In this document: positions 1 through 64,000 of the stretch, piece after piece
Numbering within the stretch: position 1 is the first letter of the stretch
Layout of the letters: every line of letters starts with the position of its first letter
DNA from: Candidatus Gottesmanbacteria bacterium
GTDB lineage: Bacteria > Patescibacteriota > Microgenomatia > UBA10105 > UBA927
NCBI GenBank assembly: GCA_963701185.1
Contig: OY969569.1
Span: forward strand, 245,735 to 309,734
Direction: 5' to 3'
Length of the DNA stretch: 64,000 nt
Program-made: the position numbers and the translations under genes
Notes under the pieces: model-generated
Database searches by the model: none
What the model was told of the DNA's origin: nothing
The model's input: the letters and a program-made list of their open reading frames with translations, nothing else

Positions 1-56
1 ATGAACGCTCCTTTCGTATGGTTTGACACGGAGTTATTTTGCGATATCATACATGT

Positions 57-395
57 ATGATAAGTCTCATTGTTAGTTGGGTTCTCAATGCTCTTGCCCT
101 GTATATCGTCGCGAAGATTTTGCCGGGTATTCATCTTTTGGATTTCGGAAGTGCGCTGATTGCCGTCATCGTCATCGGCTTGGTGAATGCACTTATTAAA
201 CCGCTCCTTTTTCTGTTGACCCTTCCGGTTACCATAATCACATTTGGACTTTTTGCACTGGTCCTGAATGCATTGATGCTTATGCTCGCCAGCGCTCTGA
301 CACCCGGATTTAAAATCGACGGATTCGGGACGGCACTTCTGGGATCAATACTTCTGTCCATCGTGACGACGATCCTCCATTCTTTGGTCCGCTAG
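57..395 (+). CDS. YvlD/DUF360 (phage_holin_4_2-like) small integral membrane protein
   Basis: The ORF-track start at 39 is a TTG; the first ATG is at 57. The protein has four hydrophobic helices and the motif LNALALYIVAKILPGI typical of the YvlD/DUF360 family. Confidence 0.5.
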   Translation: MISLIVSWVLNALALYIVAKILPGIHLLDFGSALIAVIVIGLVNALIKPLLFLLTLPVTIITFGLFALVLNALMLMLASALTPGFKIDGFGTALLGSILLSIVTTILHSLVR

Positions 396-432
396 TTTTA
401 AATATAGCTTCAAACACGGTACAATAGAGATC

Positions 433-1371
433 ATGGTTTATATCGTGAAGGAGATTTCTTCTCAAGATGCGTGGGATGGGTTTGTGAGAGAGCATGCACC
501 CACGGCGTTATTCCAGGGTTGGGCGTGGGGCGAGGTGGAGAAAAAGATGGGGCATCGCGTGTGGCGGCGGGGATGGTTTGAAAAAAATAAACTTGTGGGG
601 GTAGCGCAAATCGTCAAAGTTTCCGCGCGGCGCGGGACATTCCTGCATCTGCGGCACGGGCCGATTGGGAAAATTAATTTCGAAGATCTTAAAAATTTTG
701 CCAAAACTGAAAAGGCGTGGTTTGTCCGCATCAGCCCGCATGTTCAAAAAGCGCCGTATTCCGGATTGGTTCCGGCTCCGATTCATGCGATGGATGCGGA
801 ACTCTGCTGGGTGTTGGATTTGGATAAAAGTGAAGAGGAGCTATTGGCCGGCATGCGAAAAACGACACGGTACGAAATCAAACACGCGGGTGGAGTCACG
901 GTTAAAAAAAGTAATGATATTGAGCGTTTTTTTGCGCTGTATAACGCAACAAGCGCGAGACATAACTTTGTACAACATAAAGGGATTCGCGAGGAATTTG
1001 AAACTCTGGATTGTGATCTGTTTATTGCTTCCCACCAGGGCCGTGACCTTGCAGCCGCGATCGTCGTGTATTTTGGGGACGAAGCAATTTATCATCACGG
1101 TGCGTCGATTCCGAATAAAGCAGGGGTATCATATGCAGTACAGTGGGAAGCCATACGCGAAGCAAAAAAACGGGGTAAAAAGATATACAATTTTTGGGGT
1201 ATAGCTCCGGATACTAAGATAAATCACCCGTGGCGAGGTATAACATTGTTCAAAACAGGGTTCGGGGGGCGGCAGGTGGAATTTATGCACGCCCAGGACT
1301 ACCTTGTCTCGCCATTTGCAGTCATCCCCAGAACGGTCGAGAGCTTGCGTAAGCGGCTCAAAGGGTATTAA
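433..1371 (+). CDS. FemAB-family peptidoglycan interpeptide-bridge aminoacyltransferase (lipid II:amino acid transferase)
   Basis: ATG at 433. The FemAB-like N-terminus (QDAWDGFV, FQGWAWGEV) and C-terminal HHGASIPNKAGVSYAVQWEAIREAKKRGKKIYNFWG match PF02388-type architecture. Confidence 0.6.
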   Translation: MVYIVKEISSQDAWDGFVREHAPTALFQGWAWGEVEKKMGHRVWRRGWFEKNKLVGVAQIVKVSARRGTFLHLRHGPIGKINFEDLKNFAKTEKAWFVRISPHVQKAPYSGLVPAPIHAMDAELCWVLDLDKSEEELLAGMRKTTRYEIKHAGGVTVKKSNDIERFFALYNATSARHNFVQHKGIREEFETLDCDLFIASHQGRDLAAAIVVYFGDEAIYHHGASIPNKAGVSYAVQWEAIREAKKRGKKIYNFWGIAPDTKINHPWRGITLFKTGFGGRQVEFMHAQDYLVSPFAVIPRTVESLRKRLKGY

Positions 1372-1385
1372 TATATACTATACCT

Positions 1386-1742
1386 ATGAGGGAAATACTC
1401 AGGAAACACACAATATCCTTCAAAAATGCTTATAATGGTCTTCGCTGGGCTATTACATCTCAACCAAACTTTCGGGTTCATCTCGTTCTTTCCGCGATCG
1501 CCATCGGGTTAAGCTGGTTTTTTCGTATCACACGGACGGAGTTTGCCATCATTATTTTTACGATTCTGTTGGGGCTTACGGCTGAACTTATCAATACCGC
1601 ACTTGAGTCCATGACTGATTTAATTACGAAAGAATGGCGGGAGGAAGCACGGGTAGCCAAAGATGTTTCTGCCGGCATGATGCTTACGACTGCCATCGGT
1701 GCGGTTATTATTGCCATTGTCGTATTTGGCAAATACATATAA
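1386..1742 (+). CDS. dgkA: diacylglycerol / undecaprenol kinase
   Basis: 118 aa with three TM helices and DAGK_prokar-like motifs (AYNGLRWA, ESMTDLITKEWREEARVAKDVSAGMML). Confidence 0.7.
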   Translation: MREILRKHTISFKNAYNGLRWAITSQPNFRVHLVLSAIAIGLSWFFRITRTEFAIIIFTILLGLTAELINTALESMTDLITKEWREEARVAKDVSAGMMLTTAIGAVIIAIVVFGKYI

Positions 1743-1747
1743 TCTCT

Positions 1748-2797
1748 ATGGTATTTTTACTTGGTTTAGTATTATTTTCGTGGTTGGTCAGCAGCATCCT
1801 CTATATCCCTTTTATCCGGCTTCTATACAAATGGCGTATGCAGCGGCTTCACCAAAAAACGCTGGATGCGTTTGATAAACATACCCCTATATTTGACCGA
1901 TTTCACGAGAAGAAAGCGGGGACGCCGGTCGGCGGAGGACTGCTCATTATCGGCGTGACTACTGTGCTGTTTCCGCTGGCGGTTCTCCTTATGTACTATT
2001 TTTGGCTTCCGATAACGGCGGTCTACCCGATTGCCAGTGAAATTAAAATTCTCCTGTTTACGTTTGTCTCATTCGGAGCGCTCGGGCTTTTGGACGATAT
2101 AAAAAAAACATTCGTCGGGATTTCTTCAACATTTTTCGGACTCAGGCTCCGGCACAAATTACTGCTGGAGATAGTGTTGGCAGGTGTTATCAGTTTCTGG
2201 ATGATTTATGACCTTAAGATCGATATCTTCTATGTGCCGTTGTTGGGCATTATCCGTTTAGGCTGGTGGTATATACCGTTTGCGACGCTGGTTATCATTT
2301 CATTTGCCAATGCGTTTAACATAACCGACGGACTGGACGGTCTTGCATCGGGACTTCTTATGATCGCCCTTGCGGCCTTCTGGATTATTTCCGGATCGAT
2401 TTTGGACACTCCGCTGTCGGTATTTATCGCCATCTGGCTCGGGAGCCTGATTGCATTTTTATACTTTAATATTTTTCCTGCCCGAATATTCCTGGGCGAT
2501 GTGGGCGCCCTTTCCTTCGGCGCAACGATGGCGGTCGTGGGTCTCATCTTAGGGAAAGCGCCGGCGCTGGTCGTTATCGGCGGGGTATTCGTTATCGAAG
2601 TTGTGTCGTCCTTCGTGCAGTTATTATCCAAGAAGTTTTTGCATAAAAAAGCGTTTTCTGTGGCACCGTTTCATTTGTGGCTCCAATATAACGGGTGGCC
2701 GGAACCGAAAATCGTCATGCGCATGTGGATCGTATCCATTATTCTTGCAATTTTCGGACTCTGGCTTGCCCTGCTCACGAAAGTTCCGGCGGTATGA
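1748..2797 (+). CDS. mraY: phospho-N-acetylmuramoyl-pentapeptide transferase
   Basis: ATG at 1748, just after the dgkA stop. Polytopic membrane protein with the NITDGLDGLA motif, and it sits at the dcw-cluster position. Confidence 0.9.
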   Translation: MVFLLGLVLFSWLVSSILYIPFIRLLYKWRMQRLHQKTLDAFDKHTPIFDRFHEKKAGTPVGGGLLIIGVTTVLFPLAVLLMYYFWLPITAVYPIASEIKILLFTFVSFGALGLLDDIKKTFVGISSTFFGLRLRHKLLLEIVLAGVISFWMIYDLKIDIFYVPLLGIIRLGWWYIPFATLVIISFANAFNITDGLDGLASGLLMIALAAFWIISGSILDTPLSVFIAIWLGSLIAFLYFNIFPARIFLGDVGALSFGATMAVVGLILGKAPALVVIGGVFVIEVVSSFVQLLSKKFLHKKAFSVAPFHLWLQYNGWPEPKIVMRMWIVSIILAIFGLWLALLTKVPAV

Positions 2798-3573
2798 TAG
2801 GGATATTGGATTCCGGTTTCGGCGGGTTGTCAGTCTACCAAAGTATCGTCGCACTGCTTCCTCATGAATCAACTTTGTATATCGGTGACCACGCATATCT
2901 GCCGTACGGAGAAAAGTCCGTCCATGTCATTCAGCAGCGGGTGCTGGCACTTATTCGGTTTCTCATTGGTAAAAACGCGAAGCTTATCGTTATTGCATGC
3001 AATACCGGTACTGTCGCAGGGATTGAACTCTATCGCACGACGTTTCCTCATGTGCCGATTGTCGGAGTTGTTCCTGTTGTCAAAACAGCAGCGGCTATTT
3101 CGAAACGGAGACGATTTGCCGTTCTCTCTACGAGGTTTACTGCAGAAAGCGCTTATCAAAAACGTCTCATTAAAGAGTTTGCCGACGGATGTACAGTTTA
3201 TAATTTTGGGTGTCTGAATTTAGTTGCACTTGTGGAGCAGGGGATGGTAAAGGGACCAAAAATAGAAAAAGAACTTCGACGGATTCTCACTGACAAAATA
3301 CTTAACGATATTGATGTTATTGCCTTAGGGTGTACCCATTATCCGTTTCTGATGCCTGCCATACGTGCTATAGTAGGAAATGACATGACCGTGCTGGATT
3401 CAGGCGGAGCAGTGACACGGCAGGTAGCACGGATTCTGGAACATAACGGCATAAAATCAAAAACTAAAAAATCAACGCATGTATTTTTTTCAACCGGCAG
3501 GGGTGGTGATTATTCAAAAATTGCATCGCTGCTTTTGCATCAAAAAGTTAACGTAACCTATGCAAACATATAA
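2794..3573 (+). CDS. murI: glutamate racemase
   Basis: ATG at 2794 overlaps the mraY TGA (ATGA). MIGILDSGFGGLSV, IACNTG and ALGCTHYP are glutamate racemase signatures. Confidence 0.85.
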   Translation: MIGILDSGFGGLSVYQSIVALLPHESTLYIGDHAYLPYGEKSVHVIQQRVLALIRFLIGKNAKLIVIACNTGTVAGIELYRTTFPHVPIVGVVPVVKTAAAISKRRRFAVLSTRFTAESAYQKRLIKEFADGCTVYNFGCLNLVALVEQGMVKGPKIEKELRRILTDKILNDIDVIALGCTHYPFLMPAIRAIVGNDMTVLDSGGAVTRQVARILEHNGIKSKTKKSTHVFFSTGRGGDYSKIASLLLHQKVNVTYANI

Positions 3574-4927
3574 AAATCGTTTGGTAGCGGTACTCGGATT
3601 GTCTGTCGAGGGAACGGATTCCGTACGGTTTTTCAACGCGGAAGGAGCCCGTGTTTGGTGCTGCGACCGGAGGACCAAAGAAGAACTCGGAGATACGTAC
3701 GATGAATTGAAACCGCTTGCGGAGGGATTTCAGTTAGGCAAGAGGTATTTAGAAGATATTGGCAGATTTGATCTTATTGTACGTACTCCCGGCATGTCTC
3801 TTCGATTGCCGCTTCTTCAGCGGAGAGAGCTTACCAGTTCGACCAAACTGTTTTTTTCTTTATGCGCGGCTCCGATTATCGGTGTAACCGGAACCAAAGG
3901 CAAGGGGACGACGGGTACGCTCATCGCCCGGATGATCGAAGCCGATGGAAAAAAGGTCTGGCTCGGAGGAAATGTCGGAACGCCGCTTTTGTCGAAAGTG
4001 AGAGCTATAAAACCGTCGGATGCGGTCGTTTTGGAGTTGTCGTCGTTTCAGCTTGAGGACTGCAGGCAAAGTCCTCATGTTGCAGTTGTTTTAAAAACTA
4101 CACAGGAACATCTGGCCAATCAGGACAAGCTTGCTTCGAATTTTCATCTCACCAGGGAAACCTACGTGGATGCGAAAAAATCCATCGTACGATATCAAAA
4201 AAAAACTGACGTTGTCATTCTGAATGCCGATGACTCCACCAGTTTGTCGTTTGCCGCAGAAACACCGGCCCGTGTTTTGTGCTTCGGCAGGGTAAAGAAA
4301 ACGACGGATGCGTATGTTGCCGATAGTACGATATACCTTAATGTCAAAAAGAAGCCGCAAAAAGTTTGTTCCCTGGGAGAAATTAAACTCCGCGGCATGC
4401 ATAATCTGGATAATATTGCAGCGGCGGCGCTTGCTGCCAGGGCTACAGGAGTGTCTTTGAATGCAATCCGTCTCGCCGCGATATCCTTTGAGGGCTTGGA
4501 ACACAGACTTGAAACAATCCGTGAAGCCCGCGGCGTCCTTTATGTGAATGATTCGTTTTCTACCGTTCCTGAAACCGCGATTGCGGCAATAGAATCATTT
4601 AACCAGAAGATTATTTTGATTGCAGGCGGATCGGAAAAGGGCTCTGATTTTACGGAATTGGGAAAGGTAATCGCCGCCCATTCTGTGAAGACTCTCATTG
4701 CCATTGGCCGTATGACGGAAAGAATCGTGAAAGCATCCAAAGATGCGGGATTCACAGGAAAGATTATTACGGGAGCCCGTTCCATGCATGACATTGTATC
4801 GATTGCGTCAAAAGAGGCTGCAGCGGGTGATGTGGTACTTCTTTCGCCCGCCTGCGCATCGTTTGACATGTTCAAAAATTATAAGGAACGCGGCAAATTA
4901 TTTAAGCATGAAGTTTCCCTTCTTTAA
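3560..4927 (+). CDS. murD: UDP-N-acetylmuramoylalanine--D-glutamate ligase
   Basis: Mur ligase P-loop GVTGTKGKGTT, the MurD N-terminal Rossmann region, and the position between murI and ftsW. Confidence 0.85.
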   Translation: MQTYKNRLVAVLGLSVEGTDSVRFFNAEGARVWCCDRRTKEELGDTYDELKPLAEGFQLGKRYLEDIGRFDLIVRTPGMSLRLPLLQRRELTSSTKLFFSLCAAPIIGVTGTKGKGTTGTLIARMIEADGKKVWLGGNVGTPLLSKVRAIKPSDAVVLELSSFQLEDCRQSPHVAVVLKTTQEHLANQDKLASNFHLTRETYVDAKKSIVRYQKKTDVVILNADDSTSLSFAAETPARVLCFGRVKKTTDAYVADSTIYLNVKKKPQKVCSLGEIKLRGMHNLDNIAAAALAARATGVSLNAIRLAAISFEGLEHRLETIREARGVLYVNDSFSTVPETAIAAIESFNQKIILIAGGSEKGSDFTELGKVIAAHSVKTLIAIGRMTERIVKASKDAGFTGKIITGARSMHDIVSIASKEAAAGDVVLLSPACASFDMFKNYKERGKLFKHEVSLL

Positions 4928-5999
4928 ATTGAAGAGGCGCCCGTCGGACCGGTGGATGCTGATTGCAGTCGTCATTCTCTCCTTGTTCGGCATTCTCATG
5001 GTCTACGACTCGTCGGTCGCTATCGCCGTTCGGGATTTCGGCAATCAATATTATTATCTCCGGGACCAGTTGAAGTGGCTGATCATCGGGTTTGTCTCTC
5101 TTACCGTATTTTCCTTCATTGATTATCATCAGTGGTACAAAATTGCCCTGCCGATACTTCTGGGAACCATAGTATTACTGCTGGCGGTTTTTTTGCCGGG
5201 CCTCGGCGTACGGGCCCTCGGCGCCCACCGGTGGATTAATTTTGGGTTTTTCGTGCTGCAGCCGGCTGAACTGGCAAAGCTCGTGCTTGTTATCTATCTT
5301 TCTGCCTGGTTTTCTGTCCGCGAACGGGAGCGATTGGGAGCGTTTGCCATTCTTCTCTGCATGGTCGTGGGGTTGGTACTTCTGGAGCCTGATCTGGGAA
5401 CCAGCGTGATTATTATTGCTATTGCGCTTATTTTGTATTTTGCGTCGGGTGCGCCGGTTTTGCATTTTGCCGTCATTGTGCCGGTCCTGGTTGCCGGTAT
5501 CGTGGGACTTGCAATTATTTCTCCGTACCGGATGGCACGCCTCACGACATTTTTGCACCCGGACCGGGATCCCTTGGGATCGTCGTATCACATCCGTCAG
5601 GCGTTATTAGGGTTGGGGTCCGGCGGCTGGTTTGGCGTGGGCGTGGGACAATCGCGCCAAAAATACGAATATCTTCCGGAGGCAAACACGGATTCCATAT
5701 TTGCTATCATAGGAGAAGAGACCGGTTTTGTCGGGTCGGTTGCCGTTATTCTCATGTTTGTCTTTGCGTCCTGGCGGGGGTTCCGGATAGCAAAGCGCGC
5801 CCGCGACGGCTTCGGACGGCTTTTGGCCATCGGTATTACGTCATGGATTTCGGTACAGACGATTATCAATCTCTCTGCGATGGTTGCGCTCATGCCCTTG
5901 ACGGGCGTGCCGCTTCCGTTTGTGTCCTACGGAGGATCCAGTCTTATTATTATGCTTTCGGCTGTTGGTATACTGTTAAATATAAGTAAAGCACAATGA
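4908..5999 (+). CDS. ftsW: SEDS-family lipid II flippase/peptidoglycan polymerase FtsW
   Basis: An internal ATG at 4908 gives a 363 aa polytopic protein. SEDS motifs are present (PDLGT, SGGWFG, LPEANTDSIFA, PLPFVSYGGSS). It lies between murD and murG. Confidence 0.8.
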   Translation: MKFPFFKLKRRPSDRWMLIAVVILSLFGILMVYDSSVAIAVRDFGNQYYYLRDQLKWLIIGFVSLTVFSFIDYHQWYKIALPILLGTIVLLLAVFLPGLGVRALGAHRWINFGFFVLQPAELAKLVLVIYLSAWFSVRERERLGAFAILLCMVVGLVLLEPDLGTSVIIIAIALILYFASGAPVLHFAVIVPVLVAGIVGLAIISPYRMARLTTFLHPDRDPLGSSYHIRQALLGLGSGGWFGVGVGQSRQKYEYLPEANTDSIFAIIGEETGFVGSVAVILMFVFASWRGFRIAKRARDGFGRLLAIGITSWISVQTIINLSAMVALMPLTGVPLPFVSYGGSSLIIMLSAVGILLNISKAQ

Positions 6000-7114
6000 A
6001 ACAAAAACGCACGATTGTCATGACAGGAGGACATGTCACGCCGGCGATTGCGGTCATCGATGCATTGAAGGGAGACTCGTCGATCATATTCTTCGGAAGA
6101 AAGTATGCGACGGAAGGAAACCGTACTCTGTCTGCCGAATACCGGCTGATTACCGAAAGGGGCATTCCGTTTATTTCTCTTACGACCGGACGCCTGCAGC
6201 GTCAATGGACCTGGCAGACTATCCCGTCACTTCTGAAGATTCCTGTCGGGTGCATACAGTCGCTCTGGTATTGTCTGCGGCAGCGGCCCGCTCTGATCGT
6301 CAGTTTCGGCGGATATGTCGCACTGCCGACGGCATTAGCCGCGTGGCTTTGCCGGATTCCTGTTATTACCCACGAACAAACACTTGTCCCGGGGCTTGCC
6401 AACCGGCTGATTGCGGGGCTGGCCAGACGCGTCTGTGTCACGTTTCCTGAAACGCTCTCTCGTTTTCCGAAAGACAAAGCCGTAGTAACCGGCCTGCCGA
6501 TGCGCAAGGAATTATTTACCCCCTCGCCCAAGGCGGGGCCGTTTACGGCGGATCTTTCGCATTATCCGCTGATATATGTGACCGGCGGGGGGACCGGTGC
6601 CCAGTCATTGAACCGATTGTTGTTCCCCGTGCTCGCGTCACTTTTGGCGCACTATACGATTGTTCATCAGGTAGGCGACGCATCTTTTGCCGAAGCGGAA
6701 AAAATACGAACGGAACTTCCTGCCACATGTAAAGACCGGTATATCGTCCGGCTATATATACCAGTTTCGGAGTTGGCATGGGTGTTGTCCCGCGCGGTCA
6801 TCGTTCTTGGGAGGTCCGGCGCCAACACCGTGATGGAATTGGCGGCATTGGGAAAAGTTGCCATATTTGTCCCGCTTCCGTGGTCGGCCGGCGGCGAACA
6901 ACAGAAGAATGCCGCCTGGCTAAGCAGTCACGGTGGAGCAGTTGATCTTGCTCAGCATGAATTAACACCCCGAATTCTTGAGAATAAGATAGATGAGGTT
7001 CAAAAAAATATTGCATTTTTTCAACAACGCGCCTCTGTCTTCGCGGCAGAAGTTCCGCGTGACGGTACTCAGCGGTTCGTGCGTGAAATAGAACATTTGC
7101 TTTCCGCGACATGA
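5996..7114 (+). CDS. murG: UDP-GlcNAc:lipid I N-acetylglucosaminyltransferase
   Basis: GT28 MurG: TGGHVTPAIAV near the N-terminus and YVTGGGTGAQSLN in the C-terminal domain. Confidence 0.85.
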   Translation: MKQKRTIVMTGGHVTPAIAVIDALKGDSSIIFFGRKYATEGNRTLSAEYRLITERGIPFISLTTGRLQRQWTWQTIPSLLKIPVGCIQSLWYCLRQRPALIVSFGGYVALPTALAAWLCRIPVITHEQTLVPGLANRLIAGLARRVCVTFPETLSRFPKDKAVVTGLPMRKELFTPSPKAGPFTADLSHYPLIYVTGGGTGAQSLNRLLFPVLASLLAHYTIVHQVGDASFAEAEKIRTELPATCKDRYIVRLYIPVSELAWVLSRAVIVLGRSGANTVMELAALGKVAIFVPLPWSAGGEQQKNAAWLSSHGGAVDLAQHELTPRILENKIDEVQKNIAFFQQRASVFAAEVPRDGTQRFVREIEHLLSAT

Positions 7115-7815
7115 TGAAATCCAAACGTGCAGTCTTTTTAAGAAAATTCGGCAGGATTGTCGGGTACGTACTTCTTTTCACTGCGTTTCTCGGTGCCGTG
7201 TATTGGGTGGGCATCCGTGCATTTACTGTTAAAAACATTGTTGTCATAGGGGAGAATATCCAAGTGCAGGTGGACGAATCGAAATTGCCCAGAACGCTTT
7301 TCCTGTTTCCTTCCGGCACCATTCGGGCACAGCTTCTTGCGGCAAATCCGATACTTGCGGACATTCAATTTCAAAAAAAATATCCTCATACTTTGGTGAT
7401 TGTCCCGACACTGCGCGCGGCGAGCGTCCGTTTAATTGCCGCGTCCCGTGAGGTGTCGCTGGACGCCGGTGGAATAGTGCTCTCAGATGCGGATGCCTCG
7501 TCACAGAGCCTCCCCCGTCTTGTTGTCCCCATTACGACGCTCCGTATCGGGGAAAAAATTACCGACCGGCGGGTCGCGGCCGCGATTGCTTTCATTATCG
7601 GAATGCGCGCTATCATGCCGGTGCGTGTCGTTTCCGTTGAAGACGAAACCTCCCTACGCGCCAAAAGTGATAAACTAGACATACTATTTCCTCAGGAAGA
7701 GCCTACATCTGCGTTACTGGCTACTTTACAAACGCTTCTTTCGGGGTTTAGAATAAAAGGAACACTGCCCACGTTTATTGATCTGCGGTTTGACAAACCA
7801 ATAATAAAATTTTAG
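7111..7815 (+). CDS. ftsQ: cell division protein FtsQ/DivIB-like (POTRA)
   Basis: An N-terminal TM helix followed by a POTRA-like region, positioned between murG and ftsA. Confidence 0.6.
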   Translation: MMKSKRAVFLRKFGRIVGYVLLFTAFLGAVYWVGIRAFTVKNIVVIGENIQVQVDESKLPRTLFLFPSGTIRAQLLAANPILADIQFQKKYPHTLVIVPTLRAASVRLIAASREVSLDAGGIVLSDADASSQSLPRLVVPITTLRIGEKITDRRVAAAIAFIIGMRAIMPVRVVSVEDETSLRAKSDKLDILFPQEEPTSALLATLQTLLSGFRIKGTLPTFIDLRFDKPIIKF

Positions 7816-7817
7816 GT

Positions 7818-9108
7818 ATGGCGCGAGACCACATAGTATCCGGCATAGATGTCGGAACCAGTAAGATAACGACCCTGATTGCGACGGTTCCTGAAGAAGG
7901 AGATGCCCGTGTCATCGGAGTATCAACAGTTGCGAGCCGCGGCTTGCGGAAGGGCCAAGTGGTCAATATTGAGGAAGCAACGGGTGCAATTTCCGGAGCA
8001 TTGGAGGCAGCCGAACGCATGGCGGGAACGCAGGTTGCCCGGGCATTTCTTTCCGTCGGAGGCGCGCATATTGCATCGCAAAACTCCCACGGTGTGGTCG
8101 CCGTGTCTGAACCGGACAAGGAAATATCGGAAAGCGACGTCAAACGGGTTATTGAAGCGGCGAAAGCCGTATCACTGCCGTCGTCCCGCGAGATACTTCA
8201 TGTACTGCCGCGGGGATATGTTGTTGACAGCCAGGAAGGAATCGTGGATCCCGTCGGGATGACCGGCGTACGGCTTGAAGTTGATACACATTTGGTGACC
8301 GGCGGGGCAACGGCAGTGCGAAATTTACGTAAATGTGTGGAGGATCTTGGTGTTGAAGTGGAAGGTATGGTATTCGGCGGGTTGGCAGCGTCACTTGCAA
8401 CCATTACGGATACGGAAAAGGAATTAGGCGTGGTACTCATTGATATCGGCGGCGGGACAACCGATGTGGCGATTTTTGTTGAGGGGGCCTTGTCCTATTC
8501 ATCCGTCATTCCGATCGGGGCAATTAATATAACCAAAGATTTAGCGGCGGGACTCCGGGTGTCGCTGGAGAGCGCGGAAAAAATTAAATTGTTATTAGGG
8601 AAGACACCCCGTGTTCCGGCTGTTCCGGAAGAAGAAGCAAAGCAAATCCGAAAAAAGCGATGAGGTGGATGTATCCGGCTTGGGGCTTCCGGAGGAACTC
8701 AGAATGCTGTCAAGAAAAACGTTGGTTGAGGGAATTATCAAACCGCGGTTAAACGAAATATTTACGATGGTGGGCTTAGAGATTAAGCGGAGCGGTTTCG
8801 GCGGTATGACGCCGTCGGGGATCGTACTTACCGGCGGAGGCGCTCAGACCGTCGGTGGTGTCGAATCAGCGAGGCGCAATCTCGCCATGTCGGTGCATAT
8901 CGGCGAACCAAAAAAAATTACGGGTCTTGTTGATGAAATCATGACTCCCGCGTATGCCTCAAGCGTCGGCCTTCTGTTGTACGGCGCGAAGGGAGAATCC
9001 GGCGAACAGGGACGCGTATTTGGCGGACTTGGAAAAATCGGAGAAAAGGTGCAAATCAAAGGACTTGCAGGAAAGGTTATTGATCTGGTAAAGTCATTCA
9101 TGCCCTAA
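7818..9108 (+). CDS. ftsA: cell division protein FtsA, apparently interrupted by a single-base frameshift
   Basis: ORF 7818-8663 carries the FtsA N-terminal and central actin-fold domains (GIDVGTSK, DIGGGTTDVA, AEKIK). ORF 8611-9108, in the +1 frame, carries the FtsA C-terminus (SDEVDVSGLGLPEELRMLSRKTLVEGIIKPRLNEI, GIVLTGGGAQ). Removing one A from the A6 run at 8651-8656 gives a continuous reading ...IRKSDEVDV. Confidence 0.85.
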
Positions 9109-9153
9109 GAACAGACACCTGCATTTATTTCTTCTGCCCCCAATAGTATTTTT

Positions 9154-10302
9154 ATGCTGATTAAACCCGACATTGCCCGGTTTGCAAAAATTAAAGTCAT
9201 CGGTATCGGCGGCGGCGGCTGCAATGCTATCAACTCCATGATTGCCGGAAGCCAGATAACCGGGGTGGATTTCTTAGGACTGAATACCGATGCTCAGGCG
9301 CTTCTCACCTGTCAGGCGACGACGAAAGTGCAGATCGGAGAAAATCTTACTCGGGGTCTCGGGGCCGGAGGCGATCCGGACATAGGGAAACAGGCCGCGG
9401 AAGAATCGCGCGAGAAACTCAAGGAATACTTGCGGGATGCGGACATGGTATTTTTGACCTGCGGAGAAGGGGGAGGCACCGGAACGGGAGCAACGCCGAT
9501 TGTTGCTGAAATTGCCAAAGAACTCGGGTCCCTCACGGTGGCGGTTGTTACCAAACCGTTCCATTTTGAGGGAACGCGCCGCATGGTGACTGCAGAAGAA
9601 GGCATCATGAATCTCAAGGATAAGGTGGATACGCTTATCGTCATTCCCAACCAGCGGCTTATGGAAGTGATTGATAAAAAAATGACCCTCCTTGACGCCT
9701 TCCGTGTGACAGATTCGGTTCTGGGGCAGGGTGTTCAGGGCATTGCGGACCTTATCACCATGCCGGGTCTCATCAACGTGGATTTTGCCGATGTCCGGAC
9801 CATTATGACCAGTGCCGGAAGTTCCCTTATGGGGATCGGGACCGGCGTCGGAGAAAATAGAGCCGCCACGGCTGCCCGGACCGCCATCGCCTCTCCGCTT
9901 TTGGAGATTTCCATTGACGGGGCGAAGGGCGTCTTATTTAATATTACCGGCGGGCCGGATCTCACGATGGCTGAGGTGGATGAAGCCGCAAAACAGATTG
10001 CCGCCGCAGTTGATCCTGATGCCAACATCATTTTCGGCGCAACCATTGACCAGAATATGGTGGATCAGGTGAAAATTACCGTGATCGCCACGGGATTTGA
10101 TGAAACAAAAAAACGCCTGCGGGAGTTATCCGGCCAGCCCAGCTACAGCACCATGGCCCAGCCGACACAGACCCGCGTGACCCAAACGTCCAACCAGCCC
10201 CAGCCAAAGGCTGGCCAGCCTTTGGCTGGCCCGCGCGACGATGATCTTCCGCCGGAGGAAGACGAATTCGACATCCCCGCATTCCTGCGGCAGAGAAGTT
10301 AG
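9154..10302 (+). CDS. ftsZ: cell division GTPase FtsZ
   Basis: GIGGGGCNAINSM tubulin signature, the T7 loop region, and the C-terminal conserved peptide DIPAFLRQ. Confidence 0.95.
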   Translation: MLIKPDIARFAKIKVIGIGGGGCNAINSMIAGSQITGVDFLGLNTDAQALLTCQATTKVQIGENLTRGLGAGGDPDIGKQAAEESREKLKEYLRDADMVFLTCGEGGGTGTGATPIVAEIAKELGSLTVAVVTKPFHFEGTRRMVTAEEGIMNLKDKVDTLIVIPNQRLMEVIDKKMTLLDAFRVTDSVLGQGVQGIADLITMPGLINVDFADVRTIMTSAGSSLMGIGTGVGENRAATAARTAIASPLLEISIDGAKGVLFNITGGPDLTMAEVDEAAKQIAAAVDPDANIIFGATIDQNMVDQVKITVIATGFDETKKRLRELSGQPSYSTMAQPTQTRVTQTSNQPQPKAGQPLAGPRDDDLPPEEDEFDIPAFLRQRS

Positions 10303-10320
10303 AATCGCGGCGATAATTAG

Positions 10321-10348
10321 TTGTAGTATTTGTAAATACTTCTATAAT
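10321..10348 (+). promoter_or_regulatory. candidate sigma70-like promoter for the GH130 gene cluster (TTGTAG, 16 nt spacer, TATAAT)
   Basis: TTGTAG at 10321-10326 and TATAAT at 10343-10348, lying 7 nt upstream of the ATG at 10355. Confidence 0.35.
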
Positions 10349-10354
10349 AAAAGT

Positions 10355-11449
10355 ATGCCTGCCGCATCCCCTGCTGTACGTAAGAAAGTTTTGAGATGGG
10401 GTGTGTCGCGTGCCGCGGAGCCAGGAAAACGGAAGCAAAAGAAGCAGACAATCAAAACCATTCTTGTTAAGCATGATGAAAATCCGATAATTTTACCGAA
10501 CAGGGAGAACGGATGGGAAGCGTGGCAGACGTTTAATCCTGGGGCAATACTGCTTAATGATAAAATTCATTTTCTGTATCGGGCAATCGGTGAAGACGGG
10601 ATATCCCGGTTGGGGTATGCCGTTTCAAGCGACGGATTCCATATTGATGACCGTTTATCGTATCCGGCGTATGAGCACAAGATAAAAGACAGGGTATATA
10701 CGCTGTATTCATATTTTTCCGGCGGCAGTTGGGGCGGCGCTGAAGATCCGCGCATTGTCCGTGTGGACAATGAAGATACGCTCTATGTCATGTATACAGC
10801 CTGTGATAACGGACTTCGGGTGGGATTGACATCAATTAGCGTCGATGATTTTTTACATAATCGGTGGCGATGGAAGCCGCCGGTTCTGGTTTCGCCGCCA
10901 GGTGAGATTCATAAAAACTGGTTGATTTTTCCTGAAAAAATCCACGGCAAATACGCTATCCTTCACAGTATCAGGCCGGTAATCCAAATAGAATACGTTG
11001 ATAGTCTGAATTTTGACGATACGGCGTACATCCGTAGTTCTTATGGCGGAGGCCCGCGGACGCGATGTTGGGATAAGTGGCTGCGGGGAGCCGGAGCGCC
11101 TCCCATAAAAACTCGGGAGGGTTGGCTTTTGTTTTATCATGCAATAGATGGTGACTGGAGTAAATATAAGGTGGGAGTCATGCTTCTTGATCTTGATGAT
11201 CCGACAAAAATACTCTGCCGCGCCAAAAAACCGATACTTGAACCGACAGAGTCGTATGAAAACAACGGGTACAAATCCGGCGTCGTGTATGTTTCGGGAG
11301 CGGCCGTAAAAAACGGCAATCTTTTCGTGTATTATGGCTGTGCAGACAATTATATCGGCGTTGCGTATGCGAATCTGGACGAATTTGTCGAGATGCTGAA
11401 AAAAGATGCAACCCCGACACTACGCGTAAAGACGTTAAAGAAAAAGTAA
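10355..11449 (+). CDS. GH130-family glycoside hydrolase/phosphorylase (single beta-propeller domain)
   Basis: ATG at 10355. GH130/DUF377-like motifs include NPGAILLNDKIHFLYRA, RLGYAVSSDGFHI, GAEDPRIV, APPIKTREGWLLFYHA and FVYYGCADNYIG. Confidence 0.7.
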   Translation: MPAASPAVRKKVLRWGVSRAAEPGKRKQKKQTIKTILVKHDENPIILPNRENGWEAWQTFNPGAILLNDKIHFLYRAIGEDGISRLGYAVSSDGFHIDDRLSYPAYEHKIKDRVYTLYSYFSGGSWGGAEDPRIVRVDNEDTLYVMYTACDNGLRVGLTSISVDDFLHNRWRWKPPVLVSPPGEIHKNWLIFPEKIHGKYAILHSIRPVIQIEYVDSLNFDDTAYIRSSYGGGPRTRCWDKWLRGAGAPPIKTREGWLLFYHAIDGDWSKYKVGVMLLDLDDPTKILCRAKKPILEPTESYENNGYKSGVVYVSGAAVKNGNLFVYYGCADNYIGVAYANLDEFVEMLKKDATPTLRVKTLKKK

Positions 11450-11453
11450 TATC

Positions 11454-13376
11454 ATGCTTGTTCAACGATTCAATAAAAATCCTATACTGACGCCCAAAAG
11501 TACATATTTTTGGCAGGCGGAGGCAGTTTTTAACGGCTGCCCGGTAAAAAAGGGAGAAAAAACGTATCTCGTGTACAGGGCCCTTTCCTTGCCGCACTTT
11601 CACCGGCTGGGTCAGCAACGGATGCGCGTTTCCAATATCGGCATTGCCGAAAGTTTTGACGGAATCAATTTTTCCAACCACAAACACTTTATTTTTCCGG
11701 AGTACCCATGGGAAAAATTCGGATGTGAAGATCCGCGGGTCACAAAACTCAATGACAAATACTTTATTTTTTATACGGCCCTATCGGAATATCCGCCGCG
11801 TGCTGACGGGATTAAAATTGCCGTGGCTGTCAGCGAGGACATGGAAACCATTAAAGAAAAACACCTCGTGACGACATTCAATTCCAAAGCCATGGCTCTT
11901 TTTCCGGAAATAATCGACGGAAAAATGTGGGCTATTCTGACAGTCCATACCGATCATCCTCCGGCAAAAATTTGTCTTGCATCATTTGACAACGAAAGTG
12001 ATATGTGGTCCCAACATTATTGGGAGGATTGGTACACAGCATTTGAGGATTCTGCATTGCCTCTTCAACGAAGACCTGAAGATCATATTGAGGTTGGCGC
12101 GCCGCCTTTAAAAACCCGTGACGGCTGGTTAGTCATATATTCGTATATTAAAAATTATTTTTCTCCGGAGAGACTCTTCGGATTTGAGGCAGTGTTGCTT
12201 GATTTACATAATCCTTTAAAAATCATTGGGCACACGGATGCGCCCTTTTTAACGCCGGAAGAGTATTATGAGAAAATGGGAATGATTTCGAATGTCATTT
12301 TTCCTTCCGGGGCCTCGATAGAAAATAATACCGTTCATCTTTATTACGGAGCCGCCGATACCACGTGCTGTCTTGTTGATATAAAGCTTGACTATCTGCT
12401 GAGACGGATAATGAAAAAAGATAGAAATCCCATAAAGTTTCAGCGCCAAAAAGAAAATCCGATTATCACCCCCAACCCGGAACATTCGTGGGAATCCAAA
12501 GCAACTCTTAATCCGGGAGCGATCAGTCTTGAGGGTACGATACATCTTCTGTATCGGGCGATGTCGGAAGACAACACGTCTGTTTTTGGTTACGCGAACA
12601 CGCAGGACGGTATTCACCTTGATCATCGTTCACCGCAACCGGTCTATAGTCCGCGGGAGCCTTTTGAACAAAAATTAGTTCCCGGGGGGAACTCCGGCTG
12701 CGAAGATCCCCGGCTTACGCAAATTGATGACAGAATTTATATGTTCTACACTGCGTTTGACGGAAGAAATTTACCCCGGATAGCTGTGACGTGGATATCC
12801 GTGAAGGATTTTCTGCTCCAGGCATGGAATTGGTCAAAACCACTGCTGATCTCATCACCTGATTTTGCCAACAAAAACGCATGTATTTTTCCGGAAAAAA
12901 TTGACGGGAAGTATTTTATTATCCATCGCTGCGGGAATGACATTGATTTTCATGTGTGTTCGGATTTAAATTTTGATGGCATTTCCTGGTTAGAGGAAAA
13001 CCGTTGGATCGCTCCCCGGAGGGGCATGTGGGACGATGAAAAAATAGGACTGGTAGCGCCGCCGCTTAAAACAGAACAGGGATGGATACTTTTTTATCAC
13101 GGGATTTCTTCGGAAGACCGTTTTTATCGGATAGGCGCGTGTTTGCTGGATTTCGAGAACCCTACGAAAATACTTGCGCGATTAGATAATCCAATCTTAG
13201 AACCGGAAACCGAGTATGAAAAAAAAGGAATCGTCCCGAACGTTGTTTTTCCCTGCGGCGCGGTCATACGGGAAAAAACTATTTTTATGTACTACGGCGG
13301 CGGCGATAAAGTCATCGGCGTCGCAACAATTCCGGTAAACGATTTGCTTGAAAGTCTTGAGTTTTATCGATATTAG
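11454..13376 (+). CDS. tandem double GH130-domain protein
   Basis: 640 aa made of two consecutive GH130-like units. Unit 1 is roughly residues 1-320 (NIGIAESFDG, CEDPRV, APPLKTRDGWLVIY, LYYGAADT). Unit 2 is roughly 330-640 (NPGAISLEGTIHLLYRA, GCEDPRLT, APPLKTEQGWILFYHG, MYYGGGDKVIG). Confidence 0.7.
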   Translation: MLVQRFNKNPILTPKSTYFWQAEAVFNGCPVKKGEKTYLVYRALSLPHFHRLGQQRMRVSNIGIAESFDGINFSNHKHFIFPEYPWEKFGCEDPRVTKLNDKYFIFYTALSEYPPRADGIKIAVAVSEDMETIKEKHLVTTFNSKAMALFPEIIDGKMWAILTVHTDHPPAKICLASFDNESDMWSQHYWEDWYTAFEDSALPLQRRPEDHIEVGAPPLKTRDGWLVIYSYIKNYFSPERLFGFEAVLLDLHNPLKIIGHTDAPFLTPEEYYEKMGMISNVIFPSGASIENNTVHLYYGAADTTCCLVDIKLDYLLRRIMKKDRNPIKFQRQKENPIITPNPEHSWESKATLNPGAISLEGTIHLLYRAMSEDNTSVFGYANTQDGIHLDHRSPQPVYSPREPFEQKLVPGGNSGCEDPRLTQIDDRIYMFYTAFDGRNLPRIAVTWISVKDFLLQAWNWSKPLLISSPDFANKNACIFPEKIDGKYFIIHRCGNDIDFHVCSDLNFDGISWLEENRWIAPRRGMWDDEKIGLVAPPLKTEQGWILFYHGISSEDRFYRIGACLLDFENPTKILARLDNPILEPETEYEKKGIVPNVVFPCGAVIREKTIFMYYGGGDKVIGVATIPVNDLLESLEFYRY

Positions 13377-13385
13377 GTCTGCGTT

Positions 13386-14735
13386 ATGGATATGGAATAT
13401 CTCCTGCGCCCGGATGTGCTTCTGGTTTTTACGTACGCGCCTGCGGGCCTCGGACACCTGCGGGTCACGGATGCCCTACATGACGGGTTGCCCGGCGGCG
13501 CCCATTCGGTACTTTTGGGCGCCGACGATACGCGCATTACCTATTGGCACCGGCTCATAAGCATTAATCCTGTTCTCCGGCGGATCATGGAATGGTTTCA
13601 AAAAGAGGAACAGCAAAGGTGGTTTAGCACGCTGTACGTTTTTGCGCTCCGGCATTCAACGGAGCGCCTCTATCGGCAGATGGAGCATTTACTGAGGACT
13701 CAGTGGCACGATAAAAAGGTCATGGTCGTTCTTTCCACGCACTTCGGACTTGCGCACCAGATTGCTGCCATCCGGCCGCGCCTTGAGAAAAAGTTCAGCA
13801 TGAAAATTGTACTGGTCGTGCAGGTGACGGATGCCACGTCCATGAAGATCTGGTATGTCGCAGGAGCGGATCTTATTACCGTCCCCAGTGAAAAAGTGAA
13901 AACAGAGCTGACGCAGTATGAGGGAAAACCCGGACGCAGCAGAACCGAGATTGCCGTGTTGCCGTACCCGTTAGGCAAAACGCTCGGGATGAGTCTCACG
14001 GGCGGCGAGTACGAACAAAGGCTCCGCCAGTACAACAAGGGTTCGGACGCAAGGATCAACGTCGTCCTGCCGGTTTCGGGGGCGGCAGTGGGACTGGCGT
14101 ATTATGATCAATTAATCCGCCGGCTGACGGAAAGTTCCGTCAGGTTCCGGATGTATCTGGTTGCCAGTAATACGATGCATACCGGGCCGTTTATCAGAAA
14201 AATGGAAGCGAAAAGTTCCGTGACGGTCGTGACTGCAGGATCGGATAAGGAAGTAGTGGATAACTACGAAAAACTTTACGGACGGGAAGTCATAGCCATC
14301 GAGATAGTCAAACCCAGCGAACAGTCCTTTAAGGCACTCCTGTCGCCGACGCAGCGGGGCGGCTCGATCATGCTTTTTATGCAGCCGATCGGGAAACAGG
14401 AAGAGGATAATCTGGCATTTTTAGCCGATCATAAGCTGCTGCCAAATCCGGAAGATCAGGAGAAACTCTCCCGCTATGCGCTGGCCCAGAAGATGCCTGG
14501 CGATGCGGAGTGTTTTGCGTGTCTGGAGCGGGCCCGTGTTTGGAAAGCTCTCCGGCTCACCAACGACCCAACGAAAGATGTAAAAATTATTAATTGGTGC
14601 ATCCGGGTCGGGATATTTGAGACTATGGCAAGACGCCGGGAGGCTATTTCTAAAGATCCGGAGCTTGCCGCAAACGGCGTTGGCCAATTTTGGGAAAAAG
14701 TGGATGTGTTGGTAAAAAAGAAACTGTTGGATTGA
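13386..14735 (+). CDS. GT-B glycosyltransferase, MGDG-synthase/UgtP-like (GT28 family)
   Basis: N-terminal LLVFTYAPAGLGHLRVTDAL resembles UgtP GNGHMQVTQSI. The central VVLSTHF...VVQVTDATSMKIWYVAGADLITVPSEKVK resembles MGDG_synth vvTD..H..W. The C-terminal PVSGAAVG and MQPIGKQEEDNLAFL resemble the UgtP PGQEKEN region. Confidence 0.5.
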   Translation: MDMEYLLRPDVLLVFTYAPAGLGHLRVTDALHDGLPGGAHSVLLGADDTRITYWHRLISINPVLRRIMEWFQKEEQQRWFSTLYVFALRHSTERLYRQMEHLLRTQWHDKKVMVVLSTHFGLAHQIAAIRPRLEKKFSMKIVLVVQVTDATSMKIWYVAGADLITVPSEKVKTELTQYEGKPGRSRTEIAVLPYPLGKTLGMSLTGGEYEQRLRQYNKGSDARINVVLPVSGAAVGLAYYDQLIRRLTESSVRFRMYLVASNTMHTGPFIRKMEAKSSVTVVTAGSDKEVVDNYEKLYGREVIAIEIVKPSEQSFKALLSPTQRGGSIMLFMQPIGKQEEDNLAFLADHKLLPNPEDQEKLSRYALAQKMPGDAECFACLERARVWKALRLTNDPTKDVKIINWCIRVGIFETMARRREAISKDPELAANGVGQFWEKVDVLVKKKLLD

Positions 14736-14758
14736 CAACGATACTGTGGGGGGACATA

Positions 14759-15259
14759 ATGAAAATAATGAGGCTTTCGACTTTGGTGATCGGCAGTTTT
14801 CTTTTCGTTACTATCCCGTTTTCGCAGGTAGTTGCCGCTCGTCCATCCGGTATTCCCACACGGAGACCGACGCCAGTGATGACACAACGGGCGGAGAAAC
14901 TGAATGCCGTCCTTACCCGCATGGTGAGTTTGAGCCGGCAGCGGCTGGATAACTACCGGGCATTCCTGACCAAAGTTCAGACGCGGATTGATAAACTTCA
15001 GGCAGACGGACATGACGTGAGCCGTTTCACCTCGTATATTACCCTGGCACATACCAATATTACTGCGGTAGATACGGCCATTACGCACATGACCCAAACG
15101 TTTGCCGCCCTCGATACCACCTCGGATAGGAAAACAATAATGGTAACAGTCCGGGCAGAGCTCACGAACGTCCGGAAAGCGTTTACCACGCTTCATACCA
15201 CGATGAAGCAGGTGGTGGAGCAGATAATCGATCAACAAACAAAAACACAGGAGAACTAA
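14759..15259 (+). CDS. hypothetical secreted alpha-helical protein (signal peptide)
   Basis: ATG at 14759 (ORF-track 14690 is a TTG extension). Signal peptide MKIMRLSTLVIGSFLFVTIPFSQVVAA, then a Thr/Gln-rich helical region. Confidence 0.4.
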   Translation: MKIMRLSTLVIGSFLFVTIPFSQVVAARPSGIPTRRPTPVMTQRAEKLNAVLTRMVSLSRQRLDNYRAFLTKVQTRIDKLQADGHDVSRFTSYITLAHTNITAVDTAITHMTQTFAALDTTSDRKTIMVTVRAELTNVRKAFTTLHTTMKQVVEQIIDQQTKTQEN

Positions 15260-15260
15260 T

Positions 15261-15494
15261 ATGGCAACAAAAAATACAAATCAGAATATAGCCCTGTTTG
15301 CAGTCATTGCAATCGTCGTGTGGGGTTTTGTCTACTTTTCCATGCGGGCCGGTCCCGGTGCAACGGTAAGTCGCGCGTCGCCCGGCACCACACTGACCGC
15401 CGGTGATGACGGACTCTCGCTGCAGCAGGATCTCAACGGCCTACAAAATGATCCAACGCTTGGGGAAGAAACCCAGCTCAATAGCGTTCAATAG
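15261..15494 (+). CDS. small single-TM membrane protein, hypothetical
   Basis: An RBS-like AGGAG upstream and one hydrophobic helix (IALFAVIAIVVWGFVYF), 77 aa. Confidence 0.35.
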   Translation: MATKNTNQNIALFAVIAIVVWGFVYFSMRAGPGATVSRASPGTTLTAGDDGLSLQQDLNGLQNDPTLGEETQLNSVQ

Positions 15495-15503
15495 GAGGGG
15501 TGT

Positions 15504-16235
15504 ATGAAGGCTGTCAAAACGTTTCTTATCATTGCGGTTTTGAGCCTCGTAGCCGTCACGTCCGCAGTATTGGCGAAAGAGCAGGACGACCGCGGCCCGC
15601 TTACCAAAATTACCTTTATTCATTACAAAAAAGATAAAAATCCGGCAAAGCCAGGGGGAGGCACAAAGCCCGGCTCCACAGCCTGCTACGGGTATTTAGC
15701 CCGCGGCGCAAAATGGAAAACAACGGAGCCGTATATCGTGAACCCGACCAATTCAGAGGGATTAAGTTCATCTCAAGTCTTTAACGCCGTGAGTGCGGGG
15801 GTTCAGGAATGGGATAGTCATCACGCAGGACCGGCAATTTTCGGAACCGGCAGTACCGATTCAAGCGCGGTGTACAACGAGGCGGCGCTGGACAATAAAA
15901 ACGTGGTTGTGTTCGGCGGGGGACTTGCTTCCAATATCATAGCCGTCACCAATGTCTGGGGATATTTCGGCGGTGCGCCGCAAACGAGAGGATTAGTTGA
16001 GTGGGATATGAAATTGAATTCAGTGTTTCAATGGGGCGACGGGGCGACCAACCCTGCTTTGATGGATCTGCAAAATATCGCAACCCATGAGTTGGGCCAC
16101 AGTGCAGGCATGGACGATCTCTATACGACCAGCTGCAACCTGGAAACGATGTACGGCTATTCAACCGAGGGAGACACGATAAAGCGCGATCTCAACACCG
16201 GCGACATCACCGGCCTCCAGGCGTTGTACCAATAA
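15504..16235 (+). CDS. secreted zinc metalloprotease, metzincin (matrixin/snapalysin-like)
   Basis: RBS GGAGGGG; signal peptide; an HELGHSAGMDD zinc-binding motif (HExxHxxGxxD) and a downstream Met-turn-like TMYGY. Confidence 0.7.
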   Translation: MKAVKTFLIIAVLSLVAVTSAVLAKEQDDRGPLTKITFIHYKKDKNPAKPGGGTKPGSTACYGYLARGAKWKTTEPYIVNPTNSEGLSSSQVFNAVSAGVQEWDSHHAGPAIFGTGSTDSSAVYNEAALDNKNVVVFGGGLASNIIAVTNVWGYFGGAPQTRGLVEWDMKLNSVFQWGDGATNPALMDLQNIATHELGHSAGMDDLYTTSCNLETMYGYSTEGDTIKRDLNTGDITGLQALYQ

Positions 16236-16242
16236 GCTTCGG

Positions 16243-16288
16243 GAGAACCAAACAACCCATCAGAAGTTTCCGATGGGCTGGTTTGTTT
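16243..16288. repeat. conserved hairpin-forming intergenic motif, copy 1 (probable bidirectional terminator between convergent genes)
   Basis: GAGAACCAAACAACCCATCAGAAGTTTCCGATGGGCTGGTTTGTTT. It contains an imperfect inverted repeat AACCAAACAACCCATC / GATGGGCTGGTTTGTT, and it is nearly identical to copy 2 over about 40 nt. Confidence 0.55.
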
Positions 16289-16300
16289 AATTAACGTCAA

Positions 16301-16870
16301 TCACTTTACTTTATACGCACCGTATCCAGTTGGGTCCGCGTGAGCAAACCACAGATGTCCGGGTCCGTAACTCGGATCAGTTCCCTGATCCATAATCGTG
16401 GCAAATTGTCCCCAGATACCATATCCGCCCGCGGGTATCAAACTTGGATTTGCCGTATAGTTTCCTACCCAAACAATTTTATAATGCCACACCGCTCCTG
16501 ATCCTCCGGCAACCTTTCCGTTCCATTCATTGTTTTCCCATGCCTGATAGGGCGGATTCGTCCAACCCTCTTTATTTCCGCGGTCCCACTCGGCATTCCA
16601 TTTCATGACCAGTTTATCTTTGGCATATGCGCCGAGATAATCTGCGGGTAATCCTTTTGCAAGTGACCAGCTTTCGCCGGTTCCGTTAAATATTCTGGCC
16701 GTATAGTTGTATCCAAACTCGTTAAATCCGGTACTTGTGCCTTGGACGATTCCCTGATTAATGATTTGTGTAACCACTCCGCTGCTTCCGAGCAAATATG
16801 CAAATACTAAAGCAATGGCAACAAGAAATACCGGCCGTACCGTATTTCCTTTTTTCATTTTAACTTTCAT
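16301..16870 (-). CDS. hypothetical secreted protein (signal peptide, Trp/Gly/Asn-rich)
   Basis: RBS GGAGGTG upstream on the minus strand; N-terminal signal/TM VFLVAIALVFAYLLGSS. Confidence 0.45.
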   Translation of the reverse strand: MKVKMKKGNTVRPVFLVAIALVFAYLLGSSGVVTQIINQGIVQGTSTGFNEFGYNYTARIFNGTGESWSLAKGLPADYLGAYAKDKLVMKWNAEWDRGNKEGWTNPPYQAWENNEWNGKVAGGSGAVWHYKIVWVGNYTANPSLIPAGGYGIWGQFATIMDQGTDPSYGPGHLWFAHADPTGYGAYKVK

Positions 16871-16971
16871 GTGTCACCTCCTCTCAAATAAAGTTCCTAT
16901 AACCACTATATCAGATACTCATATGTGTCCACCACCGCCTACGAGGACTCTCCTCGTAGGTCTAAGGTATC

Positions 16972-17006
16972 GAGAACCAAACAACCCACCGGAAGTTTCC
17001 GATGGG
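16972..17006. repeat. conserved hairpin-forming intergenic motif, copy 2
   Basis: GAGAACCAAACAACCCACCGGAAGTTTCCGATGGG, sitting 3' of minus gene 17026-17889. A perfect 10-bp GC-rich hairpin (CCTACGAGGA ctc TCCTCGTAGG, 16938-16960) lies immediately beside it. Confidence 0.55.
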
Positions 17007-17025
17007 TTGAATGAATAACGAAAAT

Positions 17026-17889
17026 TTACGGAGATACTACCTGTTTACCTGCATGTACATTTGCCTGAACAGAGCTTATACATTCGCCTTGATTTTTGAA
17101 AGATGGGTTAGTAAATTCTTTCCATCCGTCCTTTTTACAATCATCTATTTTTGTCCCGACCCTATGGGCAAAAACTTGAACATTTATGTCGCTACTTTTA
17201 TCCCAACCACCATTACATATTCCGGTAATGGGACCAAGTGAGTTACAGACTTCAGGGTTACTAGATAAACTATTTTGGGGCCAAACAAGCCACCTATCGT
17301 CTGATCCTTGTTGTGTAGTACCACTTAAACCCGCGTTACTTGCATGGTTAAACCAATAATATGAAATTCCTGCTCTCAATGTCCCATCAACAGCGAAGTA
17401 ATATTTATTTCCGCCATCGATTTTAAAATCTAATTTAGTAAAATCATGTTGCCATATTGTACGATCAGCTCCACTTGAGCCTTGGTATGTCAAGGTCGTT
17501 CCAGGATACAAAACCACACTATGAGTGATGTTAGGATTTGAATCATCATTTGTTCCATCAGTTAAATTACCTGATGTTATTTCTGAGATTCCGCCTGTAC
17601 CAGCATATAAACTTATATTGCTAAAGAGGGTTCCTAAAAATTCGGTATTCCCCACACTCCATGTGCGGATGCCTGTTACGACCCACTTCTCTCCAGCTTT
17701 ACCAATAGTAAAATCGTCACCACTCACGTAATCGTTTCCATTCGACCAGGCAACGTTACTTCTTAAAGGTCCAGCAACATTGTTTAAATTTATATTTGGT
17801 AAGCCACGACCTACGACTGGTGGACTAAGTGCAAATACTGGTGTTGCGAGAAATAAAGATGCTACAATTCCAAAAATTATATTTTTCAT
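17026..17889 (-). CDS. secreted protein with conserved C-terminal Cys-x19-Cys tail (CKKDGWKEF...FKNQGECIS)
   Basis: Signal peptide MKNIIFGIVASLFLATPVFA. The C-terminal 30 aa are shared with the protein encoded at 18000-18692. Confidence 0.5.
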   Translation of the reverse strand: MKNIIFGIVASLFLATPVFALSPPVVGRGLPNINLNNVAGPLRSNVAWSNGNDYVSGDDFTIGKAGEKWVVTGIRTWSVGNTEFLGTLFSNISLYAGTGGISEITSGNLTDGTNDDSNPNITHSVVLYPGTTLTYQGSSGADRTIWQHDFTKLDFKIDGGNKYYFAVDGTLRAGISYYWFNHASNAGLSGTTQQGSDDRWLVWPQNSLSSNPEVCNSLGPITGICNGGWDKSSDINVQVFAHRVGTKIDDCKKDGWKEFTNPSFKNQGECISSVQANVHAGKQVVSP

Positions 17890-17932
17890 TTATTTCACCT
17901 CCTTCCCTATAAATTTTTATAACCGATATTTC

Positions 17933-17963
17933 GAACAACCCATCGGATGTTTCCGGTGGGCTG
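17933..17963. repeat. conserved hairpin-forming intergenic motif, copy 3
   Basis: GAACAACCCATCGGATGTTTCCGGTGGGCTG, sitting 3' of minus gene 18000-18692. The stem CCCATCGG/CCGGTGGG is kept with a compensatory/wobble change relative to copy 2. Confidence 0.5.
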
Positions 17964-17999
17964 CATAAAGCAATGCTTTAACTGCAAAATCGTAGTTTA

Positions 18000-18692
18000 T
18001 TAATTTGCCGGCCAATTTTTCTCACCTGTCGCTACGAAGGAAACACAATCTCCTTGGTTTTTAAATACACCAAAATCTTCCCATCCTTCTTTTTTACACT
18101 CATCTTTATTTCCTGGAAGCGCTTCGGTTACGACCACGTTATCTAATACTGGTCCAAAGGCGCCAACAATCTGACTTGCGAACGTTATTGTTGTGCTCGT
18201 TCCTGTAGCTACGAATGAGTAAGTCAAACCTTGTTTCCACTTCATTGGCGATGGATAGTTATTACCTTCAATGGAAGTATCATAACTATAATCTTGGTGA
18301 TTTACCCCATCACTTACTCTAACTACTTTCGGGTTCGGGCTCCAATATGGGTCTGGAGCTGGTAAGTTGCCTGGATTTCCTGATAAATCGAAAGTCACTT
18401 TGTAAGTAGCTCCGGGCACTGTCGTAATAGTTTGACTGATTGATCCCGGTGTAAAACCATTTAAATCAATACTTCTGCTATCATCTGACGCTTCCCAAAG
18501 ACCGCCAATATAATCTACGCTATCCGAATTCACGGTCCAACCGATTATATCCGTAGCCCCTGAATAAAGAGTTATAAAGGTTGATCCAGGATTGGTTCCA
18601 GTTTCAAAACTACCATTAGAAATTAACGATGCTGCATAAACTGTTGTTGCGGACAATAAAAACAGTGCAGTTCCTAAAATTATTTTTTTCAT
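18000..18692 (-). CDS. secreted DUF642 / choice-of-anchor-C-like domain protein with C-terminal Cys-x17-Cys tail
   Basis: Signal peptide. LISNGSFETG...IIGWTV...SIDLNG...ISQTITTVPGATYKVTFDLSGNP matches the DUF642 pattern. The C-terminus KDECKKEGWEDFGVFKNQGDCVSFV is paralogous to that of 17026-17889. Confidence 0.55.
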   Translation of the reverse strand: MKKIILGTALFLLSATTVYAASLISNGSFETGTNPGSTFITLYSGATDIIGWTVNSDSVDYIGGLWEASDDSRSIDLNGFTPGSISQTITTVPGATYKVTFDLSGNPGNLPAPDPYWSPNPKVVRVSDGVNHQDYSYDTSIEGNNYPSPMKWKQGLTYSFVATGTSTTITFASQIVGAFGPVLDNVVVTEALPGNKDECKKEGWEDFGVFKNQGDCVSFVATGEKNWPAN

Positions 18693-18730
18693 TTTTCACC
18701 TCCTCTCTTTTTTTAATTTGCACAAAAAAT

Positions 18731-18746
18731 CCCGTCACGTGACGGG
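18731..18746. promoter_or_regulatory. perfect 16-bp palindrome CCCGTCACGTGACGGG in a divergent promoter region, abutting a TATAAT
   Basis: It sits between the divergent 18000-18692 (-) gene and ileS (+). TATAAT at 18748-18753 is 1 nt downstream. Confidence 0.3.
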
Positions 18747-18867
18747 ATATAATGAGAAACGACTGAGAAATGACACTGCAAATGTCATGGGCCCATAATT
18801 GCAGATATCGGCTGGAATGTCAACATATCAATAATAGCGCTTCTGCTGATATAATAAAGAAATCAGT

Positions 18868-21690
18868 ATGGCAAAGACGCAGACATTCAAACCGGTGACG
18901 GCAGGAGTGAATTTTCCCGAGCTCGAAGAGCGGGTGATCACATACTGGAAAGAGAATAAGATTTTTGAGAAATCCGTCGAGAGCAGGCCTGCGGATAAAA
19001 CATGGACGTTTCTGGACGGCCCGCCGTTTATTACCGGTCTCCCGCACTACGGAACATTACTTTCCAGCATCCCCAAAGATTTATTCCCGAGATATTGGAC
19101 GATGAAAGGGTACCGCGTGCGGCGCGTGTGGGGATGGGATTGCCATGGATTACCGGCGGAAAACAAAGTGGAAACCAAACTGCATCTCAAACGGAAAAAA
19201 GATATTGAGAGCGGGATCGGCGTCCAGAAATTCATTGACGAGTGCAAAACCTACGTTTCGGAAGTTTCCGGCGAATGGGAATGGTACGTTCTGCATATCG
19301 GCCGGTGGGTGGATTTCAAAAATGCCTATAAGACGATGGATACCGATTACATGGAGACAGTGATGTGGGTATTCAAACAGATGTTTGAGAAGAAATTAAT
19401 TTATAAGGGCCTGCGCGTGTCTCTCTACTGCCCGCACGACGTGACACCGATTTCCAATTTTGAAGTGGCGATGGACCCGGATAATTACAAGGAAATTACC
19501 GAGCCGGCGGCGGTCTTCATGTACCAGTCGGAAGAAGCGAAGGATACCTACTATCTTGCGTGGAGTACGACGCCGTGGAATAAAATCGCCACGCCCGCCC
19601 TTGCTGTTAACCCAAAACTGCAATACGTGAAAGTCCAGCAGGGGAATGAAAAATATATTTTAGCTAAATCGACCCTCAGGATGCTCTCCGATAAGCCGTA
19701 TAAAATTCTTGAGGAGTTTGCGGGGCGTACGCTGGTCGGCAAAAGATTTGAGCCGCACTACAACTTTTATACAATCGACGAAGGCAAAAAAGCATTCGTC
19801 ATTATCCCCGGAGATTTCGTGACCGCCGACGAGGGGACGGGGATCGTCACGATTGCCGCTTACGGCGAGGAAGATCTTGCGGTCATGCAAAAAGAGAATA
19901 TTCAAATTGTCCAGCATGTGGACGAAGAAGGCATCATAAAACCGGAGGTCCCCAAGTGGGCCGGGAAATATTATCTTGATGTGGATCCTCTTGTGATTGA
20001 AGATTTAAAGAAACGGGGGCTCATCTACCGCGTGGACGAATATACCCATCCGGTACCGACGTGCTGGCGCTGCCACACGCGCCTCATGTACGCGCCGCAG
20101 AACGCGTGGTACGTTCGGGTGCAGTCCTTAAAGGCAAAAATGAAGGCGACCAATGAGAAGGTGAACTGGGTTCCCGCGCACTTCAAGTACGGCAGATATC
20201 TCAAGAGTTTGGAGAACGCGCCGGACTGGTGCATCTCACGCAGCCGCTACTGGGGTTCGCCGGTTCCGGTGTGGGAATGCAAAAACGGGCATCTGTTCGT
20301 GCCGGGATCTATGAAAGAATTAGAGGAAGCGTCCGGTATGAAGATCACGGATTTGCATAAACCCGGCATCGACGCAGTAACAGTAACCTGCAAAGAGTGC
20401 AAAGAAAAAGCAATCCGCGTGTCAGAGGTGTTGGACAGCTGGATAGAAGCAGGCAGCGCTCTGTTTGCCGAACGGCACTTCCCCTTTAACAAAGACGTAA
20501 AACTTGAAGCATTCTTCCCTCCGGATTTCATCGTCGAGTATACCGGCCAGATCCGTGCGTGGTTTTACGTCCTGCATGTCATAGCCTGCGCCCTCTATGA
20601 TTCGCACGCATTTAAAAACGTCCTGGTGACCGGCGTTATTTTGGGTACGGACGGCAGGAAAATGAGCAAGAACTACAGTAATTATCCGGATCCTAAAGAA
20701 ACGCTTCTTACATACGGCGGGGATGCGCTGCGGCTGTATTTATTGGGGAGCCCGGTCATGCACGGAGAGGATATCCGCATTTCGGAACTTGAGTATAGGA
20801 ACCAGGTGAGGGGCATGCTCTTGCTTTTATGGAATGTGTATAACTTTTTCGTGACGTACGCCGCGATTGATACATGGACGCCGGAAAAATCGCCGGATAG
20901 TAAAAATGTACTGGACCGATGGATCGTTTCGAGATTAAACAGCACGATTGCCGATATCACCGAAAAAGGGTATGAGACATATGATACGCCGGTTATCGTG
21001 TCCGTCGCGTGGGCATTCATGCAGGACTTGTCTTTATGGTACGTGCGAAGGATCCGCGACCGCGTTGGGCCGACTGTCCCGGCGGGAAAAGATAAAAACG
21101 ATGCCTATCAGACATTGTGGCAGGTTCTTACCACGTATACAAAAATCCTTGCGCCGCTTATTCCGTTTGTGACGGAGGAAATATATCGGAATCTTACCGG
21201 AGAAGAGTCTGTACATTTGACTCTCTGGCCGGAGTCAGGGAGTGTGGATGCCGCATTGGAAAAAGAAATGAATCTTGCCCGCCAGGTTGTTGAAAAAGCG
21301 CACGCCATACGTAAAGCTGAAAAACTGAAAGTACGCCAGCCGCTGGCGCTTCTGACCGCGGTTACTCCCGTGGGGTTGTCGGAGGATGTCCGGCGTGTTA
21401 TTGCAGAAGAGGTCAATGTAAAGAAGGTAACCAATACGGTCGGGGAGTTGAAAGTGACATTAGATCTGGAATTGACTGATCAGCTGAAAAATGAAGGCGC
21501 CGCGCGGGAGCTCGTCCGCGACATTCAGAAGATGAGAAAAGAAAAAGGTTGTACAATAGATGCGCATATCACGCTGGTGTTGCCTGGCGACGATCAATCG
21601 CTATCGAAAGACCTTTTGGCATATATACAAAAAGAAACACTTGCGGATACCATTACATGGGGCGACGCACTCACCATATCGACTGGATAG
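18868..21690 (+). CDS. ileS: isoleucyl-tRNA synthetase, type 2 (eukaryote/archaeal-like)
   Basis: FLDGPPFITGLPHYG resembles eukaryotic-type IleRS FYDGPPFATGLPHYGH. WCISRSRYWGSPVPVW is present. GRKMSKNYSNYPDP matches the type-2 KMSK...NYPDP pattern. Confidence 0.8.
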   Translation: MAKTQTFKPVTAGVNFPELEERVITYWKENKIFEKSVESRPADKTWTFLDGPPFITGLPHYGTLLSSIPKDLFPRYWTMKGYRVRRVWGWDCHGLPAENKVETKLHLKRKKDIESGIGVQKFIDECKTYVSEVSGEWEWYVLHIGRWVDFKNAYKTMDTDYMETVMWVFKQMFEKKLIYKGLRVSLYCPHDVTPISNFEVAMDPDNYKEITEPAAVFMYQSEEAKDTYYLAWSTTPWNKIATPALAVNPKLQYVKVQQGNEKYILAKSTLRMLSDKPYKILEEFAGRTLVGKRFEPHYNFYTIDEGKKAFVIIPGDFVTADEGTGIVTIAAYGEEDLAVMQKENIQIVQHVDEEGIIKPEVPKWAGKYYLDVDPLVIEDLKKRGLIYRVDEYTHPVPTCWRCHTRLMYAPQNAWYVRVQSLKAKMKATNEKVNWVPAHFKYGRYLKSLENAPDWCISRSRYWGSPVPVWECKNGHLFVPGSMKELEEASGMKITDLHKPGIDAVTVTCKECKEKAIRVSEVLDSWIEAGSALFAERHFPFNKDVKLEAFFPPDFIVEYTGQIRAWFYVLHVIACALYDSHAFKNVLVTGVILGTDGRKMSKNYSNYPDPKETLLTYGGDALRLYLLGSPVMHGEDIRISELEYRNQVRGMLLLLWNVYNFFVTYAAIDTWTPEKSPDSKNVLDRWIVSRLNSTIADITEKGYETYDTPVIVSVAWAFMQDLSLWYVRRIRDRVGPTVPAGKDKNDAYQTLWQVLTTYTKILAPLIPFVTEEIYRNLTGEESVHLTLWPESGSVDAALEKEMNLARQVVEKAHAIRKAEKLKVRQPLALLTAVTPVGLSEDVRRVIAEEVNVKKVTNTVGELKVTLDLELTDQLKNEGAARELVRDIQKMRKEKGCTIDAHITLVLPGDDQSLSKDLLAYIQKETLADTITWGDALTISTG

Positions 21691-22718
21691 CGGCACTTGT
21701 TCTGCTGTGTATCGGGTCGTTCGGGCTATTCATTCTCCTCACCATCGGCAAAGGATATTTCGTGCCCCAGTTTCTGTTTCTCATTCTGGGATTTGCACTC
21801 CTGTTTGCCATATCTTTCATTGATGCGGCCATTCTGTGGTGGTTTGCACCGATTGGGTATGTCCTCGGGAACATATTTTTGGCGATGTCATACCTTGGAC
21901 CCCATATCCGGGGCGCAACACGATGGATCGTCATTTTCGGCGCCCAGATTCAGCCGTCGGAGTTTGTGAAACCGTTTCTCCTTTTGGCTTTTGCCCATTT
22001 CATGACCACATATACGCCCAGAACCCTGCGGAATATCCCGATACTTTTTGGTTTGTTTATCGTGCCGTTTTTGCTGGTCCTTCGCCAGCCGGATTTGGGC
22101 ACCAGCCTCGTGTATGCAGGGTTCTGGAGCTCGATGCTGCTTGCCGCCGGTCTACCGGTCTGGTTTTTTGCCGGATCCGCGGTTGTCCTGGGCATCTTGC
22201 TTCCGTTTATCTGGTCCCATCTTGCCCCATACCAGCAATCGCGCGTGGAAACGTTTCTTAACCCGTCTCTGGACCCCAAAGGCGCCGGATACAATGCCCT
22301 GCAGGCAATGATTGCCGTGGGTTCAGGTCAATGGTGGGGCCGGGGGCTTGGGCGAGGCACACAGTCACACCTGCGGTTTTTGCCGGAATACCATACGGAT
22401 TTCATTTTCGCAACGCTAGTTGAGGAATTGGGTTTTTTGGGCGGAACACTGCTTTTGGCAGGCTACGCGTTCCTTCTGTACCGGATTATTGCGCCTCTTA
22501 TCAAGGGTATACTGACGGATACCCGCGTATTTATCTATTCATTCGGGCTGTTTGCTATGCTCCTGTCCCAGATATTCATTAATGTCGGCATGAATATGGG
22601 GCTTATTCCGATTACCGGCATCACCCTGCCGTTCGTGTCCTACGGCGGCAGTTCCATCCTGTCGACCGCCGTCGCGTTTGGCCTGCTTTGGGCGATTGCA
22701 AAGGGCACAAATTATTGA
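21657..22718 (+). CDS. rodA: SEDS-family protein RodA (second FtsW/RodA paralogue, outside dcw)
   Basis: The internal ATG at 21657 overlaps the ileS end. Motifs QPDLGTSLV, GSGQWWGRGLG, LPEYHTDFIFA and ITLPFVSYGGSS are present. Confidence 0.75.
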   Translation: MGRRTHHIDWIAALVLLCIGSFGLFILLTIGKGYFVPQFLFLILGFALLFAISFIDAAILWWFAPIGYVLGNIFLAMSYLGPHIRGATRWIVIFGAQIQPSEFVKPFLLLAFAHFMTTYTPRTLRNIPILFGLFIVPFLLVLRQPDLGTSLVYAGFWSSMLLAAGLPVWFFAGSAVVLGILLPFIWSHLAPYQQSRVETFLNPSLDPKGAGYNALQAMIAVGSGQWWGRGLGRGTQSHLRFLPEYHTDFIFATLVEELGFLGGTLLLAGYAFLLYRIIAPLIKGILTDTRVFIYSFGLFAMLLSQIFINVGMNMGLIPITGITLPFVSYGGSSILSTAVAFGLLWAIAKGTNY

Positions 22719-22732
22719 TACAATACGAATCT

Positions 22733-23041
22733 ATGTTCGCTGTTGTTGAGATCGCAGGAAAACAATATCGCGTGAGTGAAAAGGATGTTATTGACGTTTC
22801 CTATATTGAGGAAAAAGAGGGAACAACCTTGACGTTTGACCGTGTCCTTTTGGTGTCTGACGGTAAAAAGAACAAGATCGGAACTCCGACGGTGAAGGGA
22901 ACCACCGTAAAAGCGAAAATCGTGGCGCAGGCAAAGGGAGAAAAACTCAATGTCCGCAGGTATAAGCAGAAAGTCCGCTACCGCAAATCCACAGGCTTCC
23001 GCCCATTGGTCACGAAATTGGAAATACTCTCCATCGGATAA
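22733..23041 (+). CDS. rplU: 50S ribosomal protein L21
   Basis: MFAVVEIAGKQYRVSEKDVIDV...RYKQKVRYRKSTGFRPLVTKLEI is canonical bL21. Confidence 0.9.
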   Translation: MFAVVEIAGKQYRVSEKDVIDVSYIEEKEGTTLTFDRVLLVSDGKKNKIGTPTVKGTTVKAKIVAQAKGEKLNVRRYKQKVRYRKSTGFRPLVTKLEILSIG

Positions 23042-23045
23042 AAGC

Positions 23046-24152
23046 ATGACATCCTATTTATTTATCCTCGGGCGCACTCCCGACCTAGCCTTTTTGGAAC
23101 TGAAGACGTTTCTTCCCGACGTGACGCGTATTGCCGAAGGCGCGGCCAAAAGCGCGAATACAATACCGATACACAAGCTCGGCGGCACGGTAAAGATCGC
23201 CGAAATTATTGGTTCTGTTGACTCGTTAACGCCCGAAAGTCTTGCTCCGTTTGTTGACAGTAATACATTTGGTCTGAGTTTCCTGGCGGATACCCATCCG
23301 TCTGCAAGGACTCTCCTTGAAGGAATCAAAACACTATTGGCCGCAGATGGACGGCATGTGCGGTTTGTTGAGCCGCGCTCAGGAAGCGAGCTGTCCAGTG
23401 TGGTTATCCAAAAACAGCATGTGCAGGAGTATGTGATCGTCAAAAGACAAGAGGAATATGTCGTGGGAAAAACAATAGAAGTTCAGCCGTTTGAAGAGTG
23501 GAACGAGCGGGATTACGGCAGGCCGCACGCGGACCCCAAAGCAGGCATGCTGCCGCCCAAGGTATCGCGCATGGTCGTCAATATTGCAGATCGTTCCCGC
23601 GATGCCGCGCGTACATTGGCCCAAAAAACGCTCCTTGATCCGTTCTGCGGCATGGGAACGGTACTTTCCGAGGCTCTTGTTATGGGGTGGAACGTTGTCG
23701 GCGGTGATCAGTCCGTTCCGGTTATTGAAAAAGCACGGAAGAACCTGCAGTGGCTGATTCAAAAATATCCCGATCTGGGCGTCACATACAGGCTGAACGT
23801 GGCGGATGCCGTGCACATTTCCGGTGTGGTGGACGCAGGCTCTGTTGACGCGATTGTGACGGAGCCCTTCATGGGCCCGACAAAAGTAAAAGACGTGAAA
23901 AATACCATAAAAGGCCTGGAGAAACTGTATATCGGCTGTTTACGGGATTGGCACCTTGTCCTTAAGCCTCGCGGCCTGGTTATGATGGCTCTTCCGAGGT
24001 ACGAGACAGGAGGAAAAACCTACTTCGTGAAAAAAGTTATTGACATGTGTGAAACGCTTGGGTATACTATCGAAGAAGGACCCATAGAATACAGTCGACC
24101 GGGTGCAATTGTTAAACGAATGTTTTATCTTTTTCAGAAAATTAAAAATTAA
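23046..24152 (+). CDS. SAM-dependent RNA (tRNA/rRNA) methyltransferase, Trm11/RlmL-like (UPF0020)
   Basis: Motif I LLDPFCGMGTVLSEA (DPxCGSGT-like) and a downstream TEPFMG (DPPY-like) motif, consistent with N2-guanine or N6-adenine RNA methyltransferases. Confidence 0.5.
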   Translation: MTSYLFILGRTPDLAFLELKTFLPDVTRIAEGAAKSANTIPIHKLGGTVKIAEIIGSVDSLTPESLAPFVDSNTFGLSFLADTHPSARTLLEGIKTLLAADGRHVRFVEPRSGSELSSVVIQKQHVQEYVIVKRQEEYVVGKTIEVQPFEEWNERDYGRPHADPKAGMLPPKVSRMVVNIADRSRDAARTLAQKTLLDPFCGMGTVLSEALVMGWNVVGGDQSVPVIEKARKNLQWLIQKYPDLGVTYRLNVADAVHISGVVDAGSVDAIVTEPFMGPTKVKDVKNTIKGLEKLYIGCLRDWHLVLKPRGLVMMALPRYETGGKTYFVKKVIDMCETLGYTIEEGPIEYSRPGAIVKRMFYLFQKIKN

Positions 24153-24179
24153 AAATTTTAAATTAAAAATTGAGGTAGT

Positions 24180-24437
24180 ATGGCCCACGTAAAAGCAGGC
24201 GGGACAGCCGCAGGAAACAAAGATTCAGTCTCCAAACGTCTTGGCGTTAAGGTCTATGGCGGCCAGATGGCCCAACCGGGGAGTATTATCGTGCGGCAAA
24301 AAGGAACGAAAGTCTATCCCGGGATCGGTGTCCGTTTAGGAAAAGATTTTACTATCTATGCGATCGCCAAGGGCTTCGTCACTTTTTCACAAAAGTTGGG
24401 GAAAAAAGTAGTTTCGGTTCTGCCTACCCAAACATAA
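24180..24437 (+). CDS. rpmA: 50S ribosomal protein L27
   Basis: MAHVKAGGTAAGNKDSVSKRLGVKVYGGQ...GSIIVRQKGTKVYPG is canonical bL27. Confidence 0.9.
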   Translation: MAHVKAGGTAAGNKDSVSKRLGVKVYGGQMAQPGSIIVRQKGTKVYPGIGVRLGKDFTIYAIAKGFVTFSQKLGKKVVSVLPTQT

Positions 24438-24440
24438 GCC

Positions 24441-25250
24441 ATGGCTGATACACAACAGGTTTTGCATCTGGATATTGATGTCATACAAGCCAACCCTCTG
24501 CAGCCCCGCGGGCTCATTTCTCCTGAATCGCTGACCGACTTGGTAAATTCCATCAAAGAACACGGCATCATAGAACCGTTGGTCGTTGCCAAAACACCGG
24601 CGGGGTATCAGATTATCGCCGGAGAACGGCGGTGGCGGGCATCCAAACAGGCAGGCCTGTCTACCGTGCCTGTCATCGTCCGCGAGACAACCGCCCGCGG
24701 CATGCTTGAGATGGCGATCGTGGAAAATGTCCAGCGGGAAGATTTAAACCCCATTGAACGTGCGCAGGCATTCCAGCGGCTCATAGAAGAGTTCGGTCTT
24801 CCGGTTTCCGAGATTGCCAAGCGTGTGGGAAAGAGCGAATCATATGTTTCCAACACCATGCGGTTGATGGCCCTTCCTGATGCCATAAAAGACGGTCTTA
24901 TCTCCGGAGCAATTACCGAAGGTCACGCCAGGGCCATCGCGGGTTTGGGTGAAGTAAAACTCATGGTCGAGGCATACAAGACGATTTTGTCGGAGAGCGC
25001 GTCAGTGCGAAGGGCGGAAGATTTAGCGCGAAGGCTTAAAGCGTCGATTGATAAAAAACCCCTTCATCGGGTGGAGCGCATCCACAGCGATGAACTGGAT
25101 GCCATGGCTAAAGATTTAGCCCAGTCAGTCAACGGGTTGGTAAAAATTACGCAGTCGAAAGTAGAAGCACGGCTGGTATTTGTCATCCGCGGAAATCTGG
25201 AGACCACGAGTAAAATCCTCAAGACAATCCACGAACACCTTAAGTTGTAA
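24441..25250 (+). CDS. parB: chromosome partitioning protein ParB/Spo0J
   Basis: ParB box IAGERRWRASKQAGL and an HTH region LPVSEIAKRVGKSESYVSNTMRL. Confidence 0.85.
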   Translation: MADTQQVLHLDIDVIQANPLQPRGLISPESLTDLVNSIKEHGIIEPLVVAKTPAGYQIIAGERRWRASKQAGLSTVPVIVRETTARGMLEMAIVENVQREDLNPIERAQAFQRLIEEFGLPVSEIAKRVGKSESYVSNTMRLMALPDAIKDGLISGAITEGHARAIAGLGEVKLMVEAYKTILSESASVRRAEDLARRLKASIDKKPLHRVERIHSDELDAMAKDLAQSVNGLVKITQSKVEARLVFVIRGNLETTSKILKTIHEHLKL

Positions 25251-25812
25251 GGAGACCGTACGCCGGACGATTAATTGGTCCCATCTGCGAGAATGGAAAA
25301 TAGCGGAAAATTGCAACGCCGATAAAATCCTCTTTGGCAACGGGTCCGAATTCCCGTGAATCGGAACTGTGCGGGCGGTTGTCCCCTGCGACAAAATATG
25401 TTCCCGGCGGAACGACGATAGATTTTCCTTCGGAGAGATATGATCCGCCGAAAATTGTTGTCCCCTGCGCCAAATACGGTTCATCTATCTTTTTTTCGTT
25501 GACCCAGAAGGCATTATCCCGGAGTGTAACTATGTCGCCGGGCAGGCCTATCACCCGTTTGATGTAATCGATTTCCTTGTTTGCCGGGGATTTGAATATG
25601 ACAACGTCGCCGCGGATGGGATCCCGGAATTTATACAGAATTTTATTGGTCAGGATATATTCACCGTTATGGAAATTCGGTTCCATGGATGCGCCGTTTA
25701 TTTCCTGCGGCGACATGATAAAGAGATACACCATGACCAAAAGTGCCAAAACAACGACAATACCCTGTACAAAATCAAAAAAAGCGGCTATCGCGCGTTT
25801 AATTCCATCCAT
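25240..25812 (-). CDS. lepB: signal peptidase I
   Basis: S26 motifs GASMEPN (SM box), RGDVVIF, KRVIGLPGD and GDNRPHSSDSR. Confidence 0.85.
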   Translation of the reverse strand: MDGIKRAIAAFFDFVQGIVVVLALLVMVYLFIMSPQEINGASMEPNFHNGEYILTNKILYKFRDPIRGDVVIFKSPANKEIDYIKRVIGLPGDIVTLRDNAFWVNEKKIDEPYLAQGTTIFGGSYLSEGKSIVVPPGTYFVAGDNRPHSSDSREFGPVAKEDFIGVAIFRYFPFSQMGPINRPAYGLLTT

Positions 25813-25858
25813 ACATAAAGTTTACGTGATATAATAAGAAGCGTCAAGGAAGGAAAAT

Positions 25859-25931
25859 GGGCGGTTAGCTCAGCTGGTAGAGCGTTTCATTGACATTGAA
25901 AAGGTCATAGGTTCAAGTCCTATACCGCCCA
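25859..25931 (+). tRNA. tRNA-Val (anticodon GAC)
   Basis: GGGCGGT-TA-GCTC-AGCTGGTA-GAGC-G-TTTCA-TTGACAT-TGAAA-AGGTC-ATAGG-TTCAAGT-CCTAT-ACCGCCC-A, a 73 nt cloverleaf with no encoded CCA. Confidence 0.85.
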
Positions 25932-25935
25932 CTGT

Positions 25936-26274
25936 ATGTGGAAGATTATTATTTGGCCATTATTCATTTTTGTACTGCACGGATATATTATTTACCTTTT
26001 TAAATTTCACTATCCGTCCGGACTTGGGCTTGAGCTTGCAGGCGCAGGTATCTTCGAAATTCTTCTTATTATGTCTCTCCTTTGTTATCTAGGTTTAATC
26101 GCACTGTACGTTCTAGTCCAAACATTTCGTAAAAAGGATATTACATTATGGTTTTGCATCTTTGTAGGCATACTATCCGTGCCAGTGAGTCTGTTTATGA
26201 CTCGATATATCACGTTATTGCGTATTGCAGATTACATTTTCAATTCGGATTGGTGGTGGCTGGGATTAATATAG
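25936..26274 (+). CDS. hypothetical membrane protein (low-GC)
   Basis: 112 aa with three hydrophobic helices and no recognisable motifs. It is the first gene of the low-GC block after tRNA-Val. Confidence 0.35.
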   Translation: MWKIIIWPLFIFVLHGYIIYLFKFHYPSGLGLELAGAGIFEILLIMSLLCYLGLIALYVLVQTFRKKDITLWFCIFVGILSVPVSLFMTRYITLLRIADYIFNSDWWWLGLI

Positions 26275-26279
26275 AGGTG

Positions 26280-28688
26280 CTACTGAATCGGATCCTCGAG
26301 AGGATTGTCGGTGTCAAATTTTATAGTTTTGATTTTTGGGAGACGGTTTTTTAATTGATATTCCTTCCACAGAATTTTTCCATTGGACAAAAATTGGGCA
26401 ACGATCAACCGTGTAGTGTCGGTTCCCGGCAGAACTACTAATTTATATTTTCCGGATTTTGGATTAGCAAAAACCTGCAGATTCCTTTCATCCTTCGTCA
26501 TGTGTCCTTCGGGATCTACGATCCAGAAGTCGGCCGGATACCCGATGACAAAAAGGCCGGATATCGGTGCGCGGGATGGAGGTTCCATGTTTGCCGTAAT
26601 AGATTGAATGGTTTGCGGTGCAGCCCCAAGAAACTCCAATACTTTTTCTATTCCCTGAGCCGATGACAGAAGATCCATATGACTGACGGATATGACGCGT
26701 GTATTATCGGCATCGGGAATTTCGCTGCTTGTCAAAAGGACGGTTCCATCGCCGTCCATCGTGGTCGTGCGTGAAATTGGTTTGCCATCTGCCCAATCAC
26801 CAGGAGAATCATGTTTATCTGCCGGGTTCACGCGATATCCGACAGTTGTTTCCTGCGCGTTTCCACGAAGAGTAGCAACTGTCGTATTATAAAAATTTGT
26901 AAAAGAAGATGTTAAAAAATTATTTTTAGCATTCATATCTAGATAATTTTTTAGTCCTGCATCGTCAGTAATGTAATTAAAAACCGGTAGCAGATTATTT
27001 ATGGACGGGAAATATGTCTGTATAACCTCTTTGTCGGTAGTTAGGTGCCGGATTCCACAATTCTTTTGGACTAACGTTAATAGGAATTTCCATCCGAGGT
27101 CTCCTTCCCAGATCTGACCCGCTTCCCACGTCGGATATGCCGCAATTGTCCCCAGATGAGGAGATCCAACGGATAAAAATTTCTCCATTTTATTTGTTGA
27201 CTGTTCCTGTGTTATGTATGACCGGGCTAGAAGCCCTCCCATGCTATGGCCGACGACCCCAACTTTTTCATGCCACCCGGGTGTCGCATTATTGATGAAA
27301 GAAGCCAGCGCCGGTTCGTTTTCGGCAACGGGCTTGCGCCAATCATACGGATAGAGCGTGGGAAGCCAGCCTGCTTTTGTCAGAGCGTCCAGGAGCGGAT
27401 TATAGACGGGGCGGGCAAGATGGAACAATGTCCACTCCCCCGTATAGTCATTGAGTTTGCAATTGATCAGTGCATCAGGATTCCAACTTGCCGTGACTCC
27501 GGGAATTACCACGATTTTCTTTGTCGGAGGAGGTGGAGGTGTGGGAGTGGGAGTTGCTGTGGGTGTGGGAGTTGGTGTTGGAGTGGGAGTAGAAGTTGGC
27601 GTTGGAGTGGGGAGCGGAGGCGCAGTCGGCACAGAAGCAGGATCCGGTGTAGGGAGTATTGACGCGCTCGCCGTCGCGTACCCTATGCGCCAATGGTACC
27701 CGTCGTACCCCGAATACCACATTTTAAGGATATCTTCTTTTAAAATCGTTGATGCGAACATATATGTTTGGTCGAATTTTCCGCCAGTGCCAGTTAATAC
27801 AGGATTAAGTTCGTTTGGCTTAACCCAATTAATACCATCAACGGAATAAGCATAGACAATTCGAGTTGGCATGTCTCCAGCAGCTGCCCCATACCACATA
27901 TGATAAATTCCACCAGAAAAGAGTACTGCGGGGAAACTTAGATTATTTAATTCCCAAATTGTAGTTGGGCTGAGAACCGGATTGTTATTGTTTTGTTTAA
28001 TCCAAATGACTCCATCAGTGGAAGTAGCGTATCCTATACGCCAAAAAGGACTACTACCGAGATCATTTTCGTTTGTAGCAGCGTACCACATATGATAAAC
28101 GCCGTTATTATAGATTATTGCTCTACCCCTTGCGGTGCCGCCCGCGTCCCATGATCCAGGAGTTCCAGTCATAACCCAATTTAATTTTGTCCAATTAAAG
28201 CCATCTTGAGATGTTGCATATCGAGTTCGGAAACGATCAGGCCCACTTTGCCAGTGGTCAGAATTTTGTGAGGTAAACCACATTTTATAAATAGAGCTGC
28301 TTGTATCGTATATAACGGGAGAATCGTTTGTTTCTTTTTCCCAACCGTCAGTTGAACCTGGGGGTATAATTGGTATAGGACTTCTTGTCCAATTAGTAAG
28401 ATCACCTGATGATGATGCGTATCCTATTTTCCAACCAGAACCACCATTTGCGGTATACCAAACGTTATAGATATTGTTTAATTTAAGTACAATAGGTTCA
28501 TCTACCTGATATGAATCCCATCCAGATAAACTTTCACTAAATATTGGATTGTCTGGATATTTTTGCCATTCGGATGCAAATACTTTTTGATTCAAAAAGA
28601 GGTAAAATAGAAAACCTAAAAGGCTAAAACAATAAAAAAGCTTAAAGCAGTATATAATATATTTCGACACTAGATAAACTAATATCAT
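26280..28688 (-). CDS. large secreted/membrane-anchored multidomain protein: GH43/GH130-type beta-propeller, Pro/Thr linker, alpha/beta-hydrolase (lipase-like GHSMGG)
   Basis: An N-terminal hydrophobic anchor. Five propeller-blade-like repeats (WKIGYASSSGDLTNW, TRYATSQDGFNW, FWRIGYATSTDGVIW, RIVYAYSVDGINW, HWRIGYAT). A PT linker PTPTPTSTPTPTPTPTPTATPTPTPPPPP. A lipase nucleophile elbow VGHSMGGLLA in a PGAP1/LCAT-like alpha/beta-hydrolase region. Confidence 0.6.
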   Translation of the reverse strand: MILVYLVSKYIIYCFKLFYCFSLLGFLFYLFLNQKVFASEWQKYPDNPIFSESLSGWDSYQVDEPIVLKLNNIYNVWYTANGGSGWKIGYASSSGDLTNWTRSPIPIIPPGSTDGWEKETNDSPVIYDTSSSIYKMWFTSQNSDHWQSGPDRFRTRYATSQDGFNWTKLNWVMTGTPGSWDAGGTARGRAIIYNNGVYHMWYAATNENDLGSSPFWRIGYATSTDGVIWIKQNNNNPVLSPTTIWELNNLSFPAVLFSGGIYHMWYGAAAGDMPTRIVYAYSVDGINWVKPNELNPVLTGTGGKFDQTYMFASTILKEDILKMWYSGYDGYHWRIGYATASASILPTPDPASVPTAPPLPTPTPTSTPTPTPTPTPTATPTPTPPPPPTKKIVVIPGVTASWNPDALINCKLNDYTGEWTLFHLARPVYNPLLDALTKAGWLPTLYPYDWRKPVAENEPALASFINNATPGWHEKVGVVGHSMGGLLARSYITQEQSTNKMEKFLSVGSPHLGTIAAYPTWEAGQIWEGDLGWKFLLTLVQKNCGIRHLTTDKEVIQTYFPSINNLLPVFNYITDDAGLKNYLDMNAKNNFLTSSFTNFYNTTVATLRGNAQETTVGYRVNPADKHDSPGDWADGKPISRTTTMDGDGTVLLTSSEIPDADNTRVISVSHMDLLSSAQGIEKVLEFLGAAPQTIQSITANMEPPSRAPISGLFVIGYPADFWIVDPEGHMTKDERNLQVFANPKSGKYKLVVLPGTDTTRLIVAQFLSNGKILWKEYQLKNRLPKIKTIKFDTDNPLEDPIQ
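27521..27645. repeat. GT-rich (plus-strand) hexanucleotide-like tandem repeat encoding the Pro/Thr linker
   Basis: The plus-strand run ggaggaggtggaggtgtgggagtgggagttgctgtgggtgtgggagttggtgttggagtgggagtagaagttggcgttggagtgggg is the reverse complement of the (ACN CCN)n Thr-Pro repeats. Confidence 0.6.
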
Positions 28689-28704
28689 AGTAAAAGGTGT
28701 TTGT

Positions 28705-30006
28705 ATGTACGATAGATTACATATTACTCAAGCTAAAATGATAGAAAACAGATTATTGAATAAATTATTTATTAATACTTCGAGCCAAATTGTTGCGAAA
28801 ATAGTAACAGTTATTTTGGGATTTTTGACGATTAGCCTTTTAACACGTTATCTCGGTGTGGAAAAGTATGGAATATATAATTTAGTTTTCGCGTATCTTG
28901 CATTTTTTGGAATTTTTGCTGATTTTGGCCTGCAGCTAACTCTTGTGCGAGATTTATCGAGTGACACAAAATCTGCCGAAAAGTTGAAATCCAGTTATTT
29001 TTCGCTTAAAGTGATTTTCACTTTTGTTTCAATATTGTTAGCTCTTATTACGCTCATATTTTTCCCTTACTCACAAACGATAAAGATGTCAATACTTGTT
29101 GGGTCCCTCGCAGTAGGAGCTGGTCAGATGAATGCCTACGGTGCTTCCGCACTTCAGTCAAAGGTTAAGCTCGATCTTGTCGCGCTTCTGGAAGTAATTA
29201 ATCGCATTGCGACAGTAATAGCAATCATTATTTTTGTTCTATTGCACCGTGGATTATATGCAATTATTCTTTCAGTTCTTATAGGTAACATACTTAGCAC
29301 GTTATTAAATATTTACTTAACACCTGATTTTTTCCGTTTAACTTCTATACCCTCGTTCGACTTGATTAAAAAAATAATTAAAGTTTCATTTCCCGTGGGT
29401 ATTACATCTTTGTTATCCGTACTTTATTTTAAAGTTGATACGTTGATGCTATCAGTGATGAAATCGACGGTTGACGTTGGTATATACAGTCTTTCCTACA
29501 AGTTGTTCGAAAATATTATAATGCTATGGCTGTTTTATATGGCTAGTTTATATCCTTTGATGGCTGGTTATATTAACAAGAATGATACTAAAAACCTTGT
29601 TTTAATACTAAAGACATCGATTATAGTACTTTCAGTATTTGTTTTAGTTATTCTATCAGTCGGATATTTCTTCGCGCCTCTCGTAATTGATATCCTTGGT
29701 GGGAAAAATTTTATTGAAAGCATTTTACCGTTTAGAGTATTATTGATTGCACTGCCTTTCGTGTTTATGAATAATATTTTCTATTACCTATTTCTATCGT
29801 TCTCGAAAATTAAGATAATATTCTGGGTTTTGATCAGTTCTTTAGTCATTAATTTATTAATTAATATGTTTCTTATTCCTCGTTATGGCTATATAGGAAC
29901 CAGCGCATCAACTGTGCTGACCGAGTTTTTAGTGAGTATACTCTATTGTGTATTTTTTCTGAAAATGAGGTTGCTTAGCTTTCAAACTGCCCCGAATTAT
30001 AAGTAA
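28705..30006 (+). CDS. polysaccharide/O-antigen flippase (Wzx, MOP superfamily)
   Basis: About 12 TM helices and a PST-family N-terminus (IVAKIVTVILGFLTISLLTRYLGVEKYGIYNLVFAYLAFFGIFADFGLQ). Very low GC. Confidence 0.7.
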   Translation: MYDRLHITQAKMIENRLLNKLFINTSSQIVAKIVTVILGFLTISLLTRYLGVEKYGIYNLVFAYLAFFGIFADFGLQLTLVRDLSSDTKSAEKLKSSYFSLKVIFTFVSILLALITLIFFPYSQTIKMSILVGSLAVGAGQMNAYGASALQSKVKLDLVALLEVINRIATVIAIIIFVLLHRGLYAIILSVLIGNILSTLLNIYLTPDFFRLTSIPSFDLIKKIIKVSFPVGITSLLSVLYFKVDTLMLSVMKSTVDVGIYSLSYKLFENIIMLWLFYMASLYPLMAGYINKNDTKNLVLILKTSIIVLSVFVLVILSVGYFFAPLVIDILGGKNFIESILPFRVLLIALPFVFMNNIFYYLFLSFSKIKIIFWVLISSLVINLLINMFLIPRYGYIGTSASTVLTEFLVSILYCVFFLKMRLLSFQTAPNYK

Positions 30007-30007
30007 T

Positions 30008-30739
30008 GTGAATCCATTCAAAATATTTAATAACAAGATATCATATGCCGGTATTTCCTCCGATATGGATAAGGAGTTTAATAGAATTTATAGCATTACG
30101 AAGAGATATACAATGACATCGATCGAGAGGATGTACTCAATGTATAAAGCAACAGAATATGTCATAAACGCTCGTATAGTCGGTGATGTAGTTGAATGCG
30201 GGATTTGGAGAGGTGGAAGTTCCATGATTGCAGCGATAACCATGCGGAAGCTACATAATTTGCAGAAGAAAATTTACCTATACGATACGTACGCCGGAAT
30301 GACTAAACCAAGCAAGTTTGATAAATCAGTAGGTAGTGATAACCACGCCACCGATTATTGGAATAAAAATAAATCTGGTGATATCAACAAATGGTGCTAT
30401 TCATCACTTGATGAAGTAAAATCCAACCTGTATAAAACTGGTTACCCTAAAAATAAACTACTGTTCATAGAAGGCGACGTTGAGAAAACTATACCGAAGA
30501 TTATACCGAAGAAAATCTCACTTTTGAGATTGGATACCGATTGGTATAAATCAACCTACCATGAGCTGAATTATTTGTATCCCTTACTAACGCCTGGCGG
30601 TGTACTGATTCTTGATGATTACGGTCATTGGCGAGGTGCGAGGAGGGCGACAGACGAGTATTTTAAAAGAAAGGGAATACATATTTTTTTAATCAGAATC
30701 GATTACACAGGAAGAATTGCAATAAAATATGGCAAATAA
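30008..30739 (+). CDS. TylF/MycF-family (macrocin-O-methyltransferase-like) sugar O-methyltransferase
   Basis: GTG start at 30008. VVECGIWRGGS, LRLDTDWYKSTYHELNYLYPLLTPGGVLILDDYG is the TylF-family (PF05711) pattern. Confidence 0.6.
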   Translation: MNPFKIFNNKISYAGISSDMDKEFNRIYSITKRYTMTSIERMYSMYKATEYVINARIVGDVVECGIWRGGSSMIAAITMRKLHNLQKKIYLYDTYAGMTKPSKFDKSVGSDNHATDYWNKNKSGDINKWCYSSLDEVKSNLYKTGYPKNKLLFIEGDVEKTIPKIIPKKISLLRLDTDWYKSTYHELNYLYPLLTPGGVLILDDYGHWRGARRATDEYFKRKGIHIFLIRIDYTGRIAIKYGK

Positions 30740-31394
30740 GAACATCTCATGGTTTTCGCCAGATAAGTTAATAAAGGACTTACAGTGGGATTATCTATCG
30801 GAAGCGTCTAAGTTTGCGCGAGGAGAGATGCTAGATGTAGGATGCGGTAAAATGCCTTATAAAGCTATTTTTATGCCTAGAGTTAGTAAATATATCGGCA
30901 TTGATAAGTATAACCGGGATGCTGACATTAAGAAAGACTTTTTGAAAGCAACGATTTTTGATAAATCGTTCGACACTGTACTATGTACACAAGTTTTAGA
31001 GCATATTCCTGAACCACAAAAGTTTTTAGAAAAGATTAACAAGGTGTTAAAAAAGAATGGCGTTCTTATTTTAACAGTGCCTTTCACGGGCCATCTACAC
31101 GAGGTTCCCCGAGACTATTACCGCTATACAAAGTATGGGCTTCGGTATATGCTCAAGAATGCGAATTTTAGAATCGTCTATATTAAGGCGGAAGGGAATT
31201 GGATTACCTCAATAGGACAGGAGATTATTTCTTACATCGAGCCTACGTTTAACCGTTTTTTACTTAAGTATCCCAAACGATTATTTCAATTAGGCGTTCT
31301 TTTACTGACTAAAGGTTTTTCAAAGCTGCCTGAACGATTTACTAAATCACAATATAGCGTTATTAACTATATTGTCGTTGCCAAAAAGCAGTAA
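30729..31394 (+). CDS. class I SAM-dependent methyltransferase
   Basis: Motif I MLDVGCGKMPY and a post-I FDTVLCTQVLEHI region, as in Methyltransf_11/23. Confidence 0.6.
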   Translation: MANKNISWFSPDKLIKDLQWDYLSEASKFARGEMLDVGCGKMPYKAIFMPRVSKYIGIDKYNRDADIKKDFLKATIFDKSFDTVLCTQVLEHIPEPQKFLEKINKVLKKNGVLILTVPFTGHLHEVPRDYYRYTKYGLRYMLKNANFRIVYIKAEGNWITSIGQEIISYIEPTFNRFLLKYPKRLFQLGVLLLTKGFSKLPERFTKSQYSVINYIVVAKKQ

Positions 31395-31397
31395 TCC

Positions 31398-32549
31398 ATG
31401 AAAATTTTGTTTATACGAAACGCTGATAGGTTTAGCGGTTCCGAAAAATATGATATTAACTTATTCTCGGAGTTTATCAAGTACCCTTCACTCAACGTAT
31501 ATTTTTTAACGAATTTAAAATTTTTTGCCAGACGAGCATCACAACTCGGAGTAACAACTAAGGTTATTTCATGGGGCTCAGAGGGAATTGGAACAAAAAA
31601 GCAATTACTATTAGCTCTTACAAAGCTCCCAATAATTCTTCCGAGATATATCTCGATAATTCATAAGTTTGAAAAGAATGGACGTTTTGATCTCATTTGT
31701 CTTCAATCGATGACAGAGAAGATATTTCTTACTCCGATACTTAAGATACAGGGATACAAGATACTTTGGACCGAACAAGGGCCAATTTATGCAACTCAGA
31801 TGTCAAAAGTAATTAAGTTTTTATATAGGCAGGTAAGCATTTTCGTCGATAAAATACTTGCGGTATCCAAGGATACAAAAAAGGATCTTATTCGTGGCGG
31901 AGTGTCTGCAAAAAAAATTACTGCGATTTATATTGGGATAGACATAAATAAATTTAAGCCGTTAAGTACGATTAAAATTAATACCTTAAAAAGGAGGTTT
32001 CAAATTAGTCGGAACTCTTTCGTTCTGGGTTATCTAGGGACAGTGACTGATGAAAAAGGCATAGAAGACTTTGTTTTAGTATCAAATATGTTGTTTAAAC
32101 AAGATAAGAATTTTCATTTTGTTATTATTGGGGATGGACCATTACTTCCATGGGTGAAACAGTCTATAAAAAGGTTAAAAATGACAAAGAATTACATGTG
32201 TAGTGGTTTTGTTGAAGATGTTACTAAATATTTAGGCGTTATAGATATATTATTTTTGCCCACACGTCATTACGAAGGTCTCCCTTTAGCCATATTAGAG
32301 GCACAATCAATGGGTAAGATAGTTATAACCAGCACGATGGGCGGCAATCATGAAATTGTTCAGAATGGTATAAATGGTTTTCTCTTTAGCGGCCTGAATA
32401 AAGCCTCCATTGTTAAACGTATCATCACCATGCGTCTTTCCAAATCAAACATGTTAGAGTTGAACAGGCAGGCGCGTAAGAATATAATGAAACGATTCAA
32501 TATTGAAGTTCAAAAGAAGAAATTCGTTCAATTTCTCCAAAACATATGA
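31398..32549 (+). CDS. glycosyltransferase family 4
   Basis: GT4 C-terminal motif EGLPLAILEAQSMGKIVITSTMGGNHEIVQNGINGFLF. Confidence 0.75.
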   Translation: MKILFIRNADRFSGSEKYDINLFSEFIKYPSLNVYFLTNLKFFARRASQLGVTTKVISWGSEGIGTKKQLLLALTKLPIILPRYISIIHKFEKNGRFDLICLQSMTEKIFLTPILKIQGYKILWTEQGPIYATQMSKVIKFLYRQVSIFVDKILAVSKDTKKDLIRGGVSAKKITAIYIGIDINKFKPLSTIKINTLKRRFQISRNSFVLGYLGTVTDEKGIEDFVLVSNMLFKQDKNFHFVIIGDGPLLPWVKQSIKRLKMTKNYMCSGFVEDVTKYLGVIDILFLPTRHYEGLPLAILEAQSMGKIVITSTMGGNHEIVQNGINGFLFSGLNKASIVKRIITMRLSKSNMLELNRQARKNIMKRFNIEVQKKKFVQFLQNI

Positions 32550-33625
32550 TTATCGGTGTAGATGCGGGGGCATTGTCCGTACGTGATGACCGCCTGAAGG
32601 TGGGCGTGTATCGCGTCACGTTAAATCTGTTGCGTGAGCTCGGGAAAATCGATACAACAAATGAATACCGCCTCTATACTTTTTTGCCTATTCCTGCGCC
32701 ACAGATGAAAGAATTCGGCCCGCGGATGAAAAACGTGATCGTGCGGCCTGTGATCGGCTGGTCCATGATCCAGGTACCCATTGAGCTGCGGCGCCATCCT
32801 GTTGATGTTTTTTTAGGGTTATCCCAAATGATACCGTTTTCCTCAGCCCGTAATATCGGTTTCGTATATGACCTCGGATTTTTGCGGTACCCTGGTGCAT
32901 ATCCCGGGTCGCTTGCACGTCTGGAGGCGCAGACAAGACAGTTGGTCAAGCGATCGGACCATATTATTACCATTTCCAAATCGGCTGAATCAGATATTGT
33001 CAACGCGTACGGAATAGACAAAAAACGCATAACGGTTAACTATCCCGGGATAGACCACAGGTTTACGGCACGCGGCGCCAAACATAAGGGAAAACCGTAT
33101 ATCCTGTATGTCGGTGCACTCAAGCGCGGGAAAAATATCCCGTTTGCTATCCGTGCATTTAAAAAATTTTTGGACGGCAGCAAGAAACAGTATGATTTTT
33201 TATTGGTCGGCGGTGATTATTGGGCAGACAAAACAATTCCGCACATAATAGAGGAGCTGGGATTGTGGGATAAGGTAAAATTGGCAGGGTTTGTTCCCGA
33301 TTCTGATTTGCCTACCTATTACCGCGGGGCCAGCGCGCTTTTTCTTACATCTCTCTGGGAGGGGTTTTGCCTACCCGCTACCGAAGCTATGAAAAGCGGC
33401 TGTCCCATCGTTTATGCCCGGACCGGATCCCTGCCGGAGATTGTTGGCGATGCAGGATTGATATTTGCCAAGGGAGACGAAACCGAAGCGGCCGACGCAC
33501 TTGCAAAGATCACTTCCACCGCTTTACTGCGGAAGCAATTGGTCAGGGCCGGCATAGAGCGGAGTAAGCAGTTTACCTGGCGTGCGTTTGCACAAAGCGT
33601 CCACCGCATCATTGCCAAATCATGA
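32546..33625 (+). CDS. glycosyltransferase family 4
   Basis: EGFCLPATEAMKSGCPIVYARTGSLPEIVGDAGLIF. GC returns to about 50% from here on. Confidence 0.75.
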   Translation: MIIGVDAGALSVRDDRLKVGVYRVTLNLLRELGKIDTTNEYRLYTFLPIPAPQMKEFGPRMKNVIVRPVIGWSMIQVPIELRRHPVDVFLGLSQMIPFSSARNIGFVYDLGFLRYPGAYPGSLARLEAQTRQLVKRSDHIITISKSAESDIVNAYGIDKKRITVNYPGIDHRFTARGAKHKGKPYILYVGALKRGKNIPFAIRAFKKFLDGSKKQYDFLLVGGDYWADKTIPHIIEELGLWDKVKLAGFVPDSDLPTYYRGASALFLTSLWEGFCLPATEAMKSGCPIVYARTGSLPEIVGDAGLIFAKGDETEAADALAKITSTALLRKQLVRAGIERSKQFTWRAFAQSVHRIIAKS

Positions 33626-34698
33626 AAGTCGCCGTCGTCCGCGGAAAATTTCTGAACAAATACGAAATGCAGTTTTTTGAGCCGCTTGTCAATCGCTTTG
33701 ATATCACTGCATTCGGATCACTGACAAGCTTCCATGACCGGTTCCGCTTTCCCGCGGTCAAGCTTCTTTCACCCATGGATATCCCTGATTTCCCGTACAA
33801 AATGCCGGTATTAAACAGATTGTTTATCGATGCGCATTATTTGTTTGGATTGGAAGGGAAGCTCCGCGGATTTGACCTTGTGCACACAGCGGAAACCTAT
33901 TTCCATTACACCCAACAATGCCTGAATGCCAAAAAGAAAGGGTATGTCAAAAAAGTCATTGCCACGGTATTGGAAAATATTCCCTTTAATAACGAAGGCA
34001 TTCCCGGCAGACGTGCATTTAAAGCGCGCGCAAGACAGGAGCTTGACCACATGATCGCATTGACCAATAAGACGAAGGCAGCACTGCTTCTTGAAGGAGC
34101 TGACCCTAAAAAGATTACCGTCATCAGCCATTTTATCGATACAAAAAGATTTTCTCCGGGCAGAAGTCGAATTCACAAAAAACTCGTTATACTTTTTGTC
34201 GGAAGGCTGGAATGGTATAAGGGAATATTTGATTTTATACAAGCTGCGGAGATGCTTCGCGCCGAAGGCTTCCACCTAACGTTTCGCGTGATCGGGACGG
34301 GCAGTGAAGCAAATAAAATTCCCCAGTGGATTGAAAAACGACATGCGATGTATGACGAGATGCCGTCTGTGTATAACGGCGCTGATATATTTATTGCCCC
34401 CAGCAAGCCCACACCGACGTATGAAGAGCAGTACTGTACGGCGCTTCTTGAGGCGCAGGCTTCAGGCCTGGCCATTGTGACCACCAGAAGCGGCGGCATA
34501 CCGGAGAATATCGGAGACGCCGGTATCGTGGTCGAGCCCGGGGATGTGTCGGCGATTGCACAAGCGGTAAAAAGCTATATATTAAACCCTCAGAAGCGAC
34601 TGGTATATGGTGTTGCTGCGCGTGAACGGGCAATACGCGTGCATGACGCGAGGATAGGCGCAAAAAAACTTGCGGGTCTCTACCGCTCCCTGTTTTAA
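33622..34698 (+). CDS. glycosyltransferase family 4
   Basis: EEQYCTALLEAQASGLAIVTTRSGGIPENIGDAGIVVEPGD. Confidence 0.75.
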   Translation: MKVAVVRGKFLNKYEMQFFEPLVNRFDITAFGSLTSFHDRFRFPAVKLLSPMDIPDFPYKMPVLNRLFIDAHYLFGLEGKLRGFDLVHTAETYFHYTQQCLNAKKKGYVKKVIATVLENIPFNNEGIPGRRAFKARARQELDHMIALTNKTKAALLLEGADPKKITVISHFIDTKRFSPGRSRIHKKLVILFVGRLEWYKGIFDFIQAAEMLRAEGFHLTFRVIGTGSEANKIPQWIEKRHAMYDEMPSVYNGADIFIAPSKPTPTYEEQYCTALLEAQASGLAIVTTRSGGIPENIGDAGIVVEPGDVSAIAQAVKSYILNPQKRLVYGVAARERAIRVHDARIGAKKLAGLYRSLF

Positions 34699-35717
34699 GG
34701 CCGCAACAGCAAGAAGGAAATAATGAGCGATGCATTGACAAGAGTCAGTGGGATGACAACAATCGTGAGGAAGTAAAATTGGGTCCATTTGTAATGAGCC
34801 AGCCAGGTAAAAATAGGAGCAATGCCGAAGGCAAGAATCGGCAAGGTACTCACAAACATCCTGCCGCTGTAGGAAGCGCCCTGCCACCACGTACTCCAAC
34901 TGGCTACGGTGTACAGTTCCAGAAGAAAGACAAGAAGCATCATCCGTCTTTTTTTCGTGATGAGTCCGATTGTGCCAAGGAGTGTTATCGGAGTCCACAG
35001 ATATAAGCCGTTTCGTAATCCAAACAGGACTCCGAGTATGTGCGGTCGGAAAAAGTTGAAACCTTCATGTAATAAATAGGGACTTATCCAAAACCTGCCC
35101 GCGGTATGTTGCCAAGCAAGGAATTGTGGTGAAAATACAAGAAGAAAGCCGGCAATAATCAATACAATATTCTTCTTCGTGATGGAAGGAAGAAGAAGTA
35201 TTGTATAGATGAGGTCCTGGGTACGCATCAAACCAAGGAGGCCGAGTGCGGCACCGATACTAAACCAGGATTTTTGCTTTTGCAGCAAAAGCGAGAGGAA
35301 TACGACGGCCGCAAAAAAAGTAAGTGCGTGGGAATTGACCACATCTATTGATCCATAAAAGAGAAGATTACTTGCTCCGGCAATTGAGGCAACTGCCATA
35401 ATGCTTACGGTTTCGCTGAAATATTTTAGCAACAGGCGCCATAAGAGGAGGAGCGAAAATATCGTTGCCAGTACACTGGTGAAACCGACGACTATTTCAT
35501 TGCGGGTCAGAAGATATGCCGGAGTCCAAAATAGCGCAGGTCCTACTGAATATTTACTCGGTTGCAGAGTAAGCCATCCGTAATAATATGTGCCGTCGCC
35601 GTAGACGGTTTTATTAAGATACGCGGCGTGGGCAAAGAATCCGGTCAGGTAAACCGTGCAGATGCAAAGAAAAATCGACAGCGGCGATATCTTAGTCAAA
35701 AGCTTCATTACCGGCAA
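34695..35717 (-). CDS. polytopic integral membrane protein, possible GT-C-type glycosyltransferase/glycan polymerase
   Basis: 340 aa with at least 9 predicted TM helices and no soluble domain. It sits among glycosyltransferase genes. Confidence 0.35.
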   Translation of the reverse strand: MPVMKLLTKISPLSIFLCICTVYLTGFFAHAAYLNKTVYGDGTYYYGWLTLQPSKYSVGPALFWTPAYLLTRNEIVVGFTSVLATIFSLLLLWRLLLKYFSETVSIMAVASIAGASNLLFYGSIDVVNSHALTFFAAVVFLSLLLQKQKSWFSIGAALGLLGLMRTQDLIYTILLLPSITKKNIVLIIAGFLLVFSPQFLAWQHTAGRFWISPYLLHEGFNFFRPHILGVLFGLRNGLYLWTPITLLGTIGLITKKRRMMLLVFLLELYTVASWSTWWQGASYSGRMFVSTLPILAFGIAPIFTWLAHYKWTQFYFLTIVVIPLTLVNASLIISFLLLRP

Positions 35718-35732
35718 TGATATAATGGGACA

Positions 35733-36518
35733 GTGGTTAGTGCAATTGTATTATCCCATAATGACCAGGATTCGGTGGTGCGGACCCTCGCGAGCCTTTT
35801 CTGGTGTGATGAAATAATCGTTATTGACGATTTCTCCACGGACGAAACGGTTTCCCGGGCAAAAAAATTTACGCCAAACATTTACCGGCATCATTTACAC
35901 GATGATTTTTCCGCGCAGAGGAATTTCGGGTTGACAAAAGTCGGAGGGCCCGCCTCGACTCGCGGCGAGCCGACGCGAGGCGGGGAGTGGGTTCTTTTTG
36001 TCGATAGCGATGAAGTCGTTTCAGCCGAGCTGGCTGATGAAATTAAAAAATCATTGGAAATTGACTGTGCGGGATTTTACATGAAACGTCAGGATTGGCT
36101 TTTCGGAAAACCGCTTGGTCACGGGGAAACAGGTAAAGTGCGTTTATTACGGTTGGCAAAAAAGAATGCAGGGAAATGGGAGAGAACAGTTCATGAAGTA
36201 TGGCATGTCAGCGGGATGACCGGTGAGCTTGATCATCCGCTTGATCATTTCCCCCACCAATACGTCGCACAATTTATAAGTGACATAAATCACTATTCAA
36301 CCCTCAACGCGCGGTATTTGTATTCAAAAAATGTGCATGCATTCTGGTGGCATATCATTGCGTATCCCAGTCTCAAATTTTTTGTGGATTATATCTGGTA
36401 TTTAGGATTCCTGGACGGCACTGCTGGGGCAGTTGTGGCTCTTATGATGAGTTTTCATTCATTTTTGTCCCGTGCAAAACTCTGGCTGTTATGGCACAAA
36501 CGAGAAAAAACATCCTAA
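35733..36518 (+). CDS. glycosyltransferase family 2
   Basis: GTG start. The GT2 N-terminus AIVLSHNDQDSVVRTLASL, then IIVIDDFSTDET and the DxD-like FVDSDEVV. Confidence 0.65.
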   Translation: MVSAIVLSHNDQDSVVRTLASLFWCDEIIVIDDFSTDETVSRAKKFTPNIYRHHLHDDFSAQRNFGLTKVGGPASTRGEPTRGGEWVLFVDSDEVVSAELADEIKKSLEIDCAGFYMKRQDWLFGKPLGHGETGKVRLLRLAKKNAGKWERTVHEVWHVSGMTGELDHPLDHFPHQYVAQFISDINHYSTLNARYLYSKNVHAFWWHIIAYPSLKFFVDYIWYLGFLDGTAGAVVALMMSFHSFLSRAKLWLLWHKREKTS

Positions 36519-37906
36519 TACTTTCCGTTTTCTATCTTATTTCCCGCTGCATCTTTTTAACGAGATACCCGGTTTTTAATGATGAGTCGATATATCTTCG
36601 GGAAGCCTGGATAATGACACACGTTCCGCATCAACTCTGGTTTTCGCTTTCGGACACCGGAAAACAGCCGCTTCTCATCTGGCTCTATGGACTTGCCTGG
36701 CAGGTTATCGGGGATCCGCTCCTTTCCGGGCGCCTGGTGTCCGTGTTCATCGGTTTGACGACGGTATGGGCAGTGTATCTCTTGGGAGGTTGGACTGCGG
36801 GTATTCTTCTGGTTGCGGCTCCGATGTTTGTATTTTTTGACCGGCTTGCATTGGCGGACAGCGCACTGGCGGCGGTGTTTGCATGGCTTTTGGTGGTATT
36901 GGTGAAGCTTCGGAAACGGAATGTCTGCCGTAGCGCAGTTTTTGCCGGCATATTGGTAGGGATAAGTTTTTGGATTAAGTCAACGGGATTTCTTTTCATC
37001 CTGATAACCGTCACAGAATTTGCATATCTCTGGTGGAGTCAAAAAAGGGACATTTCGACCATCCTGGCACTGGTAGTTTTTATTGCTGTCGCCAGTTGGA
37101 TCGGGTTCCCACTCTTTATCCGGCCGGAGGCACTTCGAATTTTTCAAACGGCCCATCTGTATACATATTCTGTTAAAGAACTTATGGCACTTCGTTTTGT
37201 AAACGTGGGACGCAATATTCTGCACGCGTTTATTGACTACACGGCGTATATATCTCCGATTGTTGTCTTAGCATGTATTGTGTCTTTGCGGCATGTGTCC
37301 CACAAAAAACGAATTCTTATAACTGCATGGCTCTTGTCGTTGGCTGTGGTTGTTGTCTTTGGTATAAGTGTTCATGCGCGGTATATACTTTTTACGGCCG
37401 TTCCCGTTATTGTCCTGTCGTCTTTTGTACTCTCCGCCCGCAAGATTCTTCTCGGTATTACCATGGCGTGTATGACCGTTCTGTCCGCAATTCTCATTAT
37501 AGACCCGCCCACATTTTTTCATATATTTCCCGGAACTCATCTGCAGGGTGAATCGTACGGATATGTGGACGGCTGGCCGTCGGGGTATGGTACGAAAGAA
37601 GCATTTGCGGCGATTAATGCGGACCGGCAGGGTGAGCCTGCGATCATTGCAATCCGTTTTGACTCCGGAAATCCGGAGGATGCTATGATTGTGTATGCGA
37701 AAGAGTATCGCAATCTTGCGGTGAAATATCTGGACCCCTGGCAGCCGGAGGCACGCGCAGTTCTTATGGCATCACGGACGCAGCGTGTCTATTTTGTGAC
37801 ACGGCAGGGGCAGTATAATGGATTTGAGCGGTATCTTATCCCGATGGCGCAATTTCTGAAACCGGGCGGTAAAGACAAAGTAGAACTTTTTCGTGTGCGC
37901 ATATGA
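36491..37906 (+). CDS. GT-C family glycosyltransferase (ArnT/PMT-like, dolichyl-phosphate-mannose-protein mannosyltransferase fold)
   Basis: The internal ATG at 36491 overlaps the GT2 end. Polytopic N-terminus with LTRYPVFNDESIYL (DE loop motif) and a soluble C-terminal domain. Confidence 0.55.
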   Translation: MAQTRKNILILSVFYLISRCIFLTRYPVFNDESIYLREAWIMTHVPHQLWFSLSDTGKQPLLIWLYGLAWQVIGDPLLSGRLVSVFIGLTTVWAVYLLGGWTAGILLVAAPMFVFFDRLALADSALAAVFAWLLVVLVKLRKRNVCRSAVFAGILVGISFWIKSTGFLFILITVTEFAYLWWSQKRDISTILALVVFIAVASWIGFPLFIRPEALRIFQTAHLYTYSVKELMALRFVNVGRNILHAFIDYTAYISPIVVLACIVSLRHVSHKKRILITAWLLSLAVVVVFGISVHARYILFTAVPVIVLSSFVLSARKILLGITMACMTVLSAILIIDPPTFFHIFPGTHLQGESYGYVDGWPSGYGTKEAFAAINADRQGEPAIIAIRFDSGNPEDAMIVYAKEYRNLAVKYLDPWQPEARAVLMASRTQRVYFVTRQGQYNGFERYLIPMAQFLKPGGKDKVELFRVRI

Positions 37907-39000
37907 AGCTGCTAAAATTACTATTTTTGGCCAGTTTACTATTGGGTCAGATCGGCGGTCTATCGCCACTGGCGGGTGTTGTTATCTATATTCATGATAT
38001 CCTTCTGGCGTTTCTTGTCGCTTTTTCAATAAAAAAAATCCACCGGGGAAAATTATTTGTTCCGATTGCCCTTTTCATTGTTTCCTGTCTCCTGTCTCTT
38101 GCCGCAAATAGCACCCGCTTTTCCCTGCCTGAATTATTGACGGGGAGTTTGTATCTCGTCCGCTGGACGTTGTATGCAGCTCTTTATTTCGTGGTCAGTG
38201 ATAATCGTGTTGATGCCAAGTTCTGGCTCCGCAACCTGTTTGCTGTCGGCGTCGGATTTGGAATCATAGGTCTTGTGCAATTTTTCCTGTATCCGGATTT
38301 ACGGAATCTCATGTATCTCGGGTGGGACCCGCATTATTATCGTTTGTTCTCGACGCTTTTGGATCCGAACTTTATGGGGATTATTCTGGTATTCACCATA
38401 CTTATAGGTTTCAGCCTGAAGATAAAACACCGAGTGTGGTTTATATCCGGTCAATTGATTTCGTTTATCGCACTGCTGTTGACGTATTCGCGCAGCAGCT
38501 TTCTTGCATTAGGGGTAGCAATCGTTGTATGGGCTCTTGTGCAAAAACGCTGGACGTTGTGTATCGTTTTAACCGCGTTTGCAGGGCTCGTTCTCATTCT
38601 CCCTCACGGGAACACGCTGAATTTGCTTCGGCCGGATTCCACCTTCGCCCGCGTGGGGAACTGGCAGGAAAGTTTCACAATGATTGCCAAAGCGCCGGTA
38701 TTCGGATACGGGTTCGATACGCTCCGATACGTACGTCCCGTGACCGGAGACTTTGTGTCAAAAGCCGCCTCAGGCGCGGACAGCAGTCTTTTGTTTGTGT
38801 GGGCAACGTCCGGCCTTTTTGGGCTGGCTGCGTATGTGTATCTGTTGATTTCAATGATCAGGATAGGGAAGAAATCCGTTTTATACCTTGCCTGTGTTGC
38901 GGCACTTGTTGTTCACAGTTTATTTGTCAACAGCCTGTTCTATCCGTGGGTGATGATCTGGATGTGGGTGCTTACCGGTGCCGCTATTTATGATACGTGA
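37903..39000 (+). CDS. O-antigen ligase/polymerase-like (Wzy_C) membrane protein
   Basis: Polytopic protein. LLTYSRSSFLALGVAIVVWAL resembles the Wzy_C signature, with a large periplasmic loop. Confidence 0.6.
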   Translation: MKLLKLLFLASLLLGQIGGLSPLAGVVIYIHDILLAFLVAFSIKKIHRGKLFVPIALFIVSCLLSLAANSTRFSLPELLTGSLYLVRWTLYAALYFVVSDNRVDAKFWLRNLFAVGVGFGIIGLVQFFLYPDLRNLMYLGWDPHYYRLFSTLLDPNFMGIILVFTILIGFSLKIKHRVWFISGQLISFIALLLTYSRSSFLALGVAIVVWALVQKRWTLCIVLTAFAGLVLILPHGNTLNLLRPDSTFARVGNWQESFTMIAKAPVFGYGFDTLRYVRPVTGDFVSKAASGADSSLLFVWATSGLFGLAAYVYLLISMIRIGKKSVLYLACVAALVVHSLFVNSLFYPWVMIWMWVLTGAAIYDT

Positions 39001-39697
39001 CCTTGCGCTGGATGGTCGTCTGATTTCCGGAAGCGTCAGTTGCTACAATCTTAAGAATATTATCCCCCTCGTTTAACGGATAACTGTAGCTGAAGGAATT
39101 GTCGGTTTTAATAACCACCATCCGGTCGTTAATCGTGACCGTGACATTATCGTCCGTCATGCCCGTTACCGTGACCGCATTGGGATCTCCGGTGACCGTC
39201 GAATTATCCGTCGGGTCGCTCACGACGAGTTTTGGCGGAGTGTTGCCGTAATTAACGGACACGATGTTGGACAGGTCGCTCACATTCCCTTTCGTATCCG
39301 TCAGTTTTGCGCTGATGGTATTTGAGCCGTTCACCAGCGGAATGCCTGACAGGATAAACGTTCCGTCCTTCCGGACAGCGGTCTGTTTGAATTCCTTACC
39401 ATTGACATACAGGATGACGGTAAGCTCCGCCTGTCCCTTACCGGTAGCGGAAATAGTTGCGCTGTTGGTGGCGCTCGTCGGCGGGTCGAGAGTCGGCGGC
39501 AGGATGATGGTTTGCGCCTGTTGCGTGGTTGCCGGTGAGCCGCCCCTCAATTTTTCCACCAACAGACTAAATCCGATAAGCGCTTTCACGCCGAAGGCGA
39601 GAATGAGGACGAATATGCCGATGATGCCGACAATAGCAAGAACGAGCCGACGCTTTTCTTTGCGGTCCGACACTCTCGATAATCTTGAATATGCCAT
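38984..39697 (-). CDS. membrane-anchored extracellular protein with Ig-like/beta-sandwich repeats, hypothetical
   Basis: N-terminal TM LVLAIVGIIGIFVLILAFGV, then Thr/Asn-rich beta-strand repeats (VTVTG, VTVTIND). Confidence 0.4.
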   Translation of the reverse strand: MAYSRLSRVSDRKEKRRLVLAIVGIIGIFVLILAFGVKALIGFSLLVEKLRGGSPATTQQAQTIILPPTLDPPTSATNSATISATGKGQAELTVILYVNGKEFKQTAVRKDGTFILSGIPLVNGSNTISAKLTDTKGNVSDLSNIVSVNYGNTPPKLVVSDPTDNSTVTGDPNAVTVTGMTDDNVTVTINDRMVVIKTDNSFSYSYPLNEGDNILKIVATDASGNQTTIQRKVTYHK

Positions 39698-39700
39698 ATG

Positions 39701-39771
39701 AGCCTCCTGTCAGAATCGAACTGACATCTACGGTTTACGATACCGCTGCTCTGCCACTGAGCTAAGGAGGC
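39701..39771 (-). tRNA. tRNA-Thr (anticodon CGT)
   Basis: Reverse complement reads GCCTCCT-TA-GCTC-AGTGGCA-GAGC-A-GCGGT-ATCGTAA-ACCGT-AGAT-GTCAG-TTCGATT-CTGAC-AGGAGGC-T, 71 nt. Confidence 0.8.
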
Positions 39772-39776
39772 AGTTG

Positions 39777-39847
39777 AGCGGGTGAAGGGAATCGAACCCT
39801 CGTCTCATCCTTGGGAAGGACGTATTCTGCCATTGAACCACACCCGC
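39777..39847 (-). tRNA. tRNA-Gly (anticodon CCC)
   Basis: Reverse complement reads GCGGGTG-TG-GTTC-AATGGCA-GAAT-A-CGTCC-TTCCCAA-GGATG-AGAC-GAGGG-TTCGATT-CCCTT-CACCCGC-T. It ends 5 nt upstream of tRNA-Thr, so the two are probably co-transcribed. Confidence 0.8.
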
Positions 39848-39882
39848 AAATGAAAAAAGCGTAAGGCCTTTTTCATTATACC

Positions 39883-40428
39883 TCAAGGCATCACCAGGAC
39901 GTTTCCCGGATGGATGATCCCCGGATTTTCAAGTTTATTTGCTGATGCTATATCAACCCATCTGTACCCGTTGCTATATTCTTTAAGCGCTATGTTCCAC
40001 AAATCGTCTCCTGCCACCACGGTATAGCTGGCATCTTTTGCTTTGTCGGTTATCGATGCGGCGGAAATTGCAGGAGTTGCAACTCCTTTGGGTGCCACAT
40101 CCGGGATTGTCAGGGTAGTTCCCGCCTCGATAAGGTCAGGGTTACCCACATTGTTCGCATCCCGAATATCTACCCAGTTATAGCCGCTCTTGTAATACGT
40201 TGTTGAAATTGTCCAAAGCGATTCACCGGCTGCTACGGTATGTTTTGCAGGAAGAGACGTTGATCCGTTTGTTTGTTCAGCCGCTTTCTGGGTGGTTGCC
40301 GCCGATTGTGTTCTGGATTTGACGTAATTGACGATTGTCATACCGATCACCAATACGACTGCCAATCCCAAGATGAGAGATACGATAGAATCGGTTGAAT
40401 CAAATTTCTTAACCAGTGTTTTCCACAT
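39883..40428 (-). CDS. membrane-anchored tandem LysM-domain protein
   Basis: N-terminal TM helix, then two LysM repeats (HTVAAGESLWTISTTYYKSGYNWVDIRDAN...AGTTLTIP and YTVVAGDDLWNIALKEYSNGYRWVDIASAN...PGNVLVMP). Confidence 0.75.
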   Translation of the reverse strand: MWKTLVKKFDSTDSIVSLILGLAVVLVIGMTIVNYVKSRTQSAATTQKAAEQTNGSTSLPAKHTVAAGESLWTISTTYYKSGYNWVDIRDANNVGNPDLIEAGTTLTIPDVAPKGVATPAISAASITDKAKDASYTVVAGDDLWNIALKEYSNGYRWVDIASANKLENPGIIHPGNVLVMP

Positions 40429-40473
40429 GTCGTGTTTCCTCCGTTCCAGGCAGATGTGAATGAGCAGTAATGA

Positions 40474-40551
40474 TGGCGGGACCGACCGGGTTCGGACCGG
40501 CGACCTTCTCCTTGACAGGGAGACGCTCTAACCAGGCTGAGCTACGATCCC
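40474..40551 (-). tRNA. tRNA-Asp (anticodon GTC), CCA encoded
   Basis: Reverse complement reads GGGATCG-TA-GCTC-AGCCTGGTTA-GAGC-G-TCTCC-CTGTCAA-GGAGA-AGGTC-GCCGG-TCCGAAC-CCGGT-CGGTCCC-G-CCA. The acceptor and T stems each contain one G-U pair. Confidence 0.75.
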
Positions 40552-40594
40552 AAACAACTTGGTCAATTATACTAAATATGGTACGCTAATCAAA

Positions 40595-42346
40595 ATGACC
40601 AATCTTGAGATAGCGGAATTACTTCGAAGAGTCGCTGCGGCGTATGAAATCCTCGGTGAAAACAGATTCCGTATTATCGCCTACGAACGTGCGGCCGACA
40701 GCATTGAACACCTCACGAGCGAGCTCAAGGATTACTGGGATGATAAGAAGCTGACTGAGATCCCCGGAGTCGGCGAGACGCTTGCTTCCCATTTAGATGA
40801 GTTATTCCGGACCGGACATTCGAAACATTTCGACAGTGTGATGGCCAAACTCCCGGCTGCCGTGTTTCCGCTGCTTCTTGTGCCCGGTATCGGGCCCAAA
40901 AAAGCGTATAAGTTAGTTCAGATATTAAAGCTATTGAACGAAAAAACCGTCATCAATGATCTTGAAAAAGCTGCAAAACAGCACAAAATAGCCCCGATAG
41001 AAGGTTTTGGTGAGAAATCTGAAAAGCTCATCCTTGCCAATATCGAAATATACAGAAAAGGCCAAATTAAAGAAAATCGTATGGCACTGCCGATCGCCGA
41101 CAGTATCGCCGCCGATATTATCGCTTTCTTAAAGAAATTACCTTCAGCCAAACGTGTCGACGCTTTGGGAAGCCTCCGTCGTCAGGTATCAACGATTGGA
41201 GATATAGACATCGCAGTCGCAACAACAAATCCGAAGGAAATCCTTGCCCATTTTCTGACGTACCCGCACGAGGAGATTATTGAGGAAGGTCCCACCGGTG
41301 CCTCTGTGCGGCTCCATAACGGGCGTCAGGTAGATCTCCGGGTCCAGAAGCCGGAACTTTACGGAGCAATGCTCCAGTATTTTACCGGAGGAAAAAATCA
41401 TAACATTGCGCTCCGGTCCTTTGCCCTGTCGCGGGGCTTATCACTCAATGAATACGGCATCAAACACGTTTCGAGCGGTAAAGTGGACGGCTTTGCTTCA
41501 GAAGAATCTTTCTATAAAGCCATAGGTCTTAAGTTTATCCCCCCGGAATTGCGGGAGGATAAAGGGGAAATTGCCGCAGCCAGTGAGCACAAACTCCCAC
41601 ATCTGGTTGAGCTTCCGGATATTAAAGGAGACCTTCATATTCATACGAATTATGATTTGGAACCGTCGCATGATATCGGTGCAAATTCGTTCTCCGATTA
41701 TCTGGATCGCGCGGCGGCATTGGGATATGAGTACATCGGTATAAGCGATCACAATCCGAGTATCGCAAACCACTCGGAACAACAAATTATTGAAATCATG
41801 AAGCGCCGTAAAGATGCATATGAGCACAAATATTCCTCACGAATACATTATGTACTCTTATGTGAGGTAGATATCCTTCCGGACGGGAAATTAGCGTTGC
41901 CTGAGGGAGCGTTTGCATATGTCGACGGCGTGATCGCTTCTTTGCATTCAAGTTTTACTCAGGACCGAAAGACGGTGACGAAACGGATTATTACCGGACT
42001 TACCGGAAATCCGAAAGTCCGGATATTCGGTCATCCTACCGCGCGGCTACTTGGGAGCCGGGAAGGAGTGGATGCTGATTGGAAGGAAGTTTTTGCCGTG
42101 TGCAAAGAACATGATATCGCACTTGAAATCAATGCCGGGCCCGGACGCCTGGATCTGCCTGATACGCTCGTTTATGATGCGGTGAAAGAAAAACTAAAAT
42201 TCGCAATCGGCACGGATGCACACGCGGTTGCCGGCATGGATCTCATGAAATACGGCGTATCAGTAGCCCGCCGCGGATGGGCAACAAAACATGACATTGT
42301 CAATTGCTTGCAGTATAATGAATTTCGGAGGTGGCTATGCAAATAA
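40595..42346 (+). CDS. polX: DNA polymerase X family protein with C-terminal PHP (3'-5' exonuclease/phosphoesterase) domain
   Basis: ATG at 40595. Pol-beta-like fingers/palm with HhH (IPGVGETLASHL, VPGIGPKKAYKL) and the nucleotidyltransferase motif GSLRRQVSTIGDIDIAVAT. C-terminal PHP motifs HIHTNYD, SDHN. Confidence 0.8.
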   Translation: MTNLEIAELLRRVAAAYEILGENRFRIIAYERAADSIEHLTSELKDYWDDKKLTEIPGVGETLASHLDELFRTGHSKHFDSVMAKLPAAVFPLLLVPGIGPKKAYKLVQILKLLNEKTVINDLEKAAKQHKIAPIEGFGEKSEKLILANIEIYRKGQIKENRMALPIADSIAADIIAFLKKLPSAKRVDALGSLRRQVSTIGDIDIAVATTNPKEILAHFLTYPHEEIIEEGPTGASVRLHNGRQVDLRVQKPELYGAMLQYFTGGKNHNIALRSFALSRGLSLNEYGIKHVSSGKVDGFASEESFYKAIGLKFIPPELREDKGEIAAASEHKLPHLVELPDIKGDLHIHTNYDLEPSHDIGANSFSDYLDRAAALGYEYIGISDHNPSIANHSEQQIIEIMKRRKDAYEHKYSSRIHYVLLCEVDILPDGKLALPEGAFAYVDGVIASLHSSFTQDRKTVTKRIITGLTGNPKVRIFGHPTARLLGSREGVDADWKEVFAVCKEHDIALEINAGPGRLDLPDTLVYDAVKEKLKFAIGTDAHAVAGMDLMKYGVSVARRGWATKHDIVNCLQYNEFRRWLCK

Positions 42347-42891
42347 TTTGGATACTTATTGGTGTCGTTGGTGTTTTAGTCGTATATGTCTGGTCTTTGT
42401 ACAACGGGCTGGTAACGCTGAAAATGCGCATTGATGAAGCGTGGAGTCAGATCGACGTGCAGCTCAAGCGCCGCGCTGATCTTATCCCGAACCTCGTGGA
42501 GACGGTTAAAGGGTATGCAAAACATGAAAAAACCATTATGGATTCTGTAACCCGCGCGCGTGCATCAATGCTTTCGGCTAAATCAATGGATTCCAAAGCC
42601 AAAGCGAGCGACGCGCTTTCCGGCGCGCTCGGAAAACTGTTGGCGATTGCGGAAAATTATCCGCAGCTCAAAGCAAACGACAGTTTTATCCAACTCCAGA
42701 AAGAGCTTTCGGATACGGAGGATAAGGTGGCGTATTCCCGTCAGTATTACAATAGTTCCGTTTTGGAATTTAATACAAAGATCCAGGTATTTCCCAATTC
42801 CATGCTGGCATCAGGATTAGGATTCAGCGGTAAGGAATTCTTCGGGGCCAGTGAAGCGGACCGGCAGCCGGCGAAGGTGAAGTTCGAATAA
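42331..42891 (+). CDS. lemA: LemA family protein
   Basis: N-terminal TM followed by the LemA core LYNGLVTLKMRIDEAWSQIDVQLKRRADLIPNLVETVKGYAKHE. Confidence 0.85.
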   Translation: MAMQIIWILIGVVGVLVVYVWSLYNGLVTLKMRIDEAWSQIDVQLKRRADLIPNLVETVKGYAKHEKTIMDSVTRARASMLSAKSMDSKAKASDALSGALGKLLAIAENYPQLKANDSFIQLQKELSDTEDKVAYSRQYYNSSVLEFNTKIQVFPNSMLASGLGFSGKEFFGASEADRQPAKVKFE

Positions 42892-42902
42892 TGTTGTTTG
42901 TC

Positions 42903-42934
42903 ATCCCCGCGCATGCGGGGATCTGCCTTTTTTT
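42903..42934 (+). terminator. rho-independent terminator after lemA (ATCCCCGC gcat GCGGGGAT, then T7)
   Basis: A perfect 8-bp GC-rich stem at 42903-42922, then CTGCC and TTTTTTT at 42928-42934. Confidence 0.7.
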
Positions 42935-42952
42935 CCGAAAATACCAAAACCG

Positions 42953-42973
42953 ATTCCCGATCAGGTCGGGAAT
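42953..42973 (+). promoter_or_regulatory. second hairpin (ATTCCCGA tcagg TCGGGAAT) 13 nt upstream of the htpX start
   Basis: An inverted-orientation near-copy of the terminator hairpin arms. It is flanked by TTTGTCAT (42897-42904) and ATGACAAA (42973-42980), so it may act as a 5'-UTR element. Confidence 0.3.
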
Positions 42974-42985
42974 GACAAATAGACT

Positions 42986-43885
42986 ATGACCATCTCTTCT
43001 CAGATCAATTCCAATGTTATAAAGACTTATATATTTATGACGCTGTTTGTGGCGTTTGTGGTACTGGCTTCCTACGTCATGGGCAATGCGCTCGGGTACG
43101 GGAATTCCTGGATGATTATTGCGGTGCTGTTTTCCGTGATTTCCAGTCTTGTCAGCTACTATTGGGGTGCGGATATGGTTCTGGCAATGTCCCACGCGCG
43201 GCCCGCCGACCGCCAGCGCGACTTTGATTTTTTTACTGTCGCGGAAAATCTTGCGATTGCCGCAGGTATTCCAAAACCCAAATTATATGTCATAGACGAT
43301 ACGGCGATGAACGCATTCGCCACCGGCCGCGACCCCCAGCATGCCGTCGTTTGCGCCACGAGCGGTATTCTTTCGCGTCTGGAGAGGCGGGAACTGGAAG
43401 GGGTTATCGCCCATGAACTTTCCCATATTAAAAACTTCGATACGCGGCTTATGGCGGTTGTTGCGGTGCTTGTGGGTTCTGTCGCATTTTTGGCAGACAT
43501 GTTTATGCGGACGCTCTGGTGGGGCGGCGGGCGCAGGAGTAGGGATAATGATAATAATCTTGGCGGGATTCTTATGATCGCGGGTATCGTATTAGCCATT
43601 TTATCGCCGATTATCGCCACACTGATCCAGCTTGCTGTGTCGCGGAAACGCGAGTATCTTGCCGACGCGTCGGGTGCGCTGCTGACTCGATATCCCGAAG
43701 GCCTTGCGCGGGCACTGGAAAAAATATCGAAAGATAAGGAAGTCCTGGAGGCGGCAACAAATGCGACGGCGCACTTATTTATTGCCAACCCGTTCAAAGG
43801 AAAAAATTTCGGCGCCTGGTTCTCCAGCATGTTCGATACCCACCCGCCGATTGCCGAGCGGATAAAAATTTTACGCGCATTATGA
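42986..43885 (+). CDS. htpX: membrane zinc metalloprotease HtpX (M48)
   Basis: HELSH zinc motif, four TM segments, and the C-terminal FDTHPPIAERI. Confidence 0.85.
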   Translation: MTISSQINSNVIKTYIFMTLFVAFVVLASYVMGNALGYGNSWMIIAVLFSVISSLVSYYWGADMVLAMSHARPADRQRDFDFFTVAENLAIAAGIPKPKLYVIDDTAMNAFATGRDPQHAVVCATSGILSRLERRELEGVIAHELSHIKNFDTRLMAVVAVLVGSVAFLADMFMRTLWWGGGRRSRDNDNNLGGILMIAGIVLAILSPIIATLIQLAVSRKREYLADASGALLTRYPEGLARALEKISKDKEVLEAATNATAHLFIANPFKGKNFGAWFSSMFDTHPPIAERIKILRAL

Positions 43886-45099
43886 ACCTTCGGACAAAGC
43901 TAGCCATGGTGGCAGGAAAATTAGTTTCTTTTGTGAGCACAACGTTCCGCTTAGGAGCAGGTGCAACGTGGCCGGGGGAAATAGCACTCCGGATACAACC
44001 CCGTATTCTTCATATTCTGGCGCGACGGAAACGCATTATTCTGGTTGCAGGCACGAATGGAAAAACGACAACCGTTAAAATGATTAAAACCATTCTCGGA
44101 AAAGACGCCGTTTCCAATACCTCGGGAGCTAATCTTGATAACGGCCTTATGTCCACGTTTATCCGGTACCCGAACGCCGGGTATTATATTTTTGAAGTCG
44201 ATGAGGCAACATTACCGAATGTTCTGAAGGATCTTACCCCGGAGGTTATAGTACTGACCAATCTCTTCCGCGACCAGCTGGATCGCTACGGGGAGGTGGA
44301 TACCATTGCCGAGAAGTGGCTCGTGGCACTCGGAGGGATAGAGCGCCAGACCAATGTTATCGTCAATAGCGACGATCCCCACCTCGCCTTTATCGGATCC
44401 AAAATTACGGCGCCCGTGAAATACTTCGGATTGGAAGATCCGTCATTATTTTTGCCCAAAATGCAGCATGCAACGGATACGATTTATTGCCCCAACTGCG
44501 GCGCGCGTCTTACGTTTGCGGGTGTGTACTATTCGCATTTAGGCAAATGGGCTTGCGGGACATGTTCATTCGTCCCTCCGAAAGAAGATATGATCGCAGC
44601 GGATATCGTAAGTCCTTTGGAGGGCGTGTATAACATCTATAATACTCTTGCTGCGGCGCTTACCGCGGAAACTGTCGGTATGAGTAAGGAAAAAATACGT
44701 GAAGGGTTAAAAAAATTCACCCCTGCATTTGGCAGAATGGAACGAATAGGGAATATAACGATTTTACTATCAAAAAACCCAACTGGTTTTAATGAATCCT
44801 TGCGCACTGTTGCACAGTCGAAAGATAAAGCACCGATATTTCTTGTTTTAAACGACAGAATTCCAGATGGGCGGGATGTTTCATGGATTTGGGACGTCGA
44901 TTTTGAAGCGTATCGGAAGTTTCCAAAATATTACGTCAGCGGGGACAGGGCACTCGATATGGCGCTGCGGTTAAAATACGCGGGGATTCAATCAACAATC
45001 GTTGAGGATATTCCTCACGAAAATACGTTGTGGATTTTGCCCACGTATTCAGCAATGCTTGAAATACGAAAAAAACTTACGGGGAGAAAAATACTATGA
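43882..45099 (+). CDS. murT: lipid II isoglutaminyl synthase, Mur-ligase-like subunit MurT
   Basis: Mur ligase P-loop AGTNGKTTT, a Cys4 ribbon (CPNCGARL...CGTC) and a C-terminal DUF1727-like region. A gatD-type gene follows immediately. Confidence 0.7.
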   Translation: MNLRTKLAMVAGKLVSFVSTTFRLGAGATWPGEIALRIQPRILHILARRKRIILVAGTNGKTTTVKMIKTILGKDAVSNTSGANLDNGLMSTFIRYPNAGYYIFEVDEATLPNVLKDLTPEVIVLTNLFRDQLDRYGEVDTIAEKWLVALGGIERQTNVIVNSDDPHLAFIGSKITAPVKYFGLEDPSLFLPKMQHATDTIYCPNCGARLTFAGVYYSHLGKWACGTCSFVPPKEDMIAADIVSPLEGVYNIYNTLAAALTAETVGMSKEKIREGLKKFTPAFGRMERIGNITILLSKNPTGFNESLRTVAQSKDKAPIFLVLNDRIPDGRDVSWIWDVDFEAYRKFPKYYVSGDRALDMALRLKYAGIQSTIVEDIPHENTLWILPTYSAMLEIRKKLTGRKIL

Positions 45100-45818
45100 A
45101 AGTAACAATAGGCTGGTTATATCCGGAACTGATGAGTACCTACGGAGACCGTGGCAATATTATCGTTCTGACCAAGCGGTGTGAATGGCGGGGAATTAAG
45201 GTTACTGTATTGCCCATTGCTTTCAAAACAACCGATAAAGACATTGAGTCGTGCGATATCATATTCGGAGGCGGGGCACAGGACCGTCAGCAGGGGATTC
45301 TTATTGATGACCTGCGGCAGAAAGGACCGATCCTCAAAAAAATGTTCGGGCGGGGGATTCCGGGATTATTCGTCTGCGGCGCGCCGCAACTATTAGGTCA
45401 CTACTATATGACTGGGGACGGAAAAAAGCTTGAAGGCTTGGGAATATTCGATATGGTAAGCAAGCATGCCGGTACACGATGTATTGGAAACACGGTTGCA
45501 AAATTACCGGACGGAAAGACAATAGTTGGATTCGAGAACCACGGAGGCCGGACATATCTTGGTAAAGGAGTTAAACCCTTTGCCAAAGTTATCAAAGGTT
45601 GTGGAAATAACGGAAAAGACGGGACGGAAGGGGCGGTCTACAAAAACTGCATCGCCACCTACTCCCACGGCCCGTTTCTGCCGAAAAACCCCCACATCGC
45701 CGACAGGCTGATTTCCACAGCACTGGAAATAAAATACAAAAGGAAAATTTCACTGAAACCTCTCGATGACTCATTGGAATGGCAAGCCCACGACGCAATA
45801 CTGCAGCGGTTTACTTAA
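45096..45818 (+). CDS. gatD: lipid II isoglutaminyl synthase glutaminase subunit GatD (CobB/CobQ-like GATase)
   Basis: GATase1-like with the FVCGAPQLLGHYY nucleophile-Cys region and SHGPF (His). Its start overlaps murT. Confidence 0.7.
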   Translation: MKVTIGWLYPELMSTYGDRGNIIVLTKRCEWRGIKVTVLPIAFKTTDKDIESCDIIFGGGAQDRQQGILIDDLRQKGPILKKMFGRGIPGLFVCGAPQLLGHYYMTGDGKKLEGLGIFDMVSKHAGTRCIGNTVAKLPDGKTIVGFENHGGRTYLGKGVKPFAKVIKGCGNNGKDGTEGAVYKNCIATYSHGPFLPKNPHIADRLISTALEIKYKRKISLKPLDDSLEWQAHDAILQRFT

Positions 45819-46098
45819 TCCCCACAAAATCGATTTTGCGATAGACTTTGCGGATTTCGTCCCAGAATTTTTGGGAGAGATTGCTCGAAAACTTTCCGTA
45901 CTGGCCTGATTCAGTTTTTCCGCAGAGAATCCGCTCATATTCACGGATAACGTCCAATACTTCCGAGCCGATTTGGTTAAACCGGGCCTTATTCATATCG
46001 GGGTTGAGGACAAATGCATCGTGGACAGCAGTAAAATTATCAAACAGCTCTTTATTTTCATCAATCATCCGTTGAAACATCGTCTGATATTTTTGCAT
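45811..46098 (-). CDS. hypothetical small helical protein
   Basis: 95 aa, minus strand, the only antisense gene in this block. No recognisable motif. Confidence 0.3.
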   Translation of the reverse strand: MQKYQTMFQRMIDENKELFDNFTAVHDAFVLNPDMNKARFNQIGSEVLDVIREYERILCGKTESGQYGKFSSNLSQKFWDEIRKVYRKIDFVGIK

Positions 46099-46124
46099 AG
46101 ACCGATTATAGCAAATGTTCTATA

Positions 46125-46454
46125 ATGGCGGTATCTATGACAACTGCAAAAATAAAAAAATTTACCCCGGAAGACGTCCACAAAATAGCGAAACTTGCCA
46201 ATATTCCTGTTACCGTCCGCGAAGAATCCGTACTGACAGACGGGTTCAATACGACAATGAAGGTTGTTGATACGCTCTTTTCCGTAGATGTGACAGGCGT
46301 GCCGCCGACCAGTCAGGTCACAGGACTCGAAAATGTTTTCCGTGAAGATGAGATTGACCCAACCCGCCAGTTCACCCAGGACGAAGCTCTCGCCAACGCC
46401 CCGCGTAAACATAACGGCTATTTTGTCGTGGATCAGATCCTTGAGGACGATTAA
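46125..46454 (+). CDS. gatC: Asp/Glu-tRNA amidotransferase subunit C
   Basis: GatC-like DVHKIAKLANIP...VTGV.PT and its position immediately upstream of gatA. Confidence 0.75.
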   Translation: MAVSMTTAKIKKFTPEDVHKIAKLANIPVTVREESVLTDGFNTTMKVVDTLFSVDVTGVPPTSQVTGLENVFREDEIDPTRQFTQDEALANAPRKHNGYFVVDQILEDD

Positions 46455-46456
46455 GT

Positions 46457-47839
46457 ATGAAACTGAATACGCTGACACTCAAAGATGCGATTGAAAAATT
46501 ACGGCATAAAGAAATTTCTCTGCCCGAATTGTATCGGGATATTGACGATGCGATAGCAGAGAAGAATGCCCGGTTAAATATTTACCTCACACGAAACAAT
46601 ACCGCGCTGGCAGAAGCGGAAAAACTATCCTCAAAACCATTAGCAGGAGCGCCTATTGCGGTCAAAGATAACTTTTTGACGATGGGTATGAAAACAACTG
46701 CATCTTCGAACGTACTGAAAGATTTCATACCCCCTTTTGATGCAACGGTTGTTTCCCGTCTGAAAGGCGCGGGCGGCGTTGTTGTCGGCAAAACGAACAT
46801 GGATGCCTGGGCCCACGGTTCAAGCACGGAAACATCGGATTTCGGCCCAACGAAGAATCCCAGAAATCCGGAGTATTTGCCGGGCGGCTCCAGCGGCGGG
46901 AGTGCGGCGGCAGTTGCGGCAGATTTATGTCTTGCGGCAATCGGCAGTGAAACCGCAGGGTCCATACGGCAACCCTCTTCATGGTGCGGGGTCGTGGGTT
47001 TGAAGCCGACCTACGGGCGTGTAAGCCGTTCAGGGATCGTTGCTATGGCATCCTCGACTGATTCGCCCGGACCGATCGGGAAGACCGTGGAAGACTGTGC
47101 AATGCTTTTGAATGTTGTTGCCGGACATGATATCTATGATGCCACAACCTCGCCTGCTCCGGCACCGGATTTTACCAAGTCCATAAAAAACGGGGTGAAA
47201 AAAATGAAGATTGGTGTGTGTTATACGGACCATAAAAAATTGAAAGGTACGGACGCGGCAAAATCAGTAGAAGCGGCAGGGAAAGTATTCGAACGGCTGG
47301 GAGCAAACGTAGAAATGGCAAGGGTGATGCCTCCGGATCCTGCCATTGCGGTGTATACCGTCGTACAGCGCAGCGAAGTCAGCAGTAATTTAGCACGGTA
47401 CGATGGTATACGGTATGACCGAGGCCGTTTGCTTTTCGGAGACGAAGCCAAACGCAGGATCATGCTCGGAACGTTTACGTTGTCAAAAGGATATGCAGAC
47501 CGGTATTACACGACCGCGCAAAAAGTCCGGAGTTTGTACATTAAAAATTATCAGCAATTGTTTGAGGAATATGATCTTTTAATCGCGCCAACGAGCCCGG
47601 GCTATGCGCAAAAGCTGGGAGCAACGAAAGACAACCCGATGTACGGTGAACTTGAGGATATGCTGCTTGAGCCCAGCTCCATTTCCGGTTTGCCGGGCGT
47701 GAGCGTTCCCTGCCGCCGTGATCCGAAAACAAATTTATATCTTGGACTTAATATCATTGCCAATTATTGGCAGGAAGAAAAAATGATTACCGCGGCCTAC
47801 GCATTTGAACAGGAGTTAGCCTTGAAGACTGTCTTATGA
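46457..47839 (+). CDS. gatA: Asp/Glu-tRNA amidotransferase subunit A
   Basis: Amidase signature GGSSGGSAAAVAADLCLAAIGSETAGSIRQP. Confidence 0.9.
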   Translation: MKLNTLTLKDAIEKLRHKEISLPELYRDIDDAIAEKNARLNIYLTRNNTALAEAEKLSSKPLAGAPIAVKDNFLTMGMKTTASSNVLKDFIPPFDATVVSRLKGAGGVVVGKTNMDAWAHGSSTETSDFGPTKNPRNPEYLPGGSSGGSAAAVAADLCLAAIGSETAGSIRQPSSWCGVVGLKPTYGRVSRSGIVAMASSTDSPGPIGKTVEDCAMLLNVVAGHDIYDATTSPAPAPDFTKSIKNGVKKMKIGVCYTDHKKLKGTDAAKSVEAAGKVFERLGANVEMARVMPPDPAIAVYTVVQRSEVSSNLARYDGIRYDRGRLLFGDEAKRRIMLGTFTLSKGYADRYYTTAQKVRSLYIKNYQQLFEEYDLLIAPTSPGYAQKLGATKDNPMYGELEDMLLEPSSISGLPGVSVPCRRDPKTNLYLGLNIIANYWQEEKMITAAYAFEQELALKTVL

Positions 47840-49122
47840 AATACGAACCGGTCATCGGGATGGAAATACATGTGGAGCTAGGCACCAAAAGCAAGATGTT
47901 TTGCGGGTGTCCTGCTGATCACTTTGCTAAAAAACCCAATACCCAAACGTGCCCCGTGTGCCTGGCAATGCCGGGCGGGCTTCCCGTACCGAATAAGAAA
48001 GCAATTGAATGGACAATAAAACTGGGATTAGCGCTCGGGTGCGAGATTCCGCTCGTGAGCAAATTTGACCGGAAGAATTATTTTTATCCCGATTTGCCCA
48101 AAGGCTACCAGATCTCCCAATACGATCAGCCGCTCGCGATTAACGGAAAAATCGGTGATGTCCGGATTCACAGGGTTCATCTTGAAGAAGATACCGGAAA
48201 GCTTGTTCATTCCAAGAATATGACACTCATCGATTTTAATCGGAGCGGCGTGCCGCTTGTTGAAATAGTGACGGAGCCTGATATCCGAAGCGGCGACCAG
48301 GCAAAGGCATTTCTGAAGAAACTCTATCAGATCGTGCGTTACATCGGTATATCCGAGGCGGACATGGAAAAGGGGTCCATGCGGCTGGAGCCCAATATTT
48401 CCGTGAGACAGGCCGGTTCAAAAGCCTTGCCGACGTACAAAGTCGAAGTAAAAAATATCAACTCATTTAATTTCGTCAAAAAGGCCATTGAATATGAGGT
48501 GAAGCGGCATATTGCTTTGTTGGAACAAGGAAAAACGCCCGTGCAGGAAACACGCGGCTGGATGGAAGGGAAGAACGAAACGGTTTCCCAGCGTATGAAG
48601 GAAGAAGCCAATGACTACCGGTATTTTCCCGAGCCGGATATACCTCCCATGAGATGGGAGAAATCACAAATATCCAATATCCAATCTCAAATATCCGAAC
48701 TGCCGGATAAAAAAATAGAAAGATTCAAAAAACAATATCTTCTCAATGATTACGATGCGGGGCTCCTGACGGATACCAAGGAGCTGGCGGATTATTTTGA
48801 AGAATGCGTGAAGCTTGAGGCGGTTCCGGCAAAAAAACTCGCCAACTGGATTATCAACAAAAAAGTAAATATTAACGACGTATTACCGGCGGCTTTAGTG
48901 AAATCCGTCGTGAAGGCATCCGAGGTTTCATCCGTTTCCGACACAGAATTGGAAAATGTGATACAACAGGTTATCGAACAAAATCCAAAAGCGGTCGGGG
49001 ATTACAAAAACGGTAAAGAACAGGCGCTCGGTTTTTTAATCGGGTCCGTCATGCGGTCCACCGCAAAAAAAGCAGACGTTTCACAAATTAAAAAATTGCT
49101 GGTACATCAATTAAAATCCTAA
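47836..49122 (+). CDS. gatB: Asp/Glu-tRNA amidotransferase subunit B
   Basis: GatB motifs MKYEPVIGMEIHVEL, CPVCLAMPGGLP and RSGVPLVEIVTEPD. Confidence 0.9.
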   Translation: MKYEPVIGMEIHVELGTKSKMFCGCPADHFAKKPNTQTCPVCLAMPGGLPVPNKKAIEWTIKLGLALGCEIPLVSKFDRKNYFYPDLPKGYQISQYDQPLAINGKIGDVRIHRVHLEEDTGKLVHSKNMTLIDFNRSGVPLVEIVTEPDIRSGDQAKAFLKKLYQIVRYIGISEADMEKGSMRLEPNISVRQAGSKALPTYKVEVKNINSFNFVKKAIEYEVKRHIALLEQGKTPVQETRGWMEGKNETVSQRMKEEANDYRYFPEPDIPPMRWEKSQISNIQSQISELPDKKIERFKKQYLLNDYDAGLLTDTKELADYFEECVKLEAVPAKKLANWIINKKVNINDVLPAALVKSVVKASEVSSVSDTELENVIQQVIEQNPKAVGDYKNGKEQALGFLIGSVMRSTAKKADVSQIKKLLVHQLKS

Positions 49123-49129
49123 TTGCGTT

Positions 49130-49825
49130 ATGGCAGAACTTAAACTTGATCAGTTGTCCCCAAAATCCCAAAAAAGTCCGTTTGCTCCGGTAATTTTTGC
49201 CGAAGCGAGCGCATTATCAAAGAAAAGACCCGGGGAATCACTCGCGGCTCTGGAGGCACATGCCCGCGACAGGGTTGCATTCGGTGAATATTCAGAACGG
49301 TTACGCAGAGAAACTGACACCGATATGTTGACCGGCGCACTGTCGCGGAAGGCAATATTCCGGAGTATCAGAGAGGATTTAGCCGAAGCAAACAGAAAAA
49401 AAACACATGTACAGATACTCTTTATGGATCTCAAGGGATTAAAATGGTTTAACGACCAATTCGGCCATAACGCCGGGGATGAAGCGCTGCAAATATTTGT
49501 GCGGGAAGTAAAAAAGCACATCCGCGGTTACGATAAAATCGGAAGGTATGGCGGCGATGAATTTATTGTTGTACGAAAAAACGGTCCCTTGAGCGCTGAT
49601 CGGGTCGTGAAAGATATCGGTGACTCTTTTAGCCAATTAGAAGCCCCCTTCAACAGATTGGGTGCCGTGGTGGGGGTTGCTGATTTTAGCAAAGAAAGAG
49701 GACCAACGACAGCAGAGGAACTTATTCATCAGGCCGATCAGGCATTTTATTATGCAAAACAACATAATATAGACACACCGGTTGTTTGGGAGCCGTCCAT
49801 GGCTTCCATTGTCGTTCCGAAATAG
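49130..49825 (+). CDS. GGDEF-domain diguanylate cyclase (no sensor domain)
   Basis: Intact active site RYGGDEF and an upstream I-site RGYD (RxxD). About 65 aa of N-terminal non-domain sequence. Confidence 0.8.
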   Translation: MAELKLDQLSPKSQKSPFAPVIFAEASALSKKRPGESLAALEAHARDRVAFGEYSERLRRETDTDMLTGALSRKAIFRSIREDLAEANRKKTHVQILFMDLKGLKWFNDQFGHNAGDEALQIFVREVKKHIRGYDKIGRYGGDEFIVVRKNGPLSADRVVKDIGDSFSQLEAPFNRLGAVVGVADFSKERGPTTAEELIHQADQAFYYAKQHNIDTPVVWEPSMASIVVPK

Positions 49826-49826
49826 C

Positions 49827-52800
49827 ATGAGCGAATTTGTTCACCTCCACACGCACAGCGAGTTTTCACTTCTGGATGGTCTGGGGAAACTGGATCATCT
49901 TATTGAACGTGCCAAATCTTACGGCATGGACGCGTTGGGATTAACAGACCATGGTGCCATGTACGGATCATTCAAGTTTTATCTCAAGGCCAAGGCCGCG
50001 GGCATCAAGCCGATTATCGGCGTGGAAACGTACGTAGCCCGCCGCAGCCGGTTTGATCGCGAGGGGAAAATCGACACGGACCCATACCACCTTATTCTTC
50101 TTGCGAAGAACGAAACCGGCTACAAAAATCTCATGAAGCTGGTGACCCATGCGCACCTTGAAGGGTATTATTACAAACCGCGCATTGACTGGGAACTCCT
50201 GACGGAACATCATGACGGGCTTATCTGCACCAGCGGCTGCCTGCGGGGACAGCTCGCGTCGCTTCTTATAGAAGGAAAAGAAAAGGAAGCGGAGCGGATA
50301 GCCGGTCAGTACGCCGCGTTGTTCGGAACTGATCAGTATTACATTGAGATTCAGAAACATCCGAACATTCCGATTATTGATGAGGTGAATGAAAAACTCA
50401 TAAAACTATCCAGAAATCTCGGCATTCCCCTGGTTGCGACCAATGATATTCATTATGTAGATCCGGACGATGCTGAAGCGCAGGAAATACTCCTGTGCGT
50501 CCAGACGCAGCATACGATAGTGGAGAAAAACAGGGCCCTTTCCATGCTCGCCTCGCCGGATTTTTATATGCGCAGTCCCGATGAAATGAAGGGCCTGTTT
50601 ATCCAGTACCCGGAGGCAATAGCCAACACGGTGAAAATTGCGGGGATGTGTGATCTTACCCTATCCGTCGGGAAATGGATATTACCCCATTACCCGCTCG
50701 TAAACGGCGGAACACCGGCTATGCATTTGGAGCAGATGGTTTGGGAGCGGGCCAAAACGAAATTCCCGGCACTCACGCAGGAAATTAAGGAACGTATCAC
50801 CTATGAACTGGGGATTATCAATGCAAAAGGATATTCAACCTATTTTCTCATCGTCCAGGATTTCGTCAACTGGGCGAAAAATAACAATATTGCCGTCGGT
50901 CCGGGGCGAGGATCAGCGGCAGGATCGGTCATTTCCTATATTCTTAACATCACCGGTTTAAATCCTCTCTATTTTAATCTTCCGTTTGAACGTTTTCTTA
51001 ATCCGTCACGTCCGAGTCCTCCGGATATTGATCTGGATTTTGAAGATGACCGGAGGGACGAAGTTATTGCGTATGTCACGGCACGATACGGATCGGATAA
51101 AGTAGCCCAGATTATTACCTTCGGAACCATGGAAGCCAGAGGCGCAATCCGGGATGCAGGCCGCGCCCTCGGTATGCCCTACGCGGCGCCGGATCGGATC
51201 AGTAAGATGATTCCGGCCGGATTTCAGGGAAGTCCCATGACGATTGAGAAAGCGCTGGAACAGTCTGCGGAGCTTGCGCTTGCGTACAAAACCGAACCGG
51301 AAACGAAACGTCTGTTGGATGTTGCGCGCCGCCTCGAAGGGGTCGCCCGACATGCATCAGTTCATGCGGCAGGCGTTGTCATTGCCGACAAGCCGCTTGT
51401 CGAGTACACCCCGCTTCAGAAGGAAAGCAAGGGAGAGCGGATTATTACGCAGTATGACATGTATACCGTGGGTGAAGATGGCGTCGGACTCCTCAAAATG
51501 GATTTCCTGGGTTTACGAAACCTCACGATTATGTCGCAGGCGCTCAGGTTTATTAAAGAGGTTCGCGGGGAAACCGTTGATTTGGAAAAGATATCTCTTG
51601 ATAACAAAAAGACCTATCAGATGCTCGCAAGCGGGGAAACAACCGGAGTATTTCAACTTGAGTCTGCGGGTATGCGCCGTTACATCAAAGAACTCAAACC
51701 GACGAATATTTTCGATGTCATGGCGATGGTCGCGCTTTTTCGTCCCGGACCGATGGCGACCATACCGGAATTTATCAAACGAAAACACAATCCGGCAACT
51801 ATTACCTATCCGGATCCGAGACTCAAGGATGTGCTGAAACAGTCCTATGGCATTATCGCCTATCAGGACGACGTACTTTTGACGGCTATTACGCTTGCCG
51901 GGTATACCTGGGGGGACGCGGATAAACTGAGAAAAGCAGTCGGTAAAAAAATTCCGACAGAAATGAAAAAACAAAAGGAAAAATTTATTGAAGGATGTGT
52001 GAAAAACGGGTTAACACGACTCAAGGCTGAAGATATATTTAATCTGATTGAGCCGTTTGCCGGATACGGATTTAATAAAGCGCACGCCGCCTGTTATGCC
52101 ACTATTGCCTATGAGACCGCGTATTTGAAGGCAAATTATCCTGTGGAGTTTATGACGGCAGTATTAACCGCGGAATCGCGCGCCAATACCGGACCAGCGC
52201 GGGACGAAAGGATTGCGAACATGGTCGCCGAATGCAGGAGGACCGGACTCATACTCCTTCCTCCGGATATCAACACATCAGATATTGAATTTACCATCGA
52301 AGATGGAAAAATTCGTTTCGGACTGTCCGCAGTCAAAAATGTCGGATCCGCGGCCATCGAAAGCATTCTGGCGGCGCGCAGTGTCTCCCGGTTTGTAAGC
52401 CTCTCTGATATTATTTCCCGCGTTGATACGTCTAAAGTGAACAAAAAAACGTTCGAAAGTCTTATTAAAACCGGCGCCATGGACGCCTTCGGTTCACGCG
52501 CATCTATGTTATCAGCGTTCACACAACTTTTGGAACAGGCTCATAAGCATAAAAAGGCGGTTGCCTCAGGCCAGGTCGGACTATTTGCCGAAGATGATGC
52601 ATCGCAGGTCTTTTCCGATGTTCTGGCGGATATCCCCGAGCTTTCCCAGTCGGAACTCTTAGGATTTGAGAAGGAATTGCTTGGTTTTTATCTTACGACC
52701 CATCCGTTGGAACCGCACCGTAAAATGTTCGCAGCAAAATCGTTTACCCCTGTCGCCGACCTTACGAGCGGAAATATCGGGGAACGTGTGCGTATTGCAG

Positions 52801-53030
52801 GCATCATTGTCAGTATAAAAAAGATCATCACGCGCGCGGGAAACCATGAAATGGCATTTGCGCGCCTGGAGGATTTGACCGGAACGATAGAAGTCGTTGT
52901 GTTCCCAAAAATCTACGCGTTGACTGCTGATTTGTGGAAACCTGACCGCGTGGTGGAACTTTCGGGGAAACTGGATCAAAAAGAAGACCGTCTCACGATA
53001 TTAGCTGATGATGTCAAACTGCTGATTTAG
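49827..53030 (+). CDS. dnaE: DNA polymerase III alpha subunit
   Basis: ATG at 49827. PHP domain FVHLHTHSEFSLLDG; pol III alpha fingers/palm (GPGRGSAAGS, KMDFLGLRNLT); a C-terminal OB fold. Confidence 0.9.
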   Translation: MSEFVHLHTHSEFSLLDGLGKLDHLIERAKSYGMDALGLTDHGAMYGSFKFYLKAKAAGIKPIIGVETYVARRSRFDREGKIDTDPYHLILLAKNETGYKNLMKLVTHAHLEGYYYKPRIDWELLTEHHDGLICTSGCLRGQLASLLIEGKEKEAERIAGQYAALFGTDQYYIEIQKHPNIPIIDEVNEKLIKLSRNLGIPLVATNDIHYVDPDDAEAQEILLCVQTQHTIVEKNRALSMLASPDFYMRSPDEMKGLFIQYPEAIANTVKIAGMCDLTLSVGKWILPHYPLVNGGTPAMHLEQMVWERAKTKFPALTQEIKERITYELGIINAKGYSTYFLIVQDFVNWAKNNNIAVGPGRGSAAGSVISYILNITGLNPLYFNLPFERFLNPSRPSPPDIDLDFEDDRRDEVIAYVTARYGSDKVAQIITFGTMEARGAIRDAGRALGMPYAAPDRISKMIPAGFQGSPMTIEKALEQSAELALAYKTEPETKRLLDVARRLEGVARHASVHAAGVVIADKPLVEYTPLQKESKGERIITQYDMYTVGEDGVGLLKMDFLGLRNLTIMSQALRFIKEVRGETVDLEKISLDNKKTYQMLASGETTGVFQLESAGMRRYIKELKPTNIFDVMAMVALFRPGPMATIPEFIKRKHNPATITYPDPRLKDVLKQSYGIIAYQDDVLLTAITLAGYTWGDADKLRKAVGKKIPTEMKKQKEKFIEGCVKNGLTRLKAEDIFNLIEPFAGYGFNKAHAACYATIAYETAYLKANYPVEFMTAVLTAESRANTGPARDERIANMVAECRRTGLILLPPDINTSDIEFTIEDGKIRFGLSAVKNVGSAAIESILAARSVSRFVSLSDIISRVDTSKVNKKTFESLIKTGAMDAFGSRASMLSAFTQLLEQAHKHKKAVASGQVGLFAEDDASQVFSDVLADIPELSQSELLGFEKELLGFYLTTHPLEPHRKMFAAKSFTPVADLTSGNIGERVRIAGIIVSIKKIITRAGNHEMAFARLEDLTGTIEVVVFPKIYALTADLWKPDRVVELSGKLDQKEDRLTILADDVKLLI

Positions 53031-53083
53031 ACAGCGATTGTAATCTTTTATTATAACGCAAATCAGCGGAAAAAAGAAAGATG

Positions 53084-53136
53084 TTGACTTTGAGGGCGGC
53101 TATTCACTAAAATTCGCTTAGCCTTGTGATAGAATG
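53084..53136 (+). promoter_or_regulatory. candidate atp-operon promoter(s): TTGACT, 18 nt spacer, TAAAAT, and an extended -10 TGaTAGAAT
   Basis: TTGACT at 53084-53089 and TAAAAT at 53108-53113. TG at 53127-28 precedes TAGAAT at 53130-35. The operon starts about 20-70 nt downstream. Confidence 0.4.
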
Positions 53137-53153
53137 ACTAACAGGGTTGTTGT

Positions 53154-53420
53154 GTGGTTGAACAATACGATATCACGCTGAAGGATGGGTTTCGGGGGGC
53201 AAAAAACCGCCGGAAACGCAGGACTTCTCAACCAGACAATGCGTGGTATTATTTAGGGTTGGTAGGACAAATAGGATACGTTGTCGCCCTTCCTGTTGCA
53301 GGAGGTGCAATAGTAGGTTCATTACTTGATCACAGGGCGTTGGGAATAGGTATCGGGTTTGTGATTTCAGCAGCCGGGTTTGTGAGAATCATACAGAAAA
53401 TAATGAGATTCCGGAAATAA
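53154..53420 (+). CDS. AtpZ/AtpI-like small membrane protein preceding atpB
   Basis: GTG start; two TM helices (WYYLGLVGQIGYVVALPVAGGAIVGSLL...); conserved position upstream of F0 subunit a. Confidence 0.45.
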   Translation: MVEQYDITLKDGFRGAKNRRKRRTSQPDNAWYYLGLVGQIGYVVALPVAGGAIVGSLLDHRALGIGIGFVISAAGFVRIIQKIMRFRK

Positions 53421-53427
53421 TTTTGAT

Positions 53428-54171
53428 ATGCCACAAATTTCACTCGCAGCGGAAAAAATCGGGTCCGTATTCGGATTATCCATCACTAATTCACTGCTGT
53501 CGACGTGGATCGTGATGGCGATTTTAGTTGTATTTTCACTTGCCGCGACCCGCAATATGACGATGGTCCCAAGCGGCCTTCAGTCAATTGCGGAAATGAT
53601 TATCGGCGGATTGTATGATTTCTTTACATCCGTGGTAGGCACGTATATTAAACAGCTTTTCCCCCTCATTGCCTCATTTTTCCTCTTTATCGTGGTCGCT
53701 AATTGGTTTGGTTTGCTTCCGGGAGTCGGGACTGTCGGATTTTACGAAGGGGAAAAATTTGTACCCCTCCTTCGGGGTTCGAATGCGGATTTGAATATGA
53801 CGCTCGCCCTTGCCATCGTTTCCATTGTCGCGATCCAGTACTTCGGGTTTCAAATGCTTGGTTTTCATTACAGTACACGCTATATAAATTTTAAAGGCCC
53901 CATTGATTTCTTTCTGGGTTTTCTGGAAATCATATCCCAACTTGCAGATGTCGTGTCATTTGCGTTCCGGTTATTCGGCAACATATTTGCCGGCGAGGTG
54001 CTTCTGACCGTCATTGCTTTTCTCATGCCGTTTATCGTGCCCCTGCCGTTTATGGCACTTGAACTGTTTGTCGGATTTATCCAGGCGCTGGTATTTTCCA
54101 TGTTGACGGCTGTATTTTTGAAGGTTGCGGTGTCGCATGGGGCGGAAGAACACGTTAAACATGCGGCGTAA
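53428..54171 (+). CDS. atpB: ATP synthase F0 subunit a
   Basis: About 5 TM helices and the conserved Arg region AFRLFGNIFAGEVLL. Confidence 0.9.
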   Translation: MPQISLAAEKIGSVFGLSITNSLLSTWIVMAILVVFSLAATRNMTMVPSGLQSIAEMIIGGLYDFFTSVVGTYIKQLFPLIASFFLFIVVANWFGLLPGVGTVGFYEGEKFVPLLRGSNADLNMTLALAIVSIVAIQYFGFQMLGFHYSTRYINFKGPIDFFLGFLEIISQLADVVSFAFRLFGNIFAGEVLLTVIAFLMPFIVPLPFMALELFVGFIQALVFSMLTAVFLKVAVSHGAEEHVKHAA

Positions 54172-54189
54172 GTTAGGAGGTGAGTATTC

Positions 54190-54417
54190 GTGGATCAAGA
54201 AACAATTAAATTAATTATGACTGGTGTTACCGTTGCAGTTGGAGGTATTGTGCCTGCAATGGCAATTGGAATGCTTTCTGCAAAAGCGATGGAAGCAATC
54301 GGAAGAAATCCGGAGGCTGCTGACGGAATTCGAACGACGATGATATTAGGATTGGCATTTGCTGAAGCGATCGCTATTTATTCATTAGTGGCTGGCCTGA
54401 TTATCAAATTCGTGTAA
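54190..54417 (+). CDS. atpE: ATP synthase F0 subunit c
   Basis: GTG start with RBS AGGAGGTGAG. A hairpin proteolipid with the GRNPE loop and carboxylate helix LGLAFAEAIAIYSLV. Confidence 0.9.
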   Translation: MDQETIKLIMTGVTVAVGGIVPAMAIGMLSAKAMEAIGRNPEAADGIRTTMILGLAFAEAIAIYSLVAGLIIKFV

Positions 54418-54443
54418 GGGGGGGCCCATGAAAGGATACCGTT

Positions 54444-54941
54444 ATGGAGCAGTTAGGCATTGAGCCGAAATTACTTTTAGCTCAAATAGTCAATTTTCTG
54501 ATTATATTTTTTGTGCTATCGAAGCTTCTCTATAAGCCGATCCTTGACATGCTGGAGAAGAGAAAGAAGGAGATAACAGCAGGACTTGAACTGACTGAAA
54601 AGCTGCGGGCAGAGGAAGAAAAGACGAATGTACGGAAAGAGAAGGTATTAGATGAGGCCCGCAGGGAAGCGCGAAATATCGTGGAAGCGGGCAAGAAAGA
54701 GGCGGAGGCCCAGGCCCGCGACATTATTGAGGCCGCCCATACTCAGGCGCAAGGCATCATAGCAAAAGGAAAAGACGATATCGTTGAACTTCGCGCGGGT
54801 ATGGAGAAAGACGTCCGTAAAGCAGCGGTAGATATTGCCCAGGCAATGACGAAACAGCTACTGTCGCAGATTCTTTCTTCTGCTGATCAGCATAAGCTGA
54901 TACAAAAACACATCAAGGAACTGGAAAGGGTGAGTGCATGA
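54444..54941 (+). CDS. atpF: ATP synthase F0 subunit b
   Basis: N-terminal TM followed by a long charged coiled coil. Confidence 0.8.
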   Translation: MEQLGIEPKLLLAQIVNFLIIFFVLSKLLYKPILDMLEKRKKEITAGLELTEKLRAEEEKTNVRKEKVLDEARREARNIVEAGKKEAEAQARDIIEAAHTQAQGIIAKGKDDIVELRAGMEKDVRKAAVDIAQAMTKQLLSQILSSADQHKLIQKHIKELERVSA

Positions 54942-55294
54942 AAATGCTGTCAAAAGACGCACGGGGATTTATCGAAGGCGTCGCCTCGTATATCAGAAGT
55001 GACGCACGCGCCAAAAGCGTCGTACCCAAAGTGCAGTCGCTTATAACGAAAGTTACTGCATCCGCGAAAAAAGAAGAAAATGCAGAGGTGAAAAGTGCGG
55101 TGTCATTGGTTGCGCCGGAGAAGAAACGTATCGATGCATTGCTGGAGAAGCTTTTAGGGCATCCTGTACAGTGTCAGTATAATATTGATACCTCTCTTGT
55201 AGGGGGCATTCAAATTCAGGTTGCGGATTGGATTGTCGATTCAAGTCTCGCGACTCAGCTGACTTCCATTGCACATTCAGTTACATCCATATGA
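54938..55294 (+). CDS. atpH: ATP synthase F1 subunit delta (short, 118 aa)
   Basis: The C-terminal delta/OSCP-like [26 protein letters not shown], positioned between b and alpha. Confidence 0.65.
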
Positions 55295-56799
55295 AAAACG
55301 ATTACACCAGTGATATAGCGGGTGAATTAGTCAAAAAGATAGCGCAGTTTGAACCGAAAGTCCGTGCGGCTCGGATCGGACACGTCATATCCGTTGCCGA
55401 CGGTGTTGCCAGGGTATCAGGAATCCCACAGGTTGCCCTCATGGAGCGAGTCCAGTTTGAAAGCGGGATTGCCGGGCTTGCAATTAACCTGGAAGAAGAT
55501 GTCGTCGGTGTGATCGTTTTAGGCGACTATCTATCTATAAAAGAAGGTGATGAGGTAACCGCCACAGGTAAGCTTCTGTCCATGCCGGTCGGCGAATCAT
55601 TTTTAGGACGCGTGGTTAATCCGATCGGAGAGGCTCTGGACGGAGGCCATCAGATAAAACCAAAAACAATGTACCCGATAGAAAAAGTTGCGCCTTCCGT
55701 CACCAGCCGCCGGAGCGTTAAGACGCCCATCCAAACCGGCATTAAAGCGATTGATGCCATGATTCCGATCGGACGCGGGCAACGGGAGCTCATCATCGGC
55801 GACCGGAATACCGGAAAAACATCGATCGTTGTTGATACGATTATTAATCAAAAAAAAGAGAACGTTGTCTGTATCTACGTCGCCATCGGCCAGAAAACAT
55901 CCCGTATCGCCCAGGTTATCCGGGATCTTACCGAGCATGGGGCTCTTGACCATACGATTGTGGTAGTCGCCTCTGCCAGTGATTCGGCGGCTTACCAATA
56001 TCTTGCACCGTACGCAGGATGTGCGTTAGGTGAATATTTTATGGATCAGGGCCGTGATGCCCTTATTATCTACGACGATTTGACGAAACATGCGTGGGCG
56101 TACCGGCAAATATCATTAATTTTGCGAAGACCGTCAGGTCGCGAGGCATACCCCGGTGATGTTTTTTACCTCCACAGCCGCCTTCTTGAACGCGCTTGCC
56201 GGCTTGATGAGAAACACGGAGGCGGATCTCTTACTGCCCTTCCCATTATTGAAACACTGGCCAACGATATGTCCGCCTATATTCCGACCAACGTTATTTC
56301 CATTACCGACGGGCAGCTCTTTTTGGAATCGGACCTCTTTAACGCGGGCCAGCGGCCTGCCATCAACGTGGGTATTTCCGTTTCCCGCGTCGGGGGAGAG
56401 GCACAGATTAAAGCGATGAAAAAGGTAGCAGGAACCCTGAAGCTGGATCTTGCACAGTACCGGTCGCTGGCGGCTTTTGCGCAGTTTAGCTCTGATGTTG
56501 ACGAGGCGACTAAAAAACAAATTGAACGAGGGAGCCGTATGATGGAACTTCTCAAACAGGGTTTATTTGTTCCTATGCCGGTTGAAGAACAGATTGCAAG
56601 CATTTGGGCCGGTACCAGCGGGTATCTTGATGACATACCGGTTGCCAAAGTCGGATCGTTTGAACAAGGATTCTTAGCGTTTTTAAACTCAAAGTACAAG
56701 AAAACCCTTTCCGCGATTGTTAAAGAAAAGGTTGTGACTCCGGAAATTGAGTCCAAGCTCAAAGAGGCGGTCGGGGATTTCAAAAAGGAGTTTACCTAA
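55291..56799 (+). CDS. atpA: ATP synthase F1 subunit alpha
   Basis: ATG at 55291 overlaps the atpH stop. Walker [10 protein letters not shown] and the alpha-specific regions. Confidence 0.95.
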
Positions 56800-56802
56800 C
56801 CT

Positions 56803-57654
56803 ATGGCAAACATCCGTTTAATCAAAAACCGCATTAAGTCAGCAAAAAATATAGCCCAGATTACCAAAGCAATGGAATTGGTTTCCGCGTCTAAAATGCG
56901 TAAAGCCCAAGCTGAGGCCATCGCCGGCAAGCTGTACGCGCAAAAAATCCGTGATATGGTGTTTTCGCTTGCTTCCCGCGCCGATATCAGCAATCACCCG
57001 CTTCTGCGGAAGAATATCGCGGAAACACAAAAACATCTGGTAATCCTTATTTCTACAAATAAAGGATTGTGCGGAGGGTTAAACATTACGTTGTTCCGAT
57101 TCATGATGAAAGAGTACCCATCGTTGACCAATCTGGAATTTGTGTCGCTGGGAAAAAAAGGCACCAACTTTATTACCCAGACGCACGCAGTCCTCAAGGC
57201 AGATTTTTCGGCGAAAATTCCCTTTGTTGATTGCGTACCGGCCGTCACCCAGCTTTTGACCGAAGCATTTTTGCGTGGCGCAATATCCGGTGTTGATATT
57301 GTCTATAACGAATTCATTTCCGCATTACAGCAAATTCCACGTAAGAAAACCCTTTTACCGTTAACACTGAACGAACTGGCAGAAGAACAAACAAGCACTG
57401 AATTTCTCATCGAGCCGAGTGTGCGGGAAGTTTTTGACGCACTTCTTCCGCATTACTTGGAGAATCAGGTGCGGGATGCAGTTCTTCAGGCGAACGCAAG
57501 TGAACACAGCGCACGGATGGTCGCGATGCGCAGCGCGACAGACAACGCAATCTCATTTATGGAAGAGTTGACGCTGGTATACAACAAAGCCAGACAGGAA
57601 AAAATAACGTATGAAATATCCGATATGGTTACAGCGAGACTCGCGACTGAATAA
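56803..57654 (+). CDS. atpG: ATP synthase F1 subunit gamma
   Basis: N- and C-terminal gamma coiled-coil helices (IKNRIKSAKNIAQITKAMELVSASKMRKAQ ... ITYEISDMVTARLA). Confidence 0.9.
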   Translation: MANIRLIKNRIKSAKNIAQITKAMELVSASKMRKAQAEAIAGKLYAQKIRDMVFSLASRADISNHPLLRKNIAETQKHLVILISTNKGLCGGLNITLFRFMMKEYPSLTNLEFVSLGKKGTNFITQTHAVLKADFSAKIPFVDCVPAVTQLLTEAFLRGAISGVDIVYNEFISALQQIPRKKTLLPLTLNELAEEQTSTEFLIEPSVREVFDALLPHYLENQVRDAVLQANASEHSARMVAMRSATDNAISFMEELTLVYNKARQEKITYEISDMVTARLATE

Positions 57655-57672
57655 TTAAATAAAAGGAGATAG

Positions 57673-59492
<1,820 letters not shown>

Positions 59493-59530
59493 CAGACTTG
59501 GGGACGGTGCGATACACTGGCTAACACCGT

Positions 59531-59989
59531 ATGAAAGTTAAAGATGTGATGAGTGCATCTACCGTTACCGTATCCCCGGCGGCTTCATTTCATGAAATAT
59601 GGAAATCCATATTTAAAAAGAAAATCCATGCGCTTCCCGTTGTTAACCAAAAGAACGTCCTTGTCGGTATTCTGACCCGCGAAGAGCTTTTAGAAAAATT
59701 GTACCCGGATTACATGGATTTGTTTGCCTCGGGCGACGAATTTCCGGATCTTGAGGATATGGAACGGAAGGCAACGGAATTTTCAAGTCTGACGGCAGCG
59801 GATCTCATGCGCAAACACGTCGTTTTTGCTCATGAAGATACACCGGTTATGCGGGCGCTTTCCCGCCTGATTGTACGCCGCATTCATCAGATGCCGGTTG
59901 TGACGGAAAAAGGTTTAGTGGTGGGAATGGTCACCAAAGGCGATATTTTTTATGCTCTTTTTAAAACACGCGGCAAAAACAAAAAGTAA
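59531..59989 (+). CDS. CBS-pair domain protein
   Basis: Two CBS motifs (VKDVMSASTVTVSPAASFHEI...HALPVV and AADLMRKHVVFAHEDTPVMRALSRL...HQMPVV). Confidence 0.7.
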   Translation: MKVKDVMSASTVTVSPAASFHEIWKSIFKKKIHALPVVNQKNVLVGILTREELLEKLYPDYMDLFASGDEFPDLEDMERKATEFSSLTAADLMRKHVVFAHEDTPVMRALSRLIVRRIHQMPVVTEKGLVVGMVTKGDIFYALFKTRGKNKK

Positions 59990-59999
59990 TGTTATTTGT

Positions 60000-60605
60000 G
60001 TGTCTCATCCTCTGATTGCACATTCCCTTACGGTTCTACGTGATTACAGAACAACAACAGAAGAATTCCGGAGACACGCGGACATCGTATCAAAAATTAT
60101 CCTCATCGAAGCGATGAAACGCCTTTCAACGAACATCAAACGTATTAAAACCCCTCTGGCTCCGTTTGCAGGCAGGGAACTGAACGACAAAGTGATCGTT
60201 GTACCGGTACTCCGTGCAGGTCTTGCCATGCTTATTGCGCTTCGGGATTTTCTTCCTGCCGTGTCCGTCGGATTTATCGGACTCGAGCGCGACGAACAAA
60301 CCGCCCAGGCGAGGGAATATTATCAGAAAATGCCCGCAATATTTGCCTCGCATATTGTGATGGTAATCGATCCCATGCTGGCCACCGGCGGATCGTTTGA
60401 TGCTACCGTCGCCGCGCTCAAAAAGAGAGGGGCAAAACGAATGGTTGTTGTCTCTATCATATCGGCGCCGGAAGGCATAACATTTTTACAAAAACGGCAT
60501 CCTGACGTTCTCATTATTACCGGAGCTATCGATGATCATCTCAATCTAAAAAAGTTTATCGTACCGGGTTTGGGCGACTTCGGCGACCGCTACTTCGGAA
60601 CGTGA
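60000..60605 (+). CDS. upp: uracil phosphoribosyltransferase
   Basis: A GTG at 60000, 11 nt after the CBS stop, gives VSHPLIAHSLTVLRD, which aligns with Upp N-termini. The PRPP motif VMVIDPMLATGGS and the C-terminal GDFGDRYFGT are present. The ORF-track ATG at 59952 would overlap the CBS gene by 38 nt. Confidence 0.85.
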   Translation: MSHPLIAHSLTVLRDYRTTTEEFRRHADIVSKIILIEAMKRLSTNIKRIKTPLAPFAGRELNDKVIVVPVLRAGLAMLIALRDFLPAVSVGFIGLERDEQTAQAREYYQKMPAIFASHIVMVIDPMLATGGSFDATVAALKKRGAKRMVVVSIISAPEGITFLQKRHPDVLIITGAIDDHLNLKKFIVPGLGDFGDRYFGT

Positions 60606-60616
60606 AAAATTGACTC

Positions 60617-60762
60617 TTGACACACCGCTCATTCCTTGCGTAGACTATAACCCCAGGGACGCATACACAGATGAATACCTGGGATTATTCAGCACAACAA
60701 GCAATTTTTGCAAGCAAAAACGAAGTATCGGAGCCGCAAGGCTCTTTTTTTTGGGTTTTTTT
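60617..60762 (+). promoter_or_regulatory. argG leader: candidate promoter (TTGACA 60617-22, 18 nt, TAGACT 60641-46), a CCCAGG/CCTGGG stem-loop, then a GAGCC-gcaa-GGCTC hairpin with T8/T7 run (60731-60762)
   Basis: A promoter-like element, about 100 nt of structured leader, and an intrinsic-terminator-like hairpin with U-tract, all upstream of the strong RBS AAGGAGGG and the argG ATG at 60790. Confidence 0.35.
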
Positions 60763-60789
60763 CATATAAATGTTTATGTAAGGAGGGAT

Positions 60790-62409
60790 ATGCAAAAAGA
60801 TTCGTACACAAAAGTGTCATCATATGAAGGCAGGATCGGTGAAGTAAAAAAGGTGGTGCTTCTTTATTCCGGCGGGCTGGACACCTCCTGTATGCTGAAA
60901 TGGATCGGGGATACGTACAAAGCGGAAGTTATTGCGCTTACCATGGATTTGGGGCAACAGGGGGACGATTTGGAAGCAATACGGAAAAAAGCACTAAAGT
61001 TGGGAGCAACCAAAGCGTATGTCATTGACGCAAGAGATGAATTTGCAAATGAGTATCTTGCACCGCTTATTAAGGCAAACGGTTCCTACCAGGGTGATTA
61101 TCATATTTCCACAGTCAGCCGGTATCTCATGGCAAAATGGTGTGTGGTCATTGCGTATCGTGAAAAAGCGGATGCGATAGCCCACGGATGTACCGGGAAA
61201 GGAAACGACCAGGTACGCATTGACGCGACGGTACTTACTCTTGATCCGAATATGAAGATTATTGCGCCGGTGCGCGAGTGGAACATGAGCAGGGATGATG
61301 AAATTGATTATGCAAAAAAATACGGGATCCAAACAACCGTGCGGAAAGATTTTCCGTACTCAAGCGATGATAATATGTGGGGAGTAACGTGGGAAGGCGG
61401 AGAAATTGAAGATCCACAGTATATACCCAAAACAGACCGGTTTCTGATTGCAACAACATTGCTCAATAAAACCCCGAATACTCCGGACTACGTCACCATA
61501 GGATTTCAAAAGGGTATTCCCGTGACCTTGAATAAAAAACGGATGAAACTTTCCGAACTTATTATGCGGCTCAACCATATTGCGGGCCGCCACGGCGTGG
61601 GAGTCGTTCATCATCTGGAAGACAGACTCGTCGGACTAAAAAACCGCGGGGTCTATGAGTTGCCGGGAGGCCACACCATTATCGAGGCACACAGAAATTT
61701 GGAAAAATATGTGTGCACGCGTCAGGAAAACGAACTGAAAGCGATGATGGATATCCGATGGGGATACCTGTGTTATCTGGCGCAGTGGAGCGACCCCGTT
61801 ATGGCGGACCTCAACGCATTTAATGATAAAATCAACGAAAAGGTTGCCGGAGAGGTAACCGTACGGTTATATAAAGGGGCGGCGACAACCGTAGCCATGA
61901 CCTCGCCGTTCGGGCTTCACTTTGCTTCCTTTAACCAGGGGGAAGGGGCAGAGTATAACATACAAACTTCCGCGCCGTTTATAGAAACGTACAGCATGCA
62001 GCCCCGCCTGGCAGCACAGCGGGCGGAGAAGACAGCATTTATCTCCCTGGGGCCGAAGGATAAAAAACGGCTGCTGCCGAGTGTAAAGAAGCTTGCCCAG
62101 CTCGGGTATCAGCTTTTTGCGACGGACCAAACACACGTCTATTTAATGGAACAAGGTGTCACAAACCTGCTGGTTCATAAGCTCAGTTCCGGACAGCGGC
62201 CGAATCTGAAGGATGTGTTGTATACAAGAGGCTTTGATCTTATTATCAACACTCCCTCCGGTCACGGAAAATCTGAAGAAACCGACGGGAGCTTTATACG
62301 GAAGCGCGCTGTCGAAACTCATGCAACGCTCTGCACGCAATATGATGTTGCCGCACATGTCGTGGATAAACTCTATCAGGGGAAATTCGGCCGACCCCTG
62401 AAGACATAA
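60790..62409 (+). CDS. argG: argininosuccinate synthase fused to a C-terminal CarB-type MGS-like (allosteric) domain
   Basis: ATG at 60790 with RBS AAGGAGGG. ArgG motifs LYSGGLDTSCMLKWI and GCTGKGNDQVRIDAT. The C-terminal about 130 aa (KTAFISLGPKDKKRLLPSVKKLAQLGYQLFATDQTHVYLMEQGV...LIINTPSGHG...IRKRAVETHATLCT) resemble the MGS-like allosteric domain of the carbamoyl-phosphate synthase large chain. Confidence 0.8.
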   Translation: MQKDSYTKVSSYEGRIGEVKKVVLLYSGGLDTSCMLKWIGDTYKAEVIALTMDLGQQGDDLEAIRKKALKLGATKAYVIDARDEFANEYLAPLIKANGSYQGDYHISTVSRYLMAKWCVVIAYREKADAIAHGCTGKGNDQVRIDATVLTLDPNMKIIAPVREWNMSRDDEIDYAKKYGIQTTVRKDFPYSSDDNMWGVTWEGGEIEDPQYIPKTDRFLIATTLLNKTPNTPDYVTIGFQKGIPVTLNKKRMKLSELIMRLNHIAGRHGVGVVHHLEDRLVGLKNRGVYELPGGHTIIEAHRNLEKYVCTRQENELKAMMDIRWGYLCYLAQWSDPVMADLNAFNDKINEKVAGEVTVRLYKGAATTVAMTSPFGLHFASFNQGEGAEYNIQTSAPFIETYSMQPRLAAQRAEKTAFISLGPKDKKRLLPSVKKLAQLGYQLFATDQTHVYLMEQGVTNLLVHKLSSGQRPNLKDVLYTRGFDLIINTPSGHGKSEETDGSFIRKRAVETHATLCTQYDVAAHVVDKLYQGKFGRPLKT

Positions 62410-63359
62410 TGAAGAATATTCTTATTTCGAAAATCAGACAGCGTGGCGGTTGGGTTAACACACATGCACACTTTGACCGCGCGTACACAGCGTCGCCCAA
62501 AATTCTTCTGAAAGCGCATGCGCTCATGGAGCAAAAATGGACAATGGTAGATGCCATGAAGAGAGCCTCTGCGGAAGAGGATTACGCGGTTCGTATTGAA
62601 AAAGCCGTGACCGGTATGATTTCCCAGGGGGTTTCTGTCTGTGGGACATTTATCGACGTAGATCCGCTTACGGAACTTCGGGCGCTGCATGCGGCGCTAT
62701 ACGTGAAAAAAAAGTATGCCGGAAAGATACGCCTGTTGATCATCAACCAAGTTCTGAAAGGAGTCATTAGCCCACGCGTCCGGCAATGGGCCTACAAGGC
62801 CATCCCGGATGTCGATATCATCGGAGGTTTGCCTTCCCGCGACCGTCCGGAGGATAAAAAACATCTGGACATTCTCTTTTCATGGGCAAAAGAAACCGGC
62901 AAAATGGTCCATGTGCATATCGATCAGGAAAATAATCCCGAAGAGCGGGATACCATGATGCTCGCCAAACGTACTATTACATATGGCTTGGAGGGCAGGG
63001 TTGTCGCCATACACGCGATTTCCCTTGCCGCGCAGAATAAGCGCGTACGAAAGGAGACATATCACGTCATGAAAGAGGCAGGCCTCTCCGTCATCGTTTG
63101 TCCGTCAGCAGCACTTTCCATGAAACCGGTTGCCGGTTTAAGCGAAATACACAACAGTATCGCACCCGTCGGAGAACTTTTGGAAGCAGGTATTCCTGTG
63201 GCCCTCGGAACGGACAATATTGCGGACATATACCAACCGCTGGTAGACGGAGACATGTATACGGAGTTGCGCTTTTTGGCGGAAGCGAACAGATTTTACG
63301 ATCTCAACGCTTTGGCGACTATCTCATCCGCACATGGGAGAAAGGCACTGGGGATCTGA
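62409..63359 (+). CDS. amidohydrolase-superfamily metal-dependent hydrolase (dihydroorotase/cytosine-deaminase-like)
   Basis: Metal-ligand motifs NTHAHFD (HxH), HVHIDQ and ALGTDN(I)AD. At 316 aa it is short for canonical CodA or PyrC. Confidence 0.5.
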   Translation: MKNILISKIRQRGGWVNTHAHFDRAYTASPKILLKAHALMEQKWTMVDAMKRASAEEDYAVRIEKAVTGMISQGVSVCGTFIDVDPLTELRALHAALYVKKKYAGKIRLLIINQVLKGVISPRVRQWAYKAIPDVDIIGGLPSRDRPEDKKHLDILFSWAKETGKMVHVHIDQENNPEERDTMMLAKRTITYGLEGRVVAIHAISLAAQNKRVRKETYHVMKEAGLSVIVCPSAALSMKPVAGLSEIHNSIAPVGELLEAGIPVALGTDNIADIYQPLVDGDMYTELRFLAEANRFYDLNALATISSAHGRKALGI

Positions 63360-63362
63360 TCT

Positions 63363-64000
63363 ATGCAGCCGATCTATGACCCGCTAAAAACATATGAGGA
63401 AAATTGTGCACGCGGTCCGTTTGGATTGTTTTCCGGAAAACCCGCAAAAAAATTTCCACAGGGTCAACAAGTCAATTTATTAGGGTTTTCTCTGGACGTT
63501 CCGTTCGGTATAGGCGCCGGAACGTTACCCACCTCTAAATTTGTCACAGCCGCATGGCGGTGGGGATTTAGTATCGCGACCTATAAGACCGTTCGGTCCG
63601 ACGCGCAGTCAGCTCATCCGTTTCCGAATATTGTTAAAGTACGCACAAAAAACGGTGAGGTTCATCCCGGAGAGACGGTACTTGCTGATTTTGATATCCG
63701 GCATGTCAATATCGACCGGGACGGAATAACCAATTCGTTCGCCGTGCCGTCACAACAACCGGCTCAGTGGATTGCGGATGCCGCCAAAGCGCAGAAAACA
63801 CCGCACAAAGGCTCGGTGATGATTTTAAGTTTTATGGGCACCAAATGGGAGGGAAAAGACCGCAGGAATTTTGTTGATGATTTTACCCGCTGCTGTCGCC
63901 TTGCGCGCCGCGCCCACCCCGATATTCTTGAGGTTAATTTATCCTGTCCGAATTTCGGCGCGGAGGGTTTAGTGTGTAATGACATACCGATGTCGCGTGA
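63363..64000 (+). CDS. dihydroorotate dehydrogenase-family flavoenzyme (PyrD/PreA-like), 3' truncated by window end
   Basis: A continuous ORF from ATG 63363 to the window edge. The DHODH class-1-like VPFGIGAGT and the catalytic loop NLSCPN are present. Confidence 0.65.
   Translation, partial: MQPIYDPLKTYEENCARGPFGLFSGKPAKKFPQGQQVNLLGFSLDVPFGIGAGTLPTSKFVTAAWRWGFSIATYKTVRSDAQSAHPFPNIVKVRTKNGEVHPGETVLADFDIRHVNIDRDGITNSFAVPSQQPAQWIADAAKAQKTPHKGSVMILSFMGTKWEGKDRRNFVDDFTRCCRLARRAHPDILEVNLSCPNFGAEGLVCNDIPMSR

Follow-up and report, generated by a model that had tools for sequence, protein, structure and literature searches.

The rfb O-antigen cluster of Salmonella enterica carries a central low-GC region of 28-37% against 51-52%, and why the genes of O-antigen clusters are low in GC was left open in the same study (Reeves et al. 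2013, PMC3715488). Replacement flexible genomic islands, such as the O-chain cluster of Pelagibacterales, occur in all strains at the same position with the same kind of function coded by different genes, are defined by strain-level replacement within species, and are thought to be exchanged through homologous recombination in their flanks (Lopez-Perez et al. 2014, PMC4033161; PMC11898729). We analyzed a glycan locus that resembles both of these systems and that, like tRNA-integrated islands, has a compositionally atypical block with surface-related cargo near a tRNA gene. It lies in a 64-kb stretch of chromosome, hereafter the window, whose LepB relatives place it in Candidatus Gottesmanbacteria (CPR/Patescibacteria).

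The initial annotation had interpreted the low-GC block as an island that had inserted immediately 3' of tRNA-Val. Our results indicate that it is probably long-resident: an AT-rich segment with the variable "specificity" genes of a surface-glycan operon that is itself ancestral, and tRNA-targeted integration made no contribution to it. This segment would consist of the genes for Wzx, a TylF-type O-methyltransferase, a second SAM methyltransferase and GT4a, would reach into the start of the divergent lipase gene, would have been in position before the divergence of five species or more, and would be transcribed together with the normal-GC genes downstream of it, to which its translation would be coupled. 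The contents of the slot between tRNA-Val and GT4b would turn over like O-antigen or capsule "replacement" cassettes, most likely via recombination in the conserved flanks.

The glycan operon occupies the interval between tRNA-Val and tRNA-Thr (Table 1). The order IleRS-FtsW-MT-L27-ParB-LepB on one side of tRNA-Val and glycan genes on the other is kept in nearly all loci from about 35 relatives (labeled L below), with tRNA-Val adjoining lepB in 34 of the 35 scanned, and L037, L082 and L094 likewise have tRNA-Thr as their distal edge.

Table 1. Features of the glycan locus, in positions of the window
Feature	Position	Strand	GC	Basis and remarks
tRNA-Val(GAC)	25859-25932	+		ARAGORN; proximal-end landmark of the locus
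ORF112, 112-aa small membrane protein	25936-26274	+	0.369	Hydropathy (3 hydrophobic segments)
802-aa propeller-lipase protein	26280-28688	-	0.437	Pfam LCAT 44.8 bits, weak GH130
Wzx-type (MOP superfamily) lipid-linked oligosaccharide flippase	28705-30006	+	0.327	PF01943 106 bits (cutoff 28.2), PF13440, MatE
TylF/MycF/NovP-family sugar O-methyltransferase, 243 aa	30008-30739	+	0.366	PF05711 137 bits (cutoff 23)
MT, class-I SAM-dependent methyltransferase (Methyltransf_23/11)	30729-31394	+	0.365	Pfam
GT4a, GT4 glycosyltransferase	31398-32549	+	0.341	PF00534, PF13692; last low-GC gene
GT4b, GT4 glycosyltransferase	32546-33625	+	0.499	Pfam; first normal-GC gene
GT4c, GT4 glycosyltransferase	33622-34698	+	0.480	Pfam
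340-aa polytopic membrane protein, weakly PMT_2-like	34695-35717	-		PF13231 24.6 bits, below 26.1 cutoff; 8 hydrophobic stretches
GT2 glycosyltransferase	35733-36518	+		PF00535 47.7 bits
Polytopic PMT_2-like (GT-C-like) membrane protein	36347-37906	+		PF13231 25.5 bits, just below cutoff; hydropathy
Wzy_C-family protein	37903-39000	+		PF04932 58.1 bits (cutoff 31.7)
Ig-like/glucodextranase-B-domain surface protein	38984-39697	-		PF09136, Big_6, Big_13; N-terminal hydrophobic segment; distal locus edge
tRNA-Thr(CGT) and tRNA-Gly(CCC)	39700-39847	-		ARAGORN; distal landmark of the locus

Pfam scans that took in all ORFs of at least 80 aa between 25.9 and 39.7 kb, together with hydrophobic segments, bear out the six gene families named earlier for the block, from ORF112 to GT4a. 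ORF112 itself gave no match in Pfam or NCBIfam; its ortholog in L082 is 78% identical, and in L005 and L015 weak homologs directly precede the lipase gene. The 802-aa protein combines an N-terminal hydrophobic segment, a GH130-like β-propeller, a Pro/Thr linker and an LCAT/PGAP1-type α/β hydrolase domain with a GHSMGG elbow; it matches a 1,2-β-oligomannan phosphorylase in the PDB (E=1.3e-10) and is predicted to be secreted or anchored. Its homologs (28-59% identity) are found beside tRNA-Val in at least 19 loci, all of them with the G/A-H-S-x-G-G motif, and the gene is a conserved resident of the family with intermediate GC.

The low-GC operon segment begins with Wzx, which has 12 hydrophobic stretches and orthologs of 66-87% identity in L082, L083, L002 and L017, where its GC is 0.33-0.37. 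The TylF-type protein finds its best PDB matches in MycF (205 residues aligned) and NovP, and it retains the GDVxExGxWRGG, LRxDxDxY and DDY motifs, with LRLDTDWY aligned to LRMDGDSY of MycF and ILDDY to IIDDY; from the MycF and NovP structures we take these motifs to serve SAM and metal binding. The methylated surface glycan suggested in the initial annotation is a reasonable inference given this retention, and family membership and operon context point to a sugar hydroxyl as the probable methyl acceptor. The gene is present in the window, L082, L083, L084 and L085 and missing from L002 and L017, and all TylF matches above 70% identity with an examined context belong to syntenic relatives. Orthologs of MT in four relatives are 74-83% identical, and most other loci have distant low-GC methyltransferase relatives directly downstream of the lipase gene. 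GT4a belongs to a subfamily of about 55 clusters with graded identities of 36-86%, after which come generic GT4 proteins at 30% or less; a search among 5.8 billion proteins returned no closer homolog outside this graded series. The three sampled members of the subfamily all lie in homologous loci, and the subfamily appears to be restricted to this lineage.

Downstream, the gene content is as had been annotated: two GT4 genes, one GT2, two weak PMT_2 (GT-C-like) matches and Wzy_C, which brings the glycosyltransferases above Pfam cutoffs to three GT4 and one GT2. From Wzx through GT4c, stop codons adjoin or overlap the start codons of the following genes. GT4b is a family-wide conserved anchor with orthologs in most loci (43-83% identity), and orthologs of GT4c are 58-84% identical. 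The 340-aa membrane protein, possibly a glycosyltransferase of the GT-C fold, has orthologs in L082, L083, L002 and L039. The GT2 ORF as listed has 261 aa, against about 248 aa in its orthologs, and runs into the beginning of the ORF listed after it; that next ORF starts too early, its L082 ortholog having 471 aa, and its L092 ortholog matches both PMT and PMT_2. The Wzy_C protein is predicted to be of the O-antigen polymerase, ligase or O-oligosaccharyltransferase type, three activities indistinguishable by sequence; L037, L039, L082, L083 and L094 keep its gene at the distal end of their loci, and the Ig-like surface protein has orthologs in L037, L039, L082 and L094. The 64-kb window encodes no initiating phosphoglycosyl transferase besides MraY of the dcw cluster (1634-2797, the sole PF00953 match) and has no Bac_transf match, so that the pathway is incomplete as read; the priming transferase may be encoded elsewhere in the genome.

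The GC drop that had been noted by eye proved to be the most extreme in the window when computed. GC from 25,933 to 32,549 is 0.380 versus 0.484 in the rest, the minimum among all 6.6-kb windows, and the anomaly is strongest at 28,001-32,000, a stretch that among 4-kb windows combines minimum GC (0.350) with maximum dinucleotide δ* (93, where the median is 35) and maximum tetranucleotide distance (3.94 versus 1.25). The drop is thus confirmed, but not a uniform 6.6-kb extent starting at the nucleotide after the tRNA: a fit with two change points places the trough at about 27,720-32,560 (GC 0.352, flanks 0.48-0.49), and 25,933-28,300 averages 0.446, the Pro/Thr-linker part of the lipase gene reaching 0.50-0.56. 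The trough starts inside the lipase gene, away from the tRNA; it takes in the N-terminal-coding third of that gene (about 27.7-28.7 kb) and then Wzx, TylF, MT and GT4a. Each of these four genes has a GC of 0.33-0.37 and a GC3 of 0.32-0.385, and all codon positions are shifted toward AT (GC1 0.36-0.42, GC2 0.29-0.35); the flanking genes have a GC of 0.46-0.52 and a GC3 of about 0.46-0.64. The right boundary is exact, falling at the 4-nt ATGA overlap (32,546-32,549) between the TGA stop of GT4a and the ATG of GT4b.

The same arrangement and the same step in composition are found in other species. Gene order in L082 and L083 is identical to that of the window from ORF112/lipase (ORF112/lipase-Wzx-TylF-MT-GT4) to Wzy_C, and L002 and L017 have Wzx-MT-GT4a-GT4b, without TylF and without the lipase gene. 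In all four, GC is 0.33-0.38 from Wzx to GT4a and jumps to 0.48-0.51 at GT4b. The slot from tRNA-Val, or from the lipase gene, to GT4b is at the same chromosomal position in about 25 loci and holds at least three arrangements upstream of GT4b in the genus-level clade, with many more across the family: Wzx-TylF-MT-GT4a as in the window, FkbM-type MT-Wzx-GT2 in L091, another GT4 followed by GT2 in L090, and, in more distant loci, Zn-ribbon methyltransferases of about 290 aa, GT2 genes and other low-GC methyltransferases and glycosyltransferases. These comparisons are all between species, the closest relatives being 80-85% identical in housekeeping proteins; a scan of metagenomes yielded short contigs only.

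Synonymous divergence (NG86 dS) of the window from L082, L083, L002 and L017 ranges from about 0.5 to more than 2, in flanking and low-GC genes alike, and the order of the relatives by identity is the same in the matrices of housekeeping, low-GC and distal genes. Equilibrium GC3 from polarized synonymous rates (GC3*), a parsimony estimate at nearly saturated sites, is 0.37-0.40 in the block (CI 0.30-0.47), compared with 0.52-0.55 in the distal glycan genes and 0.44-0.58 in housekeeping genes, which implies that the block sits near an AT-rich equilibrium of its own. A step in GC3* from about 0.37-0.40 in the segment to about 0.53 in the next gene would thereby have persisted in five or more species whose synonymous divergence is saturated. 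Raw changes from AT to GC in the block outnumber those from GC to AT by a ratio of 1.2-2.0, a mild upward drift, so that some slow amelioration may be under way.

These data bear on three other ways in which a low-GC stretch could have come to lie beside tRNA-Val. A recent or remnant integrase-type island, inserted site-specifically at the tRNA-Val 3' end and spanning 25,933-32,549, would fit the atypical composition that starts near the tRNA, and the slot in L093 is occupied by a restriction-modification pair together with an FtsK/SpoIIIE-like ATPase, cargo which indicates that foreign DNA is able to land there. Yet of the marks of such islands the block shows only atypical composition. No integrase, recombinase or transposase was detected among the Pfam-scanned ORFs between 25.9 and 39.7 kb, in agreement with the remark in the initial annotation that none was visible; the 23-nt and 15-nt segments of the tRNA-Val 3' end occur once in the window even at 2-3 mismatches, so there is no direct repeat of the kind that the annotation suggested looking for near 32.5 kb; and no repeat family in the window involves 25.86-25.93 kb. 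Furthermore, the tRNA-proximal lipase gene is a resident throughout the family, the trough begins inside that gene and not at the tRNA, and the right edge falls within an operon. Nor is the block present or absent as a unit, since relatives differ by single genes or modules and only the distant L037, with a minimal locus, has no cassette. Conservation of the block at this tRNA in relatives had been named beforehand as arguing against recent acquisition, and block and GC step are found together in no fewer than four other species with saturated dS (L082, L083, L002 and L017). We therefore regard tRNA-Val as a conserved landmark and not an attachment site, and insertion there as very improbable; the earlier suggestion that the island might be old or a remnant comes closer to the truth, but the block is better understood as belonging to an ancestral operon. 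Less probable still, to the point of being negligible, is an artifact of assembly or binning that fused a contig from a low-GC organism with the Gottesmanbacteria contig: the source is a metagenome-assembled genome and composition changes abruptly at 32.55 kb, but the same junctions recur in independent assemblies that differ in sample and source (NCBI GCA_040960375.1, JGI 3300035659, ENA and Logan contigs, L002 and L017), and overlapping reading frames span the GC boundary.

More weight is due to an ancient import, in which the Wzx-MT-GT4a genes of the clade's ancestor were replaced by the version of a low-GC CPR relative and the AT-richness is a scar that slowly fades by amelioration, and even so we consider it unlikely. 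Low-GC relatives with a homologous operon do exist, as in L092 (locus GC 0.34; MT-Wzx-MT-GT4a-GT2-GT4b-GT4c...PMT-Wzy_C), but identity to the window is no higher there for low-GC genes (43-49%) than for normal-GC genes (37-61%), and no donor-like close homolog emerged from the TylF matches or, for GT4a, from the search of 5.8 billion proteins. The operon order of L092 and its even identity to the window over both sets of genes (37-61%) speak for an ancestral operon. The AT shift at all codon positions is what a long stay in an AT-rich genome would produce, and the excess of AT-to-GC changes points the same way, as do some GT4a homologs of host-typical GC, such as that of L006 (0.50), which indicate that this protein family needs no AT-rich coding. 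Set against this, GC3* in the block is close to the current GC3 of 0.32-0.34 and well below that of the neighbors, and GC3 remains at 0.29-0.40 in five lineages whose pairwise dS is about 1 or higher. The genes thus seem to have been AT-rich in a steady state over the long term, which fits better than the fading scar of an import.

Gene families, synteny, age and composition are what the data show directly; for the product of this operon we infer a pathway, its substrates, order of steps and acceptor included. A priming transferase encoded elsewhere would start an oligosaccharide linked to polyprenyl phosphate, which GT4a, GT4b, GT4c and possibly GT2 would extend in the cytoplasm; the two methyltransferases would O-methylate its sugars, Wzx would flip the unit outside, and the Wzy_C protein would polymerize it or transfer it to an acceptor. 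The PMT_2-like membrane proteins might attach further residues on the outer side of the membrane, for which GT2 may make a polyprenyl-P-sugar.

Like Wzx/Wzy O-antigen clusters, the locus is fixed between conserved flanks, its wzx, glycosyltransferase and sugar-modification genes lie 10-20 GC points below the genome (here 33-37% versus 47-50%), GC rises toward the conserved end, and gene content varies between relatives. It has Wzx, Wzy_C and several glycosyltransferases, and differs in that the Wzy_C gene is conserved and of normal GC, that priming transferase and nucleotide-sugar genes are absent from the locus, and that the low-GC genes are seen to persist through species-level divergence. 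CPR hosts presumably have neither outer membrane nor LPS, so the product would not be an O antigen. With the replacement ("glycotype") islands of aquatic bacteria it shares a surface-glycan slot at one position between conserved flanks, whose genes differ between relatives, in part without homology, while belonging to one functional class; here, however, species are compared, and one arrangement has been stably inherited across three to five of them. From tRNA-integrated islands it differs further in that close relatives show no empty site and that its boundaries do not fall at the tRNA. The 243-aa methyltransferase resembles MycF, TylF and NovP, which act on macrolide and aminocoumarin deoxysugars, in its PF05711 match and its SAM-binding and Asp-rich metal motifs, but here its gene belongs to a polysaccharide operon.

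Low GC beside a tRNA is easily mis-called as a mobile island, and here it marks the variable core of a conserved surface-glycan operon, a feature of an ordinary kind in a little-studied phylum. Hardly any work exists on the surfaces of CPR/Patescibacteria, through which these bacteria probably attach to host cells; they carry, at a fixed site, a diversifying glycan locus of O-antigen-like design, whose methyltransferases are expected to yield methylated sugars. The sharp and stable GC step within a single operon can be analyzed with better substitution models as the number of genomes grows, and the five-species comparison offers a clean natural experiment on the cause of the lasting AT-richness of glycan-processing genes. 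It is possible, although we hold the idea only tentatively and somewhat doubt it, that active maintenance, not passive inheritance from a donor, accounts for the AT-richness of the Wzx-methyltransferase-GT4 segment. Low GC in glycan "specificity" genes would then be a selected or locally enforced property, caused for example by slow translation of processing enzymes or binding of nucleoid proteins, and the question that Reeves and colleagues left for O antigens would be answered in a tractable CPR comparative system. Between the window and L082, the dS of Wzx, TylF and GT4a is 0.52-0.56, below the 0.8-1.65 of the flanks, which could reflect a later exchange of part of the cassette.

A low-GC stretch of glycan genes beside tRNA-Val had been noted and taken for an island inserted immediately 3' of the tRNA. 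Our analysis partly confirmed the observation but does not support its reading as an inserted island. This is a known kind of locus, of which a little-known phylum here supplies a new and well-replicated example; the literature searched contained no earlier account of such a locus from Gottesmanbacteria or Patescibacteria. Pfam agreed with the initial gene calls between both tRNA landmarks. The remainder of the window is core chromosome, with the dcw cluster from FemAB to FtsZ, two GH130 genes, IleRS, FtsW, L27, ParB and LepB upstream, and PolX, LemA, MurT/GatD, GatA, GatB, DnaE, ATP synthase and ArgG downstream. FtsA is represented by two overlapping ORFs (7818-8663 and 8611-9108, spanning 7818-9108), both with FtsA domain matches, which may reflect a frameshift, a sequencing error or a true split gene.

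Features of the glycan locus, in window coordinates
Feature	Position	Strand	Basis
tRNA-Val(GAC)	25859-25932	+	ARAGORN
Membrane ORF, 112 aa (ORF112)	25936-26274		
802-aa protein (lipase gene): weak GH130-type propeller + LCAT/PGAP1-type hydrolase	26280-28688	-	Pfam
Wzx	28705-30006		Pfam
TylF-family O-methyltransferase (TylF)	30008-30739		Pfam
Class-I SAM methyltransferase (MT)	30729-31394		Pfam
GT4 (GT4a)	31398-32549		Pfam
Beyond GT4a: two GT4 (GT4b, GT4c), PMT_2-like membrane protein (-), GT2, second PMT_2-like protein, Wzy_C, Ig-like surface protein			Pfam
tRNA-Thr, tRNA-Gly, tRNA-Asp	39.7-40.6 kb	-	ARAGORN

The compositional anomaly is real. Against a mean GC of 0.473 for the window, the four block genes Wzx, TylF, MT and GT4a have GC values of 0.327-0.366 and GC3 values of 0.32-0.385, compared with 0.46-0.52 and about 0.46-0.64 in flanking genes, and their AT shift is present at all three codon positions. 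The segment 28001-32000 is the most deviant 4-kb window in GC, in Karlin's dinucleotide delta* (93 versus a median of 35) and in tetranucleotide distance (3.94 versus 1.25). The shape of the anomaly is not as first described, however, since a two-change-point likelihood fit placed the trough at about 27,720-32,560 (GC 0.352, versus 0.491 and 0.477 on either side), so that its left edge falls within the lipase gene, some 1.8 kb away from the tRNA, and not at the tRNA itself. The lipase gene is intermediate in GC (0.437), and its middle, coding for a Pro/Thr linker, reaches 0.50-0.56. The right edge is the GT4a/GT4b junction, where the TGA of GT4a overlaps the ATG of GT4b (ATGA, 32546-32549). 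Amino-acid bias of membrane proteins was considered as the cause of the low GC and rejected, since AT-richness is just as strong in GT4a and the soluble methyltransferases, and GC3 is low too. A second low-GC patch, at 16300-18700, has the second most deviant dinucleotide signature of the window (delta* 87) and carries two minus-strand ORFs, 17026-17889 (no Pfam match) and 18000-18692 (DUF642), with GC of 0.39-0.40 and GC3 of 0.26-0.29.

Insertion at tRNA-Val is not supported. No integrase, recombinase or transposase was matched by Pfam among the ORFs of 25.9-39.7 kb; the direct repeat of the tRNA 3' part that such an event might leave is absent from the window, where the last 23 nt and 15 nt of tRNA-Val are single copy even with 2-3 mismatches allowed; and a generic repeat search of 25.7-40 kb returned no family involving the tRNA. 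A search for att sites in L093, a relative bearing restriction-modification genes, found none either. In addition, resident DNA abuts the tRNA and the block is syntenic in relatives. A LepB scan of species-representative genomes yielded 80 loci, the best 38 or so of which belonged to Candidatus Gottesmanbacteria or to Patescibacteria MAGs with uninformative labels. tRNA-Val adjoins lepB in 34 of the 35 loci scanned, and nearly all loci have IleRS-FtsW-methyltransferase-L27-ParB-LepB on one side and glycan genes on the other. In at least 19 loci the propeller-lipase gene follows the tRNA directly or after one other gene, at 28-59% identity, which indicates that the sequence bordering the tRNA 3' end is old resident DNA. 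Homologs of the lipase, found in loci L004-L039, keep an invariant G/A-H-S-x-G-G nucleophile elbow (GHSMGG in the window) and mostly a signal-peptide-like N-terminus. At the distal end, GT4b, GT2, Wzy_C, the Ig-like protein and tRNA-Thr recur (L037, L039, L082, L094), and the distant L037 is a minimal locus, tRNA-Val-GT4b-GT2-Wzy_C-Ig-tRNA-Thr. Two variations of this arrangement were observed. The syntenic tRNA is tRNA-Val(CAC) instead of tRNA-Val(GAC) in L009, L010, L024 and L038, a difference at a fixed site that suggests an anticodon switch or replacement of the tRNA gene; and in L003, L012, L018, L024 and L038 lepB is oriented as parB, opposite to the window, with the lipase gene beyond lepB; the lepB-tRNA-Val segment has undergone a small inversion there.

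The block itself occurs in further species. Two loci reached through the closest TylF homologs, L082 (GCA_040960375.1) and L083 (JGI 3300035659), are identical to the window in gene order from ORF112/lipase through Wzy_C, and two additional relatives, L002 and L017, have Wzx-MT-GT4a-GT4b without TylF or the lipase gene. The initial annotation stated that the same block at this tRNA in all relatives would argue against recent horizontal acquisition, and these four do carry it there. In all of them GC is 0.33-0.38 from Wzx to GT4a (GC3 0.29-0.40) and jumps to 0.48-0.51 in GT4b, a step that recurs on the short contigs L084-L086 and L093. Housekeeping proteins are 80-85% identical between the window and these relatives and Nei-Gojobori dS is 0.8-2.7 in flank genes, so that the relatives are different species; dS of the low-GC genes is 0.5 to more than 2. 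Identity matrices of housekeeping, low-GC and distal genes all rank the relatives alike (L082 closest, L083 next, then L002 and L017), and together with the dS values this indicates that the block is older than the splits between these species and diverged alongside its hosts. The dS values that separate the window from L082 form a mosaic (Wzx 0.52, TylF 0.56, MT 1.21, GT4a 0.55, GT4b 1.30) in which Wzx, TylF and GT4a fall below the flanks and below the MT between them; this may reflect later exchange of cassette parts or stronger codon constraint.

An older foreign origin was weighed against an ancestral operon. In a search of 5.8 billion proteins, GT4a belonged to a narrow subfamily of about 55 clusters, graded from 86% to 36% identity, beyond which lay generic GT4 proteins at 30% or less; the three members looked up all come from homologous glycan loci, and lepB and tRNA-Val are visible alongside two of them. 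TylF matches above 70% identity, among those whose context was examined, were all syntenic relatives, and below 70% the matches, from many phyla, levelled off in a broad 53-60% plateau with no obvious donor. The related locus L092, with an overall GC of 0.34, has the order MT-Wzx-MT-GT4a-GT2-GT4b-GT4c...GT2-PMT-Wzy_C. When it is compared with the window, the genes of the window's low-GC block (Wzx 47%, MT 49%, GT4a 43% identical) do not exceed the others in identity (GT4b 44%, GT4c 61%, PMT 37%, GT2 45%, Wzy_C 38%). The operon order across the GC step is therefore ancestral, and the low-GC genes are not a recent acquisition from an L092-like donor. The AT-richness could still be the fading scar of an import, which is a live rival. 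We polarised synonymous third-position changes by three-taxon parsimony. The raw ratio of AT-to-GC to GC-to-AT changes was ambiguous, at 1.2-2.0 for the block and 0.6-1.9 for its flanks, and raw counts were superseded by per-site rates with bootstrap intervals. Within the block, AT sites of the closest triplet changed to GC at about half the rate seen in the flanks. The equilibrium GC3 implied by these rates (GC3*) was 0.37-0.40 for the block (bootstrap 0.30-0.47) versus a current 0.32-0.34, compared with 0.52-0.55 in distal glycan genes and 0.44-0.58 in housekeeping genes. This contrast is probably conservative because parsimony, in AT-rich sequence, usually errs towards too many AT-to-GC changes, but we treat it as suggestive only, as sites are near saturation. 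Together with stable GC3 in five lineages, these values lead us to prefer a long-term steady state to the fading scar of an import. Beside the glycan operon of L092 lies a 1565-aa fusion of two GT2 domains and one GT4 (L092:598-5295).

The interval upstream of GT4b varies among relatives. A metagenome scan with GT4b gave only six short contigs, which were informative on cassette variants. Some contigs with a GT4b N-terminus 89-91% identical to that of the window, and so as close to it as L082 and L083, have a GT2 of 286-288 aa ahead of GT4b in place of GT4a; L091 combines this GT2 with an FkbM-type methyltransferase and a Wzx 62% identical, and L090 has a different GT4 (GC 0.30). In more distant loci the gene following the lipase is usually a Zn-ribbon and SAM methyltransferase of about 290 aa (GC 0.26-0.34), only 25-33% identical to the MT of the window, and in nearly all loci some part of the interval is a low-GC patch. 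In L093 (Logan SRR31418087_852), positions 950-8300, between tRNA-Val and the MT-GT4a genes, encode an N6/N4 DNA methylase and an MvaI/BcnI endonuclease (GC 0.30-0.33), a NUDIX protein and a 276-aa FtsK/SpoIIIE-like ATPase, with neither an integrase match nor a tRNA repeat in this segment. Such turnover is the behaviour of O-antigen-type loci (PMC3715488) and of "replacement flexible island" loci (PMC4033161, PMC11898729), unlike that of an integrase-borne island.

The stops and starts from Wzx to GT4c abut or overlap, which makes a single transcript of all six genes, crossing the GC step, probable; a scan of 25.7-40.6 kb for promoters and terminators gave counts at shuffle expectation and so does not bear on where the operon begins or ends. 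The gene families are observed, and from them we infer the pathway steps. An oligosaccharide would be built on polyprenyl phosphate by the GT4 enzymes, perhaps also GT2, its sugars O-methylated by the TylF-type enzyme, which retains the MycF/NovP motifs GDVxExGxWRGG, LRxDxDxY and DDY, and by the class-I methyltransferase. Wzx would flip the unit, which the Wzy_C protein would either polymerise or pass on to an acceptor, wall or protein. Residues may be added outside the membrane by the pair of PMT_2-like polytopic proteins, whose Pfam scores are just below cutoff. MraY is the only priming transferase in the window, and the one required may be encoded elsewhere in the genome. No locus protein reaches an NCBIfam equivalog cutoff, so the specific sugar or linkage cannot be named. 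The conserved neighbour of the operon is a secreted GH130-like propeller joined by a Pro/Thr linker to an LCAT/PGAP1-type lipase; CPR cells are lipid-auxotrophic, and a surface lipase or acyltransferase in them could merit study. Its GH130-like N-terminal domain has stand-alone counterparts in the window, where two GH130 genes of the beta-mannoside phosphorylase type, one with a duplicated domain, immediately follow the dcw cluster (10241-13376).

Follow-up and report, generated by a model that had tools for sequence, protein, structure and literature searches.

An argininosuccinate synthase with a CarB-type allosteric domain heads a pyrimidine operon in a patescibacterial genome

Why does an argininosuccinate synthase (ArgG) carry an extra domain related to carbamoyl-phosphate synthase and stand among genes of pyrimidine synthesis? 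The question is raised by a gene, here called argG-MGS, near the end of the 64,000-nt stretch of DNA that we analysed (the window). The usual picture of Patescibacteria (CPR) is of bacteria that cannot make nucleotides, or can do so only in part, and an incomplete pathway in them is taken as a gap. The first-pass annotation of the window had proposed a CarB-type domain with direct control of ArgG, an attenuator or riboswitch-like leader in front of the gene, and a link of the locus to pyrimidine metabolism. The coordinates of all features are given in Table 1.

Table 1. Features of the argG-MGS locus, in window positions.
Feature	Position	Strand	Basis or detail
upp (uracil phosphoribosyltransferase)	59952..60605	+	Pfam UPRTase E 3.6e-64; NCBIfam upp equivalogs above cut-off
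Sigma-70-like promoter, TTGACA-18 nt-TAGACT	60617..60646	+	10/12 consensus positions; pattern match
First stem-loop, CCCAGG...CCTGGG	60652..60683	+	arms 60652-60657 and 60678-60683
Leader uORF, 32 codons, MNTWDYSAQQAIFASKNEVSEPQGSFFWVFFI	60671..60769	+	spans the terminator hairpin and both T-runs
Terminator-like hairpin, GGAGCC-GCAA-GGCTCT + T8 GGG T7 (putative attenuator)	60730..60762	+	stem 60730-60745
Shine-Dalgarno AAGGAGG of argG-MGS	60780..60786	+	seen in sequence; 3 nt before ATG 60790
argG-MGS coding sequence	60790..62409	+	539 aa plus stop
Argininosuccinate synthase catalytic core, aa 18-412	60841..62025	+	NCBIfam and PDB matches
CarB-type allosteric (MGS-like) domain, aa 411-528	62020..62373	+	Pfam core aa 428-511
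Amidohydrolase, NCBIfam PRK06886 (CodA/AtzC-like)	62409..63359	+	NF005365, 409 bits vs cut-off 340
Divergent class-1-like dihydroorotate-dehydrogenase-family (pyrD-like) gene	63363..64000	+	Pfam DHO_dh; cut by window end

The mechanical call for argG, a TTG ORF from 60610, was rejected; the true start is the ATG at 60790, preceded by the strong ribosome-binding site AAGGAGG that had been annotated, and the frame runs to a stop codon ending at 62409. Pfam places Arginosuc_synth on aa 21-180 (E 1.8e-62) and Arginosuc_syn_C on aa 190-406 (E 5.4e-55), and the NCBIfam models for ArgG score above their cut-offs (equivalog PRK00509 on aa 18-412, 459 bits against 334; TIGR00032, 407 bits against 268). 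The nearest ArgG structures in the PDB are 6xnq (E 8e-96) and 1j1z (E 1.6e-90). About 390 aa align end to end with canonical type-I enzymes (Thermus thermophilus 1J1Z, 6XNQ, human ASS1 2NZ2; E 1e-90 to 1e-96), with an identical P-loop and identical citrulline and aspartate ligands. In human numbering, we take the citrulline ligands to be Y87, N123, R127, S180, S189, E270 and Y282, and the aspartate ligands to be T119, N123 and D124 (UniProt/HAMAP list). The P-loop SGGLDTS does not vary among 117 family members, nor do the residues that bind citrulline and aspartate, and only two core changes are specific to the family (human S189 to T and N271 to D), both of them invariant as well. Judged by its sequence, the gene product is a complete type-I argininosuccinate synthase whose ATP, citrulline and aspartate ligands are all intact. 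It differs from canonical ArgG in these two substitutions, in a 128-aa C-terminal domain of regulatory type, and in its genomic home, which is a pyrimidine operon instead of the company of arg genes. As a separate observation, the catalytic core is indistinguishable from that of an ordinary ArgG, which counts against a role in pyrimidine synthesis.

The C-terminal domain matches the Pfam family MGS (PF02142) on aa 428-511 with an E-value of 4.5e-14 and 52.8 bits against a gathering score of 24.1. In the NCBIfam CarB model PRK05294, positions 932-1046 of 1058 correspond to aa 411-528, and the sequence aligns with residues 943-1035 of E. coli CarB (E 3e-7). An AF2 model of ArgG-MGS predicts the domain with a pLDDT of 86-94. 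In Foldseek it comes closest to CPS1 (E 3.7e-8), then to CarB (E 1.1e-7); methylglyoxal synthases are weaker (E 3.8e-5 or worse). The model fits the allosteric domain of E. coli CarB with an rmsd of 2.0 Å over 115 columns at 30% identity. The Pfam membership and the CarB-type identity proposed by the first-pass annotation are therefore both confirmed, the latter by the sequence match to CarB and by the top rank of CPS1 and CarB in the comparison of predicted folds. Residues S419, K425, T445, T448 and K464, which do not vary among 19 diverse family members (alignment A1), correspond to S948, K954, T974, T977 and K993 of E. coli CarB. The equivalent of CarB Asn1015 is likewise conserved, and the phosphate-site residues stay invariant across about 40% sequence divergence. 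The response of CarB to UMP and IMP requires Thr977, Lys993 and Ser948 (PMC6245113). In some argG-MGS operons a second enzyme, with an AsnRS-like core, bears the same CarB-type domain and the same nucleotide-site residues.

All the above identify the domain as a homolog of the allosteric domain with which the large chain of carbamoyl-phosphate synthase binds UMP and IMP. Because fold and sequence are of the CarB type and the effector-site residues are invariant, we infer on good grounds that ArgG is under allosteric control by this domain. The E. coli counterpart (CarB residues 933-1073; PDB 1JDB, 1CE8) shares the Pfam family and the modelled fold, but its host enzyme is an ATP-grasp synthetase, and that of the present domain an N-type ATP-pyrophosphatase. 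ArgG-MGS cannot have the ornithine site of CarB, to which the carbamoyl-phosphate domain contributes a part.

The fusion is widespread. A survey found it in at least 267 species-level genomes of Patescibacteria, and among the best 120 homologs all but one carry the MGS domain, nearly all with a length of 530-550 aa. An assembly artefact as the source of the fusion was rejected, given the 119 of these 120 homologs that have the domain. Thus argG-MGS is the usual ArgG of Patescibacteria. The architecture had been called non-standard, which holds against characterised ArgGs but not within this phylum, where the fusion is the norm. We found no paper on an ArgG-MGS fusion in the literature. Even on a conservative reading, this would be the first ArgG with a dedicated allosteric domain, and a clear case of a regulatory domain that has moved between enzymes competing for aspartate and for carbamoyl groups.

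The gene order in the window genome is upp, followed by argG-MGS, amidohydrolase, pyrD-like, pyrF, pyrE and pyrG (from pyrF onward as seen in L085, the locus from the window's own genome). The annotated neighbors, upp upstream and an amidohydrolase and a DHO_dh-family gene downstream, were correct, and the pyrimidine link is stronger than had been claimed, as argG-MGS is the first cistron of a pyrimidine operon. The pyrD-like product (361 aa in L085) reaches only 58 bits with the NCBIfam PyrD models; it keeps the LSCPN catalytic-Cys loop, and its gene is without a PyrK partner. No carAB, pyrB or pyrC was found in the argG-MGS operon of L085, and none of these, nor argH, in the rest of the 64-kb window of this genome of about 1 Mb. 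In relatives other genes take the place of upp, either one with a CBS domain or unrelated or divergent ones.

We compared the neighborhoods of 83 non-redundant argG-MGS loci. The amidohydrolase lies within eight genes in 63 of them, and the other frequent neighbors are pyrD-like (38) and pyrD-1B (12), pyrF (32), pyrE (34) and a DDAH-like gene (28) whose product has retained its catalytic Cys and an HLD motif of the guanidino type. Rare neighbors are argH (5), carB (5), pyrB (3) and pyrC (3). Immediately downstream of argG-MGS, 27 loci have the amidohydrolase, another 27 the DDAH-like gene and 5 an 8-oxoguanine-deaminase-like gene; loci of this last kind have no PRK06886 amidohydrolase. An ornithine carbamoyltransferase gene is adjacent in at least two loci and argH in five, and an aspartase-like gene directly follows the pyrD-like gene in L006, L012 and L055. 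L017, L023 and L025 have carA-carB-pyrB-pyrC together with argG-MGS and the amidohydrolase, so the module is not a strict replacement for these genes. In L090 the pair stands alone, outside any pyr operon. In the window the amidohydrolase overlaps argG at TAATG, an arrangement for translational coupling, and argG-MGS and the PRK06886 amidohydrolase form a conserved, translationally coupled module.

The nearest structures to the amidohydrolase are a cytosine deaminase (4r7w, E 9e-22) and AtzC (2qt3, E 3e-15). Like CodA, creatinine deaminase and AtzC, it is a TIM-barrel metal hydrolase with HxH, His, His and Asp ligands, all of which are kept. These relatives hydrolyse an exocyclic nitrogen off an amidine or guanidine ring carbon, and AtzC frees an alkylamine. 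The protein differs from the CodA group in lacking the N-terminal beta-sandwich domain, in having Leu for Gln156 and an invariant Gln173 for the catalytic Glu217, and in its neighbors, which are enzymes of arginine, citrulline and argininosuccinate rather than codB. It is thus without the Glu that deaminases of its subfamily use as proton shuttle. A standard cytosine deaminase CodA was rejected on the two replaced residues and on the CodA models of NCBIfam, which give 68-81 bits against cut-offs of 403-483. Outside CPR the PRK06886 family adjoins argH in Aureispira and lies next to an ADI-like gene and the citrullinase candidate CtlX in Moheibacter. Because of these neighbors, the substrate probably belongs to the arginine, citrulline and argininosuccinate family.

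The gap between upp and argG is 184 nt long (60606-60789). All the elements first annotated there, the promoter, the CCCAGG/CCTGGG stem, the GAGCC-gcaa-GGCTC hairpin and the T8GGGT7 run, lie where they had been placed. Taken alone, such matches to promoters and terminators do not exceed what chance would give in the region (6 promoter-like sites found against 6.3 expected; 10 terminator-like sites against 5.4), and their significance comes from conservation in related loci. A consensus match TTGACx-N15-19-TAxxxT stands 48-97 nt upstream of the hairpin in 18/18 related leaders, with the -10 element TAGACT nearly invariant in alignment A2. The first stem-loop folds at -13.4 kcal/mol (z -3.8; 0/200 shuffles fold as well), with a Shine-Dalgarno-like AGGG within its 5' arm and the AUG of a short upstream reading frame (uORF) within its loop. 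Its pattern CCAGGGG...ATGA...CCTGG is kept in the window, L001, L005, L006, L008 and L009, with a mid-stem mismatch in L001; the element is conserved in sequence and may also be constrained in structure. The second hairpin folds at -10.1 kcal/mol. Its motif GAGCC-N3-8-GGCTCTTTT occurs once in the window against none expected, and with a relaxed form 1.28 Mb of related loci gave 19 hits, of which 16 lie directly upstream of argG-MGS and one directly upstream of a pyrD-like gene. The same leader precedes the pyrD-like gene in L058.

An ATG uORF that ends between 12 nt upstream of the hairpin base and the argG ATG is present in 17/18 leaders (11/12 independent groups), a geometry with a Poisson-binomial P of 2e-5 at per-locus null probabilities of 0.17-0.49, by a criterion set after inspection. 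In the window's subgroup the uORF is preceded by a Shine-Dalgarno-like AGGGG, AGGAG or AGGA. The uORF peptides of related leaders show no conservation and no runs of Arg codons. From the T-run to the argG ATG there are 0-38 nt in the window and 17 related leaders. T-tracts are significantly long in 7/18 leaders including the window (T5, p 0.01), not significant in 8/18, and missing in L017, L023 and L025. The order promoter, short uORF, GAGCC/GGCTC hairpin with T-run, and argG is conserved in at least 18 loci, whichever gene lies upstream.

Rfam gave no match below E 0.38 for the window leader and none at gathering scores for nine related loci. As no Rfam family matches and what is conserved comes down to promoter, uORF and terminator, the comparison supports a leader of the attenuator type rather than a riboswitch; of the two alternatives left by the first-pass annotation only the former is retained. 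The layout resembles that of the E. coli pyrBI and rph-pyrE attenuators, in which a promoter is followed by a leader ORF that runs to or through an intrinsic terminator just before the first pyrimidine gene. Both stand before a pyrimidine operon, and U-tracts also lie within part of the argG-MGS leaders. Unlike the E. coli leaders, with which they have no sequence similarity, those of argG-MGS are found in CPR hosts and have a conserved GAGCC/GGCTC stem, some are without U-tracts, and several have no Shine-Dalgarno sequence between hairpin and start codon. UTP sensitivity is a feature of the E. coli attenuators, the likeness to which is one of layout. The leader is a conserved and easily testable candidate cis-regulatory element in a phylum with almost no characterised gene regulation.

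Our best, still tentative explanation is a nucleotide-gated ArgG that works for pyrimidine synthesis under attenuator control, its argininosuccinate being processed further by the amidohydrolase. The leader would act as a translation-coupled transcription attenuator of the pyrBI/rph-pyrE kind, in which a ribosome on the uORF, close behind RNA polymerase, covers the 5' arm of the terminator so that transcription can continue past it. Where the uORF has T5-T9 tracts, as in the window's subgroup, these might slow the polymerase at low UTP and turn the operon on in pyrimidine shortage. The ligand of the CarB-type domain might be a nucleoside monophosphate, pyrimidine or purine, with UMP the likeliest candidate, and its binding would tune argininosuccinate synthesis, which would make ArgG-MGS the regulated entry step of pyrimidine rather than arginine synthesis. 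Arginine would be converted to citrulline by a DDAH/ADI-like hydrolase, encoded alongside in many relatives, and ArgG-MGS would join citrulline to aspartate with ATP. The amidohydrolase, or the 8-oxoguanine-deaminase-like protein in its place in other operons, would then hydrolyse argininosuccinate, or its six-membered anhydride, at the guanidino carbon to give ornithine and either dihydroorotate or carbamoyl-aspartate, the product passing to the pyrD-like enzyme, PyrE and PyrF.

The entry-step role and this chemistry, proposed from gene context and chemical analogy, are the weakest step. To our knowledge no enzyme converts argininosuccinate to dihydroorotate, and a literature search found none. 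The loci suggest, without proving, an undescribed pyrimidine route through argininosuccinate in Patescibacteria. In its fullest form, which we regard as possible but with more doubt than confidence, ArgG-MGS and the amidohydrolase (or an 8-oxoguanine/isocytosine-deaminase-like stand-in) would be a new entry to the pyrimidine ring that needs neither carbamoyl phosphate nor aspartate carbamoyltransferase nor dihydroorotase. Citrulline, from scavenged arginine, would be joined to aspartate through its ureido carbon, and argininosuccinate would be cyclised and hydrolysed to dihydroorotate (or orotate) and ornithine, with feedback by UMP through the CarB-borrowed sensor and by UTP through the uORF-coupled attenuator. 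An end-product nucleotide sensor on the pathway-opening enzyme, together with control of operon expression, is also seen in bacterial CPSase/ATCase and eukaryotic CAD; here the enzyme with the putative sensor is ArgG, which lies outside every described pyrimidine pathway. An ArgG that heads pyrimidine operons bears both hallmarks of a first committed step, a predicted end-product nucleotide sensor and a putative pyrimidine-type attenuator. If true, the proposal would give the pyrimidine ring a biochemical route not described before. It would account for pyrimidine synthesis in some ultra-small bacteria, the starting materials being aspartate and scavenged arginine or citrulline, and would alter how pathway completeness is scored for thousands of metagenome-assembled genomes.

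On a reading that we think somewhat unlikely, the pathway is plain arginine biosynthesis to which a regulator has been added, and ArgG-MGS would make argininosuccinate for an ArgH encoded elsewhere, on the way from citrulline to arginine. The CarB-type domain would let nucleotides or ornithine-like effectors balance the use of aspartate and carbamoyl phosphate between arginine and pyrimidines, co-transcription with pyr genes would be coordination only, and the amidohydrolase would either be a deaminase of some unrelated salvage pathway or act in repair, opening argininosuccinate anhydrides again. The ArgG equivalog core with every substrate ligand conserved speaks for it, as do the loci with adjacent argH or ornithine carbamoyltransferase, the three operons with carAB-pyrB-pyrC, and the argH neighbor in Aureispira. 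One genus of Saccharimonadia is reported in a preprint to be jointly enriched in argG and argH, together with de novo nucleotide pathways; this fits ordinary arginine synthesis or an arginine-citrulline cycle. Yet argH is near argG-MGS in 5 of 83 loci and the amidohydrolase in 63, the genes that follow the module are pyrD, pyrF and pyrE and almost never pyrB or pyrC, the leader has no arginine-codon control and recurs before a pyrD-like gene, and two non-homologous deaminase-type hydrolases alternate just after argG-MGS. An arginine-citrulline-argininosuccinate cycle is improbable. In it the DDAH-like protein or the amidohydrolase would turn arginine into citrulline, ArgG-MGS would add aspartate, and ArgH would release arginine and fumarate. 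By analogy with the purine nucleotide cycle, the net effect would be to turn aspartate into fumarate at the expense of ATP, with fumarate and ammonia supplied and UMP as the switch. Fumarate could be the oxidant of a class-1A-like dihydroorotate dehydrogenase, which agrees with the class-1 LSCPN loop and missing PyrK partner of the pyrD-like gene, the aspartase-like gene in three loci, the guanidino-type motifs of the DDAH-like protein and the co-enrichment of argG and argH with de novo nucleotide pathways. The indispensable ArgH is nevertheless rare in the module, aspartase yields fumarate without ATP cost, and the source of dihydroorotate is unexplained where the operon has no pyrB or pyrC.

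Two more limited alternatives concern the domain and the leader. The allosteric domain of CarB also takes part in oligomer contacts, and the MGS-like domain could by that precedent be a structural or oligomerisation appendage that has lost ligand binding; the invariance of the nucleotide phosphate-site residues and their recurrence in the second fusion of the same operons make this very unlikely. Similarly remote is a plain intrinsic terminator of the atp-CBS-upp unit, with no regulatory role for the leader, which the first-pass annotation had left as the simpler option. The hairpin does lie 125 nt after the upp stop with no other terminator between upp and argG, and promoter or terminator matches taken singly are no more frequent here than by chance. 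However, the hairpin abuts the argG ATG (0-5 nt) in seven relatives, so argG transcripts must cross it, and there is no room for a promoter downstream of the T-run. The genes upstream of the leader are divergent in L031 and L058, a promoter-like site precedes the hairpin in every leader compared, the stem sequence is conserved and specific to argG-MGS and pyrD-like leaders, and the uORF geometry is non-random. The hairpin may have a dual role and end upp transcripts as well.

The gene encodes 539 aa when read from the ATG at 60790. We chose this start over the TTG at 60610, which would open a 599-aa ORF, because a ribosome-binding site (AAGGAGG) precedes the ATG and because the 120 best homologues are nearly all 530–550 aa long. 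Pfam places ArgG domains at aa 21–180 and aa 190–406, and aa 18–412 match the ArgG equivalog PRK00509 of NCBIfam with 459 bits (cut-off 334). P-loop and all citrulline and aspartate ligands are invariant across 117 family members, and the core matches 6XNQ (E 8e-96) and the Thermus enzyme (E 1.6e-90). Compared with ordinary ArgG, the catalytic core differs in only two family-specific positions, human S189 being replaced by an invariant Thr and human N271 by an invariant Asp. Production of argininosuccinate by this enzyme is a well-supported prediction.

The first-pass annotation proposed that the protein carries an additional C-terminal domain resembling the MGS-like region of CarB, and this holds. 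The Pfam MGS model matches aa 428–511 with 52.8 bits (gathering score 24.1), aa 411–528 align with positions 932–1046 of the 1058-position CarB model of NCBIfam, and the domain aligns with residues 943–1035 of E. coli CarB (E 3e-7). In the AlphaFold model it has a pLDDT of 86–94, and its nearest structures are human CPS1 (E 4e-8) and E. coli CarB (E 1e-7; rmsd 2.0 Å, 115 columns), methylglyoxal synthases being markedly farther. A set of 19 sequences, only 39–68% identical to that of the window, shows no variation at the equivalents of CarB Ser948, Lys954, Thr974, Thr977 and Lys993. From this conserved effector site we infer, on good grounds, that the fused domain would bind a nucleotide. That argG-MGS carries a nucleotide-binding regulatory domain derived from CarB is likewise a well-supported reading of the sequence.

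Only one of the 120 best homologues lacks the MGS domain, and those homologues that are named belong to Microgenomates, Roizmanbacteria, Parcubacteria and similar groups. A survey of one genome per species (GTDB), for which the C-terminal 160 residues were aligned to obtain search patterns, confirmed the fusion at at least 267 loci. Judged by their titles, the best 80 of these are almost all Patescibacteria or unclassified or mislabelled MAGs, and include Gottesman-, Roizman-, Levy-, Magasanik- and Portnoybacteria and Saccharimonadales. Many fusion loci are titled "uncultured Gammaproteobacteria bacterium" (binchicken co-assemblies, e.g. L005, L010, L012, L015 and L017); on typical Patescibacteria loci this looks like a labelling error. 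The MGS domain alone as query gave 1057 matches of varied length among 1.84 billion representative proteins. Public records label the argG-MGS proteins plainly as argininosuccinate synthase, and our literature search found no published description of the fusion. The architecture was thus rightly called nonstandard as far as publications go, but within Patescibacteria it is widespread. What is new here is the joining of ArgG to an allosteric domain derived from CarB, together with a predicted pyr-type attenuator in CPR bacteria.

The gene order, completed from a second locus of the same genome (L085), is upp, argG-MGS, amidohydrolase, pyrD-like, pyrF, pyrE, pyrG and purF-like, and the argG stop and amidohydrolase start overlap in TAATG. 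The link to pyrimidines that had been drawn from upp and the amidohydrolase and PyrD-like neighbours is thereby extended by pyrF, pyrE and pyrG. The purF-like gene, 3′ of pyrG and in the same direction, encodes a 495-aa amidophosphoribosyltransferase-like protein (196 bits, equivalog cut-off 350) and may belong to the pyr operon. The remaining genes of the window concern ATP synthase, cell wall, cell division and glycosyltransferases; elsewhere within its 64 kb no arginine genes or early pyrimidine genes were found, and a 1082-aa ORF considered as CarB is actually DnaE.

Coordinates of the features discussed (positions without a handle are in the window; L-numbers are related loci retrieved for comparison)
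Feature	Location	Remark
argG-MGS	60790-62409	ATG to stop
AAGGAGG	60780-60786	ribosome-binding site
Leader	60606-60789	184 nt, between upp and argG
Promoter-like TTGACA-18-TAGACT	60617-60646	
CCCAGG/CCTGGG stem-loop	60652-60683	
uORF	60671-60769	runs through the hairpin
GGAGCC-GCAA-GGCTCT, then T8 GGG T7	60730-60762	hairpin and T-run
pyrD-like gene	63363-64000; L085:7081-8166	complete in L085
purF-like gene	L085:11287-12774	
Leader of pyrD-like gene	L058:12340-12486	promoter, uORF, GAGCC-hairpin, T8
Alternative operon	L002:7636-10316; L029:10441-12926; L007, L009, L052, L071	
AsnRS-like-MGS fusion	L016:11328-12746; L014:5561-7054; L031:11458-12948	between amidohydrolase and pyrD-like gene
Non-CPR amidohydrolase loci	L089:4446-6963; L087:6001-8926	Aureispira; Moheibacter
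dnaE	49782-53030	
Low-G+C segment	28001-32000	
GH130 genes and 802-aa protein	10241-13376; 26280-28688 (-)	

For 83 non-redundant related loci we called ORFs, grouped them into clusters and annotated those clusters that recurred. In the neighbourhood of argG-MGS, taken as eight genes or fewer, a PRK06886-family amidohydrolase occurs in 63 of the 83 loci, a pyrD-like gene in 38, pyrE in 34, pyrF in 32, a DDAH/arginine-dihydrolase-like pentein in 28, pyrD-1B in 12, argH and carB in five each, pyrB in three and ornithine carbamoyltransferase in at least two. Of the 83 loci, 27 have the amidohydrolase directly 3′ of argG-MGS and another 27 have the pentein there. The argG-MGS and amidohydrolase pair is also found standing alone, flanked by unrelated genes, on a 1.25-Mb contig. 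An 8-oxoguanine-deaminase-like amidohydrolase (443–478 bits, cut-off 532) lies directly 3′ of argG-MGS in five of the 83 loci, and loci with this gene have no PRK06886 member. In this alternative operon a radical-SAM-like protein (350–455 aa) comes next, followed in four loci by pyrE; the PRK06886 amidohydrolase, pyrD and pyrF are all absent nearby.

The promoter, stem-loop and hairpin elements reported in the leader are all present (Table). By themselves, promoter-like and terminator-like matches in this region do not exceed chance expectation, so the meaning of the leader had to come from related loci. Across 18 leaders in 12 independent groups the layout repeats: a predicted TTGACx-N15–19-TAxxxT promoter, a uORF of 9–32 codons and a G+C-rich hairpin with T7–T9, the argG-MGS start codon lying 0–38 nt after the T-run in relatives. 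The stem GAGCC/GGCTC or a one-base variant occurs in 14 of the 18 leaders (13 distinct sequences). In 17 of the 18 the uORF crosses the hairpin or stops between 12 nt upstream and 8 nt downstream of its base, a geometry with P=2e-5 for 11 of the 12 independent groups (per-locus probability in shuffled leaders 0.17–0.49), the range allowed for the stop having been picked after inspection. T-tracts within the leader are significantly long in seven of the 18, the window included; they are absent in L017, L023 and L025, three operons that also hold carAB-pyrB-pyrC.

The suggestion that the hairpin could simply be the upp terminator is unlikely in the light of this comparison. In seven relatives (L002, L005, L006, L009, L017, L023 and L025) the T-run ends 0–5 nt from the argG ATG, which leaves no room for a promoter 3′ of the hairpin. 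The gene 5′ of the leader varies, being upp in the window and a CBS gene in close relatives, with divergent genes in L031. A search of 1.28 Mb of loci with a relaxed hairpin motif gave 19 occurrences, 16 directly 5′ of argG-MGS and one directly 5′ of a pyrD-like gene (L058), and the GAGCC...GGCTC-Tn motif occurs once in the window; a generic terminator motif of these genomes is thus ruled out. All these points argue against a plain terminator of the upstream gene. In L058 the gene 5′ of this leader is transcribed in the opposite direction, and the leader uORF (MKHTSIIKNGQTVFPKEP) stops within the hairpin loop. Neither conservation nor any run of Arg codons is seen in the uORF peptides, and an arginine-sensing leader peptide was rejected accordingly. 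A riboswitch or PyrR site was likewise rejected, since Rfam returned no credible match in the window leader and, at gathering scores, none in nine related loci. The attenuator half of the earlier proposal is thus retained in a layout conserved among relatives, and the riboswitch half is dropped. The geometry of these leaders resembles that of the pyrBI and rph-pyrE attenuators of E. coli. In those systems low UTP pauses the polymerase, and a closely following ribosome blocks formation of the terminator. There is good support for argG-MGS as the leading gene of a pyrimidine operon, under predicted attenuator control. The same seven relatives have no Shine-Dalgarno sequence between T-run and start; an SD-like AAGGAG or GAGAG is found directly 5′ of or inside the hairpin, and the folded hairpin could possibly bring SD and AUG together.

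The closest solved structures to the PRK06886-family amidohydrolase are cytosine deaminase and AtzC. The metal ligands are kept, but Leu stands in the place of CodA Gln156 and an invariant Gln in that of the catalytic Glu217; therefore the enzyme is no standard cytosine deaminase. A dihydroorotase was ruled out since no dihydroorotase model of NCBIfam matches, and the true PyrC is a separate protein in the carAB-pyrB-pyrC operons (L023 examined, of three). Outside CPR bacteria the family occurs in Bacteroidota. In Aureispira its gene lies 3′ of argH (318 bits, cut-off 279.5); the Moheibacter gene has an ADI-like pentein gene next to it on the 3′ side and then ctlX, whose product is a citrullinase candidate with genetic support (PMC9007349). 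The genes that recur beside the amidohydrolase thus belong to arginine, citrulline and argininosuccinate metabolism, which points to a substrate in this family. The CPR pentein retains the catalytic Cys and the HLD motif, which is tied to guanidino substrates (PMC9007349); its sequence would fit conversion of arginine to citrulline.

In some operons a second fusion joins an AsnRS-like class-II catalytic core, without anticodon domain, to a CarB-type MGS domain with the same Ser/Lys/Thr/Thr/Lys site as argG-MGS. The core (asnS model, 152 bits) is archaeal asparagine synthetase A-like and might activate an aspartate beta-carboxyl. The sensor domain has thus been reused within the operon, which strengthens the regulatory reading.

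Tentatively, we propose the module as the source of the pyrimidine ring, via argininosuccinate. The pentein would convert arginine to citrulline, ArgG-MGS would condense citrulline with aspartate to argininosuccinate, and the amidohydrolase would split ornithine from argininosuccinate, leaving dihydroorotate or a close precursor. We favour this route because the operon has pyrD, pyrE and pyrF without carAB, pyrB and pyrC, because two regulatory features typical of a first committed step are present, because argH is rare in the module, and because two non-homologous hydrolases alternate at one position. The characterised relatives of both hydrolases are enzymes that remove exocyclic nitrogen: cytosine and creatinine deaminase, AtzC, and 8-oxoguanine and isocytosine deaminase strip it from amidine or guanidine ring carbons. 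Argininosuccinate itself cyclises to a six-membered anhydride, a 2-substituted dihydroorotate analogue. If true, this would be a categorically new pyrimidine route.

Several observations stand against the proposed pyrimidine route. It is without biochemical precedent, and our literature search found no published route from argininosuccinate to pyrimidines. Three operons (L017, L023 and L025) hold carAB-pyrB-pyrC besides the module, argH or ornithine carbamoyltransferase adjoins in a few loci, and argG and argH are co-enriched in one Saccharimonadia genus, according to a Saccharimonadia preprint. Ordinary arginine synthesis placed under nucleotide regulation is an alternative role only somewhat less probable than the proposed route, and an arginine–citrulline cycle generating fumarate appears quite improbable. 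The pyrD-like protein is very divergent (58 bits, NCBIfam PyrD cut-offs 200–477) and keeps the class-1 LSCPN catalytic-cysteine loop; an aspartate-ammonia-lyase-like gene directly 3′ of it in L006, L012 and L055 is a hint that the pyrD-like enzyme may pass electrons to fumarate.

Elsewhere in the window, a segment with a G+C content of 0.35 (0.44–0.51 in the rest) is a probable horizontal acquisition, with genes for polysaccharide biosynthesis (Polysacc_synt) and glycosyltransferases. We also noted two adjacent GH130 (beta-1,4-mannooligosaccharide phosphorylase) genes and an 802-aa minus-strand protein with a weakly GH130-like N-terminus and an LCAT/esterase domain.
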